DNA of 64,000 nucleotides, from NCBI GenBank assembly GCA_035482695.1, contig DATHQM010000054.1, forward strand, positions 460 to 64,459, read 5' to 3'. Of this stretch, positions 1 through 64,000 are shown in pieces (the stretch's first letter is position 1; the number at the start of each line of letters is the position of its first letter). Position numbers and translations under genes: made by a program. The notes below the pieces were generated by a model. It was not told the origin of the DNA. It saw only the letters and a program-made list of their open reading frames with translations, and ran no database searches. Source of the DNA: Steroidobacteraceae bacterium (GTDB taxonomy: Bacteria > Pseudomonadota > Gammaproteobacteria > Steroidobacterales > Steroidobacteraceae).

Positions 1-1
1 C

Positions 2-763
2 AGCGGTGCATGCGGTTTTTGCAGCCACTGTCGCCGCGATAACGCCTTCGCCTGCGAAAATATCCAGGGCGCCACTGGAGTGACCCGCGACGGCGGCTAC
101 GCCACGCATATGCTGGCCCATGCCAGCGCACTCGCGCACGTACCGGCCGAGCTCGACCCGGTCGCGTCCGCCCCCTTGCTGTGCGCCGGAATCACGACCT
201 TCAACGCGCTGCGCCACTGTGGCGCGGGCCCCGGAGAACTGGTGGCGATCCACGGAGTCGGCGGCCTCGGTCATCTCGGCGTTCAGTTCGCCGCGCGCCT
301 GGGGTTTCGCGTCGTCGCCGTGAACCGTGGACGAGACAAGGAGGAGCTGGCGCGCAAGCTCGGTGCACACGAATACATCGACAGCACCGCCGGCGACCCG
401 GCGGCTGCGTTGCGCGCTTTGGGCGGCGCCCGGGCGATACTGGCGACAGTGACCGATGCTGCGGCGATGCAGGCCATCGTGGGCGGTCTTGGCGTAAACG
501 GTACCTTGATGGTCATCGGTGCGGTCGGCGCGCTGACGGTCAACTCGCTGGAACTGCTGGCGAAACGGGCCGCGGTAAAGGGTTGGTACTCGGGAACCGG
601 GGTAGACTCGGAAGACACGCTGCTCTTCAGCCAGCGCCATCAGATCACGTCGATGAACGAGGTCTTTCCCCTGGAACAGGCGCAGGCAGCGTACGAGCGC
701 ATGATGAGCGGCAAGGCCCGGTTTCGCGTGGTTCTCGAGGTGGGCCAGTCAACACCCGGGTGA
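2..763 (+). CDS. Zn-dependent alcohol dehydrogenase family protein, 5' end cut by window edge
   Basis: Frame is open from the window edge. The first codons read SGACGFCSHCRRDNAFAC (structural-Zn Cys cluster), followed by the Rossmann motif HGVGGLGHLGVQFAARLG. High GC3. Confidence 0.85.
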   Translation, partial: SGACGFCSHCRRDNAFACENIQGATGVTRDGGYATHMLAHASALAHVPAELDPVASAPLLCAGITTFNALRHCGAGPGELVAIHGVGGLGHLGVQFAARLGFRVVAVNRGRDKEELARKLGAHEYIDSTAGDPAAALRALGGARAILATVTDAAAMQAIVGGLGVNGTLMVIGAVGALTVNSLELLAKRAAVKGWYSGTGVDSEDTLLFSQRHQITSMNEVFPLEQAQAAYERMMSGKARFRVVLEVGQSTPG

Positions 764-797
764 TGCCCGGCCCTGCCCTCGCAAAACGGGATGAGGA

Positions 798-1382
798 GTG
801 AGCTCATTGGCGAGGATCCGCGAGAGTGGCATGCCACCGCTCGAGCAGTGGGAGCGCTTCTTCGATCCTGAGGGCATTCTGGAGACGCTCGGCTGCCGCG
901 ACTTGTCGGGCGATGTGCTCGAGCTTGGCTGCGGTTACGGCACGTTCACCATCCCGGCCGCGCGCCGCGCGTGCGGCAGGGTGTATGCACTCGACATCGA
1001 CCCGCTCATGGTTGCGGCTACTGCGGAACGAGCCAGGCGGGCCGGCGTCCACAACGTCGTTGCGGAGCAGCGCGACTTCGTTTTTGGCGGTAGCGCTCGC
1101 GCCGCGTGCTCAACAGCGTATGTCATGCTGTTCAATATCCTGCACCTGGAAGATCCACTCAGCCTTTTGCGGGAGGCGCACCGCGTGCTGCGCCCCGGCG
1201 CAATCCTGGGAGTCCTGCACTGGAAGCCTGACGCCACCACGCCGCGCGGGCCGCCGCTCGAGATCCGGCCGTCGCCGGAGCAATGCCGGCAATGGGGAAA
1301 GGCAGCGGGGTTCCGCTGGATACGAACTCCGGAGCTGCCCGGATCCCCGTGGCACTGGGGCATGATGCTTGAGCGTGCGTAA
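798..1382 (+). CDS. class I SAM-dependent methyltransferase
   Basis: Motif I VLELGCGYGTF and a later acidic loop YALDID. Start is ambiguous (GTG 798, TTG 807 or ATG 831). Confidence 0.8.
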   Translation: MSSLARIRESGMPPLEQWERFFDPEGILETLGCRDLSGDVLELGCGYGTFTIPAARRACGRVYALDIDPLMVAATAERARRAGVHNVVAEQRDFVFGGSARAACSTAYVMLFNILHLEDPLSLLREAHRVLRPGAILGVLHWKPDATTPRGPPLEIRPSPEQCRQWGKAAGFRWIRTPELPGSPWHWGMMLERA

Positions 1383-1430
1383 CTCGATGTGTCGCACCGA
1401 CCCCATGCCGCTGGTCGGACGTTGGCGCCG

Positions 1431-1499
1431 CGCGCAGCGCCACTCCCGCGCAGGCGCCACTCCTTATATAGGCCCTGATCCCTATAGGGCCCTGATCCC
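1431..1499. repeat. two consecutive tandem duplications (16/17-nt units) in a convergent intergenic spacer
   Basis: CGCGCAGCGCCACTCC then CGCGCAGGCGCCACTCC (1431-1463), followed by TATAGGCCCTGATCCC then TATAGGGCCCTGATCCC (1467-1499). The second copy of each pair carries one extra G. Lies between the stop codons at 1382 (+) and 1531 (-). Confidence 0.8.
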
Positions 1500-1530
1500 T
1501 GGCGATACTCGTCAATCGGCGCGCGCGATC

Positions 1531-2079
1531 TCAGCGTCCGCCGGAATCACCGCGACGCCCCGCTTCGAACAGGAACCAGGTGCGCCGCTCCGTCTCGTCG
1601 ATCCACACCTCGATGAGACTCGCGGTCGCGATGTCGCGGTACTCCTCGCACACGTTGTGCGCCTCGCGCAGGCGCCCCGCGAGTGCCTTGTTGTCCTCAC
1701 GCAGCTCGGCGAGCATGTCGGACGGCTCCACGTACTCCGCGTCGTTGTCGGACACTCTCTTCATGGCGGCGATCTGACCGATCGAGCGCAGCGTTCCCCC
1801 GCCTACCTTGCGGACGCGCTCGGCGATGGCGTCGGTCATCGCGAAGATCTGGTCGGCATGTTCGTCGAACAAGAGATGGTAGTCGCGGAAGTGCGGGCCG
1901 CTCAGGTGCCAGTGGAAGTTCTTGGTCTTGACGTACAGCGCAAAGACGTCCGCGAGAATGGCATTCATCGCGCCGGAAATTTCCTTGGTCGCGGTCGCCG
2001 ACAGGTCCGTGGGCGTAATCAGCGGCCGGCGGGACGCGTCGTGTGTGTCGTGGCTCTTGGTCGAATCCGGGCGGCTCAT
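1531..2079 (-). CDS. dps: Dps family DNA-protection/ferritin-like protein
   Basis: LADVFALYVKTKNFHWHLSGPHFRDYHLLFDEHADQIF is the classical Dps ferroxidase region. ATG at 2079 is preceded by AAAGGA; the track's extension to 2124 is unlikely. Confidence 0.92.
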   Translation of the reverse strand: MSRPDSTKSHDTHDASRRPLITPTDLSATATKEISGAMNAILADVFALYVKTKNFHWHLSGPHFRDYHLLFDEHADQIFAMTDAIAERVRKVGGGTLRSIGQIAAMKRVSDNDAEYVEPSDMLAELREDNKALAGRLREAHNVCEEYRDIATASLIEVWIDETERRTWFLFEAGRRGDSGGR

Positions 2080-2239
2080 GGCAAATTGTCCTTTTGGTGG
2101 GGCGGTGCCTTGGCCCCTGATCATACCGCCGCACGAAACGGTGATGTCACCCCCTTAAGGCTGCAAACCGCACGCCTCGCGTCAGGGCCGCGGGACGGCA
2201 AGCACCGACCCCCCGCTCCTGCTGCGGCTCGGCCACGCC

Positions 2240-2440
2240 TCAGTTGTCGAACGAGCGCGCGCGCCGCCGGGCGCGCCACCAGTGAACGATGCGCCGTTCG
2301 GCCGGAGGCGTGTGCCCATGCCCTGCGCGCTCGTCGCCCGACTCCGGATAGCCGGCGTCCTTCGAGCGCCAGGTGGCTGCCACGACATAGAGCGTAAACA
2401 GAGCGCCAACAACGAAAAGGCCGATTCCGGGCTCGCTCAC
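2240..2440 (-). CDS. small hypothetical membrane protein (66 aa)
   Basis: GTG start preceded by GGAGAG. One hydrophobic helix (GIGLFVVGALFTLYVVAATW) and a GC3-rich frame. Same strand as, and directly downstream of, the caspase-like gene. Confidence 0.45.
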   Translation of the reverse strand: MSEPGIGLFVVGALFTLYVVAATWRSKDAGYPESGDERAGHGHTPPAERRIVHWWRARRRARSFDN

Positions 2441-2542
2441 CGTCGCTCTCCGCGAACACGCAACGAGCGCACAGCATAGGGCGGTGCCCGGGAGCGCCCT
2501 GTTAAGAAATCGGCTTGCCGGAGTTCCGCGAGCTCGGCCCGG

Positions 2543-4393
2543 CTACTGGAGCCGCGCCATCCACACGTCGGCGTCCGGCCAGACCGGCAATGTGCGTGCG
2601 CAACGGAAGCCGCTGTCCGCATCGGCGCGATCGGGCAGCTCGTAGCGGCGCGTGGCGGCTCGCTTGTTGGCGGGGTTGGGCTCGAGCCACGAGCCGCCCT
2701 TGAGGACCCGGGTACTGCCGACTCCACGGGTGTCGACCCATTGCCAGACGTTCCCGGAGAGCCCGCGGTAGCGGTCACCGATGCCGCCGACGGGTCCGTC
2801 GGTCACGTGCGGCGCAATGTTCATCGAACGCGTCGTGGGACCGAAGTCATCACCCCACGGGAAAATGTTGTCCTGCGGTCCGCGCGCGGCGTACTCCCAC
2901 TCATCTTCACTCGGCAGGCGCGAGCTCTTCGAGCGACAGTAGGCCTCGGCATCCTGGAAGCTGACGCCGACGACGGCTGAATCATCGTCGAGCGGCCGCT
3001 GTTTCAGCGCGTTGCGCCAGCTGCCGCCGGCCACGCGCTGCTCGTGACGGTCGCTGCCGGGCGCCATGGCGTAGGCGAAACCCACCTTCTCGGCGTGCGT
3101 GAGGTACTGCGCGCCGTCGGCAAACTGCCGGAAAGCGCGCACGCTCACCGGCGTGGCGTCGAGCTCGAACGGCGCGAGCGTCACCTGGCGCAGTCTCTCA
3201 TCGGCATAGTCCCGCGGCTGACAGTCGGCCGCGTACTGCTTGCACAGCGCGAGTGCCGCGCCAATCTGCTCCGGCGTGCTGCCGAGTGCGACGCGCCGCG
3301 GGCCGCTCGCGATCAGGCGACGGATCGTATCGGGCGGATAGTCGTGTGCGCTGTCCAGCTGCGCCGTGTCGATGCCGAGCGAGCGCAGCAGCGCCACGGC
3401 GTGGGCGCCGGCAACCACAGCAGCCTGCGGGGCGGGCGCGACCGTGGGCGCTCGGACCGCCGCGGACGTGTGCGAGCTGAACAGGTCGGATACCCAGGCG
3501 AACCAACCGGAGTTGCCGCTGCCCTCAGTGCCGGCAGTACCGCTACCGGCAGAGCCGCTGCCGGCAGCGCCCGTGCCCGTTGCGCCGGCATCCGATCGCG
3601 ACGGCGCCGGCACAGGCGTCGGCACGGAGGTGGCGCGCGCCGCCGCCGCCGGACCGTTGAAGTAGTAATCCTCTCCGGTGAGGGACGAGGCTTCCCACGG
3701 CACCTGCTTGCCCGCGGTCGCGCCCATGACGTCCGCGCGGACGTGCTTGAACACCTGCTCGAGCGGCTGGTGTACTTCCAGCATGGCGCGCGTCAGGGCA
3801 GTGGTGTAGGGACTGTTGCGGCCGCTACCGTCTTCGGCAACTGCACCCGGAGCGGTGGAATACGCAATCAGGATTCCCGCCGGCGCATCCATGCTGGCCA
3901 GCCCGCGGTCGGCAGAGCGCATGCTGCGGTTGAAGGGATTGTTGCGGCAGGCATCGAGGATGACGATGTTGAGACGGTTGCGGGCATAGCGCATCTGCTC
4001 GATCACCCAGTCGGCGCTGACGGCCTCTATCTCCACGTCCCCTTCGCGCTCGATGTTGGCTTTGGTCGGGATCAGGTAGTTGCGGCCGTTGAGCTGCACG
4101 CCGTGACCGGCGTAGTAGAAGAGCCCGACCGCCTGCGGGCCGCCCTTGTCGAGACGCTCGCCGAACTCCTGGATGGCGCGCTTCATGGTGTTCTGGTCGG
4201 CGTCGCGGCGCTCGATCACCTCGAAGCCCAGCTGGCTCAAGGCCTGGGCGACCAGCCGGGCATCGTTGGCGGGATTGAGCAGCGGGCCGCTGGCATAGGC
4301 GCTGTTGCCGACGACCAGGGCAATGCGCGTCTCGGCCGCCTGCACACCGGCGGGCAGCAGCAGCGCCACCGCAAGCAGGGCGAGCCGGCACAT
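2543..4393 (-). CDS. secreted caspase-like (peptidase C14) protein fused to a C-terminal FGE/SUMF1-type domain
   Basis: Signal peptide MCRLALLAVALLLPAGVQA. Caspase His/Cys dyad motifs YYAGHGVQ and IVILDACRNNPF. Low-complexity A/G/S/T/P linker. FGE-type motifs RLPSEDEWEYAARG, GNVWQWVDT, LKGGSW and SGFRCAR. ATG 4393 with AGGAAG upstream. Confidence 0.85.
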   Translation of the reverse strand: MCRLALLAVALLLPAGVQAAETRIALVVGNSAYASGPLLNPANDARLVAQALSQLGFEVIERRDADQNTMKRAIQEFGERLDKGGPQAVGLFYYAGHGVQLNGRNYLIPTKANIEREGDVEIEAVSADWVIEQMRYARNRLNIVILDACRNNPFNRSMRSADRGLASMDAPAGILIAYSTAPGAVAEDGSGRNSPYTTALTRAMLEVHQPLEQVFKHVRADVMGATAGKQVPWEASSLTGEDYYFNGPAAAARATSVPTPVPAPSRSDAGATGTGAAGSGSAGSGTAGTEGSGNSGWFAWVSDLFSSHTSAAVRAPTVAPAPQAAVVAGAHAVALLRSLGIDTAQLDSAHDYPPDTIRRLIASGPRRVALGSTPEQIGAALALCKQYAADCQPRDYADERLRQVTLAPFELDATPVSVRAFRQFADGAQYLTHAEKVGFAYAMAPGSDRHEQRVAGGSWRNALKQRPLDDDSAVVGVSFQDAEAYCRSKSSRLPSEDEWEYAARGPQDNIFPWGDDFGPTTRSMNIAPHVTDGPVGGIGDRYRGLSGNVWQWVDTRGVGSTRVLKGGSWLEPNPANKRAATRRYELPDRADADSGFRCARTLPVWPDADVWMARLQ

Positions 4394-4537
4394 CGAGATA
4401 GGCTTCCTGTCGTTGTTCTTGTGCGCGTGGGCCTGCACGCTTCAATGTCCCCCGCTGAAAACCTTGAGCGGCGGCTGCGCCGCCCATGATGCTATTATCC
4501 GCGCCCGTAGCCGATTGGGAAGTTTGCGGAGAAAAAC

Positions 4538-5236
4538 ATGGCATACCGCAGCTTTTTCTGCCGGGTTGCCCGCCCGCCCGCGATCCCGGCCGTGGCGCTG
4601 GCCGTGGTGCTCGGCGCCGCGCCGCTGCATGCCGGCATCATGCGCGACGTGCTGGAGGACCTGCACATCGTCAAGCCGCCCCCGCCGGCCGCGCCCGCCG
4701 CGGGCGAGCAGATGCCGCCTTTTCAGGGATTCGCCTGCTGCAACCTGCACTACGACGGCCGCTCGATCAGCGACACGAACTACGCCTCGCTGCCGATGAT
4801 ACCGGCCGGTACGCCCATCGAAGTGGTCGCTTATGACAAGCACAAGGCCAGTATCAAGGTCGATGGCAAGCCGCTGCAGCTCAGCCAGGACAAGAGCAGC
4901 GACGTGGTGGCCCTCGGAACCTGGGTAAACCAGGTCGTGGTGAAGGACGATCCGCGCCCGCGCATCCGCAGCTATTCGCCGGCCGTGCAGGAGGCGATCC
5001 GCGAGGGCAAGGTGACGCTCGGCATGACGCGCGAGCAGGCCATCGTGGCCGTCGGCTACCCGCTGCCGAATGAGACCATCACGCTCGACGCGCCCGCATG
5101 GCGCATTTACCACGCGCGCCGCGAGCCGTTCGATCTCAATTTCCGGGCCGACGGGGGTCTGGGGTCAGTGACCGGCGACGACAGCGTCACGAGTGCCATG
5201 GTCTACCAGCCGCAGAAGAGCGCCTCGGGTCGCTAG
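4538..5236 (+). CDS. hypothetical exported protein with a BamE (SmpA/OmlA)-like C-terminal segment
   Basis: GGAGA RBS before ATG 4538. N-terminal hydrophobic signal (AIPAVALAVVLGAAPLHAG). GMTREQAIVAVGYP resembles the SmpA/OmlA motif. Divergent from the caspase-like gene. Confidence 0.6.
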   Translation: MAYRSFFCRVARPPAIPAVALAVVLGAAPLHAGIMRDVLEDLHIVKPPPPAAPAAGEQMPPFQGFACCNLHYDGRSISDTNYASLPMIPAGTPIEVVAYDKHKASIKVDGKPLQLSQDKSSDVVALGTWVNQVVVKDDPRPRIRSYSPAVQEAIREGKVTLGMTREQAIVAVGYPLPNETITLDAPAWRIYHARREPFDLNFRADGGLGSVTGDDSVTSAMVYQPQKSASGR

Positions 5237-5300
5237 GTTCGATCGAGCGGTCGGAACGCGGTGGGTCGCTACCGGCCCATGGCCGGACGCCCGCGTCGTC

Positions 5301-5513
5301 TCAGCGCCGTTGTCGGCTGACTCCCGCCGAATGATGCGTATGGTCGTAGCGCACGACGTGCACTGCGGGAGTGGAATGCAGCGCAGCGCGGCGCGCTGCG
5401 AGAATCTGTTGCGGAATGAGCAGAGCGGCGACCAGGGCTGCCGCGACGATGACGCCGAGCGTGGCGGCGCGCAGCGATAAGGCACGACGCGGTGCCGGGA
5501 ACGCGCGCCTCAT
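5301..5513 (-). CDS. small hypothetical single-pass membrane protein (70 aa)
   Basis: ATG overlaps the TGA of the upstream small ORF (ATGA coupling). TM helix LGVIVAAALVAALLI. The track ORF 5301..5846 shares only this 3' part. Confidence 0.4.
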   Translation of the reverse strand: MRRAFPAPRRALSLRAATLGVIVAAALVAALLIPQQILAARRAALHSTPAVHVVRYDHTHHSAGVSRQRR

Positions 5514-5689
5514 GAGCGCCCCGATGGAGGTCTCTTGTCGCCGGCGGGCGCCAGCACCAGGGGTGCATTGCGCCACTGCGAGAAGCACAGCGTGTACAGG
5601 TCGCCTTCGACGCTGCTGACCACGGTGCGCAGCCAGCGCAGCGGGGTGGTTCCCGAGTAGAGGAGCGAAGGGTTCGTGTGCCGGGTCAT
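5510..5689 (-). CDS. small hypothetical protein (59 aa, below the ORF-track cutoff)
   Basis: ATG 5689 preceded by GGGAGA. Very strong GC3 bias in this frame (MTRHTNPSLLYSGTTPLRWLRTVVSSVEGDLYTLCFSQWRNAPLVLAPAGDKRPPSGRS). Stop overlaps the next start. Confidence 0.4.
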   Translation of the reverse strand: MTRHTNPSLLYSGTTPLRWLRTVVSSVEGDLYTLCFSQWRNAPLVLAPAGDKRPPSGRS

Positions 5690-6145
5690 GCGTGTCTCCC
5701 GCGGTACGCTCTTTACGCCGCACCGCTGGAGACGAACAGTCGCATCCCGGGACGGGGCCTACCACTCGTAGGCACCGCGATGATCTAGGTACTTGCCGCT
5801 TTCCCGCAGTGCGTCGCTTCACAAAACGCAGCATCCGCGGCAGCAAGGGTCGTTGCGTGTGCCGCTCGCCCGCAGCGCACGGCGCATGCCGCTCAGGTCC
5901 GCGCCCCTAAGCGTTAATCCCTAGCCCGCTGCGGTGCCTACGACTGTCATGAGCCATTGCCGCATGACACGCTGCACTGGCGCGTCAAGACCGTAAGGGT
6001 CGCAAGAAGCCGCAATGATGGGCCACGGAGCGCGCAATCGGGGAACTCGCTGCGGGCAGCGATGCGAAGTCGGTGCCCGCAGCAACTTTGTAGACCCCGC
6101 GGGGCCCGATCCGGCGAGCAACGGCCAGCCGCCAGTTTGTTACCG

Positions 6146-6694
6146 TCAACCGCGAGCCGCCAGCGGTGCCGGCAACTCCAGGCACAGCTGCGCGATGTTG
6201 CACTCGCTGCGCCCCGGCCTGAAACCGAGCGATGCCCCCAGCCGCAGCATGGGCAGATTGTCGCTCAGCACGCTCATCCACAGCCGGCGCATGCCGCGCC
6301 GGCCGCAGTAACCGATCAGCTTCTGCATCAGCAGGCGTCCGAGTCCCTGCCCCTTCAGATCCGAGCGCACCAGCACGGCAACCTCGGCACCCTCCCCGTC
6401 GGCATCGGCGCAGGCGCGCACCACCCCAAGGGTCTCCTCGGCGCCGGCGCCATCGAGCGCGGTGGCGACGAAGGCCATCTCGCGTTGGTAGTCGATATGT
6501 GTGAAGCGCACGAGCTGCGCTTCCGGAAGCTCGCGCCGGAACGAGAAGAATCTGCGGTACAGATCCTGGGGGCTGATACAGGCTGCGAAGCGCCGATGAC
6601 GCGCCAGGTCATCGTCGCGAATGGGGCGGACCACGATGCGGCGACCGCGGTGGTTCAGCCGCGCGTGCAGCGCATCGGGTAATCGCTCGTCCAT
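6146..6694 (-). CDS. GNAT family N-acetyltransferase
   Basis: Acetyl-CoA binding motif LKGQGLGRLLMQKLIGYCGRRG and the typical downstream VLSDNLPMLRLGASLGF. ATG 6694 is preferred over TTG 6703. Confidence 0.8.
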   Translation of the reverse strand: MDERLPDALHARLNHRGRRIVVRPIRDDDLARHRRFAACISPQDLYRRFFSFRRELPEAQLVRFTHIDYQREMAFVATALDGAGAEETLGVVRACADADGEGAEVAVLVRSDLKGQGLGRLLMQKLIGYCGRRGMRRLWMSVLSDNLPMLRLGASLGFRPGRSECNIAQLCLELPAPLAARG

Positions 6695-6831
6695 GGCCCG
6701 CAATCCTGCACCGCTTGGCCGCGCACCGACCCCGACCTGTTGCGCGTCCGCTGCAGCTACCTAGCGGCGTAGGTGTTTGTCACCAGCGCCGCCAGCACAC
6801 CGCCGGGCGTTCAGCGCACCACGCCGGCGGC

Positions 6832-8628
6832 TCAGCCAACCGTCGCGGAGCCGCCGTACGGCTGCACGCTCACGGCGACCGAGTCCGCGATGTGCTCCTT
6901 GGTAATGACCCCCACAACGTCCGACGCACGTGGCACGCCGCGCCCGCGCACCACCACGATCATCGAGGCGTGCTTGCGCCAGAAGCGCTGGATGACGTCG
7001 AACATGATGTCTTCCTGGTGTGCGATGGTGAACGACTCGCTGGCCACGCTTCCCAGCCTGACGCCTGTGTAGGCGCCTTCCAGGCCGTGCCGCAGGCTGG
7101 TATTCACGCGCAACGTGCCGGCGATGCGCTCGCCGTCCGTGACCACGATGTGGCGCAGAGCACTGTCCAGCTCCGGCATGCGCAGAAACTCATCGAACCC
7201 CATGGTTCGCGGCAGTAGCACGAACTCCTTCTCCATCACCTCGCCGGCGCTGCGGATCAGGAACATGTTGGCGTGCATGGCCTTGGGAATGAAATGCTTC
7301 CTGCCGGCCAGCTTGATCGTGTAGATGTTCTCATCGCTCAGCATGCGGCGGACGCCGATGCTGACCGCGACCGCCACGATCATCGGCATCACGATGTCGT
7401 AGTCGCGCGTCATCTCGAAGATCATGACGATAGCCGTCATCGCGGCTCCCGTGCCTCCGCCAACCATCGCCGCCATGCCCACCATCGCGAACGCAGGTAT
7501 GGTGAAGTCCGGCAGTTGCAGGAACGCATGCGCGCAGGCGCCGAAGGCGCCGCCCGCCCCCGCACCCATGAATAGCGACGGGGAGAAGATGCCACCCGAG
7601 GAGCCCGACCCGAGGCTGATCGAAGTGGCCGCCAGCTTGCTCACGAACAGCAGCGCCATGAAGGGCGCGGCGACCATGCCGCCTAGCAGGATGTCCTGGA
7701 TGGTCGAGTAGCCGACACCGTCGATGTGATAGTGACCGGAGCCGAGCAGGAACGCATACATCATCGTGCCGACGATGGCCATGCCGAGCGCGTGTCGCAG
7801 GTAGGGATTAGCGATGCGCTCGAAGAGCTTCTCGCTGGCATACAAGCCGCGAATGAACGCCGTAGCGGCCAGGCCGCACAACGCGCCGAGCACGGCACAC
7901 AGCAACACCGCCGGCAGCGAAACGGGCGCCCCGTTCAGCACGAGTTTCTCCGGCACATCGAACGCAGGCCGCACGCCGAGAAACAAGCGACCGATGAAGG
8001 TGGCGGTTCCGGTAGCCAGCGCCACGGGCAGGAAGGTGCGCACGCTGACCTCGGGCATCATCAGCTCGATCGCGAACATCACGCCGCCGAGCGGCGTATT
8101 GAACGTTGCGGCGATGCCCGCTCCCGCGCCGGCGGCGACCAGCGTGATGCGTTGCCAGGTGTCCATTCTGATCAGCTGTCCGGCCGTCGAACCGAGCGTC
8201 GCGCCGATCTGGATGATCGGACCTTCGCGCCCCACGGCCGCGCCGCTGCCGATCGAGAGCGCCGAAGCGAGCGACTTCACGGCCGCCACGACCGGACGGA
8301 TCCTTCCTTCGCGGTAGAAGATCGCGTCCATCACTTCCGGGACGCCGTGACCGCGCGCCTCCGGTGCAAACTTCGTGACCACGAACACCACCGCGAGTCC
8401 GCCGATGACCGGCACCAGAATGACGCCCGCTCCCCAGCGACTAGCCGACTCGTAAAAGTTCGCGTCGTAGACGAGCGAGAGACGGCCGTAGAAGAAGGCG
8501 TTGTGGATCACGCCGATCAACGCCCGGAAGACGATCGCGCCCGCGCCGGTGATGATGCCGACGCCGACGGCGAGTAGCGACAGTCCGAGAAGGCCTGGGG
8601 GCGGTCGCGCAGCGACGTCCGGTTGCAT
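6832..8628 (-). CDS. ClC family chloride channel/transporter with C-terminal CBS pair
   Basis: Selectivity-filter motifs GREGPIIQIG and GSSGGIFSPSLFMG, about 10 TM helices, and two CBS-like repeats at the C-terminus. ATG 8628 (MQPDVAARPP...) is preferred to the upstream extension. Confidence 0.9.
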   Translation of the reverse strand: MQPDVAARPPPGLLGLSLLAVGVGIITGAGAIVFRALIGVIHNAFFYGRLSLVYDANFYESASRWGAGVILVPVIGGLAVVFVVTKFAPEARGHGVPEVMDAIFYREGRIRPVVAAVKSLASALSIGSGAAVGREGPIIQIGATLGSTAGQLIRMDTWQRITLVAAGAGAGIAATFNTPLGGVMFAIELMMPEVSVRTFLPVALATGTATFIGRLFLGVRPAFDVPEKLVLNGAPVSLPAVLLCAVLGALCGLAATAFIRGLYASEKLFERIANPYLRHALGMAIVGTMMYAFLLGSGHYHIDGVGYSTIQDILLGGMVAAPFMALLFVSKLAATSISLGSGSSGGIFSPSLFMGAGAGGAFGACAHAFLQLPDFTIPAFAMVGMAAMVGGGTGAAMTAIVMIFEMTRDYDIVMPMIVAVAVSIGVRRMLSDENIYTIKLAGRKHFIPKAMHANMFLIRSAGEVMEKEFVLLPRTMGFDEFLRMPELDSALRHIVVTDGERIAGTLRVNTSLRHGLEGAYTGVRLGSVASESFTIAHQEDIMFDVIQRFWRKHASMIVVVRGRGVPRASDVVGVITKEHIADSVAVSVQPYGGSATVG

Positions 8629-9039
8629 GGCGAAGTGAAACAGAGTGCGGCGATCGGGAGCGAGAATACAGGTTCGGGTCGGGCCGCTGCCAGTGCCGCA
8701 GCGCGATGGCCTTATAATCCGCACCGGGCATCAGGTTCGCGCGCGCCGCGCCAGCGCGCCGCCTGCATCTGCCCGGCCTCACAGCCTGCCGCAAGCCGAA
8801 CTCGCGGATTTTGCCAGGCAGGCGCACGAGTAGATCTGCCCGTACTCTCACGCGACACGCGGCAACGTGCCCCTGGAGCTGGTGATCGAGGGTGCGTAGC
8901 GCGCGTTTGCGCCGCGGCGATCGGAATCCGATTCGACTTAACACATCAGAAGCGGCGCTGCATCACGGTTAGTACGTACTTCGACCAATGCGCATGCGGC
9001 GACTCACGATAGGCTGCTCGCGCGGCTGACGTGATACTG

Positions 9040-9140
9040 GCGCCGTTTTCAATCGCAAACCCATCGAAAGATGGGGACGCAAAGCCTCCGGTCTAAGGGT
9101 TGACGCCTATGACAGCGGGGTTGCCGGGGCAGCTAAAGCC
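9040..9140 (+). promoter_or_regulatory. c-di-GMP-I (GEMM-I) riboswitch aptamer
   Basis: GCAAACC-CAUC-GAAA-GAUG-GGGACGCAAAGCCUCCGGUCUAAG...CCUAUGACAGCGGGGUUGCC. This matches, block for block, the V. cholerae Vc2 aptamer as I recall it (GCAAACCAUUCGAAAGAGUGGGACGCAAAGCCUCCGGCCUAA...GCGGGGUUACC). It includes the GNRA tetraloop hairpin (9061-9076) and a tetraloop-receptor-like UCUAAG/UAUGA pair (9092-9097/9108-9112). Located 110 nt upstream of ATG 9250. Confidence 0.88.
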
Positions 9141-9249
9141 GCCTCGTTAGACACGCGCCCGACGTAGCGGGCCATGTCGGGCAACCCCCTGTGCATCTGC
9201 TCCCCGCAACCGGATTGACGCAGTCGTTAATCGGTTTGCTGGAGCACAA

Positions 9250-9729
9250 ATGCAAAAGTCTAGGTCTGGATTCCCGGTGTCGGTGTGGACGGCGACCGCG
9301 CCGGCGGTCGCGCTGCTGCTGCTCGCAGGCTGCGGTGACGGATCGGCCGACAGCGCCTCGAGCTCGGCCGCACCGCAGTCATCGAACAGCACCGTTGCGA
9401 GCCAGCCGACGGGCAGCCGTGGCGATAACCCCCCGCCAACCCGATCGGCGCTACCCGGTCCGAGCACCTCCAGTGCGTCGCTCGACTGGGCTGCACCGAC
9501 CACGAACACCAACGGCTCCGCGCTGACCAACCTGGGTGGTTACAAGATCTACTACGGCACGAGCAGCAGTCGGCTCTCCAGCACAATAACAATCAGCAAC
9601 CCCGGCCTGCTGACCTACGTGGTCGAGGGGTTACCGATAGGCACCACCTACTACTTCACGATCGTCGCGGTCACCACCGGCGGGGTCGAAAGCGCCGACT
9701 CGGCGGTTGTGTCCATGCAGATCTCCTGA
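9250..9729 (+). CDS. lipoprotein with fibronectin type III-like domain
   Basis: Lipobox LLLLAGC, a Ser/Pro-rich linker, then an FN3-like pattern (LDWAAPTTNTNGSALTNLGGYKIYYGTSS...TYYFTIVAVTTGGVESADS). GGAG RBS at 9241-9244. Confidence 0.8.
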   Translation: MQKSRSGFPVSVWTATAPAVALLLLAGCGDGSADSASSSAAPQSSNSTVASQPTGSRGDNPPPTRSALPGPSTSSASLDWAAPTTNTNGSALTNLGGYKIYYGTSSSRLSSTITISNPGLLTYVVEGLPIGTTYYFTIVAVTTGGVESADSAVVSMQIS

Positions 9730-9748
9730 TTACGAACAAAGGATACTC

Positions 9749-10321
9749 ATGAGCACGTCTTCACTCCTGGCGATCGCGGCGTCAGCCAGCCCTTCTCCCG
9801 GCGACTCCGCGATAACCGCCGCGCCGGTAAACGTCGCCATTGCGGACAGCGCGCGGGTGCCGGTAAGCGTCGCCATTCCGGACGCCGCGCCGTATGCCAT
9901 ACAGCTGCGCATCTCCCCGGCACCGATCGATCCGCGCAGCGTGCCGCGTCTCGATATCTTCGACCTGTATACGCTCTACTGCGATGTGCGGCTGGAGAAC
10001 GGACTGATGCGCCACTCACTGCGCCTCGGATTCTTCAAGGACCCCGCCACGGCGAAGGTCATCGCGCGTTACCTGGCGTCCTATTTCGAGGCGACGCAGA
10101 TCGTGCACCTCAATACCACCGAACAGACTCGCTCCCTGCGCGTCAAGCTCGCGGCGCTGAAGGATATCGGTGACTCCGGACGTCACACGGTCATCGAACT
10201 CTCCGAGCCCGAGCCTGCCGCGCCACAGACGCGCCGCGCGCCGCCGCGCCCGCTCGGCAGGCCGCGCGCGCCTGATATCGACACCCGTTCGCTCTGGTCG
10301 CGCCTGGTGCAGCCGCGCTAG
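9749..10321 (+). CDS. hypothetical protein, possible SPOR-like fold
   Basis: AAAGGA RBS then ATG 9749. The segment YAIQLRISPAPID...HSLRLGFFKDPATAKVIARYL is reminiscent of SPOR domains. Arg/Pro-rich tail. Second gene of the riboswitch-led operon. Confidence 0.6.
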   Translation: MSTSSLLAIAASASPSPGDSAITAAPVNVAIADSARVPVSVAIPDAAPYAIQLRISPAPIDPRSVPRLDIFDLYTLYCDVRLENGLMRHSLRLGFFKDPATAKVIARYLASYFEATQIVHLNTTEQTRSLRVKLAALKDIGDSGRHTVIELSEPEPAAPQTRRAPPRPLGRPRAPDIDTRSLWSRLVQPR

Positions 10322-10333
10322 CGCAACGGCTAT

Positions 10334-11278
10334 TCAAAGTCCGGCCAGCACCCCGATCAGGCGGCCGGCCGCGTAGGTAACGGCGGCGGCGACCGCGCCG
10401 ATCGCGGTTTGTCGCAATCCGGAAAATACGGCAGGCCGGGCGTTGAACAGCGAGCTGCTCAGTCCCACGACAAACAGCGCTGTCACCGACAGCGCGATAC
10501 TGCCGGCGACTCTCCAGGGAAGCGGCAAGAGACAAAACGGCAGCAACGGCACGAGCGCACCGCACGCGAACAGCACGAAGGAGAACGTGGCGGCACTCGC
10601 TGCGCTGCCGACCGATGCGACGCTCGGGTGCTGCTCGCGCTGACGCGCATCCAGGGCCGGGTCGAGCTGGCTGAGGGCAAGCTCGCGGGCGTTGGTAACC
10701 GATAGCCATTCACCAAGTGCCATCGAGCAGGCGCCGCCGAGCAGTCCCACCGTGCCGGTGAGCAGCGTGGCCGCGGGAGAGACGCCACCGCCGGCGACGC
10801 CCATCAGCAGGCAGAAGTTCGACGCCAGCCCGTCGTTGACGCCGAGCAACGCGGCGCGCAGGTTGGTCCCGACGGCGACGTCACTCCCGCCCCTCAGGAT
10901 GTCCGCGTGCGCGTGCTCATCGAGCGCCAGCCCCGCCGCCTGCGCGTCCTCCTGGGCCGCGTAGTCGTCCCGATCCTTCATCTCCCGGGTCACGATGCTC
11001 GGTACCACGAACGCCGAGCCGAAGCGCCGTGCGAGGAAGATCAGGAACGCGGTACGCAGCGAGCGGCGCAAGACCGGCAGAACGTGCCCGGCGCCGCGCA
11101 ATTGTTGCTCCCAGAAGGCCGCGTGGCGCCGCTCACTGCTGGCGAGCTCGAGGTAGACCCCGCGTTGCTGCGGATCGCGCTCGAAGCGTGCGAGTGCGGC
11201 ATACAGCTCCGCGCTGTCATGCTCGGCTCGCCAGTTGCGCAGCAGCCGTTCCTTCTCCTGCACGTCGGTGTTCATCAC
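10334..11278 (-). CDS. ferritin-like (erythrin) domain fused to VIT1/CCC1 iron/manganese transporter (MbfA-like), paralog 1
   Basis: N-terminal EHDSAELYAALA...LASSERRHAAFWEQQL (rubrerythrin/erythrin-type helices). C-terminal VIT1 motifs LRAALLGVNDGLASNFCLLMGVAGG and LGEWLSVTNAREL. Confidence 0.85.
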   Translation of the reverse strand: MMNTDVQEKERLLRNWRAEHDSAELYAALARFERDPQQRGVYLELASSERRHAAFWEQQLRGAGHVLPVLRRSLRTAFLIFLARRFGSAFVVPSIVTREMKDRDDYAAQEDAQAAGLALDEHAHADILRGGSDVAVGTNLRAALLGVNDGLASNFCLLMGVAGGGVSPAATLLTGTVGLLGGACSMALGEWLSVTNARELALSQLDPALDARQREQHPSVASVGSAASAATFSFVLFACGALVPLLPFCLLPLPWRVAGSIALSVTALFVVGLSSSLFNARPAVFSGLRQTAIGAVAAAVTYAAGRLIGVLAGL

Positions 11279-11607
11279 GATGCCCGGAATGCAGAATTAG
11301 CGCAGACCGCCGCAGTCTCCTGATAGCGCACTGCGCTTGCCTGGTGATCGTTGATCGCCGCCTGATGATACTGTGCGTCGGCGGCGACATCGAGATACGT
11401 AGCGAGACCTGCAGGCCGCACAGGATCGCGGTGCCGCTGCGCCGCGATAATCCGCTCAAGGCGCAGGTCACCCTCGGAAACTACCTATTACCGGTAGGTC
11501 CGCAGATGGCAGATGGGCGACAACGAGCTGCAGGCGTGCGAGAAGTACCTAGCGACGCCGCGCCCGGCGCGGTAGATGCTCGGGGCGGCTGGCATGACAG
11601 GTACCGT

Positions 11608-12447
11608 ATGAATTCGAACAATGAAACCCACAGCAACGCTGGCGTGCCTCGCAGCGACGCGCCTCGCAGCGATGATTGGAGTCAGTACGCCTCCAAGGGC
11701 CTGCACAGCCGGTTGTTGCACGTATCGCGGCTGGCTACCATGGGGGAGCTGGCCGGCGGCGTATCGCATGAGCTCAACCAGCCGTTGACCGCGATCGCAA
11801 ACTATGCGCACGCATGCGACCGGTTGCTGGCGCGACCTGGTGCCGACCTGGGCGAAGTGCGTGAAGCGCTGCACCAGATCACGCTGCAGACCACGCGCGC
11901 CGCCGACATCATCCGACGGCTGCGAAAACTGGCGGACAGACAAAGCAGCGAGCACCTGCCCGCGAGCGTCAACCTACTCGTGCAGGAGCTGCAGGACCTG
12001 CTGGAGACCGATGCGGGTCTGCATCGAGTGGAGTTGTCGCTGCAGCTGGCTGCGGAACTGCCCGAGGTACTGGTTGACGGCGGACAGATTCAGCAGGTAG
12101 TCCTCAATTTCTTCCGCAACAGCCTCGATGCTCTCGCCGCGCGTGCCCCGAGCGACTCTCCCCGGGTGATCATCCGTACCTCGGCGATCGCCGATAATGA
12201 GGTGGAGCTGGCGGTAAGCGACAATGGACCGGGTCTTGCGCCGGGCCTGAAGAGGCGCCTCTTCGACCCCTTCTTCTCGACCAACGGGCAAGGCAGCGGA
12301 CTGGGTCTTGCGATCAGCAACACCGTGGCACGCGCTCATGGCGGCTCGGTCGGCTACCGGTCCAGCGAGTCAGGTGGTGCCTGCTTTTACATACGGCTCC
12401 CCGTACGCCTCCCCAACCCCGCTGCCGAACCTGCTGTGCCGGCTTGA
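11608..12447 (+). CDS. sensor-less cytoplasmic histidine kinase (HisKA + HATPase only), orphan
   Basis: H-box MGELAGGVSHELNQPLTAIANYA starts about 45 aa from the N-terminus. N/G boxes NFFRNSLDA, DNGPGL and GSGLGLAIS. No TM or sensory domain. ATG 11608; the track's 11029 extension is non-coding-like. Confidence 0.85.
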   Translation: MNSNNETHSNAGVPRSDAPRSDDWSQYASKGLHSRLLHVSRLATMGELAGGVSHELNQPLTAIANYAHACDRLLARPGADLGEVREALHQITLQTTRAADIIRRLRKLADRQSSEHLPASVNLLVQELQDLLETDAGLHRVELSLQLAAELPEVLVDGGQIQQVVLNFFRNSLDALAARAPSDSPRVIIRTSAIADNEVELAVSDNGPGLAPGLKRRLFDPFFSTNGQGSGLGLAISNTVARAHGGSVGYRSSESGGACFYIRLPVRLPNPAAEPAVPA

Positions 12448-12489
12448 AGCCGGCGCCTGGCTGGCATGCGCGCGGCCGGGCAGCAGCGG

Positions 12490-14070
12490 TCAGGTCGCCA
12501 GCAACTCCTCGAGTATCAACAGCAGCTCTTCCGCGTTGATGGGTTTGCTGGCGATGCGCAGGTGCGGATCGTCCCGCAACTGCTTGATAGCGGTCGAGGT
12601 ATCTCCGGTGATGAGCACCGACCGCAGGTCAGCCGCCACGCTCGCTCGCAACTGCTCGATCACCTGCGTCCCAAGCTCGCCATCGCGCAGATGATAATCC
12701 GTGATCAGCAGGTCGGGAGCCCCCTCCTCGCGGGCACTGCGCAGAGCCTCCCCCAGCGAGGCGACGGCCGACACCCGGTAACCTTCGACGTTCAGCAACA
12801 TGCGCGTCGCATCGCGTACTCCCGGATCGTCCTCCACGAGAATGACGCGCGGTTTAGCGGATCCCGCGGGCCTGACAGCTGCCGGGATCCCCTGCGGCCC
12901 CGGGCCCGTGCCCGCCGTGCTTCCCCGCGGAAGCGCGAATGAGAACGTCGAGCCCTTGCCGACCTGGGAGGTCACTTCCAGACGCAGGTTCAGCAGACTC
13001 ACCAGGCGCTGGACGATGCTGAGTCCAAGGCCGTAACCGTCACGCGAACTGTTGGTCGCAACGCCCACCTGGTAGAACTCGTCATAGATGTAAGCGAGCT
13101 GGCTGGCGGGTATGCCGATGCCGGTGTCGACCACATCGATGCGCAAGCAGGCTTGCTCCGGCCGCGCCCGCAGCAGCACCTCGCCCTTAGGGGTGTATTT
13201 GATGGCATTCGAAATCAGGTTGTTGAGGATCTGCCGCACCAGCGAGGGATCGCTGTGCACGCTCCCCGGCGCGGACTGCACCCGCAGCTGCAGTCCCTTG
13301 TCGGCCGCGACGCTGGCAAACTCCCGGCGCAACTCCTCGAACAGCGCGACTACCGTGAAATCGGCAGACTCGGGCTTGATCGCACCCGACTCGAGCTTAC
13401 TGATATCAAGCAATGCGTTCAGCAGACGCGACATCGCATTGATCGCGGCGGCCTGCTGTGACAGCGCTTCGACCGCATCCTGGCCGTGCGTCATGCGGCG
13501 CAGCGAGCCGTTGAGGAGCGCGAGCGTCTGCAGGGGCTGACGCAGGTCGTGACTGGCCGTGGCCAGGAAGCGGCTCTTGGCCTGGTTGGCCCGATCGGCG
13601 CTGTCGCGCGCGTCATCGGCGATGTGTCTGAGCCGATCTGCTACTTCGCGGGCGCGTTCCGAGGCTTCGCGGATCATCTTCAGCTCCGCTTCCGCACGCT
13701 TGCGCTCGGTGACGTCGCGAATCGCCGCGGCGACCAGGATCCGTTCGCCATCCTGGATCGGACTCAGGCTGATCTCGACTGGAAATTCACTACCGTCGGT
13801 GCGTTGTCCGAACAGGGATAGCCCCTCACCCATCGCGCGGATACGCGGTACCGCCGTGTAGCCCTGCCGATGGGCGACGTGGCGACTGCGAAAGCGCGCG
13901 GGCATCAGCCGTTCGATGCTCAGGCCGACGATTTCGGCGGGCGCATAACCGAACAGTGCCGAGATCTGCCGATTGACATACCTGACGATGCCCTCGTCGT
14001 CGATGATGATCATCGCATCCGGAGCAGCGTCGAGCGCGCTGCTTGCCAGATCGATGGATGCCGATCGCAT
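12490..14070 (-). CDS. PAS-containing hybrid sensor histidine kinase/response regulator
   Basis: PAS (MIIIDDEGIVRYVNRQISALFGY), H-box FLATASHDLRQPL, HATPase (DTGIGIP, GYGLGLSIV), C-terminal receiver (RVILVEDDP...LLITDYHL). Confidence 0.9.
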   Translation of the reverse strand: MRSASIDLASSALDAAPDAMIIIDDEGIVRYVNRQISALFGYAPAEIVGLSIERLMPARFRSRHVAHRQGYTAVPRIRAMGEGLSLFGQRTDGSEFPVEISLSPIQDGERILVAAAIRDVTERKRAEAELKMIREASERAREVADRLRHIADDARDSADRANQAKSRFLATASHDLRQPLQTLALLNGSLRRMTHGQDAVEALSQQAAAINAMSRLLNALLDISKLESGAIKPESADFTVVALFEELRREFASVAADKGLQLRVQSAPGSVHSDPSLVRQILNNLISNAIKYTPKGEVLLRARPEQACLRIDVVDTGIGIPASQLAYIYDEFYQVGVATNSSRDGYGLGLSIVQRLVSLLNLRLEVTSQVGKGSTFSFALPRGSTAGTGPGPQGIPAAVRPAGSAKPRVILVEDDPGVRDATRMLLNVEGYRVSAVASLGEALRSAREEGAPDLLITDYHLRDGELGTQVIEQLRASVAADLRSVLITGDTSTAIKQLRDDPHLRIASKPINAEELLLILEELLAT

Positions 14071-14559
14071 GGCGACATCCTAGCGCCGATCCCACGCCGA
14101 CCGCGACTGGAAGCCTCAGGCCGGGGCTAGAGCACGGCGGGTGTCCCGCGCAACGGTAGCTAAGGCCACCGGGCACGCGCCTGCAACACAGTCGCACCGC
14201 TGTACTGTCCGGAGACGGCGAGAGGAGCGTCGAGTGGTCGCCAGCCGACGACGATCAAGATTCACTGAGGTCACGCTGCTGGACAGCCGCGGCGACGAAT
14301 CGGCTGCCGCGGCCATGACCCCGCCTTCGGGGGGCTCTCTACAGGGGGGCCAAATACCACTGCCTATAGGGACTTACCACAACTGCGCGCGCTGCCCGGT
14401 CCTCGAGGGCACCGATGGCCGATATTGGCTCCCGATTGATATGCCAGGATGCCATTGCATGGCAGGCGTGGACTGTATCCCCCGTGCTGCGTCGAGAGTG
14501 AGGGCCATGTCAACGATCGTATCGCGCGTGCGTCTCGAGTGACCGCTGAGGAACGCCGC

Positions 14560-17103
14560 ATGACCAAGCACCGATTTCCCATCTCCGCGAAGATCGCTGC
14601 CGCCTTCTGCGCCATCGTCCTCATCGTGCTGGCGGTCGGGATCATGGCCCTGGTGCGCCTCGATGCGATCAACGCTGGGGCGACCGCAGCGCGCGACAAC
14701 CACGTACCGAGCGCCCGTACCCTGGGCCAGCTGCGTACCAGCGTCAGAATGTACCGCCTCACCGAGGCGGCGCTGGCGCTCCTGGCTCACGATGAACGCG
14801 AAATGCCGGCGGCGAACGCGCAACTGCAGTCTGCGGCGGCTACGGTCGACAAGGCGCGGGCAGACAGCGAGCCATTCATCACGCGTGGCACGGCCGGCGA
14901 GCGCTACCTGCACGATTTCGACGCGATCTGGGCCGCCTACCAGGCGGCCACCGACGGCCCAAGACGCAGCTTCCTGAACCAGGAAACGGATGCACGCAGC
15001 TACTTCGCCGTGGGATCGCGATTCTATGAGGCGGCCACCAGCGTACTGACCCAGGACATCATCGACAATACGCGTGTCAGCATGACTGCCAGCTCGGCCG
15101 CAATAGAGTTCATCACGCGCACGCGTGAGCTCATGCTGGCGGCGCTGCTCGCAGTCATCGCAGCGAGCGCCATCCTCGGGCTGCTGCTGACGCGCAGCGT
15201 GTCGATCCCGGTCAGGGTCACCACCGCTGCCATGAAACGCCTCGCCTCACGCGACTTCGCCGTGACAATCCCCGGCATCGGCCGCGGCGACGAGCTCGGC
15301 GAGATGGCCGACGCCATCGAGGTATTCAGACAGAGCCTCCTCGATCACGAGCGGCTGCGTGCGCACGACGATGCGCAAAAAGCGGCGCTGCTCGTCAGCG
15401 AGCTGCGGTTCCGTGAAATATTCGACTGCGTCCACGACGGGATCTTCATCAGTGACGCCGCCAGCGGTCGCATCGTGGACGTCAATCCGCGCGGTTGCGA
15501 GCTGTTCGGCTTCGAGCGCGACGAGCTGATCGGCACCACGCCGGAAATGCTGGCCGCCGGAGTGACCCCCTACACGGAAACCGGCGTGATGCGCGGCCTC
15601 GTCCGCATGCGCGGCCAGGGTCCGGCCACCTGCGAGTGGCACTGCAAGAGGAAGGACGGGCGGCTGTTCTGGGTGGAGCTGTCGCTGCGGCACGCTAACT
15701 TCGGTGGACAGGACGTGGTGCTCGCCAGCGTGCGCGACATCAGCGATCGCCGCGAGGCGGAAGAGCAGATCAGGCACATGGCGCTCTATGACGGCCTGAC
15801 CGGATTGCCAAACCGCGGCGTATTCGTCGAAGCCGTCGGGCGGGCAATAAGCCGCTCAAGACGTGACGGCCGGAACTTCGCCGTGCTGTTCCTCGATCTG
15901 GATCACTTCAAGGACGTCAACGACACGCTCGGTCATCCTGTGGGGGATGCGCTGCTGCGCGAGGTCGCCGGGCGGCTGCGCAGCGCGGTTCGCGAAACTG
16001 ACGTCGTGGCACGCTTCGGCGGCGACGAATTCGCGGTACTGGCTGACGACATCCATGGTGCGACCGATGCGGCCCAGCTCGGCGACAAGCTGCTCAAGGC
16101 ACTCGAAGCGCCATTTGCCATTCAGGGAACCCAGGTGCGCACCGGCCTGAGTATCGGCATTGCGCCATACACCGAAAGCAGCGCCGACGTCGAGATGCTG
16201 ATGTCGCACGCCGACGTAGCGCTGTACCGAGCCAAGGCCGAAGGCCGGGGCACTTATCGCTTCTTCAACACCGGGATGGACTCCGAGACGCGTGCGCGCG
16301 TCGCCTTGATCGGCGAGCTGCGCGAAGCCATTGCGTCGGATCAGCTGTTTCTCATGTACCAGCCGCAGGTCGACATCGCGAGCGGTCGCATCACCGGCGT
16401 CGAGGCGCTGGTGCGCTGGCGACACCCGCGGCGCGGCGTGCTGGCTCCGGAAACGTTCGTTCCCGAGGCGGAGAGCAGCGGCCTGATCGTCGCCCTCGGC
16501 AGGCGGGTGCTGCGCGATGCGTGCCGCCAGGCGAAACGCTGGCACGACGCCGGCTTGCTGCCGGAGCGCATGGCGGTGAATCTTTCGGCCGGGCAATTAC
16601 GGGTGCCGTCCGAGCTGGAACAGCTCGTCATGGCGACCCTGAGCGAGATCGGGTTGCCCGCGCAGCGGCTCGAGCTGGAGCTGACCGAAAGCATGCTGAT
16701 GGGAACCGGTGCCCACCAGGCCGTGCTCGCGCGCCTGCGTGCGCGGGGCGTGAAAGTCGCTATCGATGAGTTCGGCACGGGCTATTCCTGTCTCGATTAC
16801 CTGCGCTGTTTCCCCGTGGATCGGGTAAAAATTGCGCAGACTTTCGTGGCCGAGCTCGATCAGCCCGGAAACGCAGCGGTAGTGAAGGCCACCATCGGAC
16901 TGGCGCGCGAGCTGCATATGGCGGTCATCGCGGAAGGCCTGGAGACGCGCCGCCAGATCGAGTTGCTGTCGGAGTGGGGCTGCACGGAAGGCCAGGGTTT
17001 CTACTACGCACAACCCGGCTCGCCCGAGGAGCTCGAACCGCTGCTGCGCGCCGGCTTCCTCCGTCGCACATCAGGTGAAGCGGCGAATAAGGTCGCGGCC
17101 TGA
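14560..17103 (+). CDS. membrane sensor HAMP-PAS-GGDEF-EAL protein (c-di-GMP synthesis/turnover)
   Basis: Two TM segments flank a helical periplasmic region, then HAMP and PAS. GGDEF is intact (RFGGDEF) with an RxxD I-site (RETD) five residues upstream. EAL motifs EALVRW, DEFGTGYS, EGLET and QGFYY. GAGGAA RBS before ATG 14560. Confidence 0.9.
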   Translation: MTKHRFPISAKIAAAFCAIVLIVLAVGIMALVRLDAINAGATAARDNHVPSARTLGQLRTSVRMYRLTEAALALLAHDEREMPAANAQLQSAAATVDKARADSEPFITRGTAGERYLHDFDAIWAAYQAATDGPRRSFLNQETDARSYFAVGSRFYEAATSVLTQDIIDNTRVSMTASSAAIEFITRTRELMLAALLAVIAASAILGLLLTRSVSIPVRVTTAAMKRLASRDFAVTIPGIGRGDELGEMADAIEVFRQSLLDHERLRAHDDAQKAALLVSELRFREIFDCVHDGIFISDAASGRIVDVNPRGCELFGFERDELIGTTPEMLAAGVTPYTETGVMRGLVRMRGQGPATCEWHCKRKDGRLFWVELSLRHANFGGQDVVLASVRDISDRREAEEQIRHMALYDGLTGLPNRGVFVEAVGRAISRSRRDGRNFAVLFLDLDHFKDVNDTLGHPVGDALLREVAGRLRSAVRETDVVARFGGDEFAVLADDIHGATDAAQLGDKLLKALEAPFAIQGTQVRTGLSIGIAPYTESSADVEMLMSHADVALYRAKAEGRGTYRFFNTGMDSETRARVALIGELREAIASDQLFLMYQPQVDIASGRITGVEALVRWRHPRRGVLAPETFVPEAESSGLIVALGRRVLRDACRQAKRWHDAGLLPERMAVNLSAGQLRVPSELEQLVMATLSEIGLPAQRLELELTESMLMGTGAHQAVLARLRARGVKVAIDEFGTGYSCLDYLRCFPVDRVKIAQTFVAELDQPGNAAVVKATIGLARELHMAVIAEGLETRRQIELLSEWGCTEGQGFYYAQPGSPEELEPLLRAGFLRRTSGEAANKVAA

Positions 17104-17121
17104 GCGGCCGCTCACGCACAC

Positions 17122-17943
17122 TCAAAACCACAGCCGCAGTCCCGCGACCCACTGCAGCTCGGACGTGCCCAGGCCCTGTGTACGGGCATCGGTAGCGGTC
17201 CCGCCGCACAGCCGCCGCCACGCGACGCCCACGTAGGGCGCGAACTCGCGGCGAATCTCGTAGCGCAACCGCACGCCCACATCCAGATCCGCGAGCCCCG
17301 AGCCGAGCTGGCGCGCGGGGTCGGCCTTCCCGTACAGGTTGGCCTCGGCCTCGGGCTGCACCACGAGCCGCGGTGTGAGCCGCAGGTCGTATTCGACCTT
17401 CACGCGTGCGGCAGTGCGACCCGCATCGCCGGCGTACGCCGTGGCCTCGACGTCGAACCAGTAGGGTGCGAGCCCCTGCACGCCGAGCGCGGCCCAGCCG
17501 CGCGGCGGCCCGTCGCCGAAATCCTCGCGCGCCCCCGCCTGCAGGCTCCACCAGCGGCTGACGATGCGATCCCAGAGCAACTCCACGCGGGCGTCCGCGG
17601 TGATTCCCTGCAGCCGCTCGCCCTCGGTGCGCAGCCACAGCTTGTCGTAGTCGCCGCCGTACCACGCCTCCCCTTCCCACACCGCGGCATCCCCACTACC
17701 GTCGTGACGCCACTCGAGCTGATCCAGCAGCACACTGCCGGTGCTCGCGGCGTCGTTCATCTGCATCACCTGCACCATGTCGGCGTTGCTCATCGGCGGC
17801 ATCGATTGCTGCGGCGGCTCGGGGGCGACATGTGGCGCGATCGCCGCTTGCTGCTGCGCCCGCGCCACGGATGCGATCGCGGCCAGGGCCGCAGCGAGCA
17901 CGGCGGCGCGCATGCGCTCAACGTGCGCCGGCCACCACCTCAT
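17122..17943 (-). CDS. copB: copper resistance protein B (outer membrane)
   Basis: Typical CopB/PcoB sequence (MQMNDAAS...LLDQLEWRHDG...WYGGDYDKLWLRTEGER...) ending in an aromatic residue (LRLWF). Start overlaps the copA stop (ATGA). Confidence 0.88.
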   Translation of the reverse strand: MRWWPAHVERMRAAVLAAALAAIASVARAQQQAAIAPHVAPEPPQQSMPPMSNADMVQVMQMNDAASTGSVLLDQLEWRHDGSGDAAVWEGEAWYGGDYDKLWLRTEGERLQGITADARVELLWDRIVSRWWSLQAGAREDFGDGPPRGWAALGVQGLAPYWFDVEATAYAGDAGRTAARVKVEYDLRLTPRLVVQPEAEANLYGKADPARQLGSGLADLDVGVRLRYEIRREFAPYVGVAWRRLCGGTATDARTQGLGTSELQWVAGLRLWF

Positions 17944-19652
17944 CCCGCGCGGTCCGTGCCCGGGCGCTCCACCACGACCTCACGGAACATGCCGGCCTCC
18001 ATGTGGTAGAGCAGATGACAATGGTAAGCCCAGCGCCCGAGCGCATCGGCAGTGACCAGGTAGCTGAGGCGCTGCGCGGGTTGCACCGTGATCGTGTGCT
18101 TGCGCACCAGGAAATCGCCATTCTCCGCCAACAGCTCGCCCCACATGCCGTGCAGGTGGATCGGGTGATTCATCATGGTGTCATTCACCAGCACCAGCCG
18201 CAGTCGCTCACCGTAATTGAAACGCAGCGGCTCGCTCGCCGAGAACTTCTGTCCGTTGAATGACCAGATGAAGCGCTGCATGTGCCCGGTGAGGTGCAGC
18301 TCGATGTCGCGAGCCGCCGCGCGCGAATCGATCGGACCGTCGAGAGTATGAAGATCGGCATAGGTGAGCACCCGGCGACCGTTGTTGCGCAGGCCGACTC
18401 CAGGATCGTCGAGCCGCGTTTGCGGCTGCAGCACCTGCATGTCGACCGTGGGCCCATAGTCCGCCGCAGCGTGCTCCCCGTCCGCGCCATCGGCCATGGA
18501 CATCGAGCTCATGTCGCGCATGCTGCCGGACATGCCCATGTCACTCATCGACAGCAGCGGGCGTGCATCGAGCCGCGGCACATCCGCCCGCAGGCCCGGC
18601 TGGGGCGCCAGCGTGCCACAGGCGTAGCCGGACCGATCGATCGCCTGCGCGAATATCGTGTATGGGCGGTCGGCCGGCGCGACGATGACATCGAGCACCT
18701 CCGCGGTGCCGATGCGGAATTCGTCGACGGAAACCGGCTCGACATCCTGGCCGTCCGCGGCCACCACCCGCAGCTTCAATCCCGGTATGCGCACGTCGAA
18801 GAACGACATCGAGGAGCCATTGATGAAACGCAGCCGTACCTCCTCGCCGCGCTGGAACAGTCCCGTCCAGTTGCCCTGAGGCGTGACGCCGTTCATCAGG
18901 TAGGTGTAGGTGTAGCCGGAGACGTCGGCGAGATCGGTCGGATCCATGCGCATGCGGGCCCACATGCCGCGCTCCGCGAGCGTCGCCGGCCAGCCGTCGC
19001 GGTGCGCATCGGCGAGCGTATCGCCGAGCGTGCGCTGTCCGTGGTTGAAATACTGAGGGTGCACCTTGAGCAGCCGGTACACGTGTTCCGGGTCCGCATC
19101 CGTCCAGTCCGACAGCAGCACGACGTAATCGCGCGCGCTGGGATGGCGCTCAGCGCCACGCGGGCTGACGATGATCGCGCCGTACAGCCCGGTCTGCTCC
19201 TGGAAGCGCGAGTGACTGTGATACCAGTACGTTCCGGACTGGTTAACGCGAAAGCGGTAGCGGTACACGCCCCCCGGCGGGATGCCGTGGAAGCTCAAGC
19301 CCGGCACCCCGTCCATGTCCGCCGGTACGATCATGCCGTGCCAGTGGATGGAGGTCGGCACCGGCAGATGATTCGCGACGCGCACTGCGACGACATCCCC
19401 TTCGCGCCAGCGCAGTACCGGTCCCGGAAGCCGCCCGTTGACGACCGTGGCGCTGCGGCGCCTGCCGGTGAGATCGACCGTCACAGTGCCGATCGCCAGC
19501 TCGAAGTCCGTCCCGCTGAGCGTCGCGGCGTCGCTGGCCGTTGCCGTCGTGACGCCAGCCACGGGAAGCAGCAGTGCGCTGCCGGCGAGCCCCTGAACGA
19601 ACTTGCGCCGCGAGACGAGGGAGGTCACGGCAGGCGCCGTCGTGCGCGTCAT
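17940..19652 (-). CDS. copA: copper resistance multicopper oxidase CopA/PcoA
   Basis: Tat signal SRRKFVQG. Copper-binding motifs HWHGM, WYHSH and HCHLLYHMEAGM. Met-rich loop MSDMGMSGSMRDMSSMSM. Confidence 0.92.
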   Translation of the reverse strand: MTRTTAPAVTSLVSRRKFVQGLAGSALLLPVAGVTTATASDAATLSGTDFELAIGTVTVDLTGRRRSATVVNGRLPGPVLRWREGDVVAVRVANHLPVPTSIHWHGMIVPADMDGVPGLSFHGIPPGGVYRYRFRVNQSGTYWYHSHSRFQEQTGLYGAIIVSPRGAERHPSARDYVVLLSDWTDADPEHVYRLLKVHPQYFNHGQRTLGDTLADAHRDGWPATLAERGMWARMRMDPTDLADVSGYTYTYLMNGVTPQGNWTGLFQRGEEVRLRFINGSSMSFFDVRIPGLKLRVVAADGQDVEPVSVDEFRIGTAEVLDVIVAPADRPYTIFAQAIDRSGYACGTLAPQPGLRADVPRLDARPLLSMSDMGMSGSMRDMSSMSMADGADGEHAAADYGPTVDMQVLQPQTRLDDPGVGLRNNGRRVLTYADLHTLDGPIDSRAAARDIELHLTGHMQRFIWSFNGQKFSASEPLRFNYGERLRLVLVNDTMMNHPIHLHGMWGELLAENGDFLVRKHTITVQPAQRLSYLVTADALGRWAYHCHLLYHMEAGMFREVVVERPGTDRAG

Positions 19653-19801
19653 TCGGATTCAGCCCCGGCTCCACGGCCTGTGTGCCGCGCATTCTGCGCC
19701 TTGCTCACTGTCGAGGGCAGTATTGTCGAACGCCGTGCATACGGAGCAAGATCGGCTGCAAGCGGCTAGCAAACACGCCGCCATGGCATGAGCCGAGCCA
19801 C

Positions 19802-20077
19802 ATGAAAGCCATCCCCTCCGTCCAGGTCGACGATCAGCGTGTGCTCGTCACCGAGTGGCGTTTTGCTCCGGGTGCCGAGACCGGCCACCACGTGCACGCG
19901 CATGACTACGTGGTCGTGCCGCTGTTAGCCGGGACGCTGCGCCTGGAGGAATCGGGGGGCGTTCGCGACGTGCATCTGCAGGCCGGCGCTTCCTACGCGC
20001 GCAAGGCTGGAGTCGCGCACAACGTCATCAACGTGAACCCTTACGAATTTCGCTTCGTCGAGATCGAATTGAAGTGA
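19802..20077 (+). CDS. cupin domain protein (91 aa)
   Basis: GHHVHAHDYVVVP...AGVAHNVIN is the two-motif cupin signature. ATG 19802. Confidence 0.75.
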   Translation: MKAIPSVQVDDQRVLVTEWRFAPGAETGHHVHAHDYVVVPLLAGTLRLEESGGVRDVHLQAGASYARKAGVAHNVINVNPYEFRFVEIELK

Positions 20078-20481
20078 CCGTGAAGCGCACTGTGCTGGCG
20101 ATTGCGGCGGGACTGCTCGTCTGGATCCTGGTCATATCGCTGCTCAACCGGGGGTTGCGCCTGGGGCTGGCGGGCTATGCGGCGGCTGAGCCCGCCATGA
20201 GCTTCACGCTCACCATGATGGCGGCGCGACTGATAATCGCGGCGCTCGCCTCGCTGATCGGCGGTGCCGCGGTCGGCTGGATTGCGCCGCGGGCGCGCGC
20301 CGCCTCGATCGTGCTCGGTGCGATCCTGGTGGCAGGATTCCTGCCGGTGCACGTGCAGCTGTGGAGCCGCTTTCCCGTCTGGTACCACCTGACGTTCCTG
20401 CTGAGCCTGCTCCCCCTGGTGGCGCTCGGGGCGCGCCTGGCTGGCTCCGCCGCAAGCCGCGGCGAGGTCATTCAGCCCTGA
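20074..20481 (+). CDS. hypothetical integral membrane protein
   Basis: Four hydrophobic helices. Start overlaps the cupin gene stop (GTGA). GC3-rich frame. Confidence 0.6.
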   Translation: MTVKRTVLAIAAGLLVWILVISLLNRGLRLGLAGYAAAEPAMSFTLTMMAARLIIAALASLIGGAAVGWIAPRARAASIVLGAILVAGFLPVHVQLWSRFPVWYHLTFLLSLLPLVALGARLAGSAASRGEVIQP

Positions 20482-20514
20482 CATCGCCGCGCAACACACT
20501 AAGCGCCGTCGGGC

Positions 20515-21687
20515 TCAGGCGAAGCTCGCCGGCGCCTCCGGCAGGCGCACTTCCGGTATGCGCGTGCGCAGCAGGTCGTGGAACTCGAGCATCCACTTCT
20601 CGATCTGCGACAGCGGCCCGGGTCGATAGCTGCTGTCGGCGATGCCGCGCTGCAGCCGCTCGCACAGACGCCGGTCCTCGCCGTTCACCTGCATGTTGAT
20701 GCGATTCCCCAGCCAGCGCATCAGACGCATCTCGCGCCGGTCGTCCGGCATGCCGAATGCCGCTCCGCGGATCAGCGCTTTTCCCGGGCCGCGCGGCAAC
20801 ACCTGGAAGAAGTCCACCTGCTCGGGCATGACGTCGATACCGAGGTTCGGCAGGCAGCTGTAGAAGCGCCAGCTGCGGCGGTTGGGCTCCGGCAGATGTG
20901 CAGCGGTGACTGCGCCCACGTACTTCTGATAGACGCGCTCGCTCCAGCGCGACGAGGGCGCCTCGCGCATCCAGCTGAAGCCGCGCGCGATGCCCGGCAC
21001 GCCGCGCTGGTCCTCGTAATCGGGCGTGAACAGGCGGTTCAGGCCCGGATGCCCGATCGGAACGTGATAGGACTCCAGATAGTTGTCCATCGCAATCTTC
21101 CAGTCCACGTTCCATTCCTCGAGGTAGACCGGCTGCGTCGGCACCAGGTCCTCCAGGTGATACGGCGCCAGCTCATCGAGGATCGGCGCCCAAACCTGCG
21201 ACGGCGGCGGCGGATTGCCCGCAAGACACACCCACACGAAGCCGAGCGTGATCTCCACGCGCACCGCGTTCAGCCCGTAGTCGGCGAGGTTCAGTCCCGG
21301 GAAACTGTCCCGGGCGGGCGTGGCGAGCAGCGAGCCGTCGTAACGGTAGGTCCAGCCGTGATACGGGCAGGTGATGCGGCCCGGGCAGCGGCCGGTTCCC
21401 TCGAGCAGCCGCGTACCGCGGTGCCGGCAGACGTTGTGAAATGCGCGCACCCCGCCGCCGGCATCGCGCAGCGCGATCACGCTGTCGGATCCGAGCTCGA
21501 AGGTGATGTAGTCGCCGGCGGCCGGAATCTGGCTGACGTGACAGGCAATCTGCCAGCTCGGTTTCAGGATGCGCTCGATCTCCAGGCGCGTCATCTGCGG
21601 ATGCGAGTACACCCACGCCGGCAGGCCGCGCGACTGCGTTTCGGGCACACGAGTCGGCACTGCGGTGAGGCTCGGCGGGCTGCTCAT
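20515..21687 (-). CDS. Rieske [2Fe-2S] ring-hydroxylating oxygenase alpha subunit family protein
   Basis: Rieske motif CRHRGTRL...CPYHGWTY. Catalytic-domain His motif NYLESYHVPIGH. Confidence 0.88.
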   Translation of the reverse strand: MSSPPSLTAVPTRVPETQSRGLPAWVYSHPQMTRLEIERILKPSWQIACHVSQIPAAGDYITFELGSDSVIALRDAGGGVRAFHNVCRHRGTRLLEGTGRCPGRITCPYHGWTYRYDGSLLATPARDSFPGLNLADYGLNAVRVEITLGFVWVCLAGNPPPPSQVWAPILDELAPYHLEDLVPTQPVYLEEWNVDWKIAMDNYLESYHVPIGHPGLNRLFTPDYEDQRGVPGIARGFSWMREAPSSRWSERVYQKYVGAVTAAHLPEPNRRSWRFYSCLPNLGIDVMPEQVDFFQVLPRGPGKALIRGAAFGMPDDRREMRLMRWLGNRINMQVNGEDRRLCERLQRGIADSSYRPGPLSQIEKWMLEFHDLLRTRIPEVRLPEAPASFA

Positions 21688-21898
21688 GGCAATCTCCTTC
21701 GGACGCGACCGAGCAGCTTAGCGCTGCGCGCAGGTATGGACATTTTCGATCCCATCGTAAGCATGTGCGGGGCCGAGGCGGCTGCCCGGAAGCGACAACG
21801 GATTGCTAGTATGAATCCGTATCGCGGCAAGCGCTTGATTTTAAAAATGAAACAGTTCAGCTTCGCGTCATGAAAAAGCAGCCGCAGGGGGTCGGGCT

Positions 21899-23443
21899 GT
21901 GCAAGGGGTGAACTGGGTAGCCCTGTGCGTCTTCGTGGTGCTTTTCGGCTTCGTCACGTGGCTGGGATTCGCGGCGGCCCGCTGGCGTCGGGGCGACCTC
22001 GACCTGCTGCACGAGTGGGGCCTCGGCGGGCGACGTTTCGGCACCGTCGTCACCTGGTTTCTCATCGGCGGCGACTGCTACACCGCCTACACGTTCATCG
22101 CGATCCCGGCTCTGGCGTTTGGCGCAGGCGCCGTGGGCTTCTTCGCCATGCCGTACGCCATGGTCGCGTACCCGATTCTGCTCATGCTGTTTCCGCGGCT
22201 GTGGCAGGTCTGCCAGCGAAAGGGCTATATCACCGCGGCGGATTTCGTGCGCGGGCGCTTCGGCAATCGCTGGCTGGCGCTCGCGGTGACGCTCAGCGGC
22301 ATCGTCGCAACGATGCCTTACATCGCCCTGCAGCTGGTCGGCATCCAGGTTGTCGTCGGCGCGCTCGGCATCTCCGGTACGGGATGGGCGGCGGATCTGC
22401 CGCTGATCATCGCGTTCCTCGTGCTGGCGGCGTTCACCTACTCGAGCGGACTGCGCGCGCCGGCATCCATCGCCATCGTCAAGGATGTCCTCATCTATCT
22501 CACGGCCTTCGCGGCGATCATCGTCATCCCGATCGAGTCAGGAGGCTTCGCAAAAATATTCGCAGCCGTTCCGCCCGGCAAGCTGCTGCTGGCGCCGCCC
22601 GGTCCTCATACCACCGGCTCCTACGGCGCGTACGCGACGCTCGCGCTCGGCTCGGCGCTCGCGCTGTTCCTCTATCCGCACAGCCTCACTGCGGTATTGA
22701 GCGCCAGCAGCCGTAACGCCGTGCGACGCAACGCCGCACTGCTGCCGAGCTTCACCGTGGTGCTCGGGCTGCTGGCGCTGCTCGGCTTCTTCGCGCTCGC
22801 GGCGGGAGTCGACCGGTTGCCGCAGTTCGCCGCAGGGTTCAAGCAATTCGGCAACAACTTCGCCGTACCCGCGCTGTTGCTGCATAGTTTCCCCTCCTGG
22901 TTCGTCGGGCTCGCCTTCGCGGCCATCGGCATCGGTGCACTGGTGCCCGCGGCCATCATGTCCATCGCCACGGCGAATCTCTATACCCGTAACATCCACC
23001 GCGAGTTCATCGAACCGGCGGTCAGCGAGCGCCGCGAGGCGCAGATCGCCAAGTGGGTATCGCTGCTCGTCAAGCTCGGCGCGCTGGTGTTCATCATCTT
23101 CGTGCCGACGCCATATGCGATTCAGCTGCAGCTGCTGGGGGGCATCTGGATCATCCAGACCCTGCCGGCGGTGCTGCTCGGCGCTCACACCCGCTGGTTC
23201 AACCCATGGGCGCTGCTGCTCGGCTGGGCGGTCGGCACGGGTGCCGGCACCGCCATGGCCTTTGCCGCACATCTCACCGCGGCGTATCCGCTGGCGTTCG
23301 GCGGCTATACCTTCCCGGGTTACACCGCCCTGTACACCCTCATCCTGAATCTCATCGTCGCGGCCGTGCTGACACCGCTGTGCGATGCGCTCGGTGCGAG
23401 GGTGCGCAGCGACGCGACCGTGGCGGCGGACTACCTGGCATGA
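21899..23443 (+). CDS. sodium:solute symporter (SSF) family transporter
   Basis: About 13 TM helices. N-terminal LGGRRFGTVVTWFLIGGDCYTAYTFIAIPA is typical of SSF permeases. Start codon uncertain (GTG 21899). Confidence 0.85.
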   Translation: MQGVNWVALCVFVVLFGFVTWLGFAAARWRRGDLDLLHEWGLGGRRFGTVVTWFLIGGDCYTAYTFIAIPALAFGAGAVGFFAMPYAMVAYPILLMLFPRLWQVCQRKGYITAADFVRGRFGNRWLALAVTLSGIVATMPYIALQLVGIQVVVGALGISGTGWAADLPLIIAFLVLAAFTYSSGLRAPASIAIVKDVLIYLTAFAAIIVIPIESGGFAKIFAAVPPGKLLLAPPGPHTTGSYGAYATLALGSALALFLYPHSLTAVLSASSRNAVRRNAALLPSFTVVLGLLALLGFFALAAGVDRLPQFAAGFKQFGNNFAVPALLLHSFPSWFVGLAFAAIGIGALVPAAIMSIATANLYTRNIHREFIEPAVSERREAQIAKWVSLLVKLGALVFIIFVPTPYAIQLQLLGGIWIIQTLPAVLLGAHTRWFNPWALLLGWAVGTGAGTAMAFAAHLTAAYPLAFGGYTFPGYTALYTLILNLIVAAVLTPLCDALGARVRSDATVAADYLA

Positions 23444-24171
23444 ATCCGCTCAGCATAAGGACACGCGACGGTATCTGTCCGGCTTACGTCTATCCGCCGC
23501 CCGGCGGCGGACCCTGGCCGGCGGTGCTGGTGTTCATGGACGGGCTCGGCATCCGTCCCGCCGTGCTCGAGATCGGCGAGCGCCTTGCGCGGCATGGCTA
23601 TTACGCCGTGCTGCCCGATCTTTACTACCGCTCCGGCCCGTACGCGCCGATGGATCCGCGCGCGATATTCGCCGATGCGGACCTGCGTCGTGGGCTCGCG
23701 GAGAAGTTCATGGCGCTGGCCACCCCCGCCAATGTCATGTCCGACACACAGGTCTTCCTCGATTTCCTCGGCGCACAGCCCGAGGTGCGCAGCGGCGCCA
23801 TCGGCACGACCGGTTACTGCCTGGGCGGCCTCATGTCGCTCAGCGCCGCCGGCACCTATCCCGGGCGAATCGCCGCCGCCGCTTCGTATCACGGCGGGCG
23901 GCTGGCGACCGACGCGCCCGACAGTCCACACCGGCTGGCGCCGCAAATGAAGGCCCGCATCTACGTCGCCGGCGCCAGCGACGATCCCTCGTTCCCCGCG
24001 GACATGAAACAACGTCTCGAGGCGGCGCTCACCGAGGCCGGCGTCGACCACCGCATCGAGACGTACCCGGCAAAGCATGGCTGGGTGTTTCGCGACACGC
24101 CGGCCTATGACGCGGCGGCGTGCGAGCGGCACTGGCAAACGCTGCTGGCGCTGCTCGCGTCGCAGCTCTAG
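23440..24171 (+). CDS. dienelactone hydrolase family protein
   Basis: ATG 23440 overlaps the symporter stop (ATGA). Nucleophile motif GYCLGG, then AGASDDPSFP and KHGW, typical of DLH. Confidence 0.85.
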   Translation: MNPLSIRTRDGICPAYVYPPPGGGPWPAVLVFMDGLGIRPAVLEIGERLARHGYYAVLPDLYYRSGPYAPMDPRAIFADADLRRGLAEKFMALATPANVMSDTQVFLDFLGAQPEVRSGAIGTTGYCLGGLMSLSAAGTYPGRIAAAASYHGGRLATDAPDSPHRLAPQMKARIYVAGASDDPSFPADMKQRLEAALTEAGVDHRIETYPAKHGWVFRDTPAYDAAACERHWQTLLALLASQL

Positions 24172-25289
24172 GAAATCGAAACCCCGAGCAGCGAACCCAC
24201 TCCGTAGGTGAGGGCTGCGGCGGCACAGCCGGACAGCGCCTGCCGCAACGCCGAGAACCACGGCGTGCGTCCGTTGAAAAGCGAGGTCAGCAGCCCGATG
24301 CCTGCCAGCGCGAGGAAGCTGAGTGCAATGCTCAGGGCGATCGCCTGCACGCCGCGCGCCCACAGGAACGGAACCACCGGGAAGATCGCGCCCGCGCAGA
24401 ACAGTGCAAAGGAAGTGGCGGCGGCGCTGAAGGGATTGCCGCCGAGCTCGGCCGGATCGATCCCGAGCTCCTCGCGTACCAGCGTGTCGAGCGCCGCGTG
24501 CTTGTCCTTCATGAGCTCCGCGGCGACGCGCTGCGCGTCAGCCTTCGGCAGGCCCTTCGCCTGGTAGATCAGCGCCAGCTCGTGCTGCTCGGCTTGCGGG
24601 GTCTGCTCGATCTCCTCCGCCTCCCTGGCGATCTGGCTGCTCGCCAGCTCGCGCGCGTTGGTCACCGAGAGCCACTCGCCGAGCGCCATCGAGCAGGCGC
24701 CCGCGACCAGCCCGGCGAGACCGGTGAGCAGGATGATCCGCTCGCTGCCGCCGGCTCCGGCAACGCCCATGATCAGGCAGAAGTTGGATACCAGCCCATC
24801 GTTCGCCCCCAGCACCGCCGCGCGCAGGTTGTTCCCCGAGGCGCCGCGATGCCAGGGCTCGGCACGCGCAATGTCCGTCCCGCTCACGCCGCCGGGGGCT
24901 GCGCTGCGGGCGATCTCCTGCACCACGGCCGCATGACCGCGCTCCTCGGCGGAGATCGCCTGCGCGTCGCTCTGGGTCGCGTACTTGTTGCGATCGGAAA
25001 ATTCCGCCGCCGCGATGGTCGGCATCACGAAGTGCGGACCGAAGCGCTGCGCCAGTCTGCCGAGCAGCCGCGTGCGAAAGCCCGGCACGTAGGGCTCGAT
25101 GGCGACGCCGGCCTTCGCCAGCTTCTCGCGCCACAGCGCGGCGTGACGCGCCTCCGCCTGCGCCAGCTGCAGGAACAGGTCGCGCCTCACCGGATCGGTT
25201 TCGGCCGCGGCAATGCTGGTGTAGAGCCTGGCACCGTCCAGCTCGTCGCGCAGATTCGCCTGGAAGCGCTTGATGTCGTCGGCGGCCAT
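24168..25289 (-). CDS. ferritin-like domain fused to VIT1/CCC1 transporter (MbfA-like), paralog 2
   Basis: ELDGARLYTSIA...LAQAEARHAALWREKL...ISAEERGHAAVV (two erythrin-type helix pairs). VIT1 motifs LRAAVLGANDGLVSNFCLIMGVAG and LGEWLSVTNAREL. Only 8 nt downstream of the cyclodeaminase-family gene. Confidence 0.85.
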   Translation of the reverse strand: MAADDIKRFQANLRDELDGARLYTSIAAAETDPVRRDLFLQLAQAEARHAALWREKLAKAGVAIEPYVPGFRTRLLGRLAQRFGPHFVMPTIAAAEFSDRNKYATQSDAQAISAEERGHAAVVQEIARSAAPGGVSGTDIARAEPWHRGASGNNLRAAVLGANDGLVSNFCLIMGVAGAGGSERIILLTGLAGLVAGACSMALGEWLSVTNARELASSQIAREAEEIEQTPQAEQHELALIYQAKGLPKADAQRVAAELMKDKHAALDTLVREELGIDPAELGGNPFSAAATSFALFCAGAIFPVVPFLWARGVQAIALSIALSFLALAGIGLLTSLFNGRTPWFSALRQALSGCAAAALTYGVGSLLGVSIS

Positions 25290-25297
25290 GAGGAATT

Positions 25298-26244
25298 CTA
25301 CGCCCGCGCCGCGGCGGTCACGATCAGCTGCGCTGCGGCCAGATCCTCGATGGCACTGCCCACGGACTTGAAGAGCGTCAGCTCCTGCGGCGAGCCGCGT
25401 CCGCTTACCCGCCCGAGCACCAGGTCCTGCAGCTCGCCCTCGATGTGCTCGCGGCTGATGACGCCGCGAGCGAGCGGGTCGAGGAGGTCACCCGCCTCGG
25501 CGAGCGCACCGGCGAACGTATCGACGAAGATGCGACAGCGGCGCACCACCTCGTCGTCCGTTTCCCGCATGGTGGGCGTGAAGCTGCCCACCAGGTCGAC
25601 GAATACGCCGGACCTGAGCCAGCGCCCGCACAGCAACGCCGTGGCGCTGCTGGTGGCGCAGCAGATGATGTCCGCGGTCGCGGCCGAGCGCTCGAGGGAA
25701 TCGGCGCTGTCCACGCTGATATCGGCCGCCACGCGCGAGCGGATGGCCGCCACGGTCGCCGCGACGCGCTGCGCCCGGCGTCCCCAGACGCTGATGCGGC
25801 GAATGGGTCGCACCGTGCAGTGCGCCAGGGCCATGTAGGGAGCCAGTGCGCCGGTTCCGACGATGAGCAGCTGCGAGCTGTCACGACGCGACAGGTAATC
25901 CGAGGCGAGCGCCGATGCGGCCCCGGTCCGCAGCCGCGTCACCACCGTGCCGTCGAGTATCGCCACCGGCGTGCCCTCGTCCGAGAAGACCGCGATCATC
26001 CCCTGGATCGTCGGCAGGCCGCGCGCCGGATTCTCCGGAACGATGTCAGCAGCTTCACCGCCCCGCGGCCTTGCGCGTCGAACGCCGGCATGCTGACAAA
26101 CAGCCGCTCGCCGGCGCCTCCCGGGATGTGCGCCACCTGCCGCGCGGGGGCCACGCAGGCGCTGCGAAACGCGTGGCGCAGACACTCGATCAGCTCCGGC
26201 ATGCTGGCCAGGCGGTGTGTTTGCTCCGCGTCGAGCAGCAACAT
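25298..26244 (-). pseudogene. ornithine cyclodeaminase/mu-crystallin family gene interrupted by an apparent 1-nt deletion near 26043-26048
   Basis: N-terminal 67 codons from ATG 26244 (MLLLDAEQTHRLASMPELIECLRHAF...GRGAVKLLT) are in one frame. The rest (VPENPARGLPTIQGMIAVF...TRLRTGAASALAS...IVGTGALAP...) is in another frame, running to the stop at 25298. Total length is 947 nt, not a multiple of 3. Confidence 0.7.
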
Positions 26245-27518
26245 CAGTGTGTCCGCCGCGACGCGAAGCGCGCGAATGCATAGGGTGCGGGGTCGATCGC
26301 CGGTGTCTGCGCCGACAGCAGGTCGGCCAGCAACTGCCCGGACCCGGCCGCCATGGTCCACCCCAGCGGGCCGTGCCCGGTATTGAGCCAGAGGTTCGCC
26401 ACGCCGGTCGCGCCGATGACCGGCACGCCATCGGCCGACATGGGGCGCAGCCCGCACCAGGGCCTGGCGGCTGCCGGGTCGAGGCCGGCTTCGGGCAGCA
26501 CCTTCGCGACCAGGTTGAGCAGATTGCGCACGCGCTCCGGACGCAGCGCCAGGTCGTAGCCGGCAAACTCCGCGGTGCCGGCCGCGCGCACCGCGCCGTC
26601 GAGCGGCACGATGACCGCGTGCAGGTCATCGTCCGCGATCGGCATCTGCAGCGGCGGCGGCTTACCCGCGCCGGCCGGGAAGGTCACCGAGTATCCCTTG
26701 GCCGGCCGGACCGGCAGCCCGATCCCGAGGGGCTTGAGCAGTGGCGCACTGTAGCTGGCGGCGGCGAGCACGTAGGCGTCCGCAGTGAGCCGTTCGTCCG
26801 CCGTGCGCACGGCTGCCAACCGGCCGGCTGCGACCTCCAGCGCCCGTACCTGCACGCCGAAGCGAAACTGCACGCCCGCCGCACGCGCCTGCTCAGCGAG
26901 CGCCACGCAGAAGCGGTGGGCATCGCCCGTCTCGTCGATCGGGCAGTAGAGCGCGCCGGCGAGCTCGCGGCCGATCGGAGCGAGCGCGGGTTCCAGCTCC
27001 AGGGCCTGCGCGCTGGAGAGGCTCTCGAACTCGACCGCGCCGGCCGACCAGCGCGTCACGGCGGCGACTGCCCGCGCGAGGCTGGCGCGATCGCGGAAGA
27101 TCCGCAGGCTGCCACGCGCGGCGCGCCCGTAGATGAGGCCGGTCTGTTGCCGCAGCAGCTGCAGCACCTGGCGCGAGTACAGGGCAAGCGCAAGGTTGCT
27201 GCGCGTGTTGCGCAGGTAGCGCTCGACGCTCGAGTTGCGCAGGAAGCGGATCCCCCAGCCGCCGAGCGCGGGCAGTGCGGCGAGCCGCAGCTTCAGCGGC
27301 GCCTCGGGACGGCCGAGCGAATGCAGCAGTACCCGCCAGCAGCCGGGCGCGTTCCACGGCTCGGGCATGCTCGGTGACAGCAGTGCCCCGTTGGCGAAGC
27401 TCGTCTGCCTGCCGGGACCGTCCTCGCGCTCGAGCACCGTGACCTCGTGTCCGCGGCGCCGCAGAAACCAGGCACTGGTCAGGCCGATCAGGCCGCTGCC
27501 GATCACGACTACTTTCAT
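26244..27518 (-). CDS. FAD-dependent D-amino-acid dehydrogenase-like oxidoreductase
   Basis: N-terminal dinucleotide fold MKVVVIGSGLIGLTSAWFL..GHEVTVLE. DadA-like length. The stop shares a base with the ATG of the next gene (TGATG). Alternative start at 27533. Confidence 0.85.
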   Translation of the reverse strand: MKVVVIGSGLIGLTSAWFLRRRGHEVTVLEREDGPGRQTSFANGALLSPSMPEPWNAPGCWRVLLHSLGRPEAPLKLRLAALPALGGWGIRFLRNSSVERYLRNTRSNLALALYSRQVLQLLRQQTGLIYGRAARGSLRIFRDRASLARAVAAVTRWSAGAVEFESLSSAQALELEPALAPIGRELAGALYCPIDETGDAHRFCVALAEQARAAGVQFRFGVQVRALEVAAGRLAAVRTADERLTADAYVLAAASYSAPLLKPLGIGLPVRPAKGYSVTFPAGAGKPPPLQMPIADDDLHAVIVPLDGAVRAAGTAEFAGYDLALRPERVRNLLNLVAKVLPEAGLDPAAARPWCGLRPMSADGVPVIGATGVANLWLNTGHGPLGWTMAAGSGQLLADLLSAQTPAIDPAPYAFARFASRRTH

Positions 27519-27620
27519 CGGCCGATATTTCATCACATCCGCGCGCTTAGGTACCGGCAACGGTCAAGACGCCGGCGTGCCGCTGGTGGAACCGACCACC
27601 GGATCGGTTAATCTGCGGCC

Positions 27621-28511
27621 ATGGACGTGGGATTCATCGGGCTCGGCCGCATGGGCAGCGCCATCGCGGCCAACCTGCTGCGCGCCGGTCACACGCTGTG
27701 TATCTGGAATCGTTCGCCTGAAGCCGCACGCGAGCTGCAACGGCTGGGCGCGAAAGTCGCGGCGGCGCCCGCGGAGACCGCGCGCGCCCAGGTGTTGTTC
27801 ACCATGCTGGCGGACGACGCTGCCACGCGCGCGGTCGTCCTCGACGCCGGCGTGCTCGATGCCGCATCCCGTGGCCTGATTCACGCCAACCTCGCCACGG
27901 TCTCGGTGGGCTGTGCACGCGAGCTCGCGCAGCTGGAGAAGGCCCGCGGCATCGACTACGTCGCCGCCCCGGTGTTCGGCAGGCCGGAAGCGGCCCAGGC
28001 GGCGAAGCTCAATGTCGTTGTGGCCGGCGATCCGGCGGCCATCGGGCGCCTGCAGCCGCTGTTCGCCGCGATCGCCGAGCGGGTCTGGCCGATCAGCGGT
28101 GCCGCCGAGCGCGCCAATGTGGTGAAGCTCGCCGGGAACTTCATGATCGCGAGCGCGCTCGAGACGATGGGCGAAGCGGCCGCACTGGTGCAGGCTCACG
28201 GCATCGGCGCGGGCGAATTCCTCGAGGTGCTGACCAGCACGCTGTTCGCATCCCCGGTGTATCAGAACTACGGCAGGCTGATTGCGTCGGCTCGCTATGA
28301 GCCGGCCGGATTCAAACTCTCGCTCGGGTTGAAGGACGTGCGGCTGGTGCTGCAGGCGGGCGAGGACGTGCACGTGCCACTGCCCTTCGCGAGCGTGCTG
28401 CGTGACCATTTTCTCGAGGCGCTCGCCGCCGGCAGGGGCGACCAGGACTGGGCGGCTCTCGCCGCCGTCGCGGCTGCACACGGACCGCAGCAGCAGCCAC
28501 GAGAGCGCTGA
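27621..28511 (+). CDS. NAD(P)-dependent 3-hydroxyisobutyrate/6-phosphogluconate dehydrogenase-like oxidoreductase
   Basis: VGFIGLGRMGSAIAANL Rossmann motif, and later GAAERANVVKLAGN, typical of the HIBADH family. Confidence 0.85.
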   Translation: MDVGFIGLGRMGSAIAANLLRAGHTLCIWNRSPEAARELQRLGAKVAAAPAETARAQVLFTMLADDAATRAVVLDAGVLDAASRGLIHANLATVSVGCARELAQLEKARGIDYVAAPVFGRPEAAQAAKLNVVVAGDPAAIGRLQPLFAAIAERVWPISGAAERANVVKLAGNFMIASALETMGEAAALVQAHGIGAGEFLEVLTSTLFASPVYQNYGRLIASARYEPAGFKLSLGLKDVRLVLQAGEDVHVPLPFASVLRDHFLEALAAGRGDQDWAALAAVAAAHGPQQQPRER

Positions 28512-30092
28512 GTGCGGGCGGCGCGTCCGGCTGCCTGCCTGCGCCGCGCGGGGCTCGGCGCGCTCGCCGCAACATCCTGCGCATTCGTCGCACCCCCGCC
28601 CTCGCTCGCCGCGCCCCGGCCCGCAGATTCCTCGCTGATCGGCCAGGTCGACGCCTATCGCCGCGCGCATGAGGAGGCGATCGTCGCGCAGCTCGACGCC
28701 CTGACGCGGCTGCGCAGTATCGCCGCAGATCCGACCGGACTCGACGCCGCCGCCGACCGATTGCAAGCCCTGCTGGCGGCGCGCGGCTTCGCGGTACGGC
28801 AGCTGCGCGCGGAAATCGGCACGCCGGCGCTCGTGTTCGGCTCGCTCAAGAGCCCGCGCGCCACGCACACCGTGGTGTTTTACGCGCATTATGACGGCCA
28901 GCCGGTGACGCCCTCGCGGTGGCACTCGGACCCCTTCATCCCGGTGATGCGCAGCGGGCCGCTGAGCGCCGCGGCGTCCGAGGTCAACTGGCGCGACCTG
29001 CGCGCGCCGCTCGACCCCGAGTGGCGTCTGTTCGGCCGCGCCGTCGCCGACGACAAGGCCTCCATCGTGGCGTTCCTCGCGGCCTTTGATGCGCTGGCCG
29101 CGGCCGGCCGCAAACCCACCGTCAACATAAAGGTCGTGTGGGAAGGCGAGGAGGAAGCAGGCTCGCCGCATCTCGAAGCGATCCTGCGAGCCAACCGCGA
29201 GCCGCTGGCGAGCGATCTGTGGCTGATCGGCGATGCACCGGTGCATCAGTCGCGCACGCCGACGCTCTACTTCGGCGCGCGCGGCAGCGTGGACCTGGAG
29301 GCGACGGTGTACGGGCCGCTGCACGCGCTGCACGACGGGCACTACGGCAACTGGGTGCCGAATCCCGCGGTCATGGCGGCGGAGCTGGTGAGCGAGATGC
29401 GCGACAGCGAGGGCCGGATCCTCATTCCCGGATTTGACGACGAGGTGCAGCCGGTTCCGCCCGCCGCGCGCGCGGCGCTGGCGCAGCTGCCGCCGGTGGA
29501 GGAGTCGCTCAAGCGCGAGTTCGGCATCGGCCGCAGCGAGGGTAATGAAGGACTGACCGCCAGCACGCTGCGACCCGCGCTCAACGTGCGCGGCCTCCGT
29601 TCCGGCCAGGTGGGCGCGGACGCCGTCAATGCCATCCCCGCGGATGCGGTCATTTCCATCGATTTTCGCCTGGTGCCCGACCAGCGACCGGCCACGGTGC
29701 GTGCGCGCGTCGAAGCTTTCCTCGCCGCCCGGGGGTGGACGGTGGTCAGTGCACCTCCGGACTTCGACACGCGCCTCGCCCATCCGCGCATCATCAGCCT
29801 GCGCTGGGATGCGGGATACCCGGCGCTGCGCACCGACATGTCATCGCCGCTCGCGCGTGCGGTGATTGCGGCCGCCGACCGCGCCGCGGGCGGCCGTGTG
29901 GCGCTGTTACCGATGATGGGCGGCAGCGTGCCGATCTACATGATCGCCGCGGTCTGCGCGGTGCCGGTGATCGGCCTGCCGATCGTCAACCACGACGACA
30001 GCCAGCACGCGCCCGATGAGAACCTGCGGCTGAAGAATCTGTGGGACGGAATCGATACCTACGCCGCAATGCTCGGCACGCTCAGCTGGTAA
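28512..30092 (+). CDS. exported M20 family metallopeptidase
   Basis: N-terminal signal-like segment. Metal-ligand motifs FYAHYDGQPV, GRAVADDKAS and WEGEEEAGSP. GTG start abuts the previous stop. Confidence 0.85.
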   Translation: MRAARPAACLRRAGLGALAATSCAFVAPPPSLAAPRPADSSLIGQVDAYRRAHEEAIVAQLDALTRLRSIAADPTGLDAAADRLQALLAARGFAVRQLRAEIGTPALVFGSLKSPRATHTVVFYAHYDGQPVTPSRWHSDPFIPVMRSGPLSAAASEVNWRDLRAPLDPEWRLFGRAVADDKASIVAFLAAFDALAAAGRKPTVNIKVVWEGEEEAGSPHLEAILRANREPLASDLWLIGDAPVHQSRTPTLYFGARGSVDLEATVYGPLHALHDGHYGNWVPNPAVMAAELVSEMRDSEGRILIPGFDDEVQPVPPAARAALAQLPPVEESLKREFGIGRSEGNEGLTASTLRPALNVRGLRSGQVGADAVNAIPADAVISIDFRLVPDQRPATVRARVEAFLAARGWTVVSAPPDFDTRLAHPRIISLRWDAGYPALRTDMSSPLARAVIAAADRAAGGRVALLPMMGGSVPIYMIAAVCAVPVIGLPIVNHDDSQHAPDENLRLKNLWDGIDTYAAMLGTLSW

Positions 30093-30203
30093 ACCGCTGC
30101 GCAGTTGTCCGCAGCACGCCCGCCCGCAAGCCGGGGTAGCTTGCTTAACACGCAGGGCGGCAGTTATGTTGTGCATCCGGCCAGCCTTCGGAAGGAGAAG
30201 CGC

Positions 30204-30524
30204 GTGAAACAGGTCATCGACAAGTCCCGCCGCCGCCTGCTCAGGAACATCGCCCTGGGTGTGGTACTGATCCCGATCGCCCGCGCGCCTGTGGAGATCG
30301 CCGGCGCTGCCGACGGCCCGCTCGTCACTGCCGACGATCCCACCGCCAAGGCACTGAAATACACCGCCGACGCCAGCACGTCGCCGGACGCCAAGGGCAA
30401 CAAGTGCTCGAACTGCCGCTTCTACCAGGGTGCCGCCGACAGCGCGCAGGGAGGCTGCCTGATATTCCCGGGCAAGTCGGTCAAGGCTGCGGGGTGGTGT
30501 AGTTCCTGGACCGCGAAAACCTAG
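30204..30524 (+). CDS. high-potential iron-sulfur protein (HiPIP)
   Basis: GAAGGAG RBS then GTG 30204. Tat motif SRRRLL. Four-Cys HiPIP pattern CSNCRFY...GGCLIFPGKSVKAAGWCSSW. Confidence 0.9.
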   Translation: MKQVIDKSRRRLLRNIALGVVLIPIARAPVEIAGAADGPLVTADDPTAKALKYTADASTSPDAKGNKCSNCRFYQGAADSAQGGCLIFPGKSVKAAGWCSSWTAKT

Positions 30525-30713
30525 GCACGCCGGCCCGCGGTGCCGCGTCGGCCGCCGTACTCATGCCGGCGGCTGTACTGCCACCATCCGCGGGCCGCTG
30601 CGCCCGGCCAGCACGCGACACACGAACCCGGCCGGCTTGACGACCAACAGGCCGCAGGCCAGGCGGTCCATGATGATCGCCGCGACCGCCTGCTAAATGC
30701 ACCGTTTCGCGCG

Positions 30714-30727
30714 TGCAACGTGTTGCA
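30714..30727. promoter_or_regulatory. 14-bp palindrome TGCAACGTGTTGCA, candidate operator
   Basis: Perfect inverted repeat TGCAAC-GT-GTTGCA, about 115 nt upstream of the kinase ATG (30841), in an otherwise non-coding 316-bp spacer. Confidence 0.3.
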
Positions 30728-30816
30728 AATGCCGATTTCCTCACGTAATCGCGGCCACTCCCCCGCCATTGCGGAACATACGTACGGACGTCCGACCCCG
30801 GGCAGTACATCCTGAT

Positions 30817-30836
30817 GCCTCATAGTATGATGAGGC
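30817..30836 (+). promoter_or_regulatory. stem-loop whose 3' arm contains the Shine-Dalgarno of the kinase gene
   Basis: GCCTCAT-AGTATG-ATGAGGC (7-bp stem). GAGG at 30832-30835 is the only SD-like element before ATG 30841. Confidence 0.35.
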
Positions 30837-30840
30837 GAAA

Positions 30841-31605
30841 ATGAAGGCTGATTCGCACCCTGAGGGGCAGCTGGGAGTGCCGGCTGCAGTGCTGCACGGC
30901 CGGCTTCTGCACGTCTCGCGCATGGCGACCATCGGTGAGATGGCCGCCGGAGTCGCGCATGAGCTGAATCAACCGCTGACGGCGATCGCCAACTACGCCC
31001 AGGCCTGCCGCCGGCTGCTCGCGCGGCCCGATGCCGACCCGACGGAGCTGCAGCAGGCGCTGGCGGAGATCACCACGCAGGCGGCCCGCGCTGCCGAGAT
31101 CATCCGCCGCCTGCGCGACCTTGCCCGCAGCCAGCAGAGCGAGCGGGCGACGACCGATATCAATGCCCTGGTGCAGGAGATGATCGAACTGGTCGAGAGC
31201 GATGCGCGCCTGCACGGCGTGCACGTCTCGCTCGAGCTCACCGACGAGCTGCCCGGGGTGCTGGTCGACGCCGGTCAGATCCAGCACGTCATTCTCAGCT
31301 TCGTACGCAACAGCCTCGAAGCGCTGGCATCGCAACCCGGCGGCGGGCATTTGTCGATCCGCACCTCGCGGCCCTCCACCGCCGAGGTGGAGGTGGCCGT
31401 CATCGATAACGGCCCGGGTCTTGCCGCGGAAGCGATGGCACGCCTCTTCGACCCCTTCTTCTCCACCAAGGCGAGGGGTACGGGGATGGGCCTGGCGATC
31501 AGCCACACGATCGCACGCACCCACGGCGGTTCGGTAGGCTATCGGCCCAATCAGCCGTCGGGGGCATGCTTTTACATTCTCCTGCCGGCGCCGCCCGCCA
31601 CGTGA
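30841..31605 (+). CDS. sensor-less cytoplasmic histidine kinase (FixL-type transmitter only)
   Basis: H-box IGEMAAGVAHELNQPLTAIANYA begins about 30 aa from the N-terminus. HATPase motifs DNGPGL and GTGMGLAIS. Clear paralog of 11608..12447. Confidence 0.88.
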   Translation: MKADSHPEGQLGVPAAVLHGRLLHVSRMATIGEMAAGVAHELNQPLTAIANYAQACRRLLARPDADPTELQQALAEITTQAARAAEIIRRLRDLARSQQSERATTDINALVQEMIELVESDARLHGVHVSLELTDELPGVLVDAGQIQHVILSFVRNSLEALASQPGGGHLSIRTSRPSTAEVEVAVIDNGPGLAAEAMARLFDPFFSTKARGTGMGLAISHTIARTHGGSVGYRPNQPSGACFYILLPAPPAT

Positions 31606-31606
31606 T

Positions 31607-32233
31607 ATGCAGGACCCGGCGACAACCATCTACGTAGTCGACGACGATGAGGGGGTGCGCAACTCCGTACGCTTCCTGCTCAAGTCCGTCGGACTGACCG
31701 CACGCACCTTTGCCTCCGCGCGCGAGTTCCTCGACGGCTACCAGCCCAGGCAGCCCGGTTGCGTGGTGCTCGACGTGCGCATGCCCGGAATGAGCGGGCT
31801 GGAATTGCAGGAGCAGCTCAACCTGCGCGGCGCGGTGATTCCTGTGATCTTCATCACCGGGCACGGCGATATCCCCATGGCGGTGGACGCCATGCAACAT
31901 GGTGCGTTCGATTTTCTGCAGAAGCCGTTCCGCGACCAGGACCTGATCGACCGCATCCAGCGGGCACTCGATCGCGATGCCAAAAATCGCGCCGCGCTCG
32001 CGCAGCACGACCGAATCCGCGGGCGCTTCGAATCCCTCACGCCACGCGAGCGCGAGGTGCTGACGCTGATGACGCGTGGAAAACCCAACAAGGTGATGGC
32101 CGCGGAGCTCGGCGTCAGTCAGCGCACCGTCGAGATACACCGTGCCCGCGTGATGGAGAAAACCGGCGCCGCGTCACTCGCCCAGCTGGTGCGGATGGTG
32201 CTCGATCTCGAGTCGCAGGACACCGTGCCCTAA
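31607..32233 (+). CDS. FixJ/LuxR family response regulator
   Basis: Receiver (IYVVDDDEGVR...VVLDVRMPGMSG...FLQKP) plus LuxR HTH (LTPREREVLTLMTRGKPNKVMAAELGVSQRTVEIHR). Starts 1 nt after the kinase stop. Confidence 0.92.
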   Translation: MQDPATTIYVVDDDEGVRNSVRFLLKSVGLTARTFASAREFLDGYQPRQPGCVVLDVRMPGMSGLELQEQLNLRGAVIPVIFITGHGDIPMAVDAMQHGAFDFLQKPFRDQDLIDRIQRALDRDAKNRAALAQHDRIRGRFESLTPREREVLTLMTRGKPNKVMAAELGVSQRTVEIHRARVMEKTGAASLAQLVRMVLDLESQDTVP

Positions 32234-32244
32234 AGCGCGTTGCT

Positions 32245-32263
32245 GCGGCGGACACGCCGCCGC
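32245..32263 (+). terminator. GC-rich hairpin after the response regulator gene
   Basis: GCGGCGG-ACACG-CCGCCGC followed by TT, located 12 nt after the stop at 32233. No long U tract. Confidence 0.35.
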
Positions 32264-32318
32264 TTCGCTGCGGCATCTGCGTATTTCCCCGGCAGCGTCA
32301 TTGCCATAATCATGTGGC

Positions 32319-32834
32319 ATGAACACCAGATCTGACGCGGATATATGCGCCAACGTCGAGGCGGAACTGCACTGCTGCCCGGACGTGGACGAGACCGACA
32401 TCGCGGTCAAGGTACGCAACGGTACCGTCACGCTGAGCGGCTTCGTGCGCAGTCTCTTCGACAAGTACGGCGCGGAGGACGCGATCAGGCGCGTTCGCGG
32501 GGTCGGCGCGGTGGCCAACGAGCTGGTCGTGCAGACACCCGACGGCCGCGACAGCATCTGCGATCCGCAGATCGCGGGCGCCGCAGTTACAGCGATCCAG
32601 CGGCAGCTGCCACTGTGCTGTGAACAGATACGCCTGCTCGTTCACCAGGGCTGCGTCACTCTTGAAGGCAAAGTCGAGTGGCTGCACCAGCGTGAGGAAG
32701 CCGAGGCAGTCGTGCTGCGACTGCCGGGTGTTCGCGGCGTGATCAACGCCATTGCGCTCGCACCGTGCGTGGCATCGGGATGCAACGAGCTGTCGATCCG
32801 CTCCGCGGGTGTTGCCGCCGGGAACGACACCTAG
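32319..32834 (+). CDS. BON domain protein (two BON repeats, OsmY-like)
   Basis: Two repeats of the pattern I.V.V.NG.VTL.G.V....(..)A......V.GV..V.N.L (VKVRNGTVTLSGFV...VRGVGAVANELVV and LVHQGCVTLEGKV...LPGVRGVINAIAL). Confidence 0.85.
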   Translation: MNTRSDADICANVEAELHCCPDVDETDIAVKVRNGTVTLSGFVRSLFDKYGAEDAIRRVRGVGAVANELVVQTPDGRDSICDPQIAGAAVTAIQRQLPLCCEQIRLLVHQGCVTLEGKVEWLHQREEAEAVVLRLPGVRGVINAIALAPCVASGCNELSIRSAGVAAGNDT

Positions 32835-33002
32835 GCCAGGCGAGCCGCGGGCATCCCACACCCGCACGCTGCGATGCAAGCGCTGTTCGATGCGGCGCTG
32901 CGGCGGCGGCGCGAACGGTGCGTGCGCAAGCGCACATACCCGAAAGGATGCTAAGCTGCCGCGCCGTCAGCAGCGCTCGGGTAGCCTTTGAGGGAGCGAA
33001 AA

Positions 33003-34439
33003 ATGGCAGATAGCGCCAACACCCAGGCCTCGCGTCACTTAACTATCGCGGCGATCCTGGCGTCGGGGCTGCTCGCGGCGCCAGCGGCGCTGGCGGTACC
33101 GAGCTTTGCACGGCAGACGGGCATGGCCTGCGAGGCCTGCCACACGGTCTTTCCCGAGCTCACGCACTTCGGCCGCGTCTTCAAGGCTAACGGCTATACG
33201 CTCACGAACCTCAAGCAGGTGCGCGACGTCAGCGCCACCAAACAGCAGCTGCTCGAGCTGTCGCAGATGCCGCCGCTGTCCATCATGGCGCAGATCTCCT
33301 ACACGGAGCTGAAGACCCCCGTCCCCAACCTTGCAGGTGCTGGCGCTCCCGGAGTCGCGCAAAACGGCACTGCCGGCTTTCCGCAGCAGTTCAGCCTGTT
33401 CTACGCGGGCAAGATTGCACCGAACTTCGGCGCGATGTTCCAGCTCACTTACGATAACGCCGGCGGCACGATCGGCATCGACAACAGCGATCTGCGCTTC
33501 GCCGATATGGCACTGCTGCCCGACAACGGCACCCTGACCTACGGCCTGTCGCTCAACAACAACCCGACGGTGCAGGATCTGTGGAACTCGACGCCGGCAT
33601 GGGGCCTTCCCTACGAAGCGAGTAACGCGGCGGTGTCGCCACTCGCCGGCACTGCGATCAACGGCGCGTTCGCGCAGAACGTCGCCGGTCTCACCGGTTA
33701 TCTGTACTGGAACGAATCACTGTACGCCGAGGTCGGCGGTTACCGCTCGGCGCAGCAGGGAGTGACCAACCAGCTGACCGGCGGCGCCGGGCCGCTCGAC
33801 GGCACCGCCTCGAACGTCATCCAGGGGCTCTCGCCTTACTGGCGCCTCGCCTACGAGTACAACTGGGACCGCAATTCCATCGAGGTCGGCGGCTACGGAA
33901 TGGACTTCAAGGTGCTGCCGGGGGCGGCATCCGGCGCGCCCACGAATCTGCATGGTCCTTACAACCAGTTCAATGACGTCGCCGAGGATCTGCAGTATCA
34001 GTTCATAGGCGAGCAGAATCTGTTCAGCGTGATGGCAACCCACATCCACGAGTCGATGACGCTCAATGCGGCTTTTGCCAGCGGGGCGTCGGCGAATCCC
34101 TCCAATACACTCACCACCACCGAGGTAGCGGCCACCTACTACTATCGCCGCCGCATCGGTGGTTCGCTGCAGTACTTCTCGACCACCGGCAGCACCGACA
34201 CCGGCCTGTATCCGGGCACGGCACCAGGCCAGCCGGGCGTGGTCACCAGCGCCAACGGCTCGCCCGACACGCGCGGCTACATCGCGGAGCTCAACTACCT
34301 GCCGTGGCTCAACGTCAAGGTATCGATGCAGTACATCTGGTACAACAAATTCAACGGCGGCAGCAGTAACTACGACGGCGTGGGACGCAACGCTTCCGAC
34401 AACGATACGTTGTATCTGCTCCTCTGGTTCGCGTACTGA
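33003..34439 (+). CDS. fused monohaem cytochrome c / outer-membrane beta-barrel protein (Cyc2-like)
   Basis: GAGGGAG RBS then ATG 33003. Signal peptide ends ALA-VP, followed immediately by SFARQTGMACEACHTVFPELTHFGRVFKANGY (single CxxCH). After that come about 430 aa of alternating-pattern, Gly/Tyr/Asn-rich sequence ending in an aromatic terminus (LLWFAY), typical of OM barrels. Confidence 0.75.
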   Translation: MADSANTQASRHLTIAAILASGLLAAPAALAVPSFARQTGMACEACHTVFPELTHFGRVFKANGYTLTNLKQVRDVSATKQQLLELSQMPPLSIMAQISYTELKTPVPNLAGAGAPGVAQNGTAGFPQQFSLFYAGKIAPNFGAMFQLTYDNAGGTIGIDNSDLRFADMALLPDNGTLTYGLSLNNNPTVQDLWNSTPAWGLPYEASNAAVSPLAGTAINGAFAQNVAGLTGYLYWNESLYAEVGGYRSAQQGVTNQLTGGAGPLDGTASNVIQGLSPYWRLAYEYNWDRNSIEVGGYGMDFKVLPGAASGAPTNLHGPYNQFNDVAEDLQYQFIGEQNLFSVMATHIHESMTLNAAFASGASANPSNTLTTTEVAATYYYRRRIGGSLQYFSTTGSTDTGLYPGTAPGQPGVVTSANGSPDTRGYIAELNYLPWLNVKVSMQYIWYNKFNGGSSNYDGVGRNASDNDTLYLLLWFAY

Positions 34440-34448
34440 GGTTGCGTC

Positions 34449-35126
34449 ATGAGCCATATCAACATGAATCGTGATGCCCGCTGGCAACCCGGCAGCGCCT
34501 GGCCGCGCCTGTGGCTGTCGCTTGCCGGCACCGCCCTGCTCGCGACCGCGGTGTGCGTGGTGCGCGCCGATGAGCCCGATCCTGCCGCAAAGGCGTACGT
34601 CGCAAAAATTGCCATCGGCACCTGCGGCACCTGCCACGGGCGGGACGGCAACAGCACGCAGCCGAAGTTTCCGCGCCTCGCCGGCCAGCGACCCACCTAC
34701 CTCGTTACGCAGCTCAAGGGATTTCGCGCCCAGACCCGCGGTGATCCGGATGCGATCAGCTACATGTGGGGCATGGCGAGCCAGCTGGACGATACGACCA
34801 TGGAGACGCTCGCCGCCTATTACGCCACGCAGACAGCGCAGGTCAGCCCGGGCGGCGACGCGGCGCTCGTCGCGCGCGGACGCGAGATCTACGAGCATGG
34901 CGTGGCGGCACAGGGCGTGCCGGCCTGCAGCACCTGTCATGGAGCGGATGCCCATGGGCAGCAGGATTTCCCGCGCCTCGCCGGCCAGCACGCGCAGTAC
35001 GCGCTGAAGCAGCTCGCCTCCTTCCAGAGCAGCATGCGCAACGTCGCGGTCATGCACGGCGTGGCGCAGAATCTGCATCTGGACGACATGCAGGCGGTGG
35101 CGGCGTACCTGGAGGCGCAGCCCTAG
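34449..35126 (+). CDS. dihaem cytochrome c4 family protein
   Basis: Two CxxCH sites (CGTCHGRDG, CSTCHGADA), each followed by FPRLAGQ and a Met-containing distal segment. Signal peptide present. Starts 9 nt after the Cyc2-like gene. Confidence 0.9.
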   Translation: MSHINMNRDARWQPGSAWPRLWLSLAGTALLATAVCVVRADEPDPAAKAYVAKIAIGTCGTCHGRDGNSTQPKFPRLAGQRPTYLVTQLKGFRAQTRGDPDAISYMWGMASQLDDTTMETLAAYYATQTAQVSPGGDAALVARGREIYEHGVAAQGVPACSTCHGADAHGQQDFPRLAGQHAQYALKQLASFQSSMRNVAVMHGVAQNLHLDDMQAVAAYLEAQP

Positions 35127-35179
35127 GAGGCGTGCGCCGTGTGGGCGGGGTCGCGGGTCAGCCTGCGCGGAACTCGCGC

Positions 35180-35914
35180 TCACGCCGCGCCGGGCCGCGA
35201 GCTGCCGGCGACAAGTGCCGGCAGCGCGGCGATGCTGTCCACGAAGGCGTCGCAGGCGAGCGTGCGCGGATCGGCGCCCTCGTTGTAGCCGTACGGGACG
35301 CACACCACCGCGATCCCTGCGGCGCGCGCCGCCAGCACGTCGACCTGCGAGTCTCCGACCATCAACGTCTGCGCCGGCAGCACCTGCAGGCGCTCGCACG
35401 CCAGCCACAGCGGCTGCGGGTGCGGCTTACGCTCGCGGCCGTCCTGCGCGCCGACGACCAGCTGAATCCACCGGGTGAGCTCGAGCCTCGCGAGCAGCTC
35501 GACCGCCAGCTGCTGCGTCTTGTTGGTTACCACCCCGAGGCGCAGGCCGAGCGCGCACAGGCCTGACAGGCCCTGCACCACGCCGGGAAAGGGTCGTGCC
35601 GCGAAGGCGTTGTCTTCGTGCAGCCGCTCGTAGTGTGCGTCGTAGCGCTGCTGCAGCCGGGCACGGTCGGCGCGCGCGCCGGCGGCGCCGCAGCGCGCCA
35701 GGGCGCGCTCGATCAGGGTGGGCACGCCGCGCCCGATCAGCCCGCGCACCTCGGCCGGGGCGAGCGGGCCCAGCCGCTGCTCGGCGAGCGCCGCGTTCAG
35801 CGCGGCGGCGATGTCGGCGGCGGTATCGAGCAGCGTGCCGTCCAGGTCGAACAGCACCGCGCGCACCGCGGGCGCGCCCGCCCGCCGCGCCGGCGCCGTG
35901 GGGCCGGCATTCAC
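35180..35914 (-). CDS. gph: phosphoglycolate phosphatase (HAD superfamily)
   Basis: HAD motifs VLFDLDGTLLDT, GVVTNK, KPHPQPL and MVGDSQVDVLAARAAG. Confidence 0.85.
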   Translation of the reverse strand: MNAGPTAPARRAGAPAVRAVLFDLDGTLLDTAADIAAALNAALAEQRLGPLAPAEVRGLIGRGVPTLIERALARCGAAGARADRARLQQRYDAHYERLHEDNAFAARPFPGVVQGLSGLCALGLRLGVVTNKTQQLAVELLARLELTRWIQLVVGAQDGRERKPHPQPLWLACERLQVLPAQTLMVGDSQVDVLAARAAGIAVVCVPYGYNEGADPRTLACDAFVDSIAALPALVAGSSRPGAA

Positions 35915-36039
35915 GTCCGCGGCCCCCTCATGGCCTGTGTGGTCGGCTCATCGGCGAATTGTGCAGCAGGCACGCGCAGCGGAGTACCATTTGCGCACTA
36001 CCGCCGCGCCTGGTGGCGCGGCCGAGCTAAGGATCAGCC

Positions 36040-37149
36040 ATGAAACACGCGACCCGCAGCCTCTACTACAAGACCGTGGCCTGGTGCGCCGCGGCGCTGC
36101 CGATCGTCGCGCTGCTGCTCGCACTGCCGCTTGCGCGGGCGGCCGCGGCCGCTCCGCCCGCCGCCTCCCCGGCGCAGACGCCCGCGCCACAGTTCGGCGG
36201 CCAGTGCGCCGAGGCACTCGCGCAGGGCCAGCACGTCGCGACCAACTGCGCCATCACCTGGACCGACAAGGACGGCAAGCTCTACTGCTTCAGCAGTGCG
36301 GCGGCGAAGAAGTCCTTCCTCGAGGATGCGCAGACGAATCTGCAGAAGGCGCGCGACTTCAGCGCCGCGAGCAACGTCGAGTCGACCGAGCAGGCTATGC
36401 AGTCCTTCGACAGCAACGACGCCGAGGCACTCGTCAAGGGCCTCATCGAGGAGAAAACCAAGGCCAACGGTGGCGTCTTTCCGTACGAGGATCCGCTCAG
36501 CGGAGAGCAGCTGAAACTCAGCTTCGACGGCATCGATTTCACGCGCACCATCGACGGCTACGGGTTCTTCCCCGACGTGAAATTCCACGACGCCGCCGAT
36601 GCGCAGAAGCGCTACCTGATCGATTTCTGGGTGGCGCCCGGCGCCGACGCGAAGCTGAAGGTGCAGGAGATCCGCATCTACAAGGAGTCGGTGAAGAGCG
36701 AGGGCACCTGGGTGCTGACCGCGCGCTCGCCGATACCGTGGTGGTGGATCCCGGCTTCCGAGCATCCGGGCAAGATGGCGGCCAAACGCAGCTGGGAAGT
36801 GATGTCGGCGGTCGAAGGCGGAGCCCTGCGCGCCCAGGCAACGAACAACGGCGTGTTCGAGCTCAAGGACGACAAGACCGGCAAGGTGCTGAAGCTCGAG
36901 TTCGTCGACACGCATCAGCCCATCCGGCAACTCGACGAGAACGGGCACTACTTCGCCTGCACGGACTTTCGCGTCGTCGGCACCAAGGACCAGATCTACG
37001 ATATCGACTTCTGGGTCACCGACAAGGACGGCACCATGACGGTCGAGCAGACCAAAGTGCACAAGGTGCCCGAGCTCAAGGACGGCCAGTGGGTGCAGGT
37101 GCCGCGCTACGAGTGGAAGGACGTCGGCAGCTCGCACGTCGTGCCGTGA
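36040..37149 (+). CDS. exported hypothetical protein: N-terminal YHS-like segment plus an internally duplicated domain
   Basis: AAGGA RBS and a signal peptide. GGQCAEALAQGQHVATNCAITWTDKDGKLYCFSSAAAKKSF resembles secreted YHS-type domains. Two repeats share D..(S/T)G..LKL.F ... Y.IDFWV ... V.E....K. Confidence 0.75.
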   Translation: MKHATRSLYYKTVAWCAAALPIVALLLALPLARAAAAAPPAASPAQTPAPQFGGQCAEALAQGQHVATNCAITWTDKDGKLYCFSSAAAKKSFLEDAQTNLQKARDFSAASNVESTEQAMQSFDSNDAEALVKGLIEEKTKANGGVFPYEDPLSGEQLKLSFDGIDFTRTIDGYGFFPDVKFHDAADAQKRYLIDFWVAPGADAKLKVQEIRIYKESVKSEGTWVLTARSPIPWWWIPASEHPGKMAAKRSWEVMSAVEGGALRAQATNNGVFELKDDKTGKVLKLEFVDTHQPIRQLDENGHYFACTDFRVVGTKDQIYDIDFWVTDKDGTMTVEQTKVHKVPELKDGQWVQVPRYEWKDVGSSHVVP

Positions 37150-37198
37150 GGCCGGCGGCAGGCGCGCGCCGGCGCGACACTGCGCTGAGCCGCGGCCG

Positions 37199-38308
37199 CT
37201 AGCCCGCCGGCACGGCGCGCACGACGCCCCAGGGACTGCCGCCGACCTTCACCCGGGCTTTCACCTCCCCGGTCTTGAGATCGATGATCGACACATCGCC
37301 CGAGGGCCCGTTGGCCGTGTAGGCCGTCTCGCCGTCGGAGCTCAGCGCCACGCCCCAGGGACGCACGCCGACATTGTCGATGGTGCGGACGATCCGGCCG
37401 GATTGCGTGTCGACCTCGAGGAGCTTGCCGAACCTGCCGGTCGTGACATAGAGGTGCCGGCCGCCGTCCGGCGAATCGAGGCCCATGGGGCGCACGACTT
37501 TCGGGTCCCCGAGATCGATGGTCTTCACGACCTTATAGTCGTCGCTGCTGAACTCCGTCAGCGCCGCGCCGAACTCATCGCTCACGTAGCCGCGATGCGT
37601 GTCGCGGGACAGGTAGATCGCGCGCGGGCGCTTCCCGGTAGGGATCTGCGCCAGCACCTTCATGGCGCCGGCCTCGACCACGTAAACCGCGTTGGAGGTC
37701 TCGCAGGCGACGTACACGATGCGGTCGTCCGCACTAATGGCAACGCCCTCCGGCTCGGTACCGACCGGCACAGTGACGCGCAGGCTCCCCTTGGCAAGGT
37801 CGATGGCCGAGAGCTGCCCGCTGTCCTCGTTGGAGACATACAGCACCTTGCCGTCGTGCGACAGCGCGAAGGTCTCCGGGTCGATGCCGCTCGGGTAGGT
37901 GCCGATGAGTCGCTGCGCGGCGAGGTCGATCACCCCGATGCCGTCGTAACGGTGATCGGGCGGCGGGAGCTTCGACTCGTCGACCCCCGGTCCCGCCGCC
38001 GGCGAGCCGGTCAGCGCCACATACAGCCGCTTGCGATCCGGGGAGATGACGATGCCGCGCGGCCGCTTGCCGACCGCGATGCGCGCCACCACCGCCGCCT
38101 GCTGCGGATCGACGATCACGACGTTGCCGCCGGTCTCGTCCGAGACGTACAGCCGCTCGCCGCCGCCCGCCGCGACGGCCGCGCTGAGCGGTGCGAGCAG
38201 CAGCAGCGCCAGCACCGCGGCCGCGGCACCGGAACGCCGGCGCGATGCGTGAGTCTTCAGTAGCGCACCATCAGTACAGCACCACGCTTCGGATCGAGGT
38301 GCCGGCAT
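37199..38308 (-). CDS. YVTN-repeat beta-propeller protein (PQQ-dehydrogenase-associated type)
   Basis: Repeated ..LYV(S/A)...G.V.VID.... units ([99 protein letters not shown]). Overlaps the flhA 3' end by 38 nt if ATG 38308 is used. Confidence 0.8.
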
Positions 38309-39380
38309 GCATCAGGTCGAACGCGTCGTTGATCTTATCCAGCGGCATGGTGTGCGTGATCAGCGGATCGATCGCGATCTTCTTGTCCATGTACCAGTCG
38401 ACGATCTTCGGTACGTCGGTGCGGCCACGCGCGCCGCCGAAAGCGGTGCCCTTCCATACCCTGCCCGTCACCAGCTGGAACGGCCGGGTCTTGATTTCCT
38501 GGCCCGCGCCGGCCACGCCGATGATCACCGATACGCCCCAGCCGCGATGGCAGCACTCGAGTGCCTGGCGCATGAGGTTGACGTTGCCCACACATTCGAA
38601 GCTGTAGTCGGCGCCGCCGTCGGTGACGGCGACGAGGTGCGCCACCAGGTCGCCCTCAACCTCCTTGGGGTTGACGAAGTGCGTCATGCCGAATTTCTCG
38701 GCGAGCGCCTTGCGATTCGGATTGAGATCGACGCCGACGATCTTGTAGGCGCCGGCCATGCGGGCGCCCTGGATCACGTTCAGCCCGATGCCGCCGAGAC
38801 CAAACACCACCACGTTGGCGCCCGGCTCGACCTTCGCGGTGTTGATCACCGCGCCGATCCCGGTGGTCACGCCGCAGCCGATGTAGCAGACCTTGTCGAA
38901 CGGCGCGTCCTCGCGGATCTTCGCCACCGCGATCTCCGGCAGCACCGTGAAGTTGGAGAAGGTCGAACAACCCATGTAGTGGTAGATCTTGTCCTTGCCG
39001 ATCGAGAAGCGGCTGGTGCCATCGGGCATCACGCCTTTGCCCTGGGTGGCGCGGATCGCGGTGCACAGGTTGGTCTTGCGCGACAGGCAGCTCTTGCACT
39101 GCCGGCACTCCGGCGTGTAGAGCGGGATCACGTGGTCGCCCTTCTTCACGGAAGTGACGCCAGGTCCTACGTCGACGACGATGCCCGCCCCCTCGTGTCC
39201 GAGAATCGACGGGAACAGGCCTTCCGGGTCACCGCCCGAACGGGTGAACTCGTCCGTGTGGCAGACGCCGGTGGCCTTGAGCTCCACCAGCACCTCGCCG
39301 GCCTTGGGGCCTTCCAGATCGACCGTCGCGATCTCGAGGGGCTTGCCGGCGGCATAGGCAATCGCAGCGCGTGTTTTCAT
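38271..39380 (-). CDS. flhA: S-(hydroxymethyl)glutathione dehydrogenase / class III alcohol dehydrogenase
   Basis: [49 protein letters not shown]...[10 protein letters not shown] and the rest are near-canonical class III ADH sequence. AGGAAC RBS. Confidence 0.93.
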
Positions 39381-39427
39381 GGCTGACAGGTTCCTGATTC
39401 GGAAGCGGTTACGAGTCCGAAGCTGAG

Positions 39428-39455
39428 GGCCCCGCGCGAGCGGGCGCGCGGGGCC
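39428..39455 (-). other. strong intercistronic stem-loop between gfa and flhA
   Basis: GGCCCCGCGCG-(6 nt)-CGCGCGGGGCC, a perfect 11-bp GC stem in the 92-nt gfa-flhA spacer. No U tract follows. Confidence 0.5.
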
Positions 39456-39472
39456 TTCAATGCACGCTGAAC

Positions 39473-40045
39473 TTACGCGGCCAGCACGCCCTTGGCTTTC
39501 GCCGTGTGCGTGGCGATCAGATCCATCAGCGCCGGCGACAGGCAGTCATAGGGCTCGAGGCCGAGCTCTTTCAACCTGGCGCGCACCGCGCCCATCTGGT
39601 CGGGCTTGGTGCCCGACTCGATGATCGAGGATACGAACGCCGCGAAGCGCGGCTCCTCCCAACCCTGCTCCTTCGACAGCTCGGTATGGAAGAAGTCGAA
39701 GCCGTAGAACGGGTGCTGCTTGTTCTCGATGCGCCCGTACATGTGCACGCCGCAGCCGGTGCAGGCATGGCGCTGGATCGCCGCCTTCTCATCGACGATC
39801 TTCAGCTTGTTGCCGTTCGCGGTCACGGACAGCTTGTCGCGCCCGCCCACGCCGACGATGGAGAACACCGCTCCCTCCGGCTTCCAGCACTTGGTGCAGC
39901 CGCAGGCGTGATTGAAGGCGACGTTCGTGCCGATGCGCACGGTCACCGGGTTGCTGGTGCACTTGCAGGTGAGCGTGCCGCCGGCGAACCCCGGCGTGCC
40001 CTTCTTGACTCCGTTGTCGACCATCGGGTGAATCTTGATTGCCAT
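39473..40045 (-). CDS. gfa: S-(hydroxymethyl)glutathione synthase (glutathione-dependent formaldehyde-activating enzyme)
   Basis: [26 protein letters not shown]...[15 protein letters not shown]...[17 protein letters not shown]...FVSSIIESG matches Paracoccus Gfa, as I recall it, almost residue for residue. Confidence 0.93.
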
Positions 40046-40082
40046 CTTAGTCCTGCCTCGCCTCTGGGGTGGATCGATTGAC

Positions 40083-42071
40083 TCATTCGGGCGACTGCGG
40101 ACTCACCCCGAGGTGCTGGGTGTGTCGCAGAAGTCCGTGTCGGTGAATCTTGCGGTAAATGGTGCGGCGGCTGATGTGCAGCCGCGCGGCGGCAGCGCTG
40201 ACGTTCCACTGACAGGTCTCGAGCGTGCGCCTGAGCGCATCGCGCTCGGCGCCGCTGAGCGCGCTCTCGCCGTCGGCGGCCGCGTCCACCGCCGCGCCGT
40301 CGCCGTGCGCTGCGTCCTCGACGCCGCCCGCCAGCCACTGCTCCCTGAAGTCCGCGAGCGTCAGCCGCTCGCCGCTGCGCAGCGCCAGCATGGTGCGCAG
40401 CACGTTGCGCAGCTGGCGCACGTTGCCCGGCCAGGAGTGGCGCACCAGCCGCTCGAGCAGCTGGGGCTCGATCTCGATCGTGGCAACGCACTCGCTCGCG
40501 AGCAGCTTGCGGATCAGGCCGGCCTTGTCGGTGCGCTGGCGCAGCGGCGGCAGCCGCACGGTGATGCCGTTCAGCCGGTAATACAGGTCTTCGCGGAACT
40601 GCCCCTTGGCGATCATGTCGAGCGGATCGTGTTGCGTGGCGCTGACGATGCGCACGTCGACGTTGACCACCTTGTTGCCGCCCAGCGGCGTCACTTCGCG
40701 GTCCTCGATCACGTTCAGCAACCGCGCCTGCAGGGCCACCGGCATGTCGCCGATCTCGTCGAGAAACAGCGTGCCGCCGTTGGCCTGCAGGATGCGGCCC
40801 ATACCGCCTTCGCGCGCCGCGCCGGTGAAGGCGCCCGGCTTGTGGCCGAACAGCTCGCTCTCGATGAGCGTTTCGGGGATCGCCGCGCAGTTGACCGTGA
40901 CGAAGGGCTTGTCGGCGCGGTTGCTCGCGTAATGGATGGCGCGCGCGCAGTAACCCTTGCCGGTGCCGGTCTCCCCGAGCAGCAGCACCGAGATATCCCG
41001 ATCGATCACGCGCCGCAGCGTCTCGACGTTCTGCGTCATGACTGGATCGGCCGAGTGCAGGCAGTCGAGCGACCCGCGCGCGCCCGCCGCGTTGGCCATG
41101 CGCACCTCGGCGTCGACCGCCACCTGGGTGCGTGGCGGGGCTTCCAGCGGCGCCTGCACGGTCGCGAACCAGCGCCGTGCCGCGGGCCGGGAGTTGAGCG
41201 GCTCGGCGCGGAAGCCGCGCTGCGCGGCGAGCTGCATGAGCGTGGCGAGGCTGGTATCGAGGATACGGTCGGCGCGCTGGCCGCACACCGCATCATGGTC
41301 GCGCTGCCCGAGGAGCTTGAGCGCCGCACGGTTGACGCCGCGCACCACGCCCTCGTCGTCGAACGCCAGCAGGCCTTCGCCGGGCGTGCTGACGAACTCC
41401 GCGCAGCGGTGAAAGCGCGCCAGGTGCAGGTCCTTGCAGCCACTGAGCAGCGTGCGGTTCTCGACGTTCTGCGCCGCCATGTCGACCAGCGCCAGCGTGT
41501 GACTCTGCGGATTCGAGGAGGCCCCGGAGATATCGAGCGCCGCGAGCAGCTCGCCGCGCATGTCGAAGATGGGCGCTGCCGAACAGGTGAGCGCGGTGTT
41601 CTGCGCCAGGAAGTGGTCGGTACGGTGGATCACCACCGGGCGGCGCGCCGTGAGGCAGGTGCCCATGCCATTGGTGCCCATCTCGCGCTCGCTCCACATC
41701 ACCCCTTCGCGAAAGCCGCAGCGCCTGGCGGTGGCGGAGAAGCCGGTGTCGCCGAGATAGCTGAGGATGACCCCGTCGCGGTCGGTCAGCATGATGCTGT
41801 ATTCGGAGTGCTTGATGAGCTTGCCGAGCTGCTCCATCTCGATGCGCGCGACGGCCAGCAGCACCCGCAGCCGTTCGCGCCGCTCCTGCAGGTCCGCGCG
41901 CTCGACGCTGTTCGGACGGCGCGTCTCCTGCGGATCGAGCGCAAAGTTGTTGAGGCAGCGGCTCCAGGATGTACGGACGACCTCGGGGATGGGCTGCTCG
42001 GCACCGTGTCGGCGTACCAGACTGCCGATGAGGTCCTGGTGAGTATGAGCAGCGGGTCGCGCACGCATCAT
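40083..42071 (-). CDS. sigma54-dependent transcriptional activator (AcoR-like: N-terminal GAF-type sensor, AAA+ domain, Fis-type HTH)
   Basis: Walker A GETGTGKG, the sigma54-contact motif GAFTGA ([10 protein letters not shown]), ESELFGH, and C-terminal [21 protein letters not shown] 42071 has a GGAGGGGGAG RBS. Confidence 0.9.
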
Positions 42072-42107
42072 AAATAGCTCCCCCTCCACACCCGTCAGGC
42101 GGACGGA

Positions 42108-42656
42108 CTAACCCTCAGGCTTACAGCCGAATTTACAGTCGGGCGAGCCATGGTAGTTCGACCGTACCCAGGCAAGGATGCGCCACAAATCGTCGGCCGT
42201 CTGCACCACCTGCCCCATCTGCGGCATCGGTCCGACGACGTTCTCCTGGGCAATGCGGCTGTAGCCCTTGCTCTGCAGAGTCTGGCTCCCGTAGGTCACC
42301 AGCCGGAACAGCGTGTCGTCATCGCCGCCGTAGACCCAGACGTCGTTAGTGAGCGGCGGGCACATCCCGCCGCCGCCGGTGCCGCCGTGGCAACCGTTGC
42401 AGCCGTAGCTGAAGTACAGCTTGCCGCCGGCCGTCACGACCGCCTGGTCAGTGTCCGCGTACGGGTTCTTGAGCGTGCCCTTGGGCGCGGCATCAGCCAC
42501 CTGGATGGGAGTCTGGCTGGCGGCCTTGGCGGGCGCCGCTGCGGGCGCTGCAGCCGGCGCTGCAGCCTGTGCGGCAGCGGCCGGCGGCTGGCGGGCGTAG
42601 ATCAGCAACGCCGCCAGCGCCAATGTAACCAACACCGTGACTGCACTCTTCCGCAC
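42108..42656 (-). CDS. periplasmic c-type cytochrome of the methanol/ethanol-dehydrogenase-associated type (XoxG/c550-like)
   Basis: Single haem site within FSYGCNGCHGGTGGGGMCPPL plus a distal GPMPQM. Signal peptide follows GTG 42656 (GAAAGG RBS). The track's ATG 42725 would overlap the upstream gene by 29 nt. Confidence 0.8.
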   Translation of the reverse strand: MRKSAVTVLVTLALAALLIYARQPPAAAAQAAAPAAAPAAAPAKAASQTPIQVADAAPKGTLKNPYADTDQAVVTAGGKLYFSYGCNGCHGGTGGGGMCPPLTNDVWVYGGDDDTLFRLVTYGSQTLQSKGYSRIAQENVVGPMPQMGQVVQTADDLWRILAWVRSNYHGSPDCKFGCKPEG

Positions 42657-42696
42657 TTGCGCGCCTTTCGTTGCCTCGAGGAACGGGACTGGCGTT

Positions 42697-44316
42697 CTAC
42701 GCTCCGGGATGTGCGCCAGATTCATCCAGCAGCTTGATCACCTTCTGATCGCCCTTGGCGCGCGCGATGGACAGCGCGGTGTCGCCGCGCTCGGTCTGCG
42801 CGTTGACGTTGGCGCCGGCATGCATCAGCAGCTCCACCATCTCCGCGCGGCCGTTGGCGGCGGCGATCATCAGCGCGGTGACTCCGCCGCTGTTGTGCGC
42901 GTTGACGTCCGCGCCCTTGCCCAGCAGCGCCCGGGCGAGGCCCTGCGCGTCGTTGGCGCTCGCCAGCATCAGCGGGGTGTAGCCCGCCTCACCGATCGCA
43001 CGGTTGGGATCAGCCCCGACCGCGACCAGCGCCAGCGCTGCCTCGTCCTTGCCGTACTGCGTGGCGATGCCGAGGGGCGTGAAATTCTGCCGGCTCACTG
43101 CATTCGGGTCCCCGCCCTTCGCCGCGAGCGTCTTGATGTCCGGCGCATCATTGCAATAGGCCGCGGTCATGAGCGGCGTCCAGCCGTCGCTGTCGCGCTG
43201 ATTGACGTCGGCGCCGTGCGCCAGCAGGAACGCGACCATCTCGGGTGAGCGCTGAATGAGCGCGTGATGCAGCGGCGTCTCGCCCTGCAGGTCCTGTGCC
43301 GTCACCGGCACGTGCACCTTGTCGAGCAGGTACGCGACGCGCACCTGGTCGTCGGCCACCACCGCATTGTTGAGCTCAATCTTCGGGTCCGCGCCGTGCT
43401 TCAGCCAGCCCTGCAGTTGCGCGATGCTCACCGGCGCGGCGCGCGCCTTCACCGGCGCCTGCGGCGCTCGCTCAACGTACGCTGCGTGCGCGGGCAGCTC
43501 GCCGCTGATCAGGCAGGTGTCGCACTGCACGAGCGGCACGCCGTAGTCGTTCAGGATCGCGTGCAGCGCGTCGCGCGACTGCTGCATCGCCTGCTCGAGG
43601 CGCTGCCGCAGCTCGTGATCGCTGCGCCGCACGGCGATCGCCATGTCGTACTGCAGCGGCACGGTATCGTCCATGAGGTTGGCCGCCTGCAGGTTGAGCG
43701 GCTCGCGCTTCATCGTTTTGTAGTAGCCGGCGAGCGGTCCCCACACGGCGGCGACGTCCAGATTGCCGTCGGCCACCTGCTGCACCTGGTAGCTCGGCTG
43801 GTCCGCCGGCACCAGGTCGGCGTCGTGACTCAGATAATGAATCTCCACCTTGCCGATACCGTGCTCGACGAGCGCCTCACGGATCGCGGAAGTCTCGTAG
43901 ACGCCGACCTTGAGCGTGCGCAGGCGCGGATCGTCCAGGGTCCTGATGTTCAGGTTGCGATCGCTGCGCGTTACCAGCACGTAGGTCGTGCGGTACAGCG
44001 CGCTGGTCGTGAGCACGTCCTCGGCGCCCAGCGGCATGTCGAGCATCACGTCGCACTGCTCGGCATCGAGCGTATTGCGTATCAGTCCGCGCTCAACCCC
44101 GGGCCGGTAGTAATACTCGACGGTGGTGTTGAGCGCGCGCGCCAGCACCTCCGCCATCTTGTTCTCGATGCCTTCGCCCTTGTTGTTGGACAGCGGCATG
44201 TTGCCCGGATCCGCGCATACGCGCAGCGCCGCCTCGGCCGGTGCGGCCAGCAGCGTGACCAATCCTGTGGCCAGCAACACGTTCAGTGCCGGCCGGGCTC
44301 GCATCCACCTCGTCAT
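42697..44316 (-). CDS. MoxJ/XoxJ-like periplasmic binding protein fused to C-terminal ankyrin repeats
   Basis: Signal peptide. LRVCADPGNMPLSNNKGEGIENKMAEVLA...CDVMLDMP matches the quinoprotein-dehydrogenase-associated SBP family. The C-terminal ~240 aa hold 6-7 ankyrin repeats (GETPLHHAL, DGWTPLMTAA, GYTPLMLAS, GVTALMIAAANGRAEMVELLMHAGANVNA, GDTALSIARAKG). Confidence 0.85.
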   Translation of the reverse strand: MTRWMRARPALNVLLATGLVTLLAAPAEAALRVCADPGNMPLSNNKGEGIENKMAEVLARALNTTVEYYYRPGVERGLIRNTLDAEQCDVMLDMPLGAEDVLTTSALYRTTYVLVTRSDRNLNIRTLDDPRLRTLKVGVYETSAIREALVEHGIGKVEIHYLSHDADLVPADQPSYQVQQVADGNLDVAAVWGPLAGYYKTMKREPLNLQAANLMDDTVPLQYDMAIAVRRSDHELRQRLEQAMQQSRDALHAILNDYGVPLVQCDTCLISGELPAHAAYVERAPQAPVKARAAPVSIAQLQGWLKHGADPKIELNNAVVADDQVRVAYLLDKVHVPVTAQDLQGETPLHHALIQRSPEMVAFLLAHGADVNQRDSDGWTPLMTAAYCNDAPDIKTLAAKGGDPNAVSRQNFTPLGIATQYGKDEAALALVAVGADPNRAIGEAGYTPLMLASANDAQGLARALLGKGADVNAHNSGGVTALMIAAANGRAEMVELLMHAGANVNAQTERGDTALSIARAKGDQKVIKLLDESGAHPGA

Positions 44317-44458
44317 TTTCTGCCTGCAGCTCCTCGCTCCATGCGGTGCCTTAGCTCCTTGCGGTGCTCTTCCCCTGAAGAAGAGGACGCGCCCGGCACG
44401 GTGCCGGGCGCGTCCAGCTGGCGACTATCTCACCAGGTCCTTGCTGAGGAGCATCCTC

Positions 44459-46327
44459 TTATTCTACTGCGAAGGTATAAAGCGTACCGCCCATCGGGAT
44501 CATGCTGAGGTTCGCAGCCTTGGTCATGGCCGTGGCGCCGATGGCTCCGAACTTATCGTTCAGGTCCAGTCCCGCCGTTACCGGCAGGCCGATCCAGCCG
44601 CCGATGCCGCTCCACACGGAAACGTACTGCTTGCCGTTGACGCTGTAGGTGATCGGGTTGCCGATGATTCCCGAGCCCAGACGCCGCTGCCACAGCACCT
44701 TGCCGCTGCTGCGATCGACCGCGCGGAAGTCGCCGTTCAGGCTGCCGTAGAACGCCAGCCCGCCGTCGGTCACCAGGGCGCCGCCCCAGTTCGGATACGG
44801 GTCGGGGATCTCCCACACGGTCTCACCGGTCAGCACGTTGAACTTCTTGAACTTGCCGGTGATGCCGGGCTTCTCCGGGTACATGTAGACGTTCGCGAAC
44901 ACGTACACGATGCCCTGCTGCGTGTGCGAGCGTTCCTGCGGCTCATCCTCCATGCACCAGTTGTTGGTCGGGCAATAGGCCATGCCGGGCTCGCTCGGAT
45001 CGATCGCGCACGGCTGCTGGTCCTTGCCGCCCATCGCCGAGGGGCACGCCTGGGTGTTGTCGTGCGGCTTCAGCGGCGAGTGCTCGAACACCCGCACGGG
45101 GCGACCGGTCTTCAGATCGACCTTTTCCGCCCAGTTGGTGGTCACGTACTTGTGAGCGCGCAGCAGCGTGCCGTCGGTACGATCGACCACATAGGCAAAG
45201 CCGTTGCGGTCGAAGTGGATCAGCACCTTGCGAGCCTTGCCGTCGACGGTGAGGTCTTCGAGCATGTTCTCGTTGATGCCGTCATAGTCCCACTGATCGA
45301 ACGGCGTCATCTGGTAGACCCATACGACTTCACCGGTATCGACCTTGCGGGCGAAGATCGACATCGACCACTTGTTGTCCCACTTGCCGTCGTTGCAGTC
45401 CTTCTGGGTGACAGGATTGGCACCGCAGCGGTACGAGGGGCTCCACAGACCGGGGTTGCCGCTCGAGGCATACACCAGCTTCAGCTCCGGATCGTAGCTG
45501 TACCAACCCCACATCGCGCCGCCACCACGCTTCCACTCATCACCCGGGTAGGTGGAAATGCCGACGTCTTTGCCGGCAGTACCGTACTCGGGATGCTTCT
45601 TGTTGGTGTCTTTCGTCAGACACACGTCCTTGTCGCTGCCGGTGTTGTAGCAATGCCAGATCAGCTTGCCCGTCTGCAGGTCGTAAGCAAAGAAAGCGCC
45701 ACGCGCCGCGAACTCGTCACCGCCGAAGCCGATGAGCACCTTGCCCTCGGCAATGATCGGCGCCGGCGTGATGGTCTCGCCCTTGTCCGGGAAGGCACTC
45801 TTGACGACCCACACTTCCTTGCCGGTCGCCGCGTTGAGCGCGATCACGAAGCCGTCGAGTGTGCCGAACACCAGCTTGCCGTCGGCAAAGGACATGCCGC
45901 GGTTCACCGTGTCGCAGCAGGCCCGCGGCACCGCCGAATCATCGCGATTGCTGGTCTTCTTGTAGTTCCAGATCTCTTTCGGATGGTCGGCATCGCTCAG
46001 ATCGAGCGCCTGGATGATGTTCGGCCAGCCGCTCTCCATGTACATCATGGGCTTGCCGTTGACGACCACCACCAGAGGCTGACCCTCGTGACCGCGCAGC
46101 GTGCCGCTCGACTGCGACCACACCATCTGCAGGTGCGACACGTTGGAGGCGTTGATGGACTTGAGCGCGCTGTGGCGGGTCAGGGCATGATCGCCGCCCG
46201 GGGCTGCCCACAGATTGGGGTCCTTCGAGCGGTCGTTCACTTCGTCCCCAATTGCCGCCGCGCAGGACGCTCCCAGTGCCAGCGCGGCACACAGGATGCG
46301 CAGGCTTGTATCGCGTTCGGATCGCAT
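44459..46327 (-). CDS. xoxF: PQQ-dependent methanol/ethanol dehydrogenase, XoxF (lanthanide-dependent) type
   Basis: Signal peptide. Vicinal disulfide PRACCDTVNRG. PQQ-propeller W-motifs. The diagnostic stretch DQWDYDGINENML carries Asp at the position that is Ala in Ca-dependent MxaF. Confidence 0.9.
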   Translation of the reverse strand: MRSERDTSLRILCAALALGASCAAAIGDEVNDRSKDPNLWAAPGGDHALTRHSALKSINASNVSHLQMVWSQSSGTLRGHEGQPLVVVVNGKPMMYMESGWPNIIQALDLSDADHPKEIWNYKKTSNRDDSAVPRACCDTVNRGMSFADGKLVFGTLDGFVIALNAATGKEVWVVKSAFPDKGETITPAPIIAEGKVLIGFGGDEFAARGAFFAYDLQTGKLIWHCYNTGSDKDVCLTKDTNKKHPEYGTAGKDVGISTYPGDEWKRGGGAMWGWYSYDPELKLVYASSGNPGLWSPSYRCGANPVTQKDCNDGKWDNKWSMSIFARKVDTGEVVWVYQMTPFDQWDYDGINENMLEDLTVDGKARKVLIHFDRNGFAYVVDRTDGTLLRAHKYVTTNWAEKVDLKTGRPVRVFEHSPLKPHDNTQACPSAMGGKDQQPCAIDPSEPGMAYCPTNNWCMEDEPQERSHTQQGIVYVFANVYMYPEKPGITGKFKKFNVLTGETVWEIPDPYPNWGGALVTDGGLAFYGSLNGDFRAVDRSSGKVLWQRRLGSGIIGNPITYSVNGKQYVSVWSGIGGWIGLPVTAGLDLNDKFGAIGATAMTKAANLSMIPMGGTLYTFAVE

Positions 46328-46538
46328 ACGCAGTTCTCCTAGACTCGAGTTATATCGTTCGGTATGTCCAGCATTGCCGGCGAGCGCCAGTTCGCAGCTG
46401 CGCGTTGGTCGGCCGCAACCTTCGTCCTCCCCACAGACCCCGTCTTCCCCTTTGAAGTTAATAATTTAGGCGCAATATCCTAGTCCCATTCCCCCGGTCA
46501 TGCAGCCGGACGGTGCAGGCGCCGAGTCCGCCACAAAC

Positions 46539-46558
46539 CTGTGTCACAAATGACACAG
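46539..46558. promoter_or_regulatory. perfect 8-bp inverted repeat CTGTGTCA-CAAA-TGACACAG between porin and xoxF
   Basis: Lies 100 nt after the porin stop and about 212 nt before the xoxF ATG. On the transcribed (minus) strand the hairpin is followed by GTTTGTGG. Confidence 0.4.
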
Positions 46559-46657
46559 TTGCCGATCCGTCACGCTCGTACCCTCGCGGCCACACGCTGG
46601 TGCCGCCGGCCGGGCGTTGTCGACCGGCGGCGGCACTGCGTCGCTCCTGATGACCTT

Positions 46658-47956
46658 CTAAAAGCCGAGAAACGCCCCGATGTTGATCGTCGTCGCATCG
46701 TTGCTCCCGGCGCTGCTCTCGCTCTTCGTGCGGCTGCCTTCCGCCAGCAGCATGAGATTCTTGGTGAGCGAGTAATACACCCCGATCGTGCCCTTGCGGT
46801 TGCTGCGCACCATATCGGGATTCGCCGCCTGGTCGAGCGAATTGGCGTAGTCGAGATTGCTCGCGCCGTAGTTCGCACCCAGTTTCACCGCGCCGAACTT
46901 GTACGTGACCTGTGCCAGGTAACCGTTCGAGGTTCGCGTTGAGTTGTCGAAGTCACCGAGGTTGAACAGTGCCGTCGTGCCCAGCCCGGTGGCATGGTAG
47001 TAGTAGCCGATGACTTCCAGGTCCTGCATGTCGAACTTGGCGAAGATGTCCTCGCCGGTGCCGGTGTACTGGTTGGTGGTCGTGGCGGGCGGGGGCGTCA
47101 GGTTCGGCACCTCGTAGTCCTGTTGCTGCGTGATGGCCGCCACGGAGAGGTAGAACTTCGTGCCCTCGGCGATCGGCAGCGTGTAGGCGAGCTTGGCGTG
47201 AAAGCCGGGGGCCTTCTTCGGCTCCACGGCACCAGCGTCGCTGAGCGAATTGAGCGGGTCGAAGATACCCACGGTCAGCGCGAAGCCCGAAAGGTCAGGC
47301 GTCGTGTAGTCGATCTGCGCCAGCCAGTCGGTGTAGATGTAGCCGAAGCCGATGCCACCAAGGGTGGTGTTGGCAGGCGCCGCCGAGGCGGCCGAGCCGG
47401 GTGCGCCCACACCCACCAGCGTCATGTCATTGAGAATGACGTCCGCACCGAACAGCCCGATCTGGCGGCCGAGGGTGAAGGTGCCCATGTCCTTGTTGCC
47501 GAAGGTCATGTAGACCTGGCGGATATCGAGGCCGGTGGAACCGAGCGCCGTGTTCGACGAGCCGTTGGTAGTGCCGGCCTGCAGATTAGGGCTGCCGCCG
47601 TCGTTGGTGGCGATGCCCGGGTAGAGGCCAAGGTGTGCCGCCAGGTCGATGCCGTCCTGCGTCGTGGAAACACCGAACGTGAAGGCCGCGGGCAACAGGC
47701 CGTTGCCGACGTTCGAAACGTTGCTGCTCGAGGCAGAGCCCACGCACGTCAGGCCGCCGGCGACCGCGACCGCGCTCGTCGCGCTCTGGCAGCTCGACCA
47801 GATGTAATCGACGTTCACTTCGCCGTCGACGGAAAAAGTCCACGATCCGTCTGCGGTCTTCAGGTCCACCGCTCCGGCCGGGAGCGCCAGGGCCGCAAGA
47901 CATGCCCCGGCCACCGTGGTGCGCAGGATCCGTCGAGTCAAGAAAGTGCTCTTCAT
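46658..47956 (-). CDS. outer-membrane porin (general Gram-negative porin type)
   Basis: GGGGAG RBS then ATG 47956. Signal peptide ends PAGA-VD. Alternating beta-strand pattern and a C-terminal ...INIGAFLGF. Confidence 0.85.
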   Translation of the reverse strand: MKSTFLTRRILRTTVAGACLAALALPAGAVDLKTADGSWTFSVDGEVNVDYIWSSCQSATSAVAVAGGLTCVGSASSSNVSNVGNGLLPAAFTFGVSTTQDGIDLAAHLGLYPGIATNDGGSPNLQAGTTNGSSNTALGSTGLDIRQVYMTFGNKDMGTFTLGRQIGLFGADVILNDMTLVGVGAPGSAASAAPANTTLGGIGFGYIYTDWLAQIDYTTPDLSGFALTVGIFDPLNSLSDAGAVEPKKAPGFHAKLAYTLPIAEGTKFYLSVAAITQQQDYEVPNLTPPPATTTNQYTGTGEDIFAKFDMQDLEVIGYYYHATGLGTTALFNLGDFDNSTRTSNGYLAQVTYKFGAVKLGANYGASNLDYANSLDQAANPDMVRSNRKGTIGVYYSLTKNLMLLAEGSRTKSESSAGSNDATTINIGAFLGF

Positions 47957-48027
47957 TGCATTACTCCCCACAGGTTGTCCCTCGTGATACGGCAGTGCGC
48001 GGCAGCGCAGCCACTGAAGACTGCGGT

Positions 48028-48043
48028 AGCAAGGCACATGCCA
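48028..48043 (-). promoter_or_regulatory. sigma54 (-24/-12) promoter upstream of the porin gene
   Basis: Minus strand reads TGGCATGTGCCTTGCT. GG and GC are separated by exactly 10 nt, and 13 of the 14 specified positions match the consensus TGGCAC-N5-TTGCW. The predicted transcription start is about 60 nt upstream of ATG 47956. Confidence 0.65.
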
Positions 48044-48241
48044 CCGTACGTTGTAATAGCGCAACATCTAGTGTACATGAGGAACAACGACTTATGCCCA
48101 GACTTCTGCGGGCGAAAGGCTGCAATTGTCAGAAAGGCTACAGTGTGACGCGCTTAGTGTTGCGAAAATGTCCCACTGTGCGTGGCCACGGCTACGCTCG
48201 CGCGCCACGGCGATGCCTCGAGGCGGCGCACGCCGTGCGAG

Positions 48242-51200
48242 CTAGCGTCGCAGCCATCGCGCCGCGAGCGGCGGCACCAGCACCAGGCTCACGAAGGTCG
48301 AGGAGACCAGGCCGCCGAGGATCACGACCGCCATCGGGCCTTCGATCTCGTGGCCGGGCGCGCGGCTTTGCAGCGCCACCGGCAACAGCGCGAACGCGGT
48401 GAGCAAAGCGGTGAGCAGCACGGGGGTGAGCCGCTCTTCTGCGCCGCGCAGCGCCGTCGCCACTCCCCAGGGCGCGCCCTCGACGCTCACCAGGTGCTCG
48501 TAGTGCGAGATCAAAAGGATCGTGTTGCGCGCGGCCATGCCGAACAGCGCCACGAAGCCGACCATCGCCCCGAGCGAGAGCGTGCCTCCCGCGAGCGCCA
48601 CGGCGGCGACACCGCCGATCAGCGTGCTCGGCAGCGCCGCGAGCACCAGCAGCACGTGGCGGCTGTGACCGAAGGCGAGCGCGAGCAGCAGCACGATCAG
48701 CACGAGCGCGGCGGCTGAATGCCACAACAGCTCGCGTGCCGCCGCCGCCTGCGCCGGTGCGGTGCCGCCGTAACGCAGGTACACGTTCGGCGGGAGCTTC
48801 ACGCGCGCGGCGATGGCCTGGTGCGCGGCACGGGCAAAGCCGGCCTGGTCGGAAGTTGTGGGACTGGCGATCACCACCTGGCGGCGCAGCCCGTCCTGGT
48901 GCTCGATGAGACTGCGTGCCGACACCATGGTGAGCGTCGCCACGTCTGCGAGCGGCACCATGACGCCGTCGCGGCCGCGCACGCGCAGCTCGCGCACATC
49001 CTCCGGGCTCGCACCGGCAGCGGCGATGCGCACCACGACCGGCACGCTGCGGTCGGACTCATTGAGCTGCGCCACCTCGGTGCCGTGATAGGCGGCGTTC
49101 AGCACGCCGAGCACGTCGGCAGCCTGCAGTCCGTAGAGGCTGAGCTGCCCGGGCCGCAACTGCACCTGCAGCTCGGGCTGGCGCGGCGGCACCTCGAGGC
49201 GCACGGTGCCGCTCTCTCGCCACTGGCGCAGCAGCGTCGCGATCTCGCCCGCCACCTCATCGTCGCGGTCCAGGTCCGGGCCGAAGACGCTGACGAAGAA
49301 CGGCGCCACTTCGCCCGAGAGGGTTTCGCCGATTCGCTCGGCGAGCACCGAGTAGATCTCGACCAGCTGGTTCGGGAACTGATCAAACACCGCGCGCACC
49401 CGTGATTCGAGCTGCTCGATCGTGACGCCGCGTGCAGGATCCAGCTGGATCTCGAACTCGCTCTTGTTCGGCGCATCCGGATCCTGGCCGTTTTCCGCGC
49501 GGCCGATCTGCTCGGCGACACTCTTCACCCCGGGAATCGCCACCAGCCGCGCGGCGATGCGCTCCCCGACGCGCGAGGTCTCGGTGAGCGAGATGCCGGG
49601 GCGCAACGCGGCGTGCGCGATCAGGTAATTCTCGCGGAAATCCGGCAGCAGCCGTGCCCCGAGCAGCGGCAGCAGCGCGAGCCCGGCCGCACCGCTCAGC
49701 AGGATCGCGCCGAGCACCAGCGGGGCGCGCGGTGCCAGACGCGCGATGGCCCGCTGCTGCCAGCGCTTCGCCTGCCGCAGCCACGCCGGCTCCTCCCGCG
49801 GCACGTAGCCGTGCATGAGCAGCGCGCACAGCGCCGGGGTGGCACTCATCGCCACCAGCAGCGACAGGCCGACCGCCAGCAGGAAGGCGGTCGCCAGCGG
49901 CCGGAAGAAGGCCCCCTGCAGCCCCGACAGCATGAGGATCGGCAGGAACGCGACCGCCACCGCCGCGGTGGCGAAGAACACCGGGCGGCGCACCTCGAGC
50001 GAGGCATCCAGGAGCAGCGCTCCCAGCGGCACCCCGGCGCCGGCCGCGCGCCGCCGCCGGGTGATGTTCTCGACGTCGATGACCGCATCGTCGACCACCA
50101 CCCCGAGCGCCACCACCAGGCCGCCGAGGCTCATGGTGTTCAGCGACCACCCGCCGAGGCTCAGGATCCACACCGTGGCGAGCAGCGACACCGGGATGGC
50201 GCCGAAGGAGATGAGCGCGCCGCGCCAGTCGCGCAGCGTGAGCAGCAGCAGCACCACCACCAGCAACGCGCCGACGGCCAGGGAGTTGCGCAGCTTGCCG
50301 ATCGCGCTCTCGATGAAGCTCGCCGGGCGCAGCAGCGCCGGATGGTACTGCACGCCGCGCTGCGCCAGCGCCGGCACCAGCGCCTGCAGCCGCTGCTCCA
50401 GCTCACGCGTGACGTCGAGCGTGTTGGCGCCGTACTGCGTGGATGTCTCCACCAGGATGCCGGGGTGTGCGCCGATGATCGCGTCGCCGAAGCGAGGTGC
50501 GGCGCCGTCGCGCACCTGCGCCACGTCGGCGAGGCGGATGGGCACGCCGCCACGGCTCGCGATCACCGTCTGCCCGAGCTCGTCCGGCGAGGTACCCGGC
50601 GGCTGCGCCTGCACGACGATGCGCTGCGTGGCGGACTCGAGGTAGCCGCCGCCGGTCATCTGTGTGCCGCGGCGCGCCGCCTCGAACACATCCTCGAGGC
50701 CGACACCGAGCGCGGCGAGCTTCACCGGGTCCACCAGCAGCTGCCGCTCGCGCGAGTCGCCGCCGAAGATCTGCACCTGCGCGACCCCGGGCACGCCGAG
50801 AATCTGCGGCTTCAGGGTCCAGCGGACCAGGTCGCGCAGCTCGAGCGGCGAGAGCCGCTCGCTGGTGAAACCGAAATGCAGCAGATACTCCATCGAGGAG
50901 CTCAGCGGCGAGAGCAGTGGCGCACCGACGCCGGCGGGCAGCAGTGCGGCCGCACCGGCGAGGCGCTCGGTGATCACCTGGCGCTGCAGGTAAGGGTCGC
51001 TGTCGCGGCCGAACACCACCTGGATGGCCGCCAGGCCCTGGCTCGACGTCGAGCGCACCGCCTCGACGTTCTCCGCGCCGGAGAGCAGGTCCTCGAGCGG
51101 CCGCGTCACCAGCGACTCGACCTGGGTCGCATCCAGTCCCGGCGCCTCGGCCTGCACCAGCACGTGCGGCGGGGCGAAATCGGGAAACACGTCGAGCCGC

Positions 51201-51301
51201 GCGGTGAGCAGTGCGCCGACGCCGAGCAGCGCGATGAGCAGCGAGAGTGCGGTCACGATGCGAGGATTGGCGAGCGAGCCGCGAACGATGGTGGCGAGCA
51301 T
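48242..51301 (-). CDS. CzcA/CusA family heavy-metal efflux RND transporter
   Basis: 1019-aa, 12-TM RND architecture with two large periplasmic loops. N-terminus MLATIVRGSLANPRIVTALSLLIALLG...FPDFAPP is typical of the HME-RND family. ATG 51301. Confidence 0.9.
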   Translation of the reverse strand: MLATIVRGSLANPRIVTALSLLIALLGVGALLTARLDVFPDFAPPHVLVQAEAPGLDATQVESLVTRPLEDLLSGAENVEAVRSTSSQGLAAIQVVFGRDSDPYLQRQVITERLAGAAALLPAGVGAPLLSPLSSSMEYLLHFGFTSERLSPLELRDLVRWTLKPQILGVPGVAQVQIFGGDSRERQLLVDPVKLAALGVGLEDVFEAARRGTQMTGGGYLESATQRIVVQAQPPGTSPDELGQTVIASRGGVPIRLADVAQVRDGAAPRFGDAIIGAHPGILVETSTQYGANTLDVTRELEQRLQALVPALAQRGVQYHPALLRPASFIESAIGKLRNSLAVGALLVVVLLLLTLRDWRGALISFGAIPVSLLATVWILSLGGWSLNTMSLGGLVVALGVVVDDAVIDVENITRRRRAAGAGVPLGALLLDASLEVRRPVFFATAAVAVAFLPILMLSGLQGAFFRPLATAFLLAVGLSLLVAMSATPALCALLMHGYVPREEPAWLRQAKRWQQRAIARLAPRAPLVLGAILLSGAAGLALLPLLGARLLPDFRENYLIAHAALRPGISLTETSRVGERIAARLVAIPGVKSVAEQIGRAENGQDPDAPNKSEFEIQLDPARGVTIEQLESRVRAVFDQFPNQLVEIYSVLAERIGETLSGEVAPFFVSVFGPDLDRDDEVAGEIATLLRQWRESGTVRLEVPPRQPELQVQLRPGQLSLYGLQAADVLGVLNAAYHGTEVAQLNESDRSVPVVVRIAAAGASPEDVRELRVRGRDGVMVPLADVATLTMVSARSLIEHQDGLRRQVVIASPTTSDQAGFARAAHQAIAARVKLPPNVYLRYGGTAPAQAAAARELLWHSAAALVLIVLLLALAFGHSRHVLLVLAALPSTLIGGVAAVALAGGTLSLGAMVGFVALFGMAARNTILLISHYEHLVSVEGAPWGVATALRGAEERLTPVLLTALLTAFALLPVALQSRAPGHEIEGPMAVVILGGLVSSTFVSLVLVPPLAARWLRR

Positions 51302-51306
51302 GGGCG

Positions 51307-52299
51307 CTAGTCGTGTTCCTCTTCGGCGGCCGAGAAGCTGTTGATCCCCTGCAGCGACCACAACACGCCCGCGCCCTGAACGACGACCTGGTCATCGCCC
51401 GCCAGGCCCTCGACCAGCCACGCGCCGCCCACGCGCGCGACCGGTCGCACCGCCGCCGCGGCGTAACTGAAGCTGCCCGCCGCGGCCGCGTTCACCCGCC
51501 GATAGACGTAGGCGCCCTCGGCGGCGTAGAGCAGCGACGCGGCCGGCACCAGCAGCCCGGTGGCGGCGGCGCCCTGCAGCCGCACGCGCACGCGCGCGCC
51601 GGGACCTAAGCCCGGCGGCGCACGCTCGAGCTGCAGCAGCCAGCCGGCGCTCTGCGTCTGCGCGTCGATGCGCGGCAGTGCGCCGAGCACGCGCGCGGCG
51701 AGCTGCGTGCCGTCGACCTCCAGCAGCGCGCGCTGACCGATCGCACTGCCGAACGCATGCCCGGGCGCGTCGGCACGCAGCAGGAGCTGCCGGGCGTCGG
51801 TCAGGGCGCTGAGCAGCGTGGCGCGCGCCGCGGGGCTCCAGGCGGCGAGCGGGCCCCACTGCAGCCGGAATGTGAGCTCCGCGGCCCGCGCCTGCGCGCC
51901 GCTCTCGGCGGACTGGGCCTGCGCCGCCTGCCACGTCTTGAGCGATGCCTGCTGATCCTCGCGGTATAGATGCTCGAGGCGCGCCGCGTCGGCGCCCGCG
52001 GCCGCGGCGGCCGCGCGGGTACTCTCCATGCGGCCGAGGTCACTCACCAGTGTCACCGGATCGAGGACCGTGCCGAACGCCTCGATCTCAACCGGCGCGC
52101 GCAGCGGCAGCGGACGCTCGATGCGAATGCCGACGGCGTCCTGCTGCGCGAGCGTCAGTGACAGCGGCCCCGCCGGTGTGGCGGCCGGCGGCGGCGCGTC
52201 GTCGGTGTCGGCGAACGCCGCTGCGGCTGCCAGCGCGAGCACTACGCACAGCGACCGGCTGAGAACGATCACGATGACGGCGCGGATGGCGTCGGCCAT
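51307..52299 (-). CDS. efflux RND periplasmic adaptor (membrane fusion protein)
   Basis: ATG 52299 (MADAIRAVIVIVLSRSLCVVLALAAAA...), an Ala-rich coiled-coil segment, and a beta-barrel-like C-terminus. Ends 5 nt before the RND pump start. The rest of track ORF 51307..53622 is shadow. Confidence 0.75.
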   Translation of the reverse strand: MADAIRAVIVIVLSRSLCVVLALAAAAAFADTDDAPPPAATPAGPLSLTLAQQDAVGIRIERPLPLRAPVEIEAFGTVLDPVTLVSDLGRMESTRAAAAAAGADAARLEHLYREDQQASLKTWQAAQAQSAESGAQARAAELTFRLQWGPLAAWSPAARATLLSALTDARQLLLRADAPGHAFGSAIGQRALLEVDGTQLAARVLGALPRIDAQTQSAGWLLQLERAPPGLGPGARVRVRLQGAAATGLLVPAASLLYAAEGAYVYRRVNAAAAGSFSYAAAAVRPVARVGGAWLVEGLAGDDQVVVQGAGVLWSLQGINSFSAAEEEHD

Positions 52300-53645
52300 A
52301 CACCCTCTTCGCCCTGCAACGGCCGCCGGTAGGCGTCCTCCAGCGAGCCGAACGCCAGCTGCGCGTTGTAGGCTGCCTGCAGCACCGCGAGCTGCGCCTC
52401 GGTGAGCGCGATCTGCGCGGCCAGCGCCTCGCTGCGATCGCCGGCGCCCGCCGCGAGCGCGCGCTGCTGCGATTGCTGCTGCCGCGCGGCAAGCGCGGCG
52501 AGGCTTGCGCTGTCGGCCCAGGCCTGCCGGGCTGCCGGCCAGGCACTCTCCGCGCTCTCGATCTCGGCGAAGATCCCGGCCTGCACCGCCTTCAGGTGCT
52601 CCCCGGCCACGGCGCGCCGTGCGAGCGCCTCGCCGATCTCGCCCTGGTGCTGATTGAAGAGCGGCAGCTCGAAGGACACCCCGACCGCGCTCTCTTGCGA
52701 GATGCTGGTGAGCGCCGGCTCGCGCAGCCCGTCGCCGCCCCAGGCGTAGGCGGGCGTGACGTGCAACTGCGGCCAGCGCCGCGCGGCCTCGCTGCGCAGG
52801 GCGAGCTCGGCGAGATCGTAGGCGCGCAGCGCCTGCACGATCTGCGGCCGGCCGATGAGTGCCGCGGTGCGCCAGCGCTCGGGGGTGGTGGCGCTCAAGG
52901 CGGCGATGGCCGCCCACTCGTCCCAGCGCAGCGGCGCCTCGCCGAGTGCCGCCGCAGGGACGCCGACCGCGGCGGCGAGGCGCACGCGCGCGTCGGCGCT
53001 GCGCGCCTGCGATTGCTGCAGGCGCTGCCGCGCCTGCTGCAGCTCGAGTTCGTCGCCGAGCAGCTGCGGGCGCGCGATGTCCCCGAGGGTGAGGCGACGC
53101 CGGTCGCCCTCGAGCAGCGACGCGCGCTCGCCGACCAGCGTGGCGAGCAGCGCCTGCTCGTCGTGCGCGGCGGCCGCATCGAGCAGCGCCAGGCGCAGCG
53201 TCGCGCGCACCTGCCAGAGCGTCTCGCTGAGATCGGATTCTGCCAGCGCGCTCTCGAGCGCCGCGCGCCGCCGCGCGCGCGAGCGCTCGCCGGGCTGGCC
53301 CAGCAGGAAATCGAGCGACACGCCGTACAGCCACGCGCCGCTGGTCGCCGCGCTCTTCAGGTAGTCGGCGAACAGCTCCATGGTGGGATTCGGCAGCTGC
53401 GCGGCGGTGCGCTCGGCGGCCGCCGCCGCCAGCACCTTGGCACGCTCTTCGGCGAGTCGTGGATTGAGCTGCAACGCGGCGGCGAGCCATTGCGCGAGGT
53501 CCCAGTCGCTCGCTGCCGCGGCCGGCCCGGGGACAGCGGCCTCGAGGCGGCGCGCGCTGAACTCCGCCAGCGTGGCGGCCGGTGCGAGCGGCGCCGGCGG
53601 CGGTGCGGAGGCACAGGCACACAGCAGCGCCGTGAGCAGCGGCAT
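52269..53645 (-). CDS. outer-membrane efflux lipoprotein (NodT/CzcC-like)
   Basis: Lipobox LLCAC after ATG 53645. Two TolC-type repeats rich in L/A/Q/R coiled coils. 3' end overlaps the adaptor gene start by 31 nt. Confidence 0.8.
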   Translation of the reverse strand: MPLLTALLCACASAPPPAPLAPAATLAEFSARRLEAAVPGPAAAASDWDLAQWLAAALQLNPRLAEERAKVLAAAAAERTAAQLPNPTMELFADYLKSAATSGAWLYGVSLDFLLGQPGERSRARRRAALESALAESDLSETLWQVRATLRLALLDAAAAHDEQALLATLVGERASLLEGDRRRLTLGDIARPQLLGDELELQQARQRLQQSQARSADARVRLAAAVGVPAAALGEAPLRWDEWAAIAALSATTPERWRTAALIGRPQIVQALRAYDLAELALRSEAARRWPQLHVTPAYAWGGDGLREPALTSISQESAVGVSFELPLFNQHQGEIGEALARRAVAGEHLKAVQAGIFAEIESAESAWPAARQAWADSASLAALAARQQQSQQRALAAGAGDRSEALAAQIALTEAQLAVLQAAYNAQLAFGSLEDAYRRPLQGEEGVWPTPSAPSS

Positions 53646-53691
53646 CGCAAGCCGCAGCGCCCGTGCCGCCACGCGCGCCGGCGCGGGCGCC

Positions 53692-54555
53692 CTAGCTGCG
53701 CGGCGCGGCTGTGAGCGCGTCGGCATGGAAGCGCAGGTGATCCTCGACGAAGCTGGCGATGAAGTAATAGTCGTGACCGTAGCCCTCGTGGCGGCGCAAT
53801 AGCAGCGGTTGGGCGGCGCTGGCGCAGGCCTGCTCCAGCAGCTCCGGCAACAGCTGACCCTGTGGCAGGAACTTGTCGGCCAGCCCCTGGTCGACCAGCA
53901 GCCGCGGAAACAGCGGCGCGCGGCGCGCGCTGATCAGCTCCACCGCGTCGTAGCTCGCCCAGGCGGCCGTGTCCTCGCCGAGATAGCGCGGCAGCGCCTT
54001 GCGGCCCCACGGGCAGCGGGTCGGCGAGCAGATCGGCGCGAAGGCGGAGACCGAGCGGTAGACATCCGGGTTTCTGAACGCCAGCACCAGCGCGCCGTGC
54101 CCGCCCATCGAGTGGCCGAAGATTCCCAGCTGGCGGGGATTGCCCGGGAAGCGGCCGAGCACCGTCTCGCGCAGCTCCTTGAGCACGTAGTCGTACATGC
54201 GGAAGTTGCGCGACCAGGGCGGCTGGGTCGCATTCAGGTAGAAGCCCGCGCCGGCGCCGAACTCCCAGTCATCCGCCTCGCCGGGAATGCCGGTGTTGCG
54301 CGGGCTGGTGTCGCAGGTGACCAGCATCAGGCCGAGCTGCGCAGCGACGCGCTGCGCGCCCGCCTTGATGGCGAAGGTCTCCTCGGTACAGGTCAGCCCG
54401 GCGAGGTAGAACAGCACCGGCACCGCGCGCTGCTGCGCCTGCGGCGGCTGGTAGACGGCAAAGCGCATCGGCGTACCCGTCACCTGCGAGTCGTGGCGGT
54501 AGAAGCCCTGCAGGCCGTCGAAGCTCTTATGCTCGCTGATCGTTTCGAGTGTCAT
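53692..54555 (-). CDS. fghA: S-formylglutathione hydrolase (esterase D)
   Basis: MTLETISEHKSFDGLQGFYRHDS...VLFYLAGLTCTEETF...GIFGHSMGGHGAL...GYGHDYYFI is canonical FghA/FrmB sequence. ATG 54555. Confidence 0.92.
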   Translation of the reverse strand: MTLETISEHKSFDGLQGFYRHDSQVTGTPMRFAVYQPPQAQQRAVPVLFYLAGLTCTEETFAIKAGAQRVAAQLGLMLVTCDTSPRNTGIPGEADDWEFGAGAGFYLNATQPPWSRNFRMYDYVLKELRETVLGRFPGNPRQLGIFGHSMGGHGALVLAFRNPDVYRSVSAFAPICSPTRCPWGRKALPRYLGEDTAAWASYDAVELISARRAPLFPRLLVDQGLADKFLPQGQLLPELLEQACASAAQPLLLRRHEGYGHDYYFIASFVEDHLRFHADALTAAPRS

Positions 54556-54852
54556 CTCAATCCCCGTCGGCTCCCTCGCACCTGCGGCACGCATTATGAA
54601 TCTGAACGGGCGCCGCGGTCTTGCGCTCGCTTGCGCCGCGCACGCCGCAGGTCATGTCACGGCTGGCTCAGGCGTGCCACATTGGACACACCGCGCTGCG
54701 CGCCTGTGACAGCGTGCCGGTCCGCGGGGTATATTTTTTGCGCACCGACTGCGGCGCACCGCTGTCGCGCATGGCGGCACGCCGTTAGTCGGTGCGTGCG
54801 ACGACGATGGCCGGGCACGGCCGCCATCCCCCTGGCGGCCGTGCCCCGGCAA

Positions 54853-54878
54853 GTGCGCGCGCTGGGCAGCGCGCGCAC
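54853..54878 (-). terminator. 12-bp perfect inverted repeat immediately after the TonB-dependent receptor gene
   Basis: GTGCGCGCGCTG-GG-CAGCGCGCGCAC, 15 nt downstream of the stop at 54893. Only a short TT follows on the transcribed strand. Confidence 0.5.
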
Positions 54879-54892
54879 CGCCGGTGCCGCCC

Positions 54893-57385
54893 TCACTCGG
54901 CCGACTGCGATACCTTGCCGAAGCGGTAGTTCAGGCGGATGCCGAACACGCGCGGCTCGTTGGTGGTCAGGCGCAGATCGAAGTTACCGGTGTTGCTGTA
55001 GATGATCGCGTTCTTGTCGGTGAGATTGTCGACATAGAGCTCAGCCAGCCATCTGGAATCCGGCGGCGTGAGCCCGAAGCGCAGATTCATGATGGTGTAA
55101 GACGGCTGCAGGATGCGCGGCAACCCGGTGTTCGGATCATTGGGATTCAGGCCGTTGTACATGTCGCCCTTGTGGGCCATGTCGAACTGCAGGTAGCCGC
55201 GCAGGTTCGCCTGCACCGGGTGCTCGTAGCGCGCATTCCAGCTCCAGCTGAAGTACGGCGCGAACGGCAGACGCTCGCCGACGTACGCCTGGTAGGCCGG
55301 GGTGATCGTGGAGGTCACGCTCGCCTGCGTGTAGTTGACGGAGGCCTGGAGTGTCAGGTCGTCGGTGAGGCGGTAGTCGGTGTTCGATTCCGCCCCGTAG
55401 ATGCGCGCCTCGCCGACGTTGATGTTGTAGCTCGAGGTGGGACAAACCAGCGCGTTATAGATCAGCGCCTGGAGGTCCTTCCAGTCCATGTAATAAGCCG
55501 CGCCGTTCCACAGCAGCCGATTTTCCAGGCTGGTCGACTTCCAGCCAATCTCGTAGTTGTTGAGTGTGTCCGGGTTGTAGCCCAGCGGCACCCCGGAGGC
55601 GTAGCAGCCCTGGGGTCCGGCGGGCAGCCCGGCGTTCGAGCCCCCGGGGCGGAAGCCCTGGGCCCAGTCGGCGTACATCATGACGTGATCGGTGAAGCGG
55701 TAGCTGACACCTGCCTTGCCATCCACCTTGTGCGAAGTGCTGGTGAAGTCGCTCGGAGTGTTGGGGGCATAAGCGAAGCCCAGAATCGGCGTGTCGTACT
55801 CTTCGTTGTCGTGGAAATGCACCACGCCCGCCTCCACGTTGAGCTTGTCGGTGACATCGAAATTGATGTTCGCGAACTCCGTGCTCTGCACGATGTGGGA
55901 GGTCTCGGTGTACGTGTACCAGACACCAGGCGCGAGCGTGCTGTGGGTCAGGTTGTAAGACGCTAGCGCCGCCTGAAACGCCGCACCCTGGTACTGAAGT
56001 CCCGGCATGTAATAGGTGTTGTTGTAGTTCTGGTCATTGGTCCGCTCCCAGTAGAGCCCCGCCAGCCAGTGCAAGCGACCTCCGGCCTTTGAAGAGAGCC
56101 GCAGCTCGTTCGACCAGCGCTGCGGGTCGACGTTGTAGGAGTAGTACTGCGTCGCCGGCTTACATCCCGTGTAGGGGCCAGTGCCGTAGTAGGGATCATT
56201 CAGGCAGGTGTAGCCCTCCTGGGTGCCGGGGAAGCCCCCACCGGGGGCACCGGCGTTGAAGTTCTGCTCGTATTGCGAGTATTCGTCCCACTGCCGTCGC
56301 TCCTGGTTCCAGTAAGTGCTGGCGAACACCAGATCGCCGATGCCCACGTCCCCGTCCACGTGAAAATCGACCATGTTCGTCTCGAACAGATTTTGCTCGG
56401 GACCAAAGCGCGCGACCGTGCGCGGCTGCAACGTCGGATCCTCGTCCCAGGCGCCATTGGTGTGCTGGCGCTGGAAGGCGTAGGTGAGCAGCGCACTCCA
56501 GCCCTCGCTGAACACCGCCTTGAGCGCCGCGCGGCCGCCTTCCATGTTCTCGCGGTTGTAGTCGTTGCCCGCCCACGCGGCGTTGTTCGAGACGGCACCG
56601 TTGACCCAGGTGCGGGTCACCAGCTCGTTGTTGATGAATCCGCCGTTATCGACGCTGAAGGCGGACGCGCGAAAGCCGAGAACCCCGTCGATGACGGGGA
56701 TGTTCACGAACCCCTCGTAGGTCTGGTTGTTCTGACCGCCCTGGATCTTGCCGCCGTCGAGGTCGACGCCGGCACTGAAGGCATGCACGTCGGGCTTGTT
56801 GGTGATGTAACGGATCGCGCCCGACATGGCACCGGCACCGTAGGTCGTGCCCTGCGGGCCGTTCAGCACCTCGATGCGCTCGATGTCGTAGAGGTGCAGG
56901 TCCGGCTGGGCCCCACCGTAGCTCATCGACAGGTCATCAACGAAGAAGCCGGTGGAAGAGGTGTTCGCGTAGTTGGGGTTGCTGCCGTCGGACACGCCGC
57001 GCATGACGAACAGCTGGGTTCCGGGGCCGGTGCTGATATACGAGATGGACGGCACCTTCTGCAGGTAGTCGTCCATGTTGGTGATCGCGAGGTTGGACAG
57101 GTCCTTCTGGGTGAAGACGTTGATGCTGATGGGAACGATCTGCAGGTTCTCTTCGACCTTGCGCGCCGTGACCACCACCTCCTGCAGGCCAGCCCCGGAA
57201 GCGCCGGAAGGTTCTGCCGCCGCTGCGTCCGCGAGTGCGGGCGCAGGCCGCAGCGCGATGCCGGCCAGCGCGGTGGCGACTGCAAGACCAATCCTCGAGC
57301 CACGTGGCAGTCTCGCGGACACCCTGGGAACGCAATGCGCCGCAGACTTACGGCTACGTGAATGCATCAGAGCAACCCCCCGCAT
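54893..57385 (-). CDS. TonB-dependent outer-membrane receptor
   Basis: Signal peptide, plug region LQEVVVTARKVEENLQIVPISINVF...IERIEVLNGPQGTTYGAGAMSGAIRYI, and a long beta-barrel. Alternative start at 57367. Confidence 0.9.
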   Translation of the reverse strand: MRGVALMHSRSRKSAAHCVPRVSARLPRGSRIGLAVATALAGIALRPAPALADAAAAEPSGASGAGLQEVVVTARKVEENLQIVPISINVFTQKDLSNLAITNMDDYLQKVPSISYISTGPGTQLFVMRGVSDGSNPNYANTSSTGFFVDDLSMSYGGAQPDLHLYDIERIEVLNGPQGTTYGAGAMSGAIRYITNKPDVHAFSAGVDLDGGKIQGGQNNQTYEGFVNIPVIDGVLGFRASAFSVDNGGFINNELVTRTWVNGAVSNNAAWAGNDYNRENMEGGRAALKAVFSEGWSALLTYAFQRQHTNGAWDEDPTLQPRTVARFGPEQNLFETNMVDFHVDGDVGIGDLVFASTYWNQERRQWDEYSQYEQNFNAGAPGGGFPGTQEGYTCLNDPYYGTGPYTGCKPATQYYSYNVDPQRWSNELRLSSKAGGRLHWLAGLYWERTNDQNYNNTYYMPGLQYQGAAFQAALASYNLTHSTLAPGVWYTYTETSHIVQSTEFANINFDVTDKLNVEAGVVHFHDNEEYDTPILGFAYAPNTPSDFTSTSHKVDGKAGVSYRFTDHVMMYADWAQGFRPGGSNAGLPAGPQGCYASGVPLGYNPDTLNNYEIGWKSTSLENRLLWNGAAYYMDWKDLQALIYNALVCPTSSYNINVGEARIYGAESNTDYRLTDDLTLQASVNYTQASVTSTITPAYQAYVGERLPFAPYFSWSWNARYEHPVQANLRGYLQFDMAHKGDMYNGLNPNDPNTGLPRILQPSYTIMNLRFGLTPPDSRWLAELYVDNLTDKNAIIYSNTGNFDLRLTTNEPRVFGIRLNYRFGKVSQSAE

Positions 57386-57515
57386 ACATTATCTGGCACC
57401 TCGCGCATCCTTGGCCCGAATCGAGCCAAAGACGCCAGCCCGATCATCCTTTGAGCCGGGGCTCTTAGTCAACGATCGTTCAACAAGGAGTGAGGCTGAT
57501 GCAGAGGCGGCAGTC

Positions 57516-59510
57516 TCACTCGAAGCGTTCCAGGCAGTCGCCGAGCGCACGTCGCAGCGGTTCAAGCTCGGCTGCGAAATGCCGCCAGTAGTCTACCCCG
57601 GAGGTGTAAAGGGGCTGGCGCACCTGTTCGGCGCTCGCGGTGCGCACCGAACGGCGCGTCTCGTGGAATTTCAGGCACGCGGGTTCGAATTCGAGCCCGC
57701 AGTGCTCGAGCAGGCGGCGGATGTGCAGTTGCGGCTCGCGCACCAGTTCCTCGTACTGCACGTGCAGCACCCGGCCAGGGAGCACCGCGTCCCAGTGGTC
57801 CATCAACGACAGGTAGCAGCGGTAATACCGGCCGAGGTCCTCGAGGGCGTAGCTGAAGCCTTGCCCCTCGGCAAAGTGCTGCTTGAAGGTGCTGAAGCAC
57901 GCATCCAGCGGATGGCGGCGCGCGTCGATGAGGATCGCCCCTGGCAGGATGGCGTGAATCAGTCCGATATGACTGAAATTATTGGGCATCTTGTCGCTGA
58001 AATGGTCACGCCCCGAGCGCAGCAGCGGCGCGGTCTCCTCGAGGTATCGCGCTCCGAGCGCGGTGAGCTGCGCCGGCGTGGCCACTCTCACGGTCTCGGG
58101 ATAGCCGTCGCGTGTCGCAGCCATCTCGTCGAACTGCGCGACGATATTGAGGATATTCGGCAGCTCCATGGTGCCTTCGACCCGCGAGTGGCTGGCGAGG
58201 ATCTGCTCGATGAGCGTCGAGCCCGAGCGCGGCAGCCCGACGATGAAGATCGGGGCGGGACTTGGGTTCCCGCTGCCCGCGCGCCCGGCGAAGAATGCCG
58301 CAGCGAAGACTGCACGGATGCGCTCGCTGCGGCGCTCGAACTGCGCGATATCGAACGGCGCATCGAGGCGGCGCAGCGCGTTGCCCCTGGCGTAGTGGGC
58401 GAATGCCCGCGCGTATTCCTGCCGCTGCTCGAAAGCCCTGCCGAGCGCAAAATGCAGTTGCGCCTCATTCGAGCGCCCGCGCTTGTCGCGCTCGAGCAGC
58501 TGCTGCATGGCCGCGATCTCCTCGTCGCTGAAGGTGTAGTTCTTCAGATCAGCGAGACTCCAATAGGCCTCGGCAATGCCCGGATCCATCTGCAGCGCCG
58601 CCTTGTAGGAGGCCTCGCTCTCGCGGCGCTTGCCGAGCGTTTTTTGCACGTGTCCGGCCGAGACGCGCAACCCCACCTCATCGGGCTTCAGATCCGCCGC
58701 CCGCTCATAGGCTCGCAGCGCCTCCTCCTGGCGCATGAGCCGCGTCGCTACGGCGGCGATCGTGACCCAGGTCTGCGGGCTGCCCGGCTCGATCCTCTCC
58801 AGATGATGCGCGGCAGCTTCCGCCTCCTTCAGGCGCCCGAGCCGGATGAGTGCGGTGCCGAGTCCGCGGTACGCGAGCGGGACATAGGCGGACTGCTTGA
58901 GCGCATGACGCAGTAACCGCTCGGTATCGAGGGCGCGGTCGGCGGCGAGAGACAGCGCGGCCAGCCCACAGAGCGCTGCGACGTGACTCGGATCCTCCTG
59001 CAGAATCCCGCGAAACAATTCCTCCGCCTTCCTGCGCTCGTCGGCGACCAGCGCCGCGGTGGCGGCTTCGATCTGCGGTCGGTACGGATCCGTGAGCCGC
59101 GCCCGCTCGAACGCCACGGCTGCCTCACGGTACTGATCGAGATCGACCAGCACGTCGCCGTACGCCAGCCAGGCGCGGTGGTGATGCGGCATCGTCGCGA
59201 GGACGCGCCGCACTTCTTCGCGAGCCTGCGCGGCGCGGCCGGCGCGGCGGCAGGCACGCGCCAGGTCCACCCGCGCGTCGGCGAACCCGGGGGCGCGTGC
59301 GACCACGCTCTCGAGAAGAGCGACGCTCTCGGCCACCTTGTCCTGATCGAGGAGCGCCACGCCGAGGAGCCACTGGCAGTTCACCTCCCCGGGGAACTGT
59401 GCCTCGAGCGCACGCAGCAGCCGTTCCGCGGTCGCCGCCCGGCCGGCAAGCAGCGCGGCGTGCGCGCGGCGGCGGCCCTCCTCGAAACTGCGCGGCTGCG
59501 GCGTGTTCAT
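57516..59510 (-). CDS. TPR-repeat protein with C-terminal sulfotransferase domain
   Basis: About 8 TPR-like repeats in the N-terminal 330 aa, then the PAPS-binding loop IFIVGLPRSGSTLIEQIL and a downstream sulfotransferase-like core. Confidence 0.85.
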   Translation of the reverse strand: MNTPQPRSFEEGRRRAHAALLAGRAATAERLLRALEAQFPGEVNCQWLLGVALLDQDKVAESVALLESVVARAPGFADARVDLARACRRAGRAAQAREEVRRVLATMPHHHRAWLAYGDVLVDLDQYREAAVAFERARLTDPYRPQIEAATAALVADERRKAEELFRGILQEDPSHVAALCGLAALSLAADRALDTERLLRHALKQSAYVPLAYRGLGTALIRLGRLKEAEAAAHHLERIEPGSPQTWVTIAAVATRLMRQEEALRAYERAADLKPDEVGLRVSAGHVQKTLGKRRESEASYKAALQMDPGIAEAYWSLADLKNYTFSDEEIAAMQQLLERDKRGRSNEAQLHFALGRAFEQRQEYARAFAHYARGNALRRLDAPFDIAQFERRSERIRAVFAAAFFAGRAGSGNPSPAPIFIVGLPRSGSTLIEQILASHSRVEGTMELPNILNIVAQFDEMAATRDGYPETVRVATPAQLTALGARYLEETAPLLRSGRDHFSDKMPNNFSHIGLIHAILPGAILIDARRHPLDACFSTFKQHFAEGQGFSYALEDLGRYYRCYLSLMDHWDAVLPGRVLHVQYEELVREPQLHIRRLLEHCGLEFEPACLKFHETRRSVRTASAEQVRQPLYTSGVDYWRHFAAELEPLRRALGDCLERFE

Positions 59511-59592
59511 GCAGCTAGTCTGCCGCGCCCCAGGACCTCAGGCTACACTCGCGCGCTGCCGTGCCGGTACGGCAACACCGCCGCGAGATCCC

Positions 59593-61656
59593 GTGCGTTA
59601 CGCCCACTTCCCGCCCTACGCTCTTGCCCTCCTCGTGTGCCTTGCACCTGCTGCCTGGGCCGGACGTGCCCTCACGCCCGAGGACTGGTATCGCTTCAAG
59701 GATGTCTCCGATCTCACCATGGCGCCCGACGGGAAGGCGGTCGCGTACCTGGTGACGACTTACGACCAGGCATCCGACCAGAGCCGCAGCGCGCTGTGGC
59801 TGGCGGACTGGGCGGGCAACGGCAGCGTCGAGCTCACCCGCGGTGAGAGCGTCAGCGAGCCACGCTTCAGCCCCGACGGCCGCTACATCAGCTTCCTGGC
59901 AGCGCGGCCGGCGGACGCCGCGACGCAGCTATACCTCCTCGACCGGCGTGGCGGCGAGCCGCAGCAGCTCACGCACGTGAACGGCGTGATCACGAGCTAC
60001 CAGTGGGCACCGGACGGCCGGCGGCTCGTGCTGGTCATGCACGGCAGCGACGCCGATGCGCCGGAGGCGCGCAGCGGCGCTGAGGCCCGCGGCGGCGGCG
60101 ATGCGCCGCGGCCGCTGGTGATCGACGCGTTCCATTTCAAGCAGGACAAGGACGGCTATCTCACGGCGGAGTCGCGCACGCACCTGTGCCTGCTCGAAGT
60201 CGCCGGCGGCCCCTGCCGGGCTCTGGCAGCTGATGCGCTGCGCGCGGATTCCGCGCCGGCATTCTCTCCCGACGGCAAGCAGATCGCCTTCGTCGGCAAC
60301 CGTGACGACAGTGCGCGCCAGCTGGGCCGGGATGAGATCCTGCTGGTGGCCGCGGAACCCGGCGCGCAGCCGCGCCGGCTGCTCACCACCTGGTCGCCCA
60401 ACCACCAGCACCTCGAGTGGAGTCCCGACGGCACGCTCGTCGCGTTCCTTGAGGGCGACGAGCCGCGCTACAACGCGTACATGATGGATCGCCTCGCGCT
60501 CATCGAGGTGAGCTCGGGCGGCGTGCGGCAGCTGACCGGCAGCCTCGACCGCGCGGTGCTGTCGCCGGTCTTCAGCGCGGACGGGCAGGCGATCGAGTTT
60601 GCGGTCGAGGACGACGGCTACCAGTACCCGGCGCAGATCGCGCTCGCGGGCGGCGCGCTCAAGCGTCTCGCCGGCCCGATCGTGGTGGAGGAGCTCGCCG
60701 CGGCGGCCGGACACACCGCGGTGCTGTCCTCCTCCGACCGCGCCCCGGTGGAGGTGTATGCGCTCGAGGAAGGCAGACTGCGGCCGCTGAGCGCCCACAA
60801 CCAGGCGCTATTCGCCGAGCTCGCGCTCGGCACCGTCGAGGACATCACGTTCAAGACCCGCGACGGCACGCCGATCCACGGACAGCAGATCGTGCCGCCG
60901 GATTTCGTGCGCGGCAGGCGCTATCCGACGATCGTATGGATCCACGGCGGACCGAACGGCCAGGACGACCACTCGCTCGAGCTCGCAGGCTACGGGCCAC
61001 CGCTCGAGCGGCAGCTGTTCGCCACGCATGGCTACGTGGTGCTGGCGATCAATTATCGCGGCGGCACCGGCCGCGGCGCGCAGTTTGCCCGCAGCATCGC
61101 CGGCGACTGGGGGCACAAGGAGGTCGAGGACCTGCTGGCGGGCGTGGACTACGCGATCGCGGCCGGTATTGCCGATCCGGCGCGGCTCGGAGTCGGCGGC
61201 TGGAGCTACGGCGGGCTGCTCACCGACTACACGATCGCGAGTGACCGGCGCTTCAAGGCCGCCATCGCCGGCGCCGGCAGCGGCAACCAGCTCTCGACCT
61301 ACGGCAGCGATGAGTACCTGCTGCAGTACAACGCGGAGCTCGGGCCGCCCTGGCGCACCACCGCGTTGTGGCTGAAGGTGTCCTACCCGTTCATCCACGC
61401 GGATCGCATCCGCACGCCCACGCTGTTCTTAGGCGGCGACCGCGACTTCAACGTGCCGATCGGCGGGGGCGAGCAGATGTACCAGGCGCTGCGCACCCTC
61501 GGTGTGCCGGCGCAGCTGATCGTTTATCCGGGCGAGTACCACGTGCTCACCCGCCCGAGCTTCCTGGTGGATCGCTCGCGGCGCTACCTCGAGTGGATGG
61601 ATAAGTACCTGCGCAGCGAGGCGGCGGCAGCGCCCGCCTCGACGCCTGAGCGGTGA
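59593..61656 (+). CDS. S9 family serine peptidase (TolB-like beta-propeller + prolyl oligopeptidase-type hydrolase)
   Basis: Signal peptide after GTG 59593 (YALALLVCLAPAAWA). Repeated SPDG propeller motifs. Catalytic GGWSYGG, GDRDFNVP and EYHV. The track start at 59503 is less likely. Confidence 0.85.
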   Translation: MRYAHFPPYALALLVCLAPAAWAGRALTPEDWYRFKDVSDLTMAPDGKAVAYLVTTYDQASDQSRSALWLADWAGNGSVELTRGESVSEPRFSPDGRYISFLAARPADAATQLYLLDRRGGEPQQLTHVNGVITSYQWAPDGRRLVLVMHGSDADAPEARSGAEARGGGDAPRPLVIDAFHFKQDKDGYLTAESRTHLCLLEVAGGPCRALAADALRADSAPAFSPDGKQIAFVGNRDDSARQLGRDEILLVAAEPGAQPRRLLTTWSPNHQHLEWSPDGTLVAFLEGDEPRYNAYMMDRLALIEVSSGGVRQLTGSLDRAVLSPVFSADGQAIEFAVEDDGYQYPAQIALAGGALKRLAGPIVVEELAAAAGHTAVLSSSDRAPVEVYALEEGRLRPLSAHNQALFAELALGTVEDITFKTRDGTPIHGQQIVPPDFVRGRRYPTIVWIHGGPNGQDDHSLELAGYGPPLERQLFATHGYVVLAINYRGGTGRGAQFARSIAGDWGHKEVEDLLAGVDYAIAAGIADPARLGVGGWSYGGLLTDYTIASDRRFKAAIAGAGSGNQLSTYGSDEYLLQYNAELGPPWRTTALWLKVSYPFIHADRIRTPTLFLGGDRDFNVPIGGGEQMYQALRTLGVPAQLIVYPGEYHVLTRPSFLVDRSRRYLEWMDKYLRSEAAAAPASTPER

Positions 61657-61681
61657 GGCACTGGCGCGCGCGCCGCGGCAC

Positions 61682-64000
61682 TCACTCCAATCGCTCGTAG
61701 ACCGCGCGCGCATCCTTGAGCTGCTGCAGCACTGCGCCCTTCTCCGCCGCCGAGTTCCACTCCGGCCAGGCATCGGTGGTCGACAGCAGCCGGTCGATCC
61801 ACGCCACGAAATACCGCGCGTCCTCGGGTGAGCGCGGCGCCGCGCCGCGCAGCGACACGTAGATCGGGCTGGTCGTCGCGTAGATGAAGTTATCCAGAAT
61901 CGGGTACTCGGCGTGCGCCGTGAAGGCCCGCAGCACACACCAGCCGCTGTGATCGAGCGGCACGCTGCCGCTCGCGGTGAGCGCGGTGCGCCCGCCACGC
62001 AGGGGAAGCTCCGCGGCGATGTGCCCGTCGCACACCACCTGCGCGTGATCGAGCGGCACGATGGAGCGCAGCTGCGCGCTGAAGGCGACCTTGCGCGCCT
62101 GCTCGAGCTGCACGGTGGCCCCGATCCTCTGCCCGCCGAGCGAGAAATTCAGCAGCGGTCCGTTGGTGGCGAAGGTGCGCCCGGCGCGCAGTGCCTTCAG
62201 CCATTCGTCGTGATCGATCGGGCCATCGCTCACGGCCGCATACACGCGGTTGAGACCCACCGGCCCGCGCAGGATCGCATAGTTGGCCATGGCGTCGGTG
62301 CCTGCGGCCGCCGGGATCCTGAACCCGAGGTTGAGGAGCCGATACCACACCCCGGCCGTCGCCTGGTGATCGGCGAACGAGACGATCTCCATGTAGTCGA
62401 CCTTCCCCAGCGCGACATCCACCGGCAGCTCGTCCGCGTCGGTGTGGGCGGGGTGGGTGAAGGGCTGCGGCTCCTCCTCGAACGGATGCACGTAGCCGAC
62501 CACCGCTCCCTGCGCGTGTCCCAGGTCGGCGACGTCGGCGTTGGTAGGAAACAGGCTGGCCGCCGCAGTGTTGAGGTAGCCGGCGTAGCCGGGCAGCAGC
62601 ACGCCGCCGCGGATCGCGAGCACGCCGAGGTGACCCCAGTAGCTGGTGTGGAATTCCTGGCCGTGCACTACCAGCGTATCCGGCAGCGAGGCGGGGTCGA
62701 CGCCGCGGCCGCTGTAGACGATGTCCGGGAAGCGCTGATCCTTGTTGACGATCAGGCTCTCGATGATGTTGACGTCCTCCGCCTGCGCCTGGAACACGAG
62801 GTGCGCGGGCGTGTTGCGGTAGTGGCCGCCGTAATTCATGTGCACGTGCACGTCGGCGCTCACCCAGCGCTCGCCCGGGGTCGTGAGCCAGGGATTGGCG
62901 GGGACGCCGAACGCCACCTCGGTCGTCGCCCCGGCGGCGACCTCGATGCTGCGCCGCTGCGGTGTGCGCTCGGGTCCCTTCATCACCTCGACGCTCACCC
63001 TGCCGGCCGGTACCTCGATCGTCTCATCGCCGCTGGTGTGGAAGTAGCGTGCGTCGAACGGATGCTCGTCGCGATCGAACAGCGCGTAGTGCAGCCACGC
63101 GCCCGGGGGCGCCTGGGCGCGGCCGGCGGCGTCCGTCACCACCGCGCGCGCCGGCGTCGGCAGGCCGCGCTCATCGCGCACCACCAGGTGCAGCTTGCCG
63201 GCAGGACGCAGCCGCTGGCGCTGCCCGAGCTCGAGCGCGCGCGCCGGCCCGCCCGGCACGGACAGCAGCTCGATGCCGGTGCCGCCGCCGCGATTGGAGA
63301 TGAAGGCCAGCTGCCGTCCATCCGGCGACCAGCGCGGGCCGGTGTCGTCCCAGTCGCCGAAACTGAGCTGGAACGGGTCGCCGCCTTCGGCCGGCAGCAG
63401 CCACAGTTGCAGCCATTGACGCCCGAGATAGGAGCTGTAAACCATGCGCCGCCCGTCGGGTGAAATTTCCGGGCGCGCTTGCCAGTTGGTCTCCTCATAG
63501 TGCAGCTCCACCGCCGGAGCGTTAGGCTCGAGCGGCAGGCGCCAGAAGCCGCCGGTACCGTGCAGGTGACCATGGTTCGACACGTAGAGCACCGCGCGCC
63601 CGTCGCGTGTCCAGCTCGGATTGATCTCCACGTCCGTAGGGCCGTAGTAGTAGCGCGGCACGGCACTGGTGGTCTCGCCGGTGAGCCGCCGCGCCCCGCT
63701 CAGGCGCCCGTCGCGGAAATCCGCGACGAACACGTGGAAATGGCGGTGATAGACGGTCGAGACGTACACCAGCTGCTGACCATCGGGCGACCAGCGCGGC
63801 TCCAGATCGACCGCGCCGTCGTGGGTGAGCTGCGAGGTGCGCCCGCTTGGCACATCGAGCAACCACAGCTCGCTCGAGCCGCCGGCCGCCGCGGACGTGT
63901 AGACGATGAAGCGCCCGTCCGGCGACCAGTCCGGCTGGTAGTCGTAGCCCGGGCCATCGGTGAGCTGCACGGCGAGCGTCGCGTCGATCCTCTGACGCCA
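61682..64000 (-). CDS. TolB-like beta-propeller fused to PHP/CehA-type metallohydrolase domain, 5' end beyond window
   Basis: The frame stays open to the window edge (...WRQRIDATLAVQLTDG...). Repeated WSPDG propeller motifs, then VSADVHVHMNYGGHY and HPFEE...H.DADE, typical of PHP-like metal sites. Confidence 0.8.
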   Translation of the reverse strand, partial: WRQRIDATLAVQLTDGPGYDYQPDWSPDGRFIVYTSAAAGGSSELWLLDVPSGRTSQLTHDGAVDLEPRWSPDGQQLVYVSTVYHRHFHVFVADFRDGRLSGARRLTGETTSAVPRYYYGPTDVEINPSWTRDGRAVLYVSNHGHLHGTGGFWRLPLEPNAPAVELHYEETNWQARPEISPDGRRMVYSSYLGRQWLQLWLLPAEGGDPFQLSFGDWDDTGPRWSPDGRQLAFISNRGGGTGIELLSVPGGPARALELGQRQRLRPAGKLHLVVRDERGLPTPARAVVTDAAGRAQAPPGAWLHYALFDRDEHPFDARYFHTSGDETIEVPAGRVSVEVMKGPERTPQRRSIEVAAGATTEVAFGVPANPWLTTPGERWVSADVHVHMNYGGHYRNTPAHLVFQAQAEDVNIIESLIVNKDQRFPDIVYSGRGVDPASLPDTLVVHGQEFHTSYWGHLGVLAIRGGVLLPGYAGYLNTAAASLFPTNADVADLGHAQGAVVGYVHPFEEEPQPFTHPAHTDADELPVDVALGKVDYMEIVSFADHQATAGVWYRLLNLGFRIPAAAGTDAMANYAILRGPVGLNRVYAAVSDGPIDHDEWLKALRAGRTFATNGPLLNFSLGGQRIGATVQLEQARKVAFSAQLRSIVPLDHAQVVCDGHIAAELPLRGGRTALTASGSVPLDHSGWCVLRAFTAHAEYPILDNFIYATTSPIYVSLRGAAPRSPEDARYFVAWIDRLLSTTDAWPEWNSAAEKGAVLQQLKDARAVYERLE

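Follow-up and report, generated by a model that had tools for sequence, protein, structure and literature searches.

What does an ankyrin-repeat domain do on a protein that is encoded between a methanol dehydrogenase gene and a cytochrome gene? We address this question at a locus of a Steroidobacteraceae bacterium, lying in a stretch of 64,000 nucleotides that was analysed as a whole (hereafter the window). Among methanol dehydrogenases, those of the XoxF type are the most widespread, and no lanthanide enzymes are better known. To our knowledge, XoxJ is still called a protein of unknown function in recent papers, and how XoxF acquires its PQQ and its metal is an open question. The protein described here, a XoxJ with an ankyrin tail (tailed XoxJ), offers a tractable handle on how XoxJ engages and releases its enzyme.

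The gene encodes, in a single open reading frame, a predicted signal peptide, a MxaJ/XoxJ-fold domain, a CxxC-x8-H-x2-Y segment, a 15-residue Ala/Pro linker and seven ankyrin repeats, in this order (Table 1). Its stop codon occupies 42697-42699 and its cysteines are residues 34, 88, 265, 268 and 388. Judged from the sequence, the N-terminus appears Sec-like, with a basic n-region and a hydrophobic core followed by AEA/A, and the N-terminal hydrophobicity is comparable in all homologues. An AlphaFold2 model built on a 93-sequence alignment has a mean pLDDT of 87.9, and pTM rises to 0.65 with the deeper alignment.

The initial annotation had described a periplasmic protein made of a signal peptide, a MoxJ-type fold and six to seven ankyrin repeats (at about 42697-43420), encoded between xoxF and the cytochrome gene. 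This architecture is borne out by TIGR03871, by the Pfam Ank_2 and Ank profiles and by Foldseek. The signal peptide read from the sequence agrees with the periplasmic location, the AlphaFold2 helix pairs put the number of repeats at exactly seven, and the PQQ dehydrogenase and c-type cytochrome genes lie on either side as described. The CxxC-x8-H-x2-Y segment between the two domains (PLVxCxxC...G.LP.HG.Y) had been overlooked.

Table 1. Features of the tailed XoxJ locus, in window coordinates.
Feature	Coordinates	Strand	Basis or remarks
Fusion gene (tailed XoxJ)	42697..44316	(-)	ATG start, 539 aa, GC3 0.89
Signal peptide, residues 1-29 (MTRWMRARPALNVLLATGLVTLLAAPAEA)	44230..44316	(-)	Predicted cleavage AEA/A; n/h/c regions by eye from sequence
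MxaJ/XoxJ-fold periplasmic binding-protein domain, residues 30-263	43528..44229	(-)	TIGR03871; XoxJ/MxaJ matches; Foldseek
CxxC-x8-H-x2-Y segment, residues 264-280 (QCDTCLISGELPAHAAY)	43477..43527	(-)	Family alignment and AlphaFold2
Ala/Pro-rich flexible linker, residues 281-295 (VERAPQAPVKARAAP)	43432..43476	(-)	pLDDT drop and entropy
Ankyrin domain, residues 296-539, capping helix and seven repeats	42700..43431	(-)	Pfam, AlphaFold2, Foldseek
xoxF, assigned to XoxF1-clade lanthanide/PQQ methanol dehydrogenases, 622 aa	44459..46327	(-)	TIGR03075 565.8 bits; PDB 7O6Z
c-type cytochrome, presumed XoxG equivalent	42108..42725	(-)	Pfam Cytochrome_CBB3 and Cytochrom_C; likely start GTG at 42656
GC-rich hairpin, 14 base pairs, T-rich tail, between xoxF and fusion gene	44385..44415	(-)	Terminator-like site
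Sigma-54 type -24/-12 element TGGCAT-N5-TTGC	48029..48043	(-)	73 nt upstream of likely start of porin-like gene
Porin-like outer-membrane protein gene, heads cluster	46658..48067	(-)	Likely start 47956; signal peptide, C-terminal ...GAFLGF
Sigma-54 enhancer-binding protein with GAF sensor domain	40083..42089	(-)	Sigma54_activat E 1e-66, GAF, HTH_8
YncE/YVTN-type beta-propeller, fourth recurring member of module	37199..38308	(-)	TIGR03866 216 bits, under cut-off 287

The N-terminal half is a member of TIGR03871 ('MoxJ_2', quinoprotein dehydrogenase-associated SBP, where SBP is the binding-protein domain): its 253.9 bits exceed the cut-off of 212.15, and residues 30-263 align to the whole length of the profile (positions 1-232 of 232). 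The orthologues of Methylacidimicrobium AP8, Hyphomicrobium and Xanthomonas also pass this cut-off. The designation 'XoxJ/MoxJ-like' thus stands for the wider family and for the XoxJ/MxaJ fold, but not for MoxJ proper, since the MoxJ equivalog model TIGR03870 gives only 136.9 bits against its cut-off of 258.1. Among characterised proteins, the fusion matches XoxJ (6ONP; E 3.5e-34, residues 28-264) and MxaJ (9ISM_B and 5SV6; E 2e-26), and a Foldseek search with the model returns the same two proteins with TM scores of 0.87 and 0.76-0.78, respectively. The fold is that of a type-II periplasmic binding protein; the Pfam match to SBP_bac_3 is weak. Both marks of a XoxJ are found here, namely homology to a characterised XoxJ and a cluster with xoxF and a dedicated c-type cytochrome, in the order xoxF, fusion, cytochrome c.

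Within this domain the Cys34/Cys88 pair is kept, as is a loop at residues 160-181 with conserved D165, D167, Q173, P174, Q177, V178, Q179 and V181. The L8 loop by which MxaJ contacts MxaF sits at this place. The residues R161, N162 and Y164, which make this contact in MxaJ, are replaced or missing in the window protein in a phmmer alignment to 9ISM_B: the first two are aligned to A and D, the Tyr is deleted and the loop is five residues shorter (at 26% identity, the alignment of the loop is uncertain).

Other identities do not fit. The fusion has no CxxCH haem c motif and no cytochrome match in Pfam, and is thus not a XoxGJ/cytochrome cGJ protein. With the Legionella-type Dot/Icm ankyrin effector families (AnkH, AnkY, AnkG and others; cut-offs 450-1400) it reaches no more than 83.8 bits, where 600 would be required. 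These effectors, as well as HEM4, LRRK2 ANK, TRP channel and MzaA, were rejected as sub-threshold, generic repeat matches.

Conservation peaks in the segment that follows the binding-protein domain, where entropy is lowest (1.09 bits). PLVxCxxC is found in 270/270 long family members, together with G272 (100%), H277 (93%), G278 (96%) and Y280 (90%). AlphaFold2 models the segment at pLDDT 94-97, packed on the SBP domain as part of the fold. Unfused XoxJ and MxaJ lack it, their sequences stopping at ...GVPL(V/L). It could form a disulfide that stabilises the structure, take part in redox chemistry or bind a metal. Haem binding was considered and rejected because no His follows the second Cys. 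The linker behind it has the opposite character: across the family it is 13-35 residues long, A/P-rich and of the highest entropy (2.43 bits), and pLDDT drops to 62 at residues 281-290 of the model.

The C-terminal repeats, for which failure in ankyrin profile searches would have been telling, match Ank_2 (PF12796; 125.9 bits, E 9.6e-37, cut-off 27.3) and Ank (PF00023; 121.4 bits, E 4.1e-36, cut-off 21.1). The model has a capping helix (298-306) and seven helix-pair repeats (311-535, pLDDT 90-98), and DARPins are the Foldseek matches of this part (TM 0.93-0.94, rmsd 1.6-1.7). The number of repeats is seven in 268/268 aligned family members. The canonical target-binding positions of ankyrins are among the most variable of the protein, with a mean entropy of 2.29 bits compared to 1.50 elsewhere. 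Distant members share 37-41% identity in the ankyrin part, and that of the window is 40% identical to designed consensus ankyrins. No conserved binding groove was found at the superfamily level in the family alignment. With variable binding positions and an identity no higher than to consensus ankyrins, there is no conserved docking groove to point to. The family adds a well-populated example of ankyrin repeats in the bacterial periplasm.

The partner enzyme is best described by its closest solved relative, the XoxF1 of Methylacidimicrobium thermophilum AP8 (PDB 7O6Z), which it matches at 880 bits compared to 580 for 4MAE and 500 for 6DAM. It has the DYD motif at 347-349, in which the lanthanide-coordinating Asp comes two positions behind the catalytic one, and a vicinal Cys-Cys at 137-138. 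On these sequence grounds, we place it in the XoxF1 clade. It is therefore not the Ca-dependent MxaF of an MxaF/MxaI pair, and the window has no small-subunit (MxaI) gene between xoxF and the cytochrome gene. The longest cytochrome ORF overlaps the stop codon of the fusion. This cytochrome matches MoxG at 44 bits only (cut-off 147.8), has CxxCH at residue 109 and contains the core CNGCHGGTGGGGMCPP, which is common to the cytochromes of other XoxF1 clusters.

The tailed XoxJ is not the oddity of one genome but the standard partner of the XoxF1 clade. In 74/75 metagenome loci whose sequence extends about 450 nt or more beyond xoxF1, the next gene is the SBP gene, and at the exception (L065) the cytochrome gene is directly 3' of xoxF1. 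The SBP and ankyrin halves form one ORF in 71/71 independent metagenome contigs with enough downstream sequence, as well as in eight genomes or MAGs, all with an adjacent PQQ dehydrogenase gene. The xoxF1-fusion arrangement is found in Methylacidimicrobium sp. AP8 (the source of 7O6Z), Hyphomicrobium zavarzinii, a Xanthomonas sp., Coralloluteibacterium, Bradyrhizobium-like and Methyloceanibacter-like contigs, and locus L008. Across these XoxF1 clusters, the dehydrogenases are 57-74% identical but the fusions only 42-46%. The lineages examined with a tailed XoxJ are Verrucomicrobiota, Alphaproteobacteria and Gammaproteobacteria.

Proteins of 520-650 aa with both halves in a single ORF make up over 230 separate clusters at 90% identity. 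A search with the whole protein against representative sequences is dominated by giant eukaryote-like ankyrin proteins; at least about a dozen of its top 150 matches are true fusions, which is a lower bound and not a census. A contig scan with a single protein and narrow patterns gave at least five loci. In the XoxF1 clade, which takes in the crystallised Methylacidimicrobium enzyme and cultured Hyphomicrobium strains, XoxJ thus has two additions: a cysteine motif that is strictly conserved, and an ankyrin arm on a tether.

A single XoxF5-type locus was examined, in a Rubrivivax sp. MAG (L003). Its homologous SBP has no tail (292 aa, TIGR03871 277.7 bits) and is encoded beside a dehydrogenase that scores 931 bits to 6DAM. 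Genes for such unfused TIGR03871 proteins, like the fusion gene, come straight after the gene of a lanthanide-type PQQ dehydrogenase. The proteins differ from the fusion in size (290-292 aa), end in ...GVPLVDESFELRRN, are 35% identical to the SBP half of the window protein and have neither the CxxC motif nor ankyrin repeats.

The best-known XoxJ, that of Methylorubrum extorquens AM1 (6ONP), resembles the fusion in its binding-protein fold, the LRVC.DPGNMP motif, the N-terminal Cys pair and the xoxF/cytochrome cluster. Unlike the fusion, it is a single domain (284 residues in the deposited chain) that ends in ...VPLL, serves a XoxF5-clade enzyme and has no CxxC-H-Y segment, linker or ankyrin part. 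In M. extorquens, xoxJ has been shown to be needed for XoxF-dependent growth (PMC7391723, PMC6850437).

MxaJ (5SV6; MxaF/MxaJ cryo-EM structures 9ISM and 9ISO) has the same fold, but its partner is the Ca-dependent MxaF and it has no C-terminal extension. [quoted passage not shown] This gives a more specific frame than the 'activation or assembly' with which the initial annotation had credited XoxJ and MoxJ. XoxF has no small subunit (PMC6850437, PMC8546591).

Two further systems compare with the tail. In Methylacidiphilum fumariolicum SolV, a XoxG-XoxJ fusion, cytochrome cGJ, has been described (PMC8498564; also Versantvoort et al. 2019, as cited in PMC8546591). Here too a XoxJ domain is joined to a second component encoded in its operon, and the methanol dehydrogenase is a lanthanide enzyme, but the fusion partner is a haem c cytochrome and the enzyme belongs to the XoxF2 clade, whereas the cytochrome in the window is a separate gene.

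The second system is functionally alike, with ankyrin repeats that help an enzyme outside the cytoplasm: AnkB, from the katB-ankB operon, is reportedly an exported ankyrin-repeat protein that is co-transcribed with a catalase and required for the full activity of the enzyme. Unlike the fusion, AnkB is a small stand-alone ankyrin protein with no binding-protein domain, and its catalase partner is unrelated to PQQ enzymes. Howell et al. 2000 (cited as ref. 56 of PMC12754779) call the AnkB of Pseudomonas aeruginosa periplasmic in their title. In a full-text literature search, we found no description of a XoxJ-ankyrin fusion, which agrees with the earlier remark that no characterised example was known.

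Taken with these comparisons, the fusion is probably a XoxJ-type periplasmic accessory protein of the XoxF1-clade enzyme, acting as a cofactor-loading chaperone with a tethered protein-binding arm. By homology to MxaJ, the only member for which chaperone function has been demonstrated, the SBP domain would dock on the freshly folded apo-dehydrogenase and keep the lid raised from its active site, to let in first PQQ and then the metal. From the anatomy of the protein, the ankyrin solenoid would be a second protein-binding arm on a leash, which might hold another protein of the module while the cofactors are being loaded or shortly afterwards. The tail would be dispensable for the basic function of XoxJ, since XoxF5 systems work without it.

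What the arm would hold is a matter of ranking. XoxF1 itself, with the fusion as a bivalent clamp on the homodimer, comes first as a tentative choice, although a fixed groove for the highly conserved XoxF1 is hard to reconcile with the variable binding positions and the low identity of the ankyrin part. The membrane-tethered cytochrome, to which the enzyme would be handed off, comes second as a lesser possibility. The beta-propeller or another protein, in third place, seems rather improbable. Listed fourth is an ankyrin part without a specific partner, in a steric or stability role, to which we give the same weight as to the cytochrome.

The strongest of the other readings, although we hold it to be unlikely, is that of a stable scaffold, which takes up the tether suggested in the initial annotation: the ankyrin arm would dock the c-type cytochrome or a lanthanide-delivery protein on XoxF1, and the fusion would stay in the electron-transfer complex as its third subunit instead of leaving as a chaperone does. 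The gene order argues for the cytochrome, which follows the fusion in 65/69 complete metagenome genes (the remaining four contigs end too early) and is next to it in four of seven other genomes examined. In several lineages a lipobox, or an anchor with an Ala/Pro linker, ties the cytochrome to the membrane, which makes a docking aid plausible. Cytochrome and ankyrin domain both diverge faster than XoxF1, as co-evolving partners would, and the cytochrome cGJ of Methylacidiphilum provides a XoxJ-XoxG fusion (PMC8498564).

However, the next gene is not the cytochrome everywhere. At the Hyphomicrobium locus it is a beta-propeller gene and no cytochrome is seen, and at two other loci (L008 and L009) one unnamed gene lies between fusion and cytochrome. 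Moreover, the cytochrome core CxxCHGGxGGGGMCPP is conserved without a matching conserved groove in the ankyrin domain. As to lanthanide delivery, the conserved unit has no lanmodulin-like or lut-type gene.

A built-in release or steric module is rather less probable. Here the CxxC segment and the ankyrin solenoid would time the release of the SBP domain from XoxF1, through competition within the molecule or by recognising when the cofactors are loaded, with no separate partner. We consider it because XoxF has no small subunit (PMC6850437) to displace the chaperone, as MxaI displaces MxaJ once PQQ is bound (PMC12276312). Several features of the protein are consistent with such a module: the CxxC segment is its most conserved part and packs on the SBP domain, the ankyrin surface varies while framework and repeat number are strictly kept, and the pTM of 0.65 obtained with the deeper alignment hints at a preferred arrangement of the domains. 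Against this, XoxF5-type systems release an unfused XoxJ without any such module, and the timing itself is something that we purely infer.

A bolder combination, which we regard as a long shot, would have the CxxC-H-Y segment and the ankyrin arm stand in, in the XoxF1 clade, for the small subunit or release factor that it lacks. The two would sense completed PQQ/lanthanide loading, possibly via the vicinal-disulfide region of XoxF1 and the CxxC motif, and then hand the mature dehydrogenase to the membrane-tethered cytochrome. If so, maturation of the enzyme would be coupled to assembly of the electron-transfer chain.

The database name of the fusion, 'putative ABC transporter substrate-binding protein', implies a genuine importer component that would bind PQQ, a lanthanide chelate or an alcohol. 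The type-II fold, the weak SBP_bac_3 match and the name of TIGR03871 suggest transport, but we find this reading scarcely credible. A scan of 28 ORFs, which takes in the genes between 24 and 61 kb of the window, turned up neither an ABC permease nor an ATPase gene, and the part that the related loci have in common lacks them as well. The relatives with solved structures act directly on the dehydrogenase (MxaF/MxaJ complex 9ISM, PMC12276312), and docking of an SBP on a permease has no place for a 245-residue ankyrin tail. The label conceals a distinct architecture in several hundred sequence clusters at least.

Finally, adjacent xoxJ and ankyrin genes joined by a sequencing or assembly error, such as a missed stop or frameshift, might look the same, and the initial annotation had named this as a refuting case, but it is refuted by the single ORF in every one of the independent contigs, genomes and clusters counted above, isolate genomes of Hyphomicrobium and Methylacidimicrobium included, and by a GC3 that is uniform over the ORF.

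The accessory protein so described is part of a larger module. The beta-propeller is related to the 'PQQ-dependent catabolism-associated' family (TIGR03866), below its cut-off, and a homologue lies in or adjoins the XoxF1 cluster of Hyphomicrobium (428 bits), AP8, Xanthomonas, Coralloluteibacterium and the Bradyrhizobium-like contig. The genes of the same size at L008 and L009 do not match it. Upstream of xoxF, the porin-like gene is syntenic in three related loci (L001, L002 and L005); its product has no Pfam or NCBIfam match. The gene for the sigma-54 enhancer-binding protein is syntenic in the same three loci, and this protein probably regulates the cluster.

Two candidate control sites were also seen. 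The hairpin between xoxF and the fusion gene may act as an attenuator or mRNA stabiliser. As for the sigma-54 type element, the consensus is not enriched over the whole window (77 matches compared to 82 expected), but the exact TGGCA[CT]N5TTGC is found at the equivalent position in 41/64 related loci, and it is this position-specific conservation alone that makes the site credible.

The minus-strand ORF that the initial annotation described as an XoxJ/MoxJ-like protein fused to six or seven ankyrin repeats encodes 539 residues and is the sole ORF with coding-like composition at this place (GC3 0.89, GC2 0.43). Its binding-protein domain passes the NCBIfam model TIGR03871 (253.9 bits, cut-off 212.15) and fails the MoxJ equivalog TIGR03870 (136.9 bits, cut-off 258.1). 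By sequence, this domain matches M. extorquens XoxJ (6ONP, E 3.5e-34) and also MxaJ (9ISM_B, 5SV6), and Pfam finds Ank_2 (E 9.6e-37) and Ank (E 4.1e-36) in the tail. With only 35 close homologues, AlphaFold2 modelled the first half to mediocre quality; 93 sequences down to 41% identity gave a mean pLDDT of 87.9 and a pTM of 0.65. Low confidence is confined to residues 281-295, and the CxxC segment (pLDDT 94-97) is thus ordered and packed on the binding-protein domain. Foldseek aligns the first half with XoxJ 6ONP (TM 0.87) and MxaJ 5SV6/9ISM_B (0.76-0.78), and the ankyrin half with DARPins (0.93-0.94). Together, family scores, structural match and model bear out the described fusion. The repeat count is seven, as the modelled ankyrin domain has a capping helix followed by seven helix pairs (pLDDT 90-98).

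Parts of the fusion protein (residues) and features of the surrounding cluster (window nucleotides)
Feature	Position	Strand	Detail
Signal peptide, Sec-type	residues 1-29		cleavage between ...AEA and A, predicted by reading of the sequence
Periplasmic binding-protein domain	residues 30-263
CxxC segment	residues 264-280		17 residues, QCDTCLISGELPAHAAY
Ala/Pro-rich linker	residues 281-295
Ankyrin domain	residues 296-539
Secreted 369-aa protein	36040-37149	+	weakly YHS-like N-terminal region
YncE/YVTN beta-propeller	37199-38308	-	TIGR03866-like
Formaldehyde oxidation set	38271-40045; 53692-54594	-	glutathione-linked
GAF-domain sigma-54 activator	40083-42089
Cytochrome gene	42108-42725	-	likely start GTG 42656
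Fusion gene	42697-44316	-
Hairpin	44385-44415	-	14 bp, GC-rich, T-rich tail; in 142-nt xoxF-fusion gap
xoxF (PQQ dehydrogenase)	44459-46327
Porin-like gene and RND pump	46658-51361	-	directly upstream of xoxF
Sigma-54 -24/-12 element	48029-48043	-	TGGCAT-N5-TTGC (TGGCATGTGCCTTGC); 73 nt upstream of porin-like gene's likely start
TonB-dependent receptor gene	54893-57385	-

The upstream neighbour encodes a methanol/ethanol-family PQQ dehydrogenase (565.8 bits on TIGR03075) with a lanthanide-type DYD motif (347-349) and a vicinal Cys-Cys (137-138). Among solved structures, 7O6Z is by far the closest to it (880 bits); this is XoxF1 from Methylacidimicrobium thermophilum AP8, which contains neodymium (PMC8546591). 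XoxF2 4MAE reaches 580 bits, and XoxF5 6DAM and 6OC5 reach 490-500 bits. The downstream neighbour encodes a c-type cytochrome with a single haem, whose relationship to MoxG is distant (44 bits, cut-off 147.8). The full order is a CusA/CzcA-type RND pump and the porin-like gene 5′ of xoxF, then xoxF, fusion and cytochrome, followed by the sigma-54 activator, gfa, glutathione-dependent formaldehyde dehydrogenase, the beta-propeller and the YHS-like protein. This order is largely common to three related MAG contigs (one Steroidobacteraceae, two 'uncultured Gammaproteobacteria'), one of which is without the formaldehyde dehydrogenase and one without a propeller match.

We found the fusion to be widespread. 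A word-indexed search with the protein returned more than 120 clusters of 520-567 aa (68-95% identity, 93-100% query coverage), many of them machine-named 'quinoprotein dehydrogenase-associated probable ABC transporter substrate-binding protein'. An exhaustive search of representatives was dominated by giant ankyrin proteins, with about a dozen full-length fusions of 39-49% identity among the matches listed. A profile made from these divergent fusions revealed a second large subfamily of about 606 aa. Its members (P0271-P0387; compared loci L006, 7001-8821, and L009, 7001-8818; Hyphomicrobium and Methyloceanibacter-like) have 25-50 extra residues (…FxDLTxxE…) between signal peptide and binding-protein domain and a 14-22-residue insertion in ankyrin repeat 5.

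We aligned four XoxF1-type enzymes and scanned JGI metagenome contigs with the alignment. This yielded 80 loci with 75-100% identity to the window enzyme, five of which were set aside because the contig stops within 235 nt of the dehydrogenase gene. In 74 of the 75 judged loci, a binding-protein domain begins at most about 350 nt downstream of the dehydrogenase. Three of these contigs stop short of the ankyrin region; in all 71 that reach it (69 complete, two cut by the contig end) the repeats lie in the same ORF, which shows that the fusion is not a joining artefact of a missed stop or frameshift. The cytochrome follows in 65 of the 69 complete loci, the remaining four being too short to tell. 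The sole exception among the 75, L065 (Ga0105237_10031420, 4721-5385), has the cytochrome directly after the dehydrogenase; only 664 nt are left past the dehydrogenase, the contig stops 25 nt past the cytochrome match, and the fusion gene may lie further along or be absent. One of the scanned loci, on a 103-kb soil contig (L010, Ga0210394_10000355), has a dehydrogenase 99.7% and a fusion 95-98% identical to those of the window and comes from a close strain of the same organism. The closest named relatives are Steroidobacteraceae MAGs.

The divergent fusions extend the pairing further. Each one looked up lies directly after a gene for a 625-629-aa PQQ dehydrogenase. Based on neighbour-gene names, one such locus belongs to the cultured methylotrophs Hyphomicrobium zavarzinii / Hyphomicrobium sp. 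DMF-1, and another is Methyloceanibacter-like. We located the AP8 genome using as query the 7O6Z sequence rebuilt from a printed alignment: 21 nt past xoxF1 comes a gene for 538 aa in which Pfam finds ankyrin repeats, and then a 158-aa cytochrome c, with a beta-propeller nearby. The same order is found in Xanthomonas sp., Coralloluteibacterium stylophorae and a Bradyrhizobium-like contig. The fusions of all these loci are 42-46% identical to the window protein over almost the whole length, and their dehydrogenases are 57-74% identical to the window enzyme. Each fusion has the motif LRVC.DPGN.P close to its N-terminus and PLVxCxxC..G.LP.H where the two domains meet, and all three orthologues tested (AP8, Hyphomicrobium, Xanthomonas) pass TIGR03871. 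By comparison, the dehydrogenase of a Rubrivivax sp. MAG (L003) is XoxF5-type (931 bits to 6DAM). The TIGR03871 protein encoded next to it has 292 aa, is unfused and ends ...GVPLVDESFELRRN, the same point at which XoxJ 6ONP and MxaJ terminate. One binding-protein family thus comes without a tail next to XoxF5/MxaF and with one next to XoxF1, a pattern that spans Verrucomicrobiota, Alphaproteobacteria and Gammaproteobacteria.

MxaJ binds folded apo-MxaF and lifts a 'roof sheet' from the active site, allowing PQQ entry, after which the small subunit MxaI displaces it (PMC12276312). XoxF is a homodimer without small subunit (PMC6850437, PMC8546591), and XoxF-dependent growth of M. extorquens needs xoxJ (PMC7391723, PMC6850437). 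Because of its fold, family membership and strict gene pairing, we conclude with good confidence that the fusion serves the neighbouring XoxF1 as its XoxJ-type chaperone for cofactor loading or as its activator. Nothing supports the alternative of an ABC-importer binding protein: the conserved unit contains no permease or ATPase, and none was found among the 28 window ORFs scanned (24-61 kb). Where MxaJ has its L8 loop, the family conserves D165, D167, Q173, P174, Q177, V178, Q179 and V181; the L8 contact residues are not kept in the alignment to MxaJ.

The ankyrin-containing tail of this putative chaperone is a real, selected addition. Across 268 family members aligned with the window protein, the CxxC segment has 17 residues in nearly all, the linker 13-35 residues and the ankyrin domain always seven repeats. 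PLVxCxxC is present in 270 of 270 long proteins with the N-terminal motif, and G272, H277, G278 and Y280, which were not selection criteria, are 90-100% conserved. The CxxC segment has the lowest mean column entropy (1.09 bits), followed by the binding-protein domain (1.31), ankyrin domain (1.69) and linker (2.43). Within repeats 2-6, positions 2, 3, 5, 13, 14 and 33, the target-contact sites of designed ankyrins, average 2.29 bits compared to 1.50 elsewhere. Ankyrin domains of distant members are 37-41% identical to that of the window, no higher than the 40% between the window and consensus DARPins. Among close relatives (at least 68% identity) the surface residues at these contact sites, such as E346, W379, Y446 and V479, are invariant. 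Two unusual framework features are family-wide, with TPLM in place of TPLH in repeats 5 and 6 (M450 94%, M483 96%).

In the simplest reading, the tail would be a second protein-binding arm, a rigid solenoid of seven repeats attached through a short flexible linker, with XoxF1 itself, the cytochrome or the beta-propeller as possible partners. That the ankyrin surface is lineage-specific speaks against a fixed groove binding the highly conserved XoxF1 and fits somewhat better with a faster-evolving partner or a shape-dependent role, which might be, for example, release control in an enzyme without small subunit. The beta-propeller, a candidate, is in or near the XoxF1 cluster in six of eight genomes examined. 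Propeller-bearing clusters (with the gene at, for example, L006, 8851-9831, and L090, 11045-12142) are those of the window, Hyphomicrobium, AP8, Xanthomonas, Coralloluteibacterium and the Bradyrhizobium-like contig, and the gene often directly follows the fusion or cytochrome gene.

The cytochrome is membrane-tethered in several XoxF1 lineages, by a lipobox (Xanthomonas, L008) or a hydrophobic anchor plus Ala/Pro linker (window). These cytochromes have in common an unusual core, CxxCHGGxGGGGMCPP, in which a further Cys follows the glycine run (window, L008, L009, L090-L093), score far under the MoxG/cytochrome cL cut-off, and look like a distinct membrane-tethered XoxG type.

The invariant CxxC-H-Y segment may be the more important novelty; it might form a disulfide with a structural role, act as a redox-active pair or bind a metal. 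In the chaperone's client, an unusual vicinal disulfide forms upon PQQ binding (PMC12276312); the segment sits on the putative chaperone of that client, and the two may be linked.

We found no description of the ankyrin-tailed XoxJ architecture in full-text literature, a scope with subscription papers mostly outside it, and an earlier mention is possible. The proteins are already public with a generic database name, and RefSeq entries of cultured strains are among them. We therefore regard the fusion as a chaperone of the XoxJ/MxaJ family whose CxxC-plus-ankyrin extension is clade-specific and undescribed; it is more than one further family member, yet not a system of a new kind.

Finally, we looked at regulation. 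The hairpin downstream of xoxF might act by attenuation or by stabilising the mRNA, yielding more dehydrogenase than accessory proteins. The sigma-54 consensus is not enriched over the window as a whole; an exact TGGCA[CT]N5TTGC is found in the corresponding position in 41 of 64 related loci (among L001, L002, L010-L089). In the window-like group it precedes the porin gene, and in the group with 75-79% identity it lies 112-299 nt upstream of xoxF. This conserved element fits the GAF-domain activator in the cluster and suggests that the cluster is under its sigma-54 control. In AP8, a response-regulator-type sigma-54 activator lies directly upstream of xoxF1. The sigma-54 transcription unit appears to start with the porin-like gene, which has no match in Pfam or NCBIfam.

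The porin-like gene and RND pump are syntenic in the related MAG contigs L001, L002 and L005, as is, at the cluster end, the 369-aa protein, which has no family match apart from its YHS-like region. The formaldehyde oxidation set around the xox genes is complete (gfa, S-(hydroxymethyl)glutathione dehydrogenase, S-formylglutathione hydrolase), and the first two also adjoin xoxF1 in Coralloluteibacterium (L092). Genes for TonB-dependent receptors are found no more than a few kb from the XoxF1 clusters in the window and five other genomes (L008, L090-L093); these receptors are candidate importers of lanthanides or their chelates.
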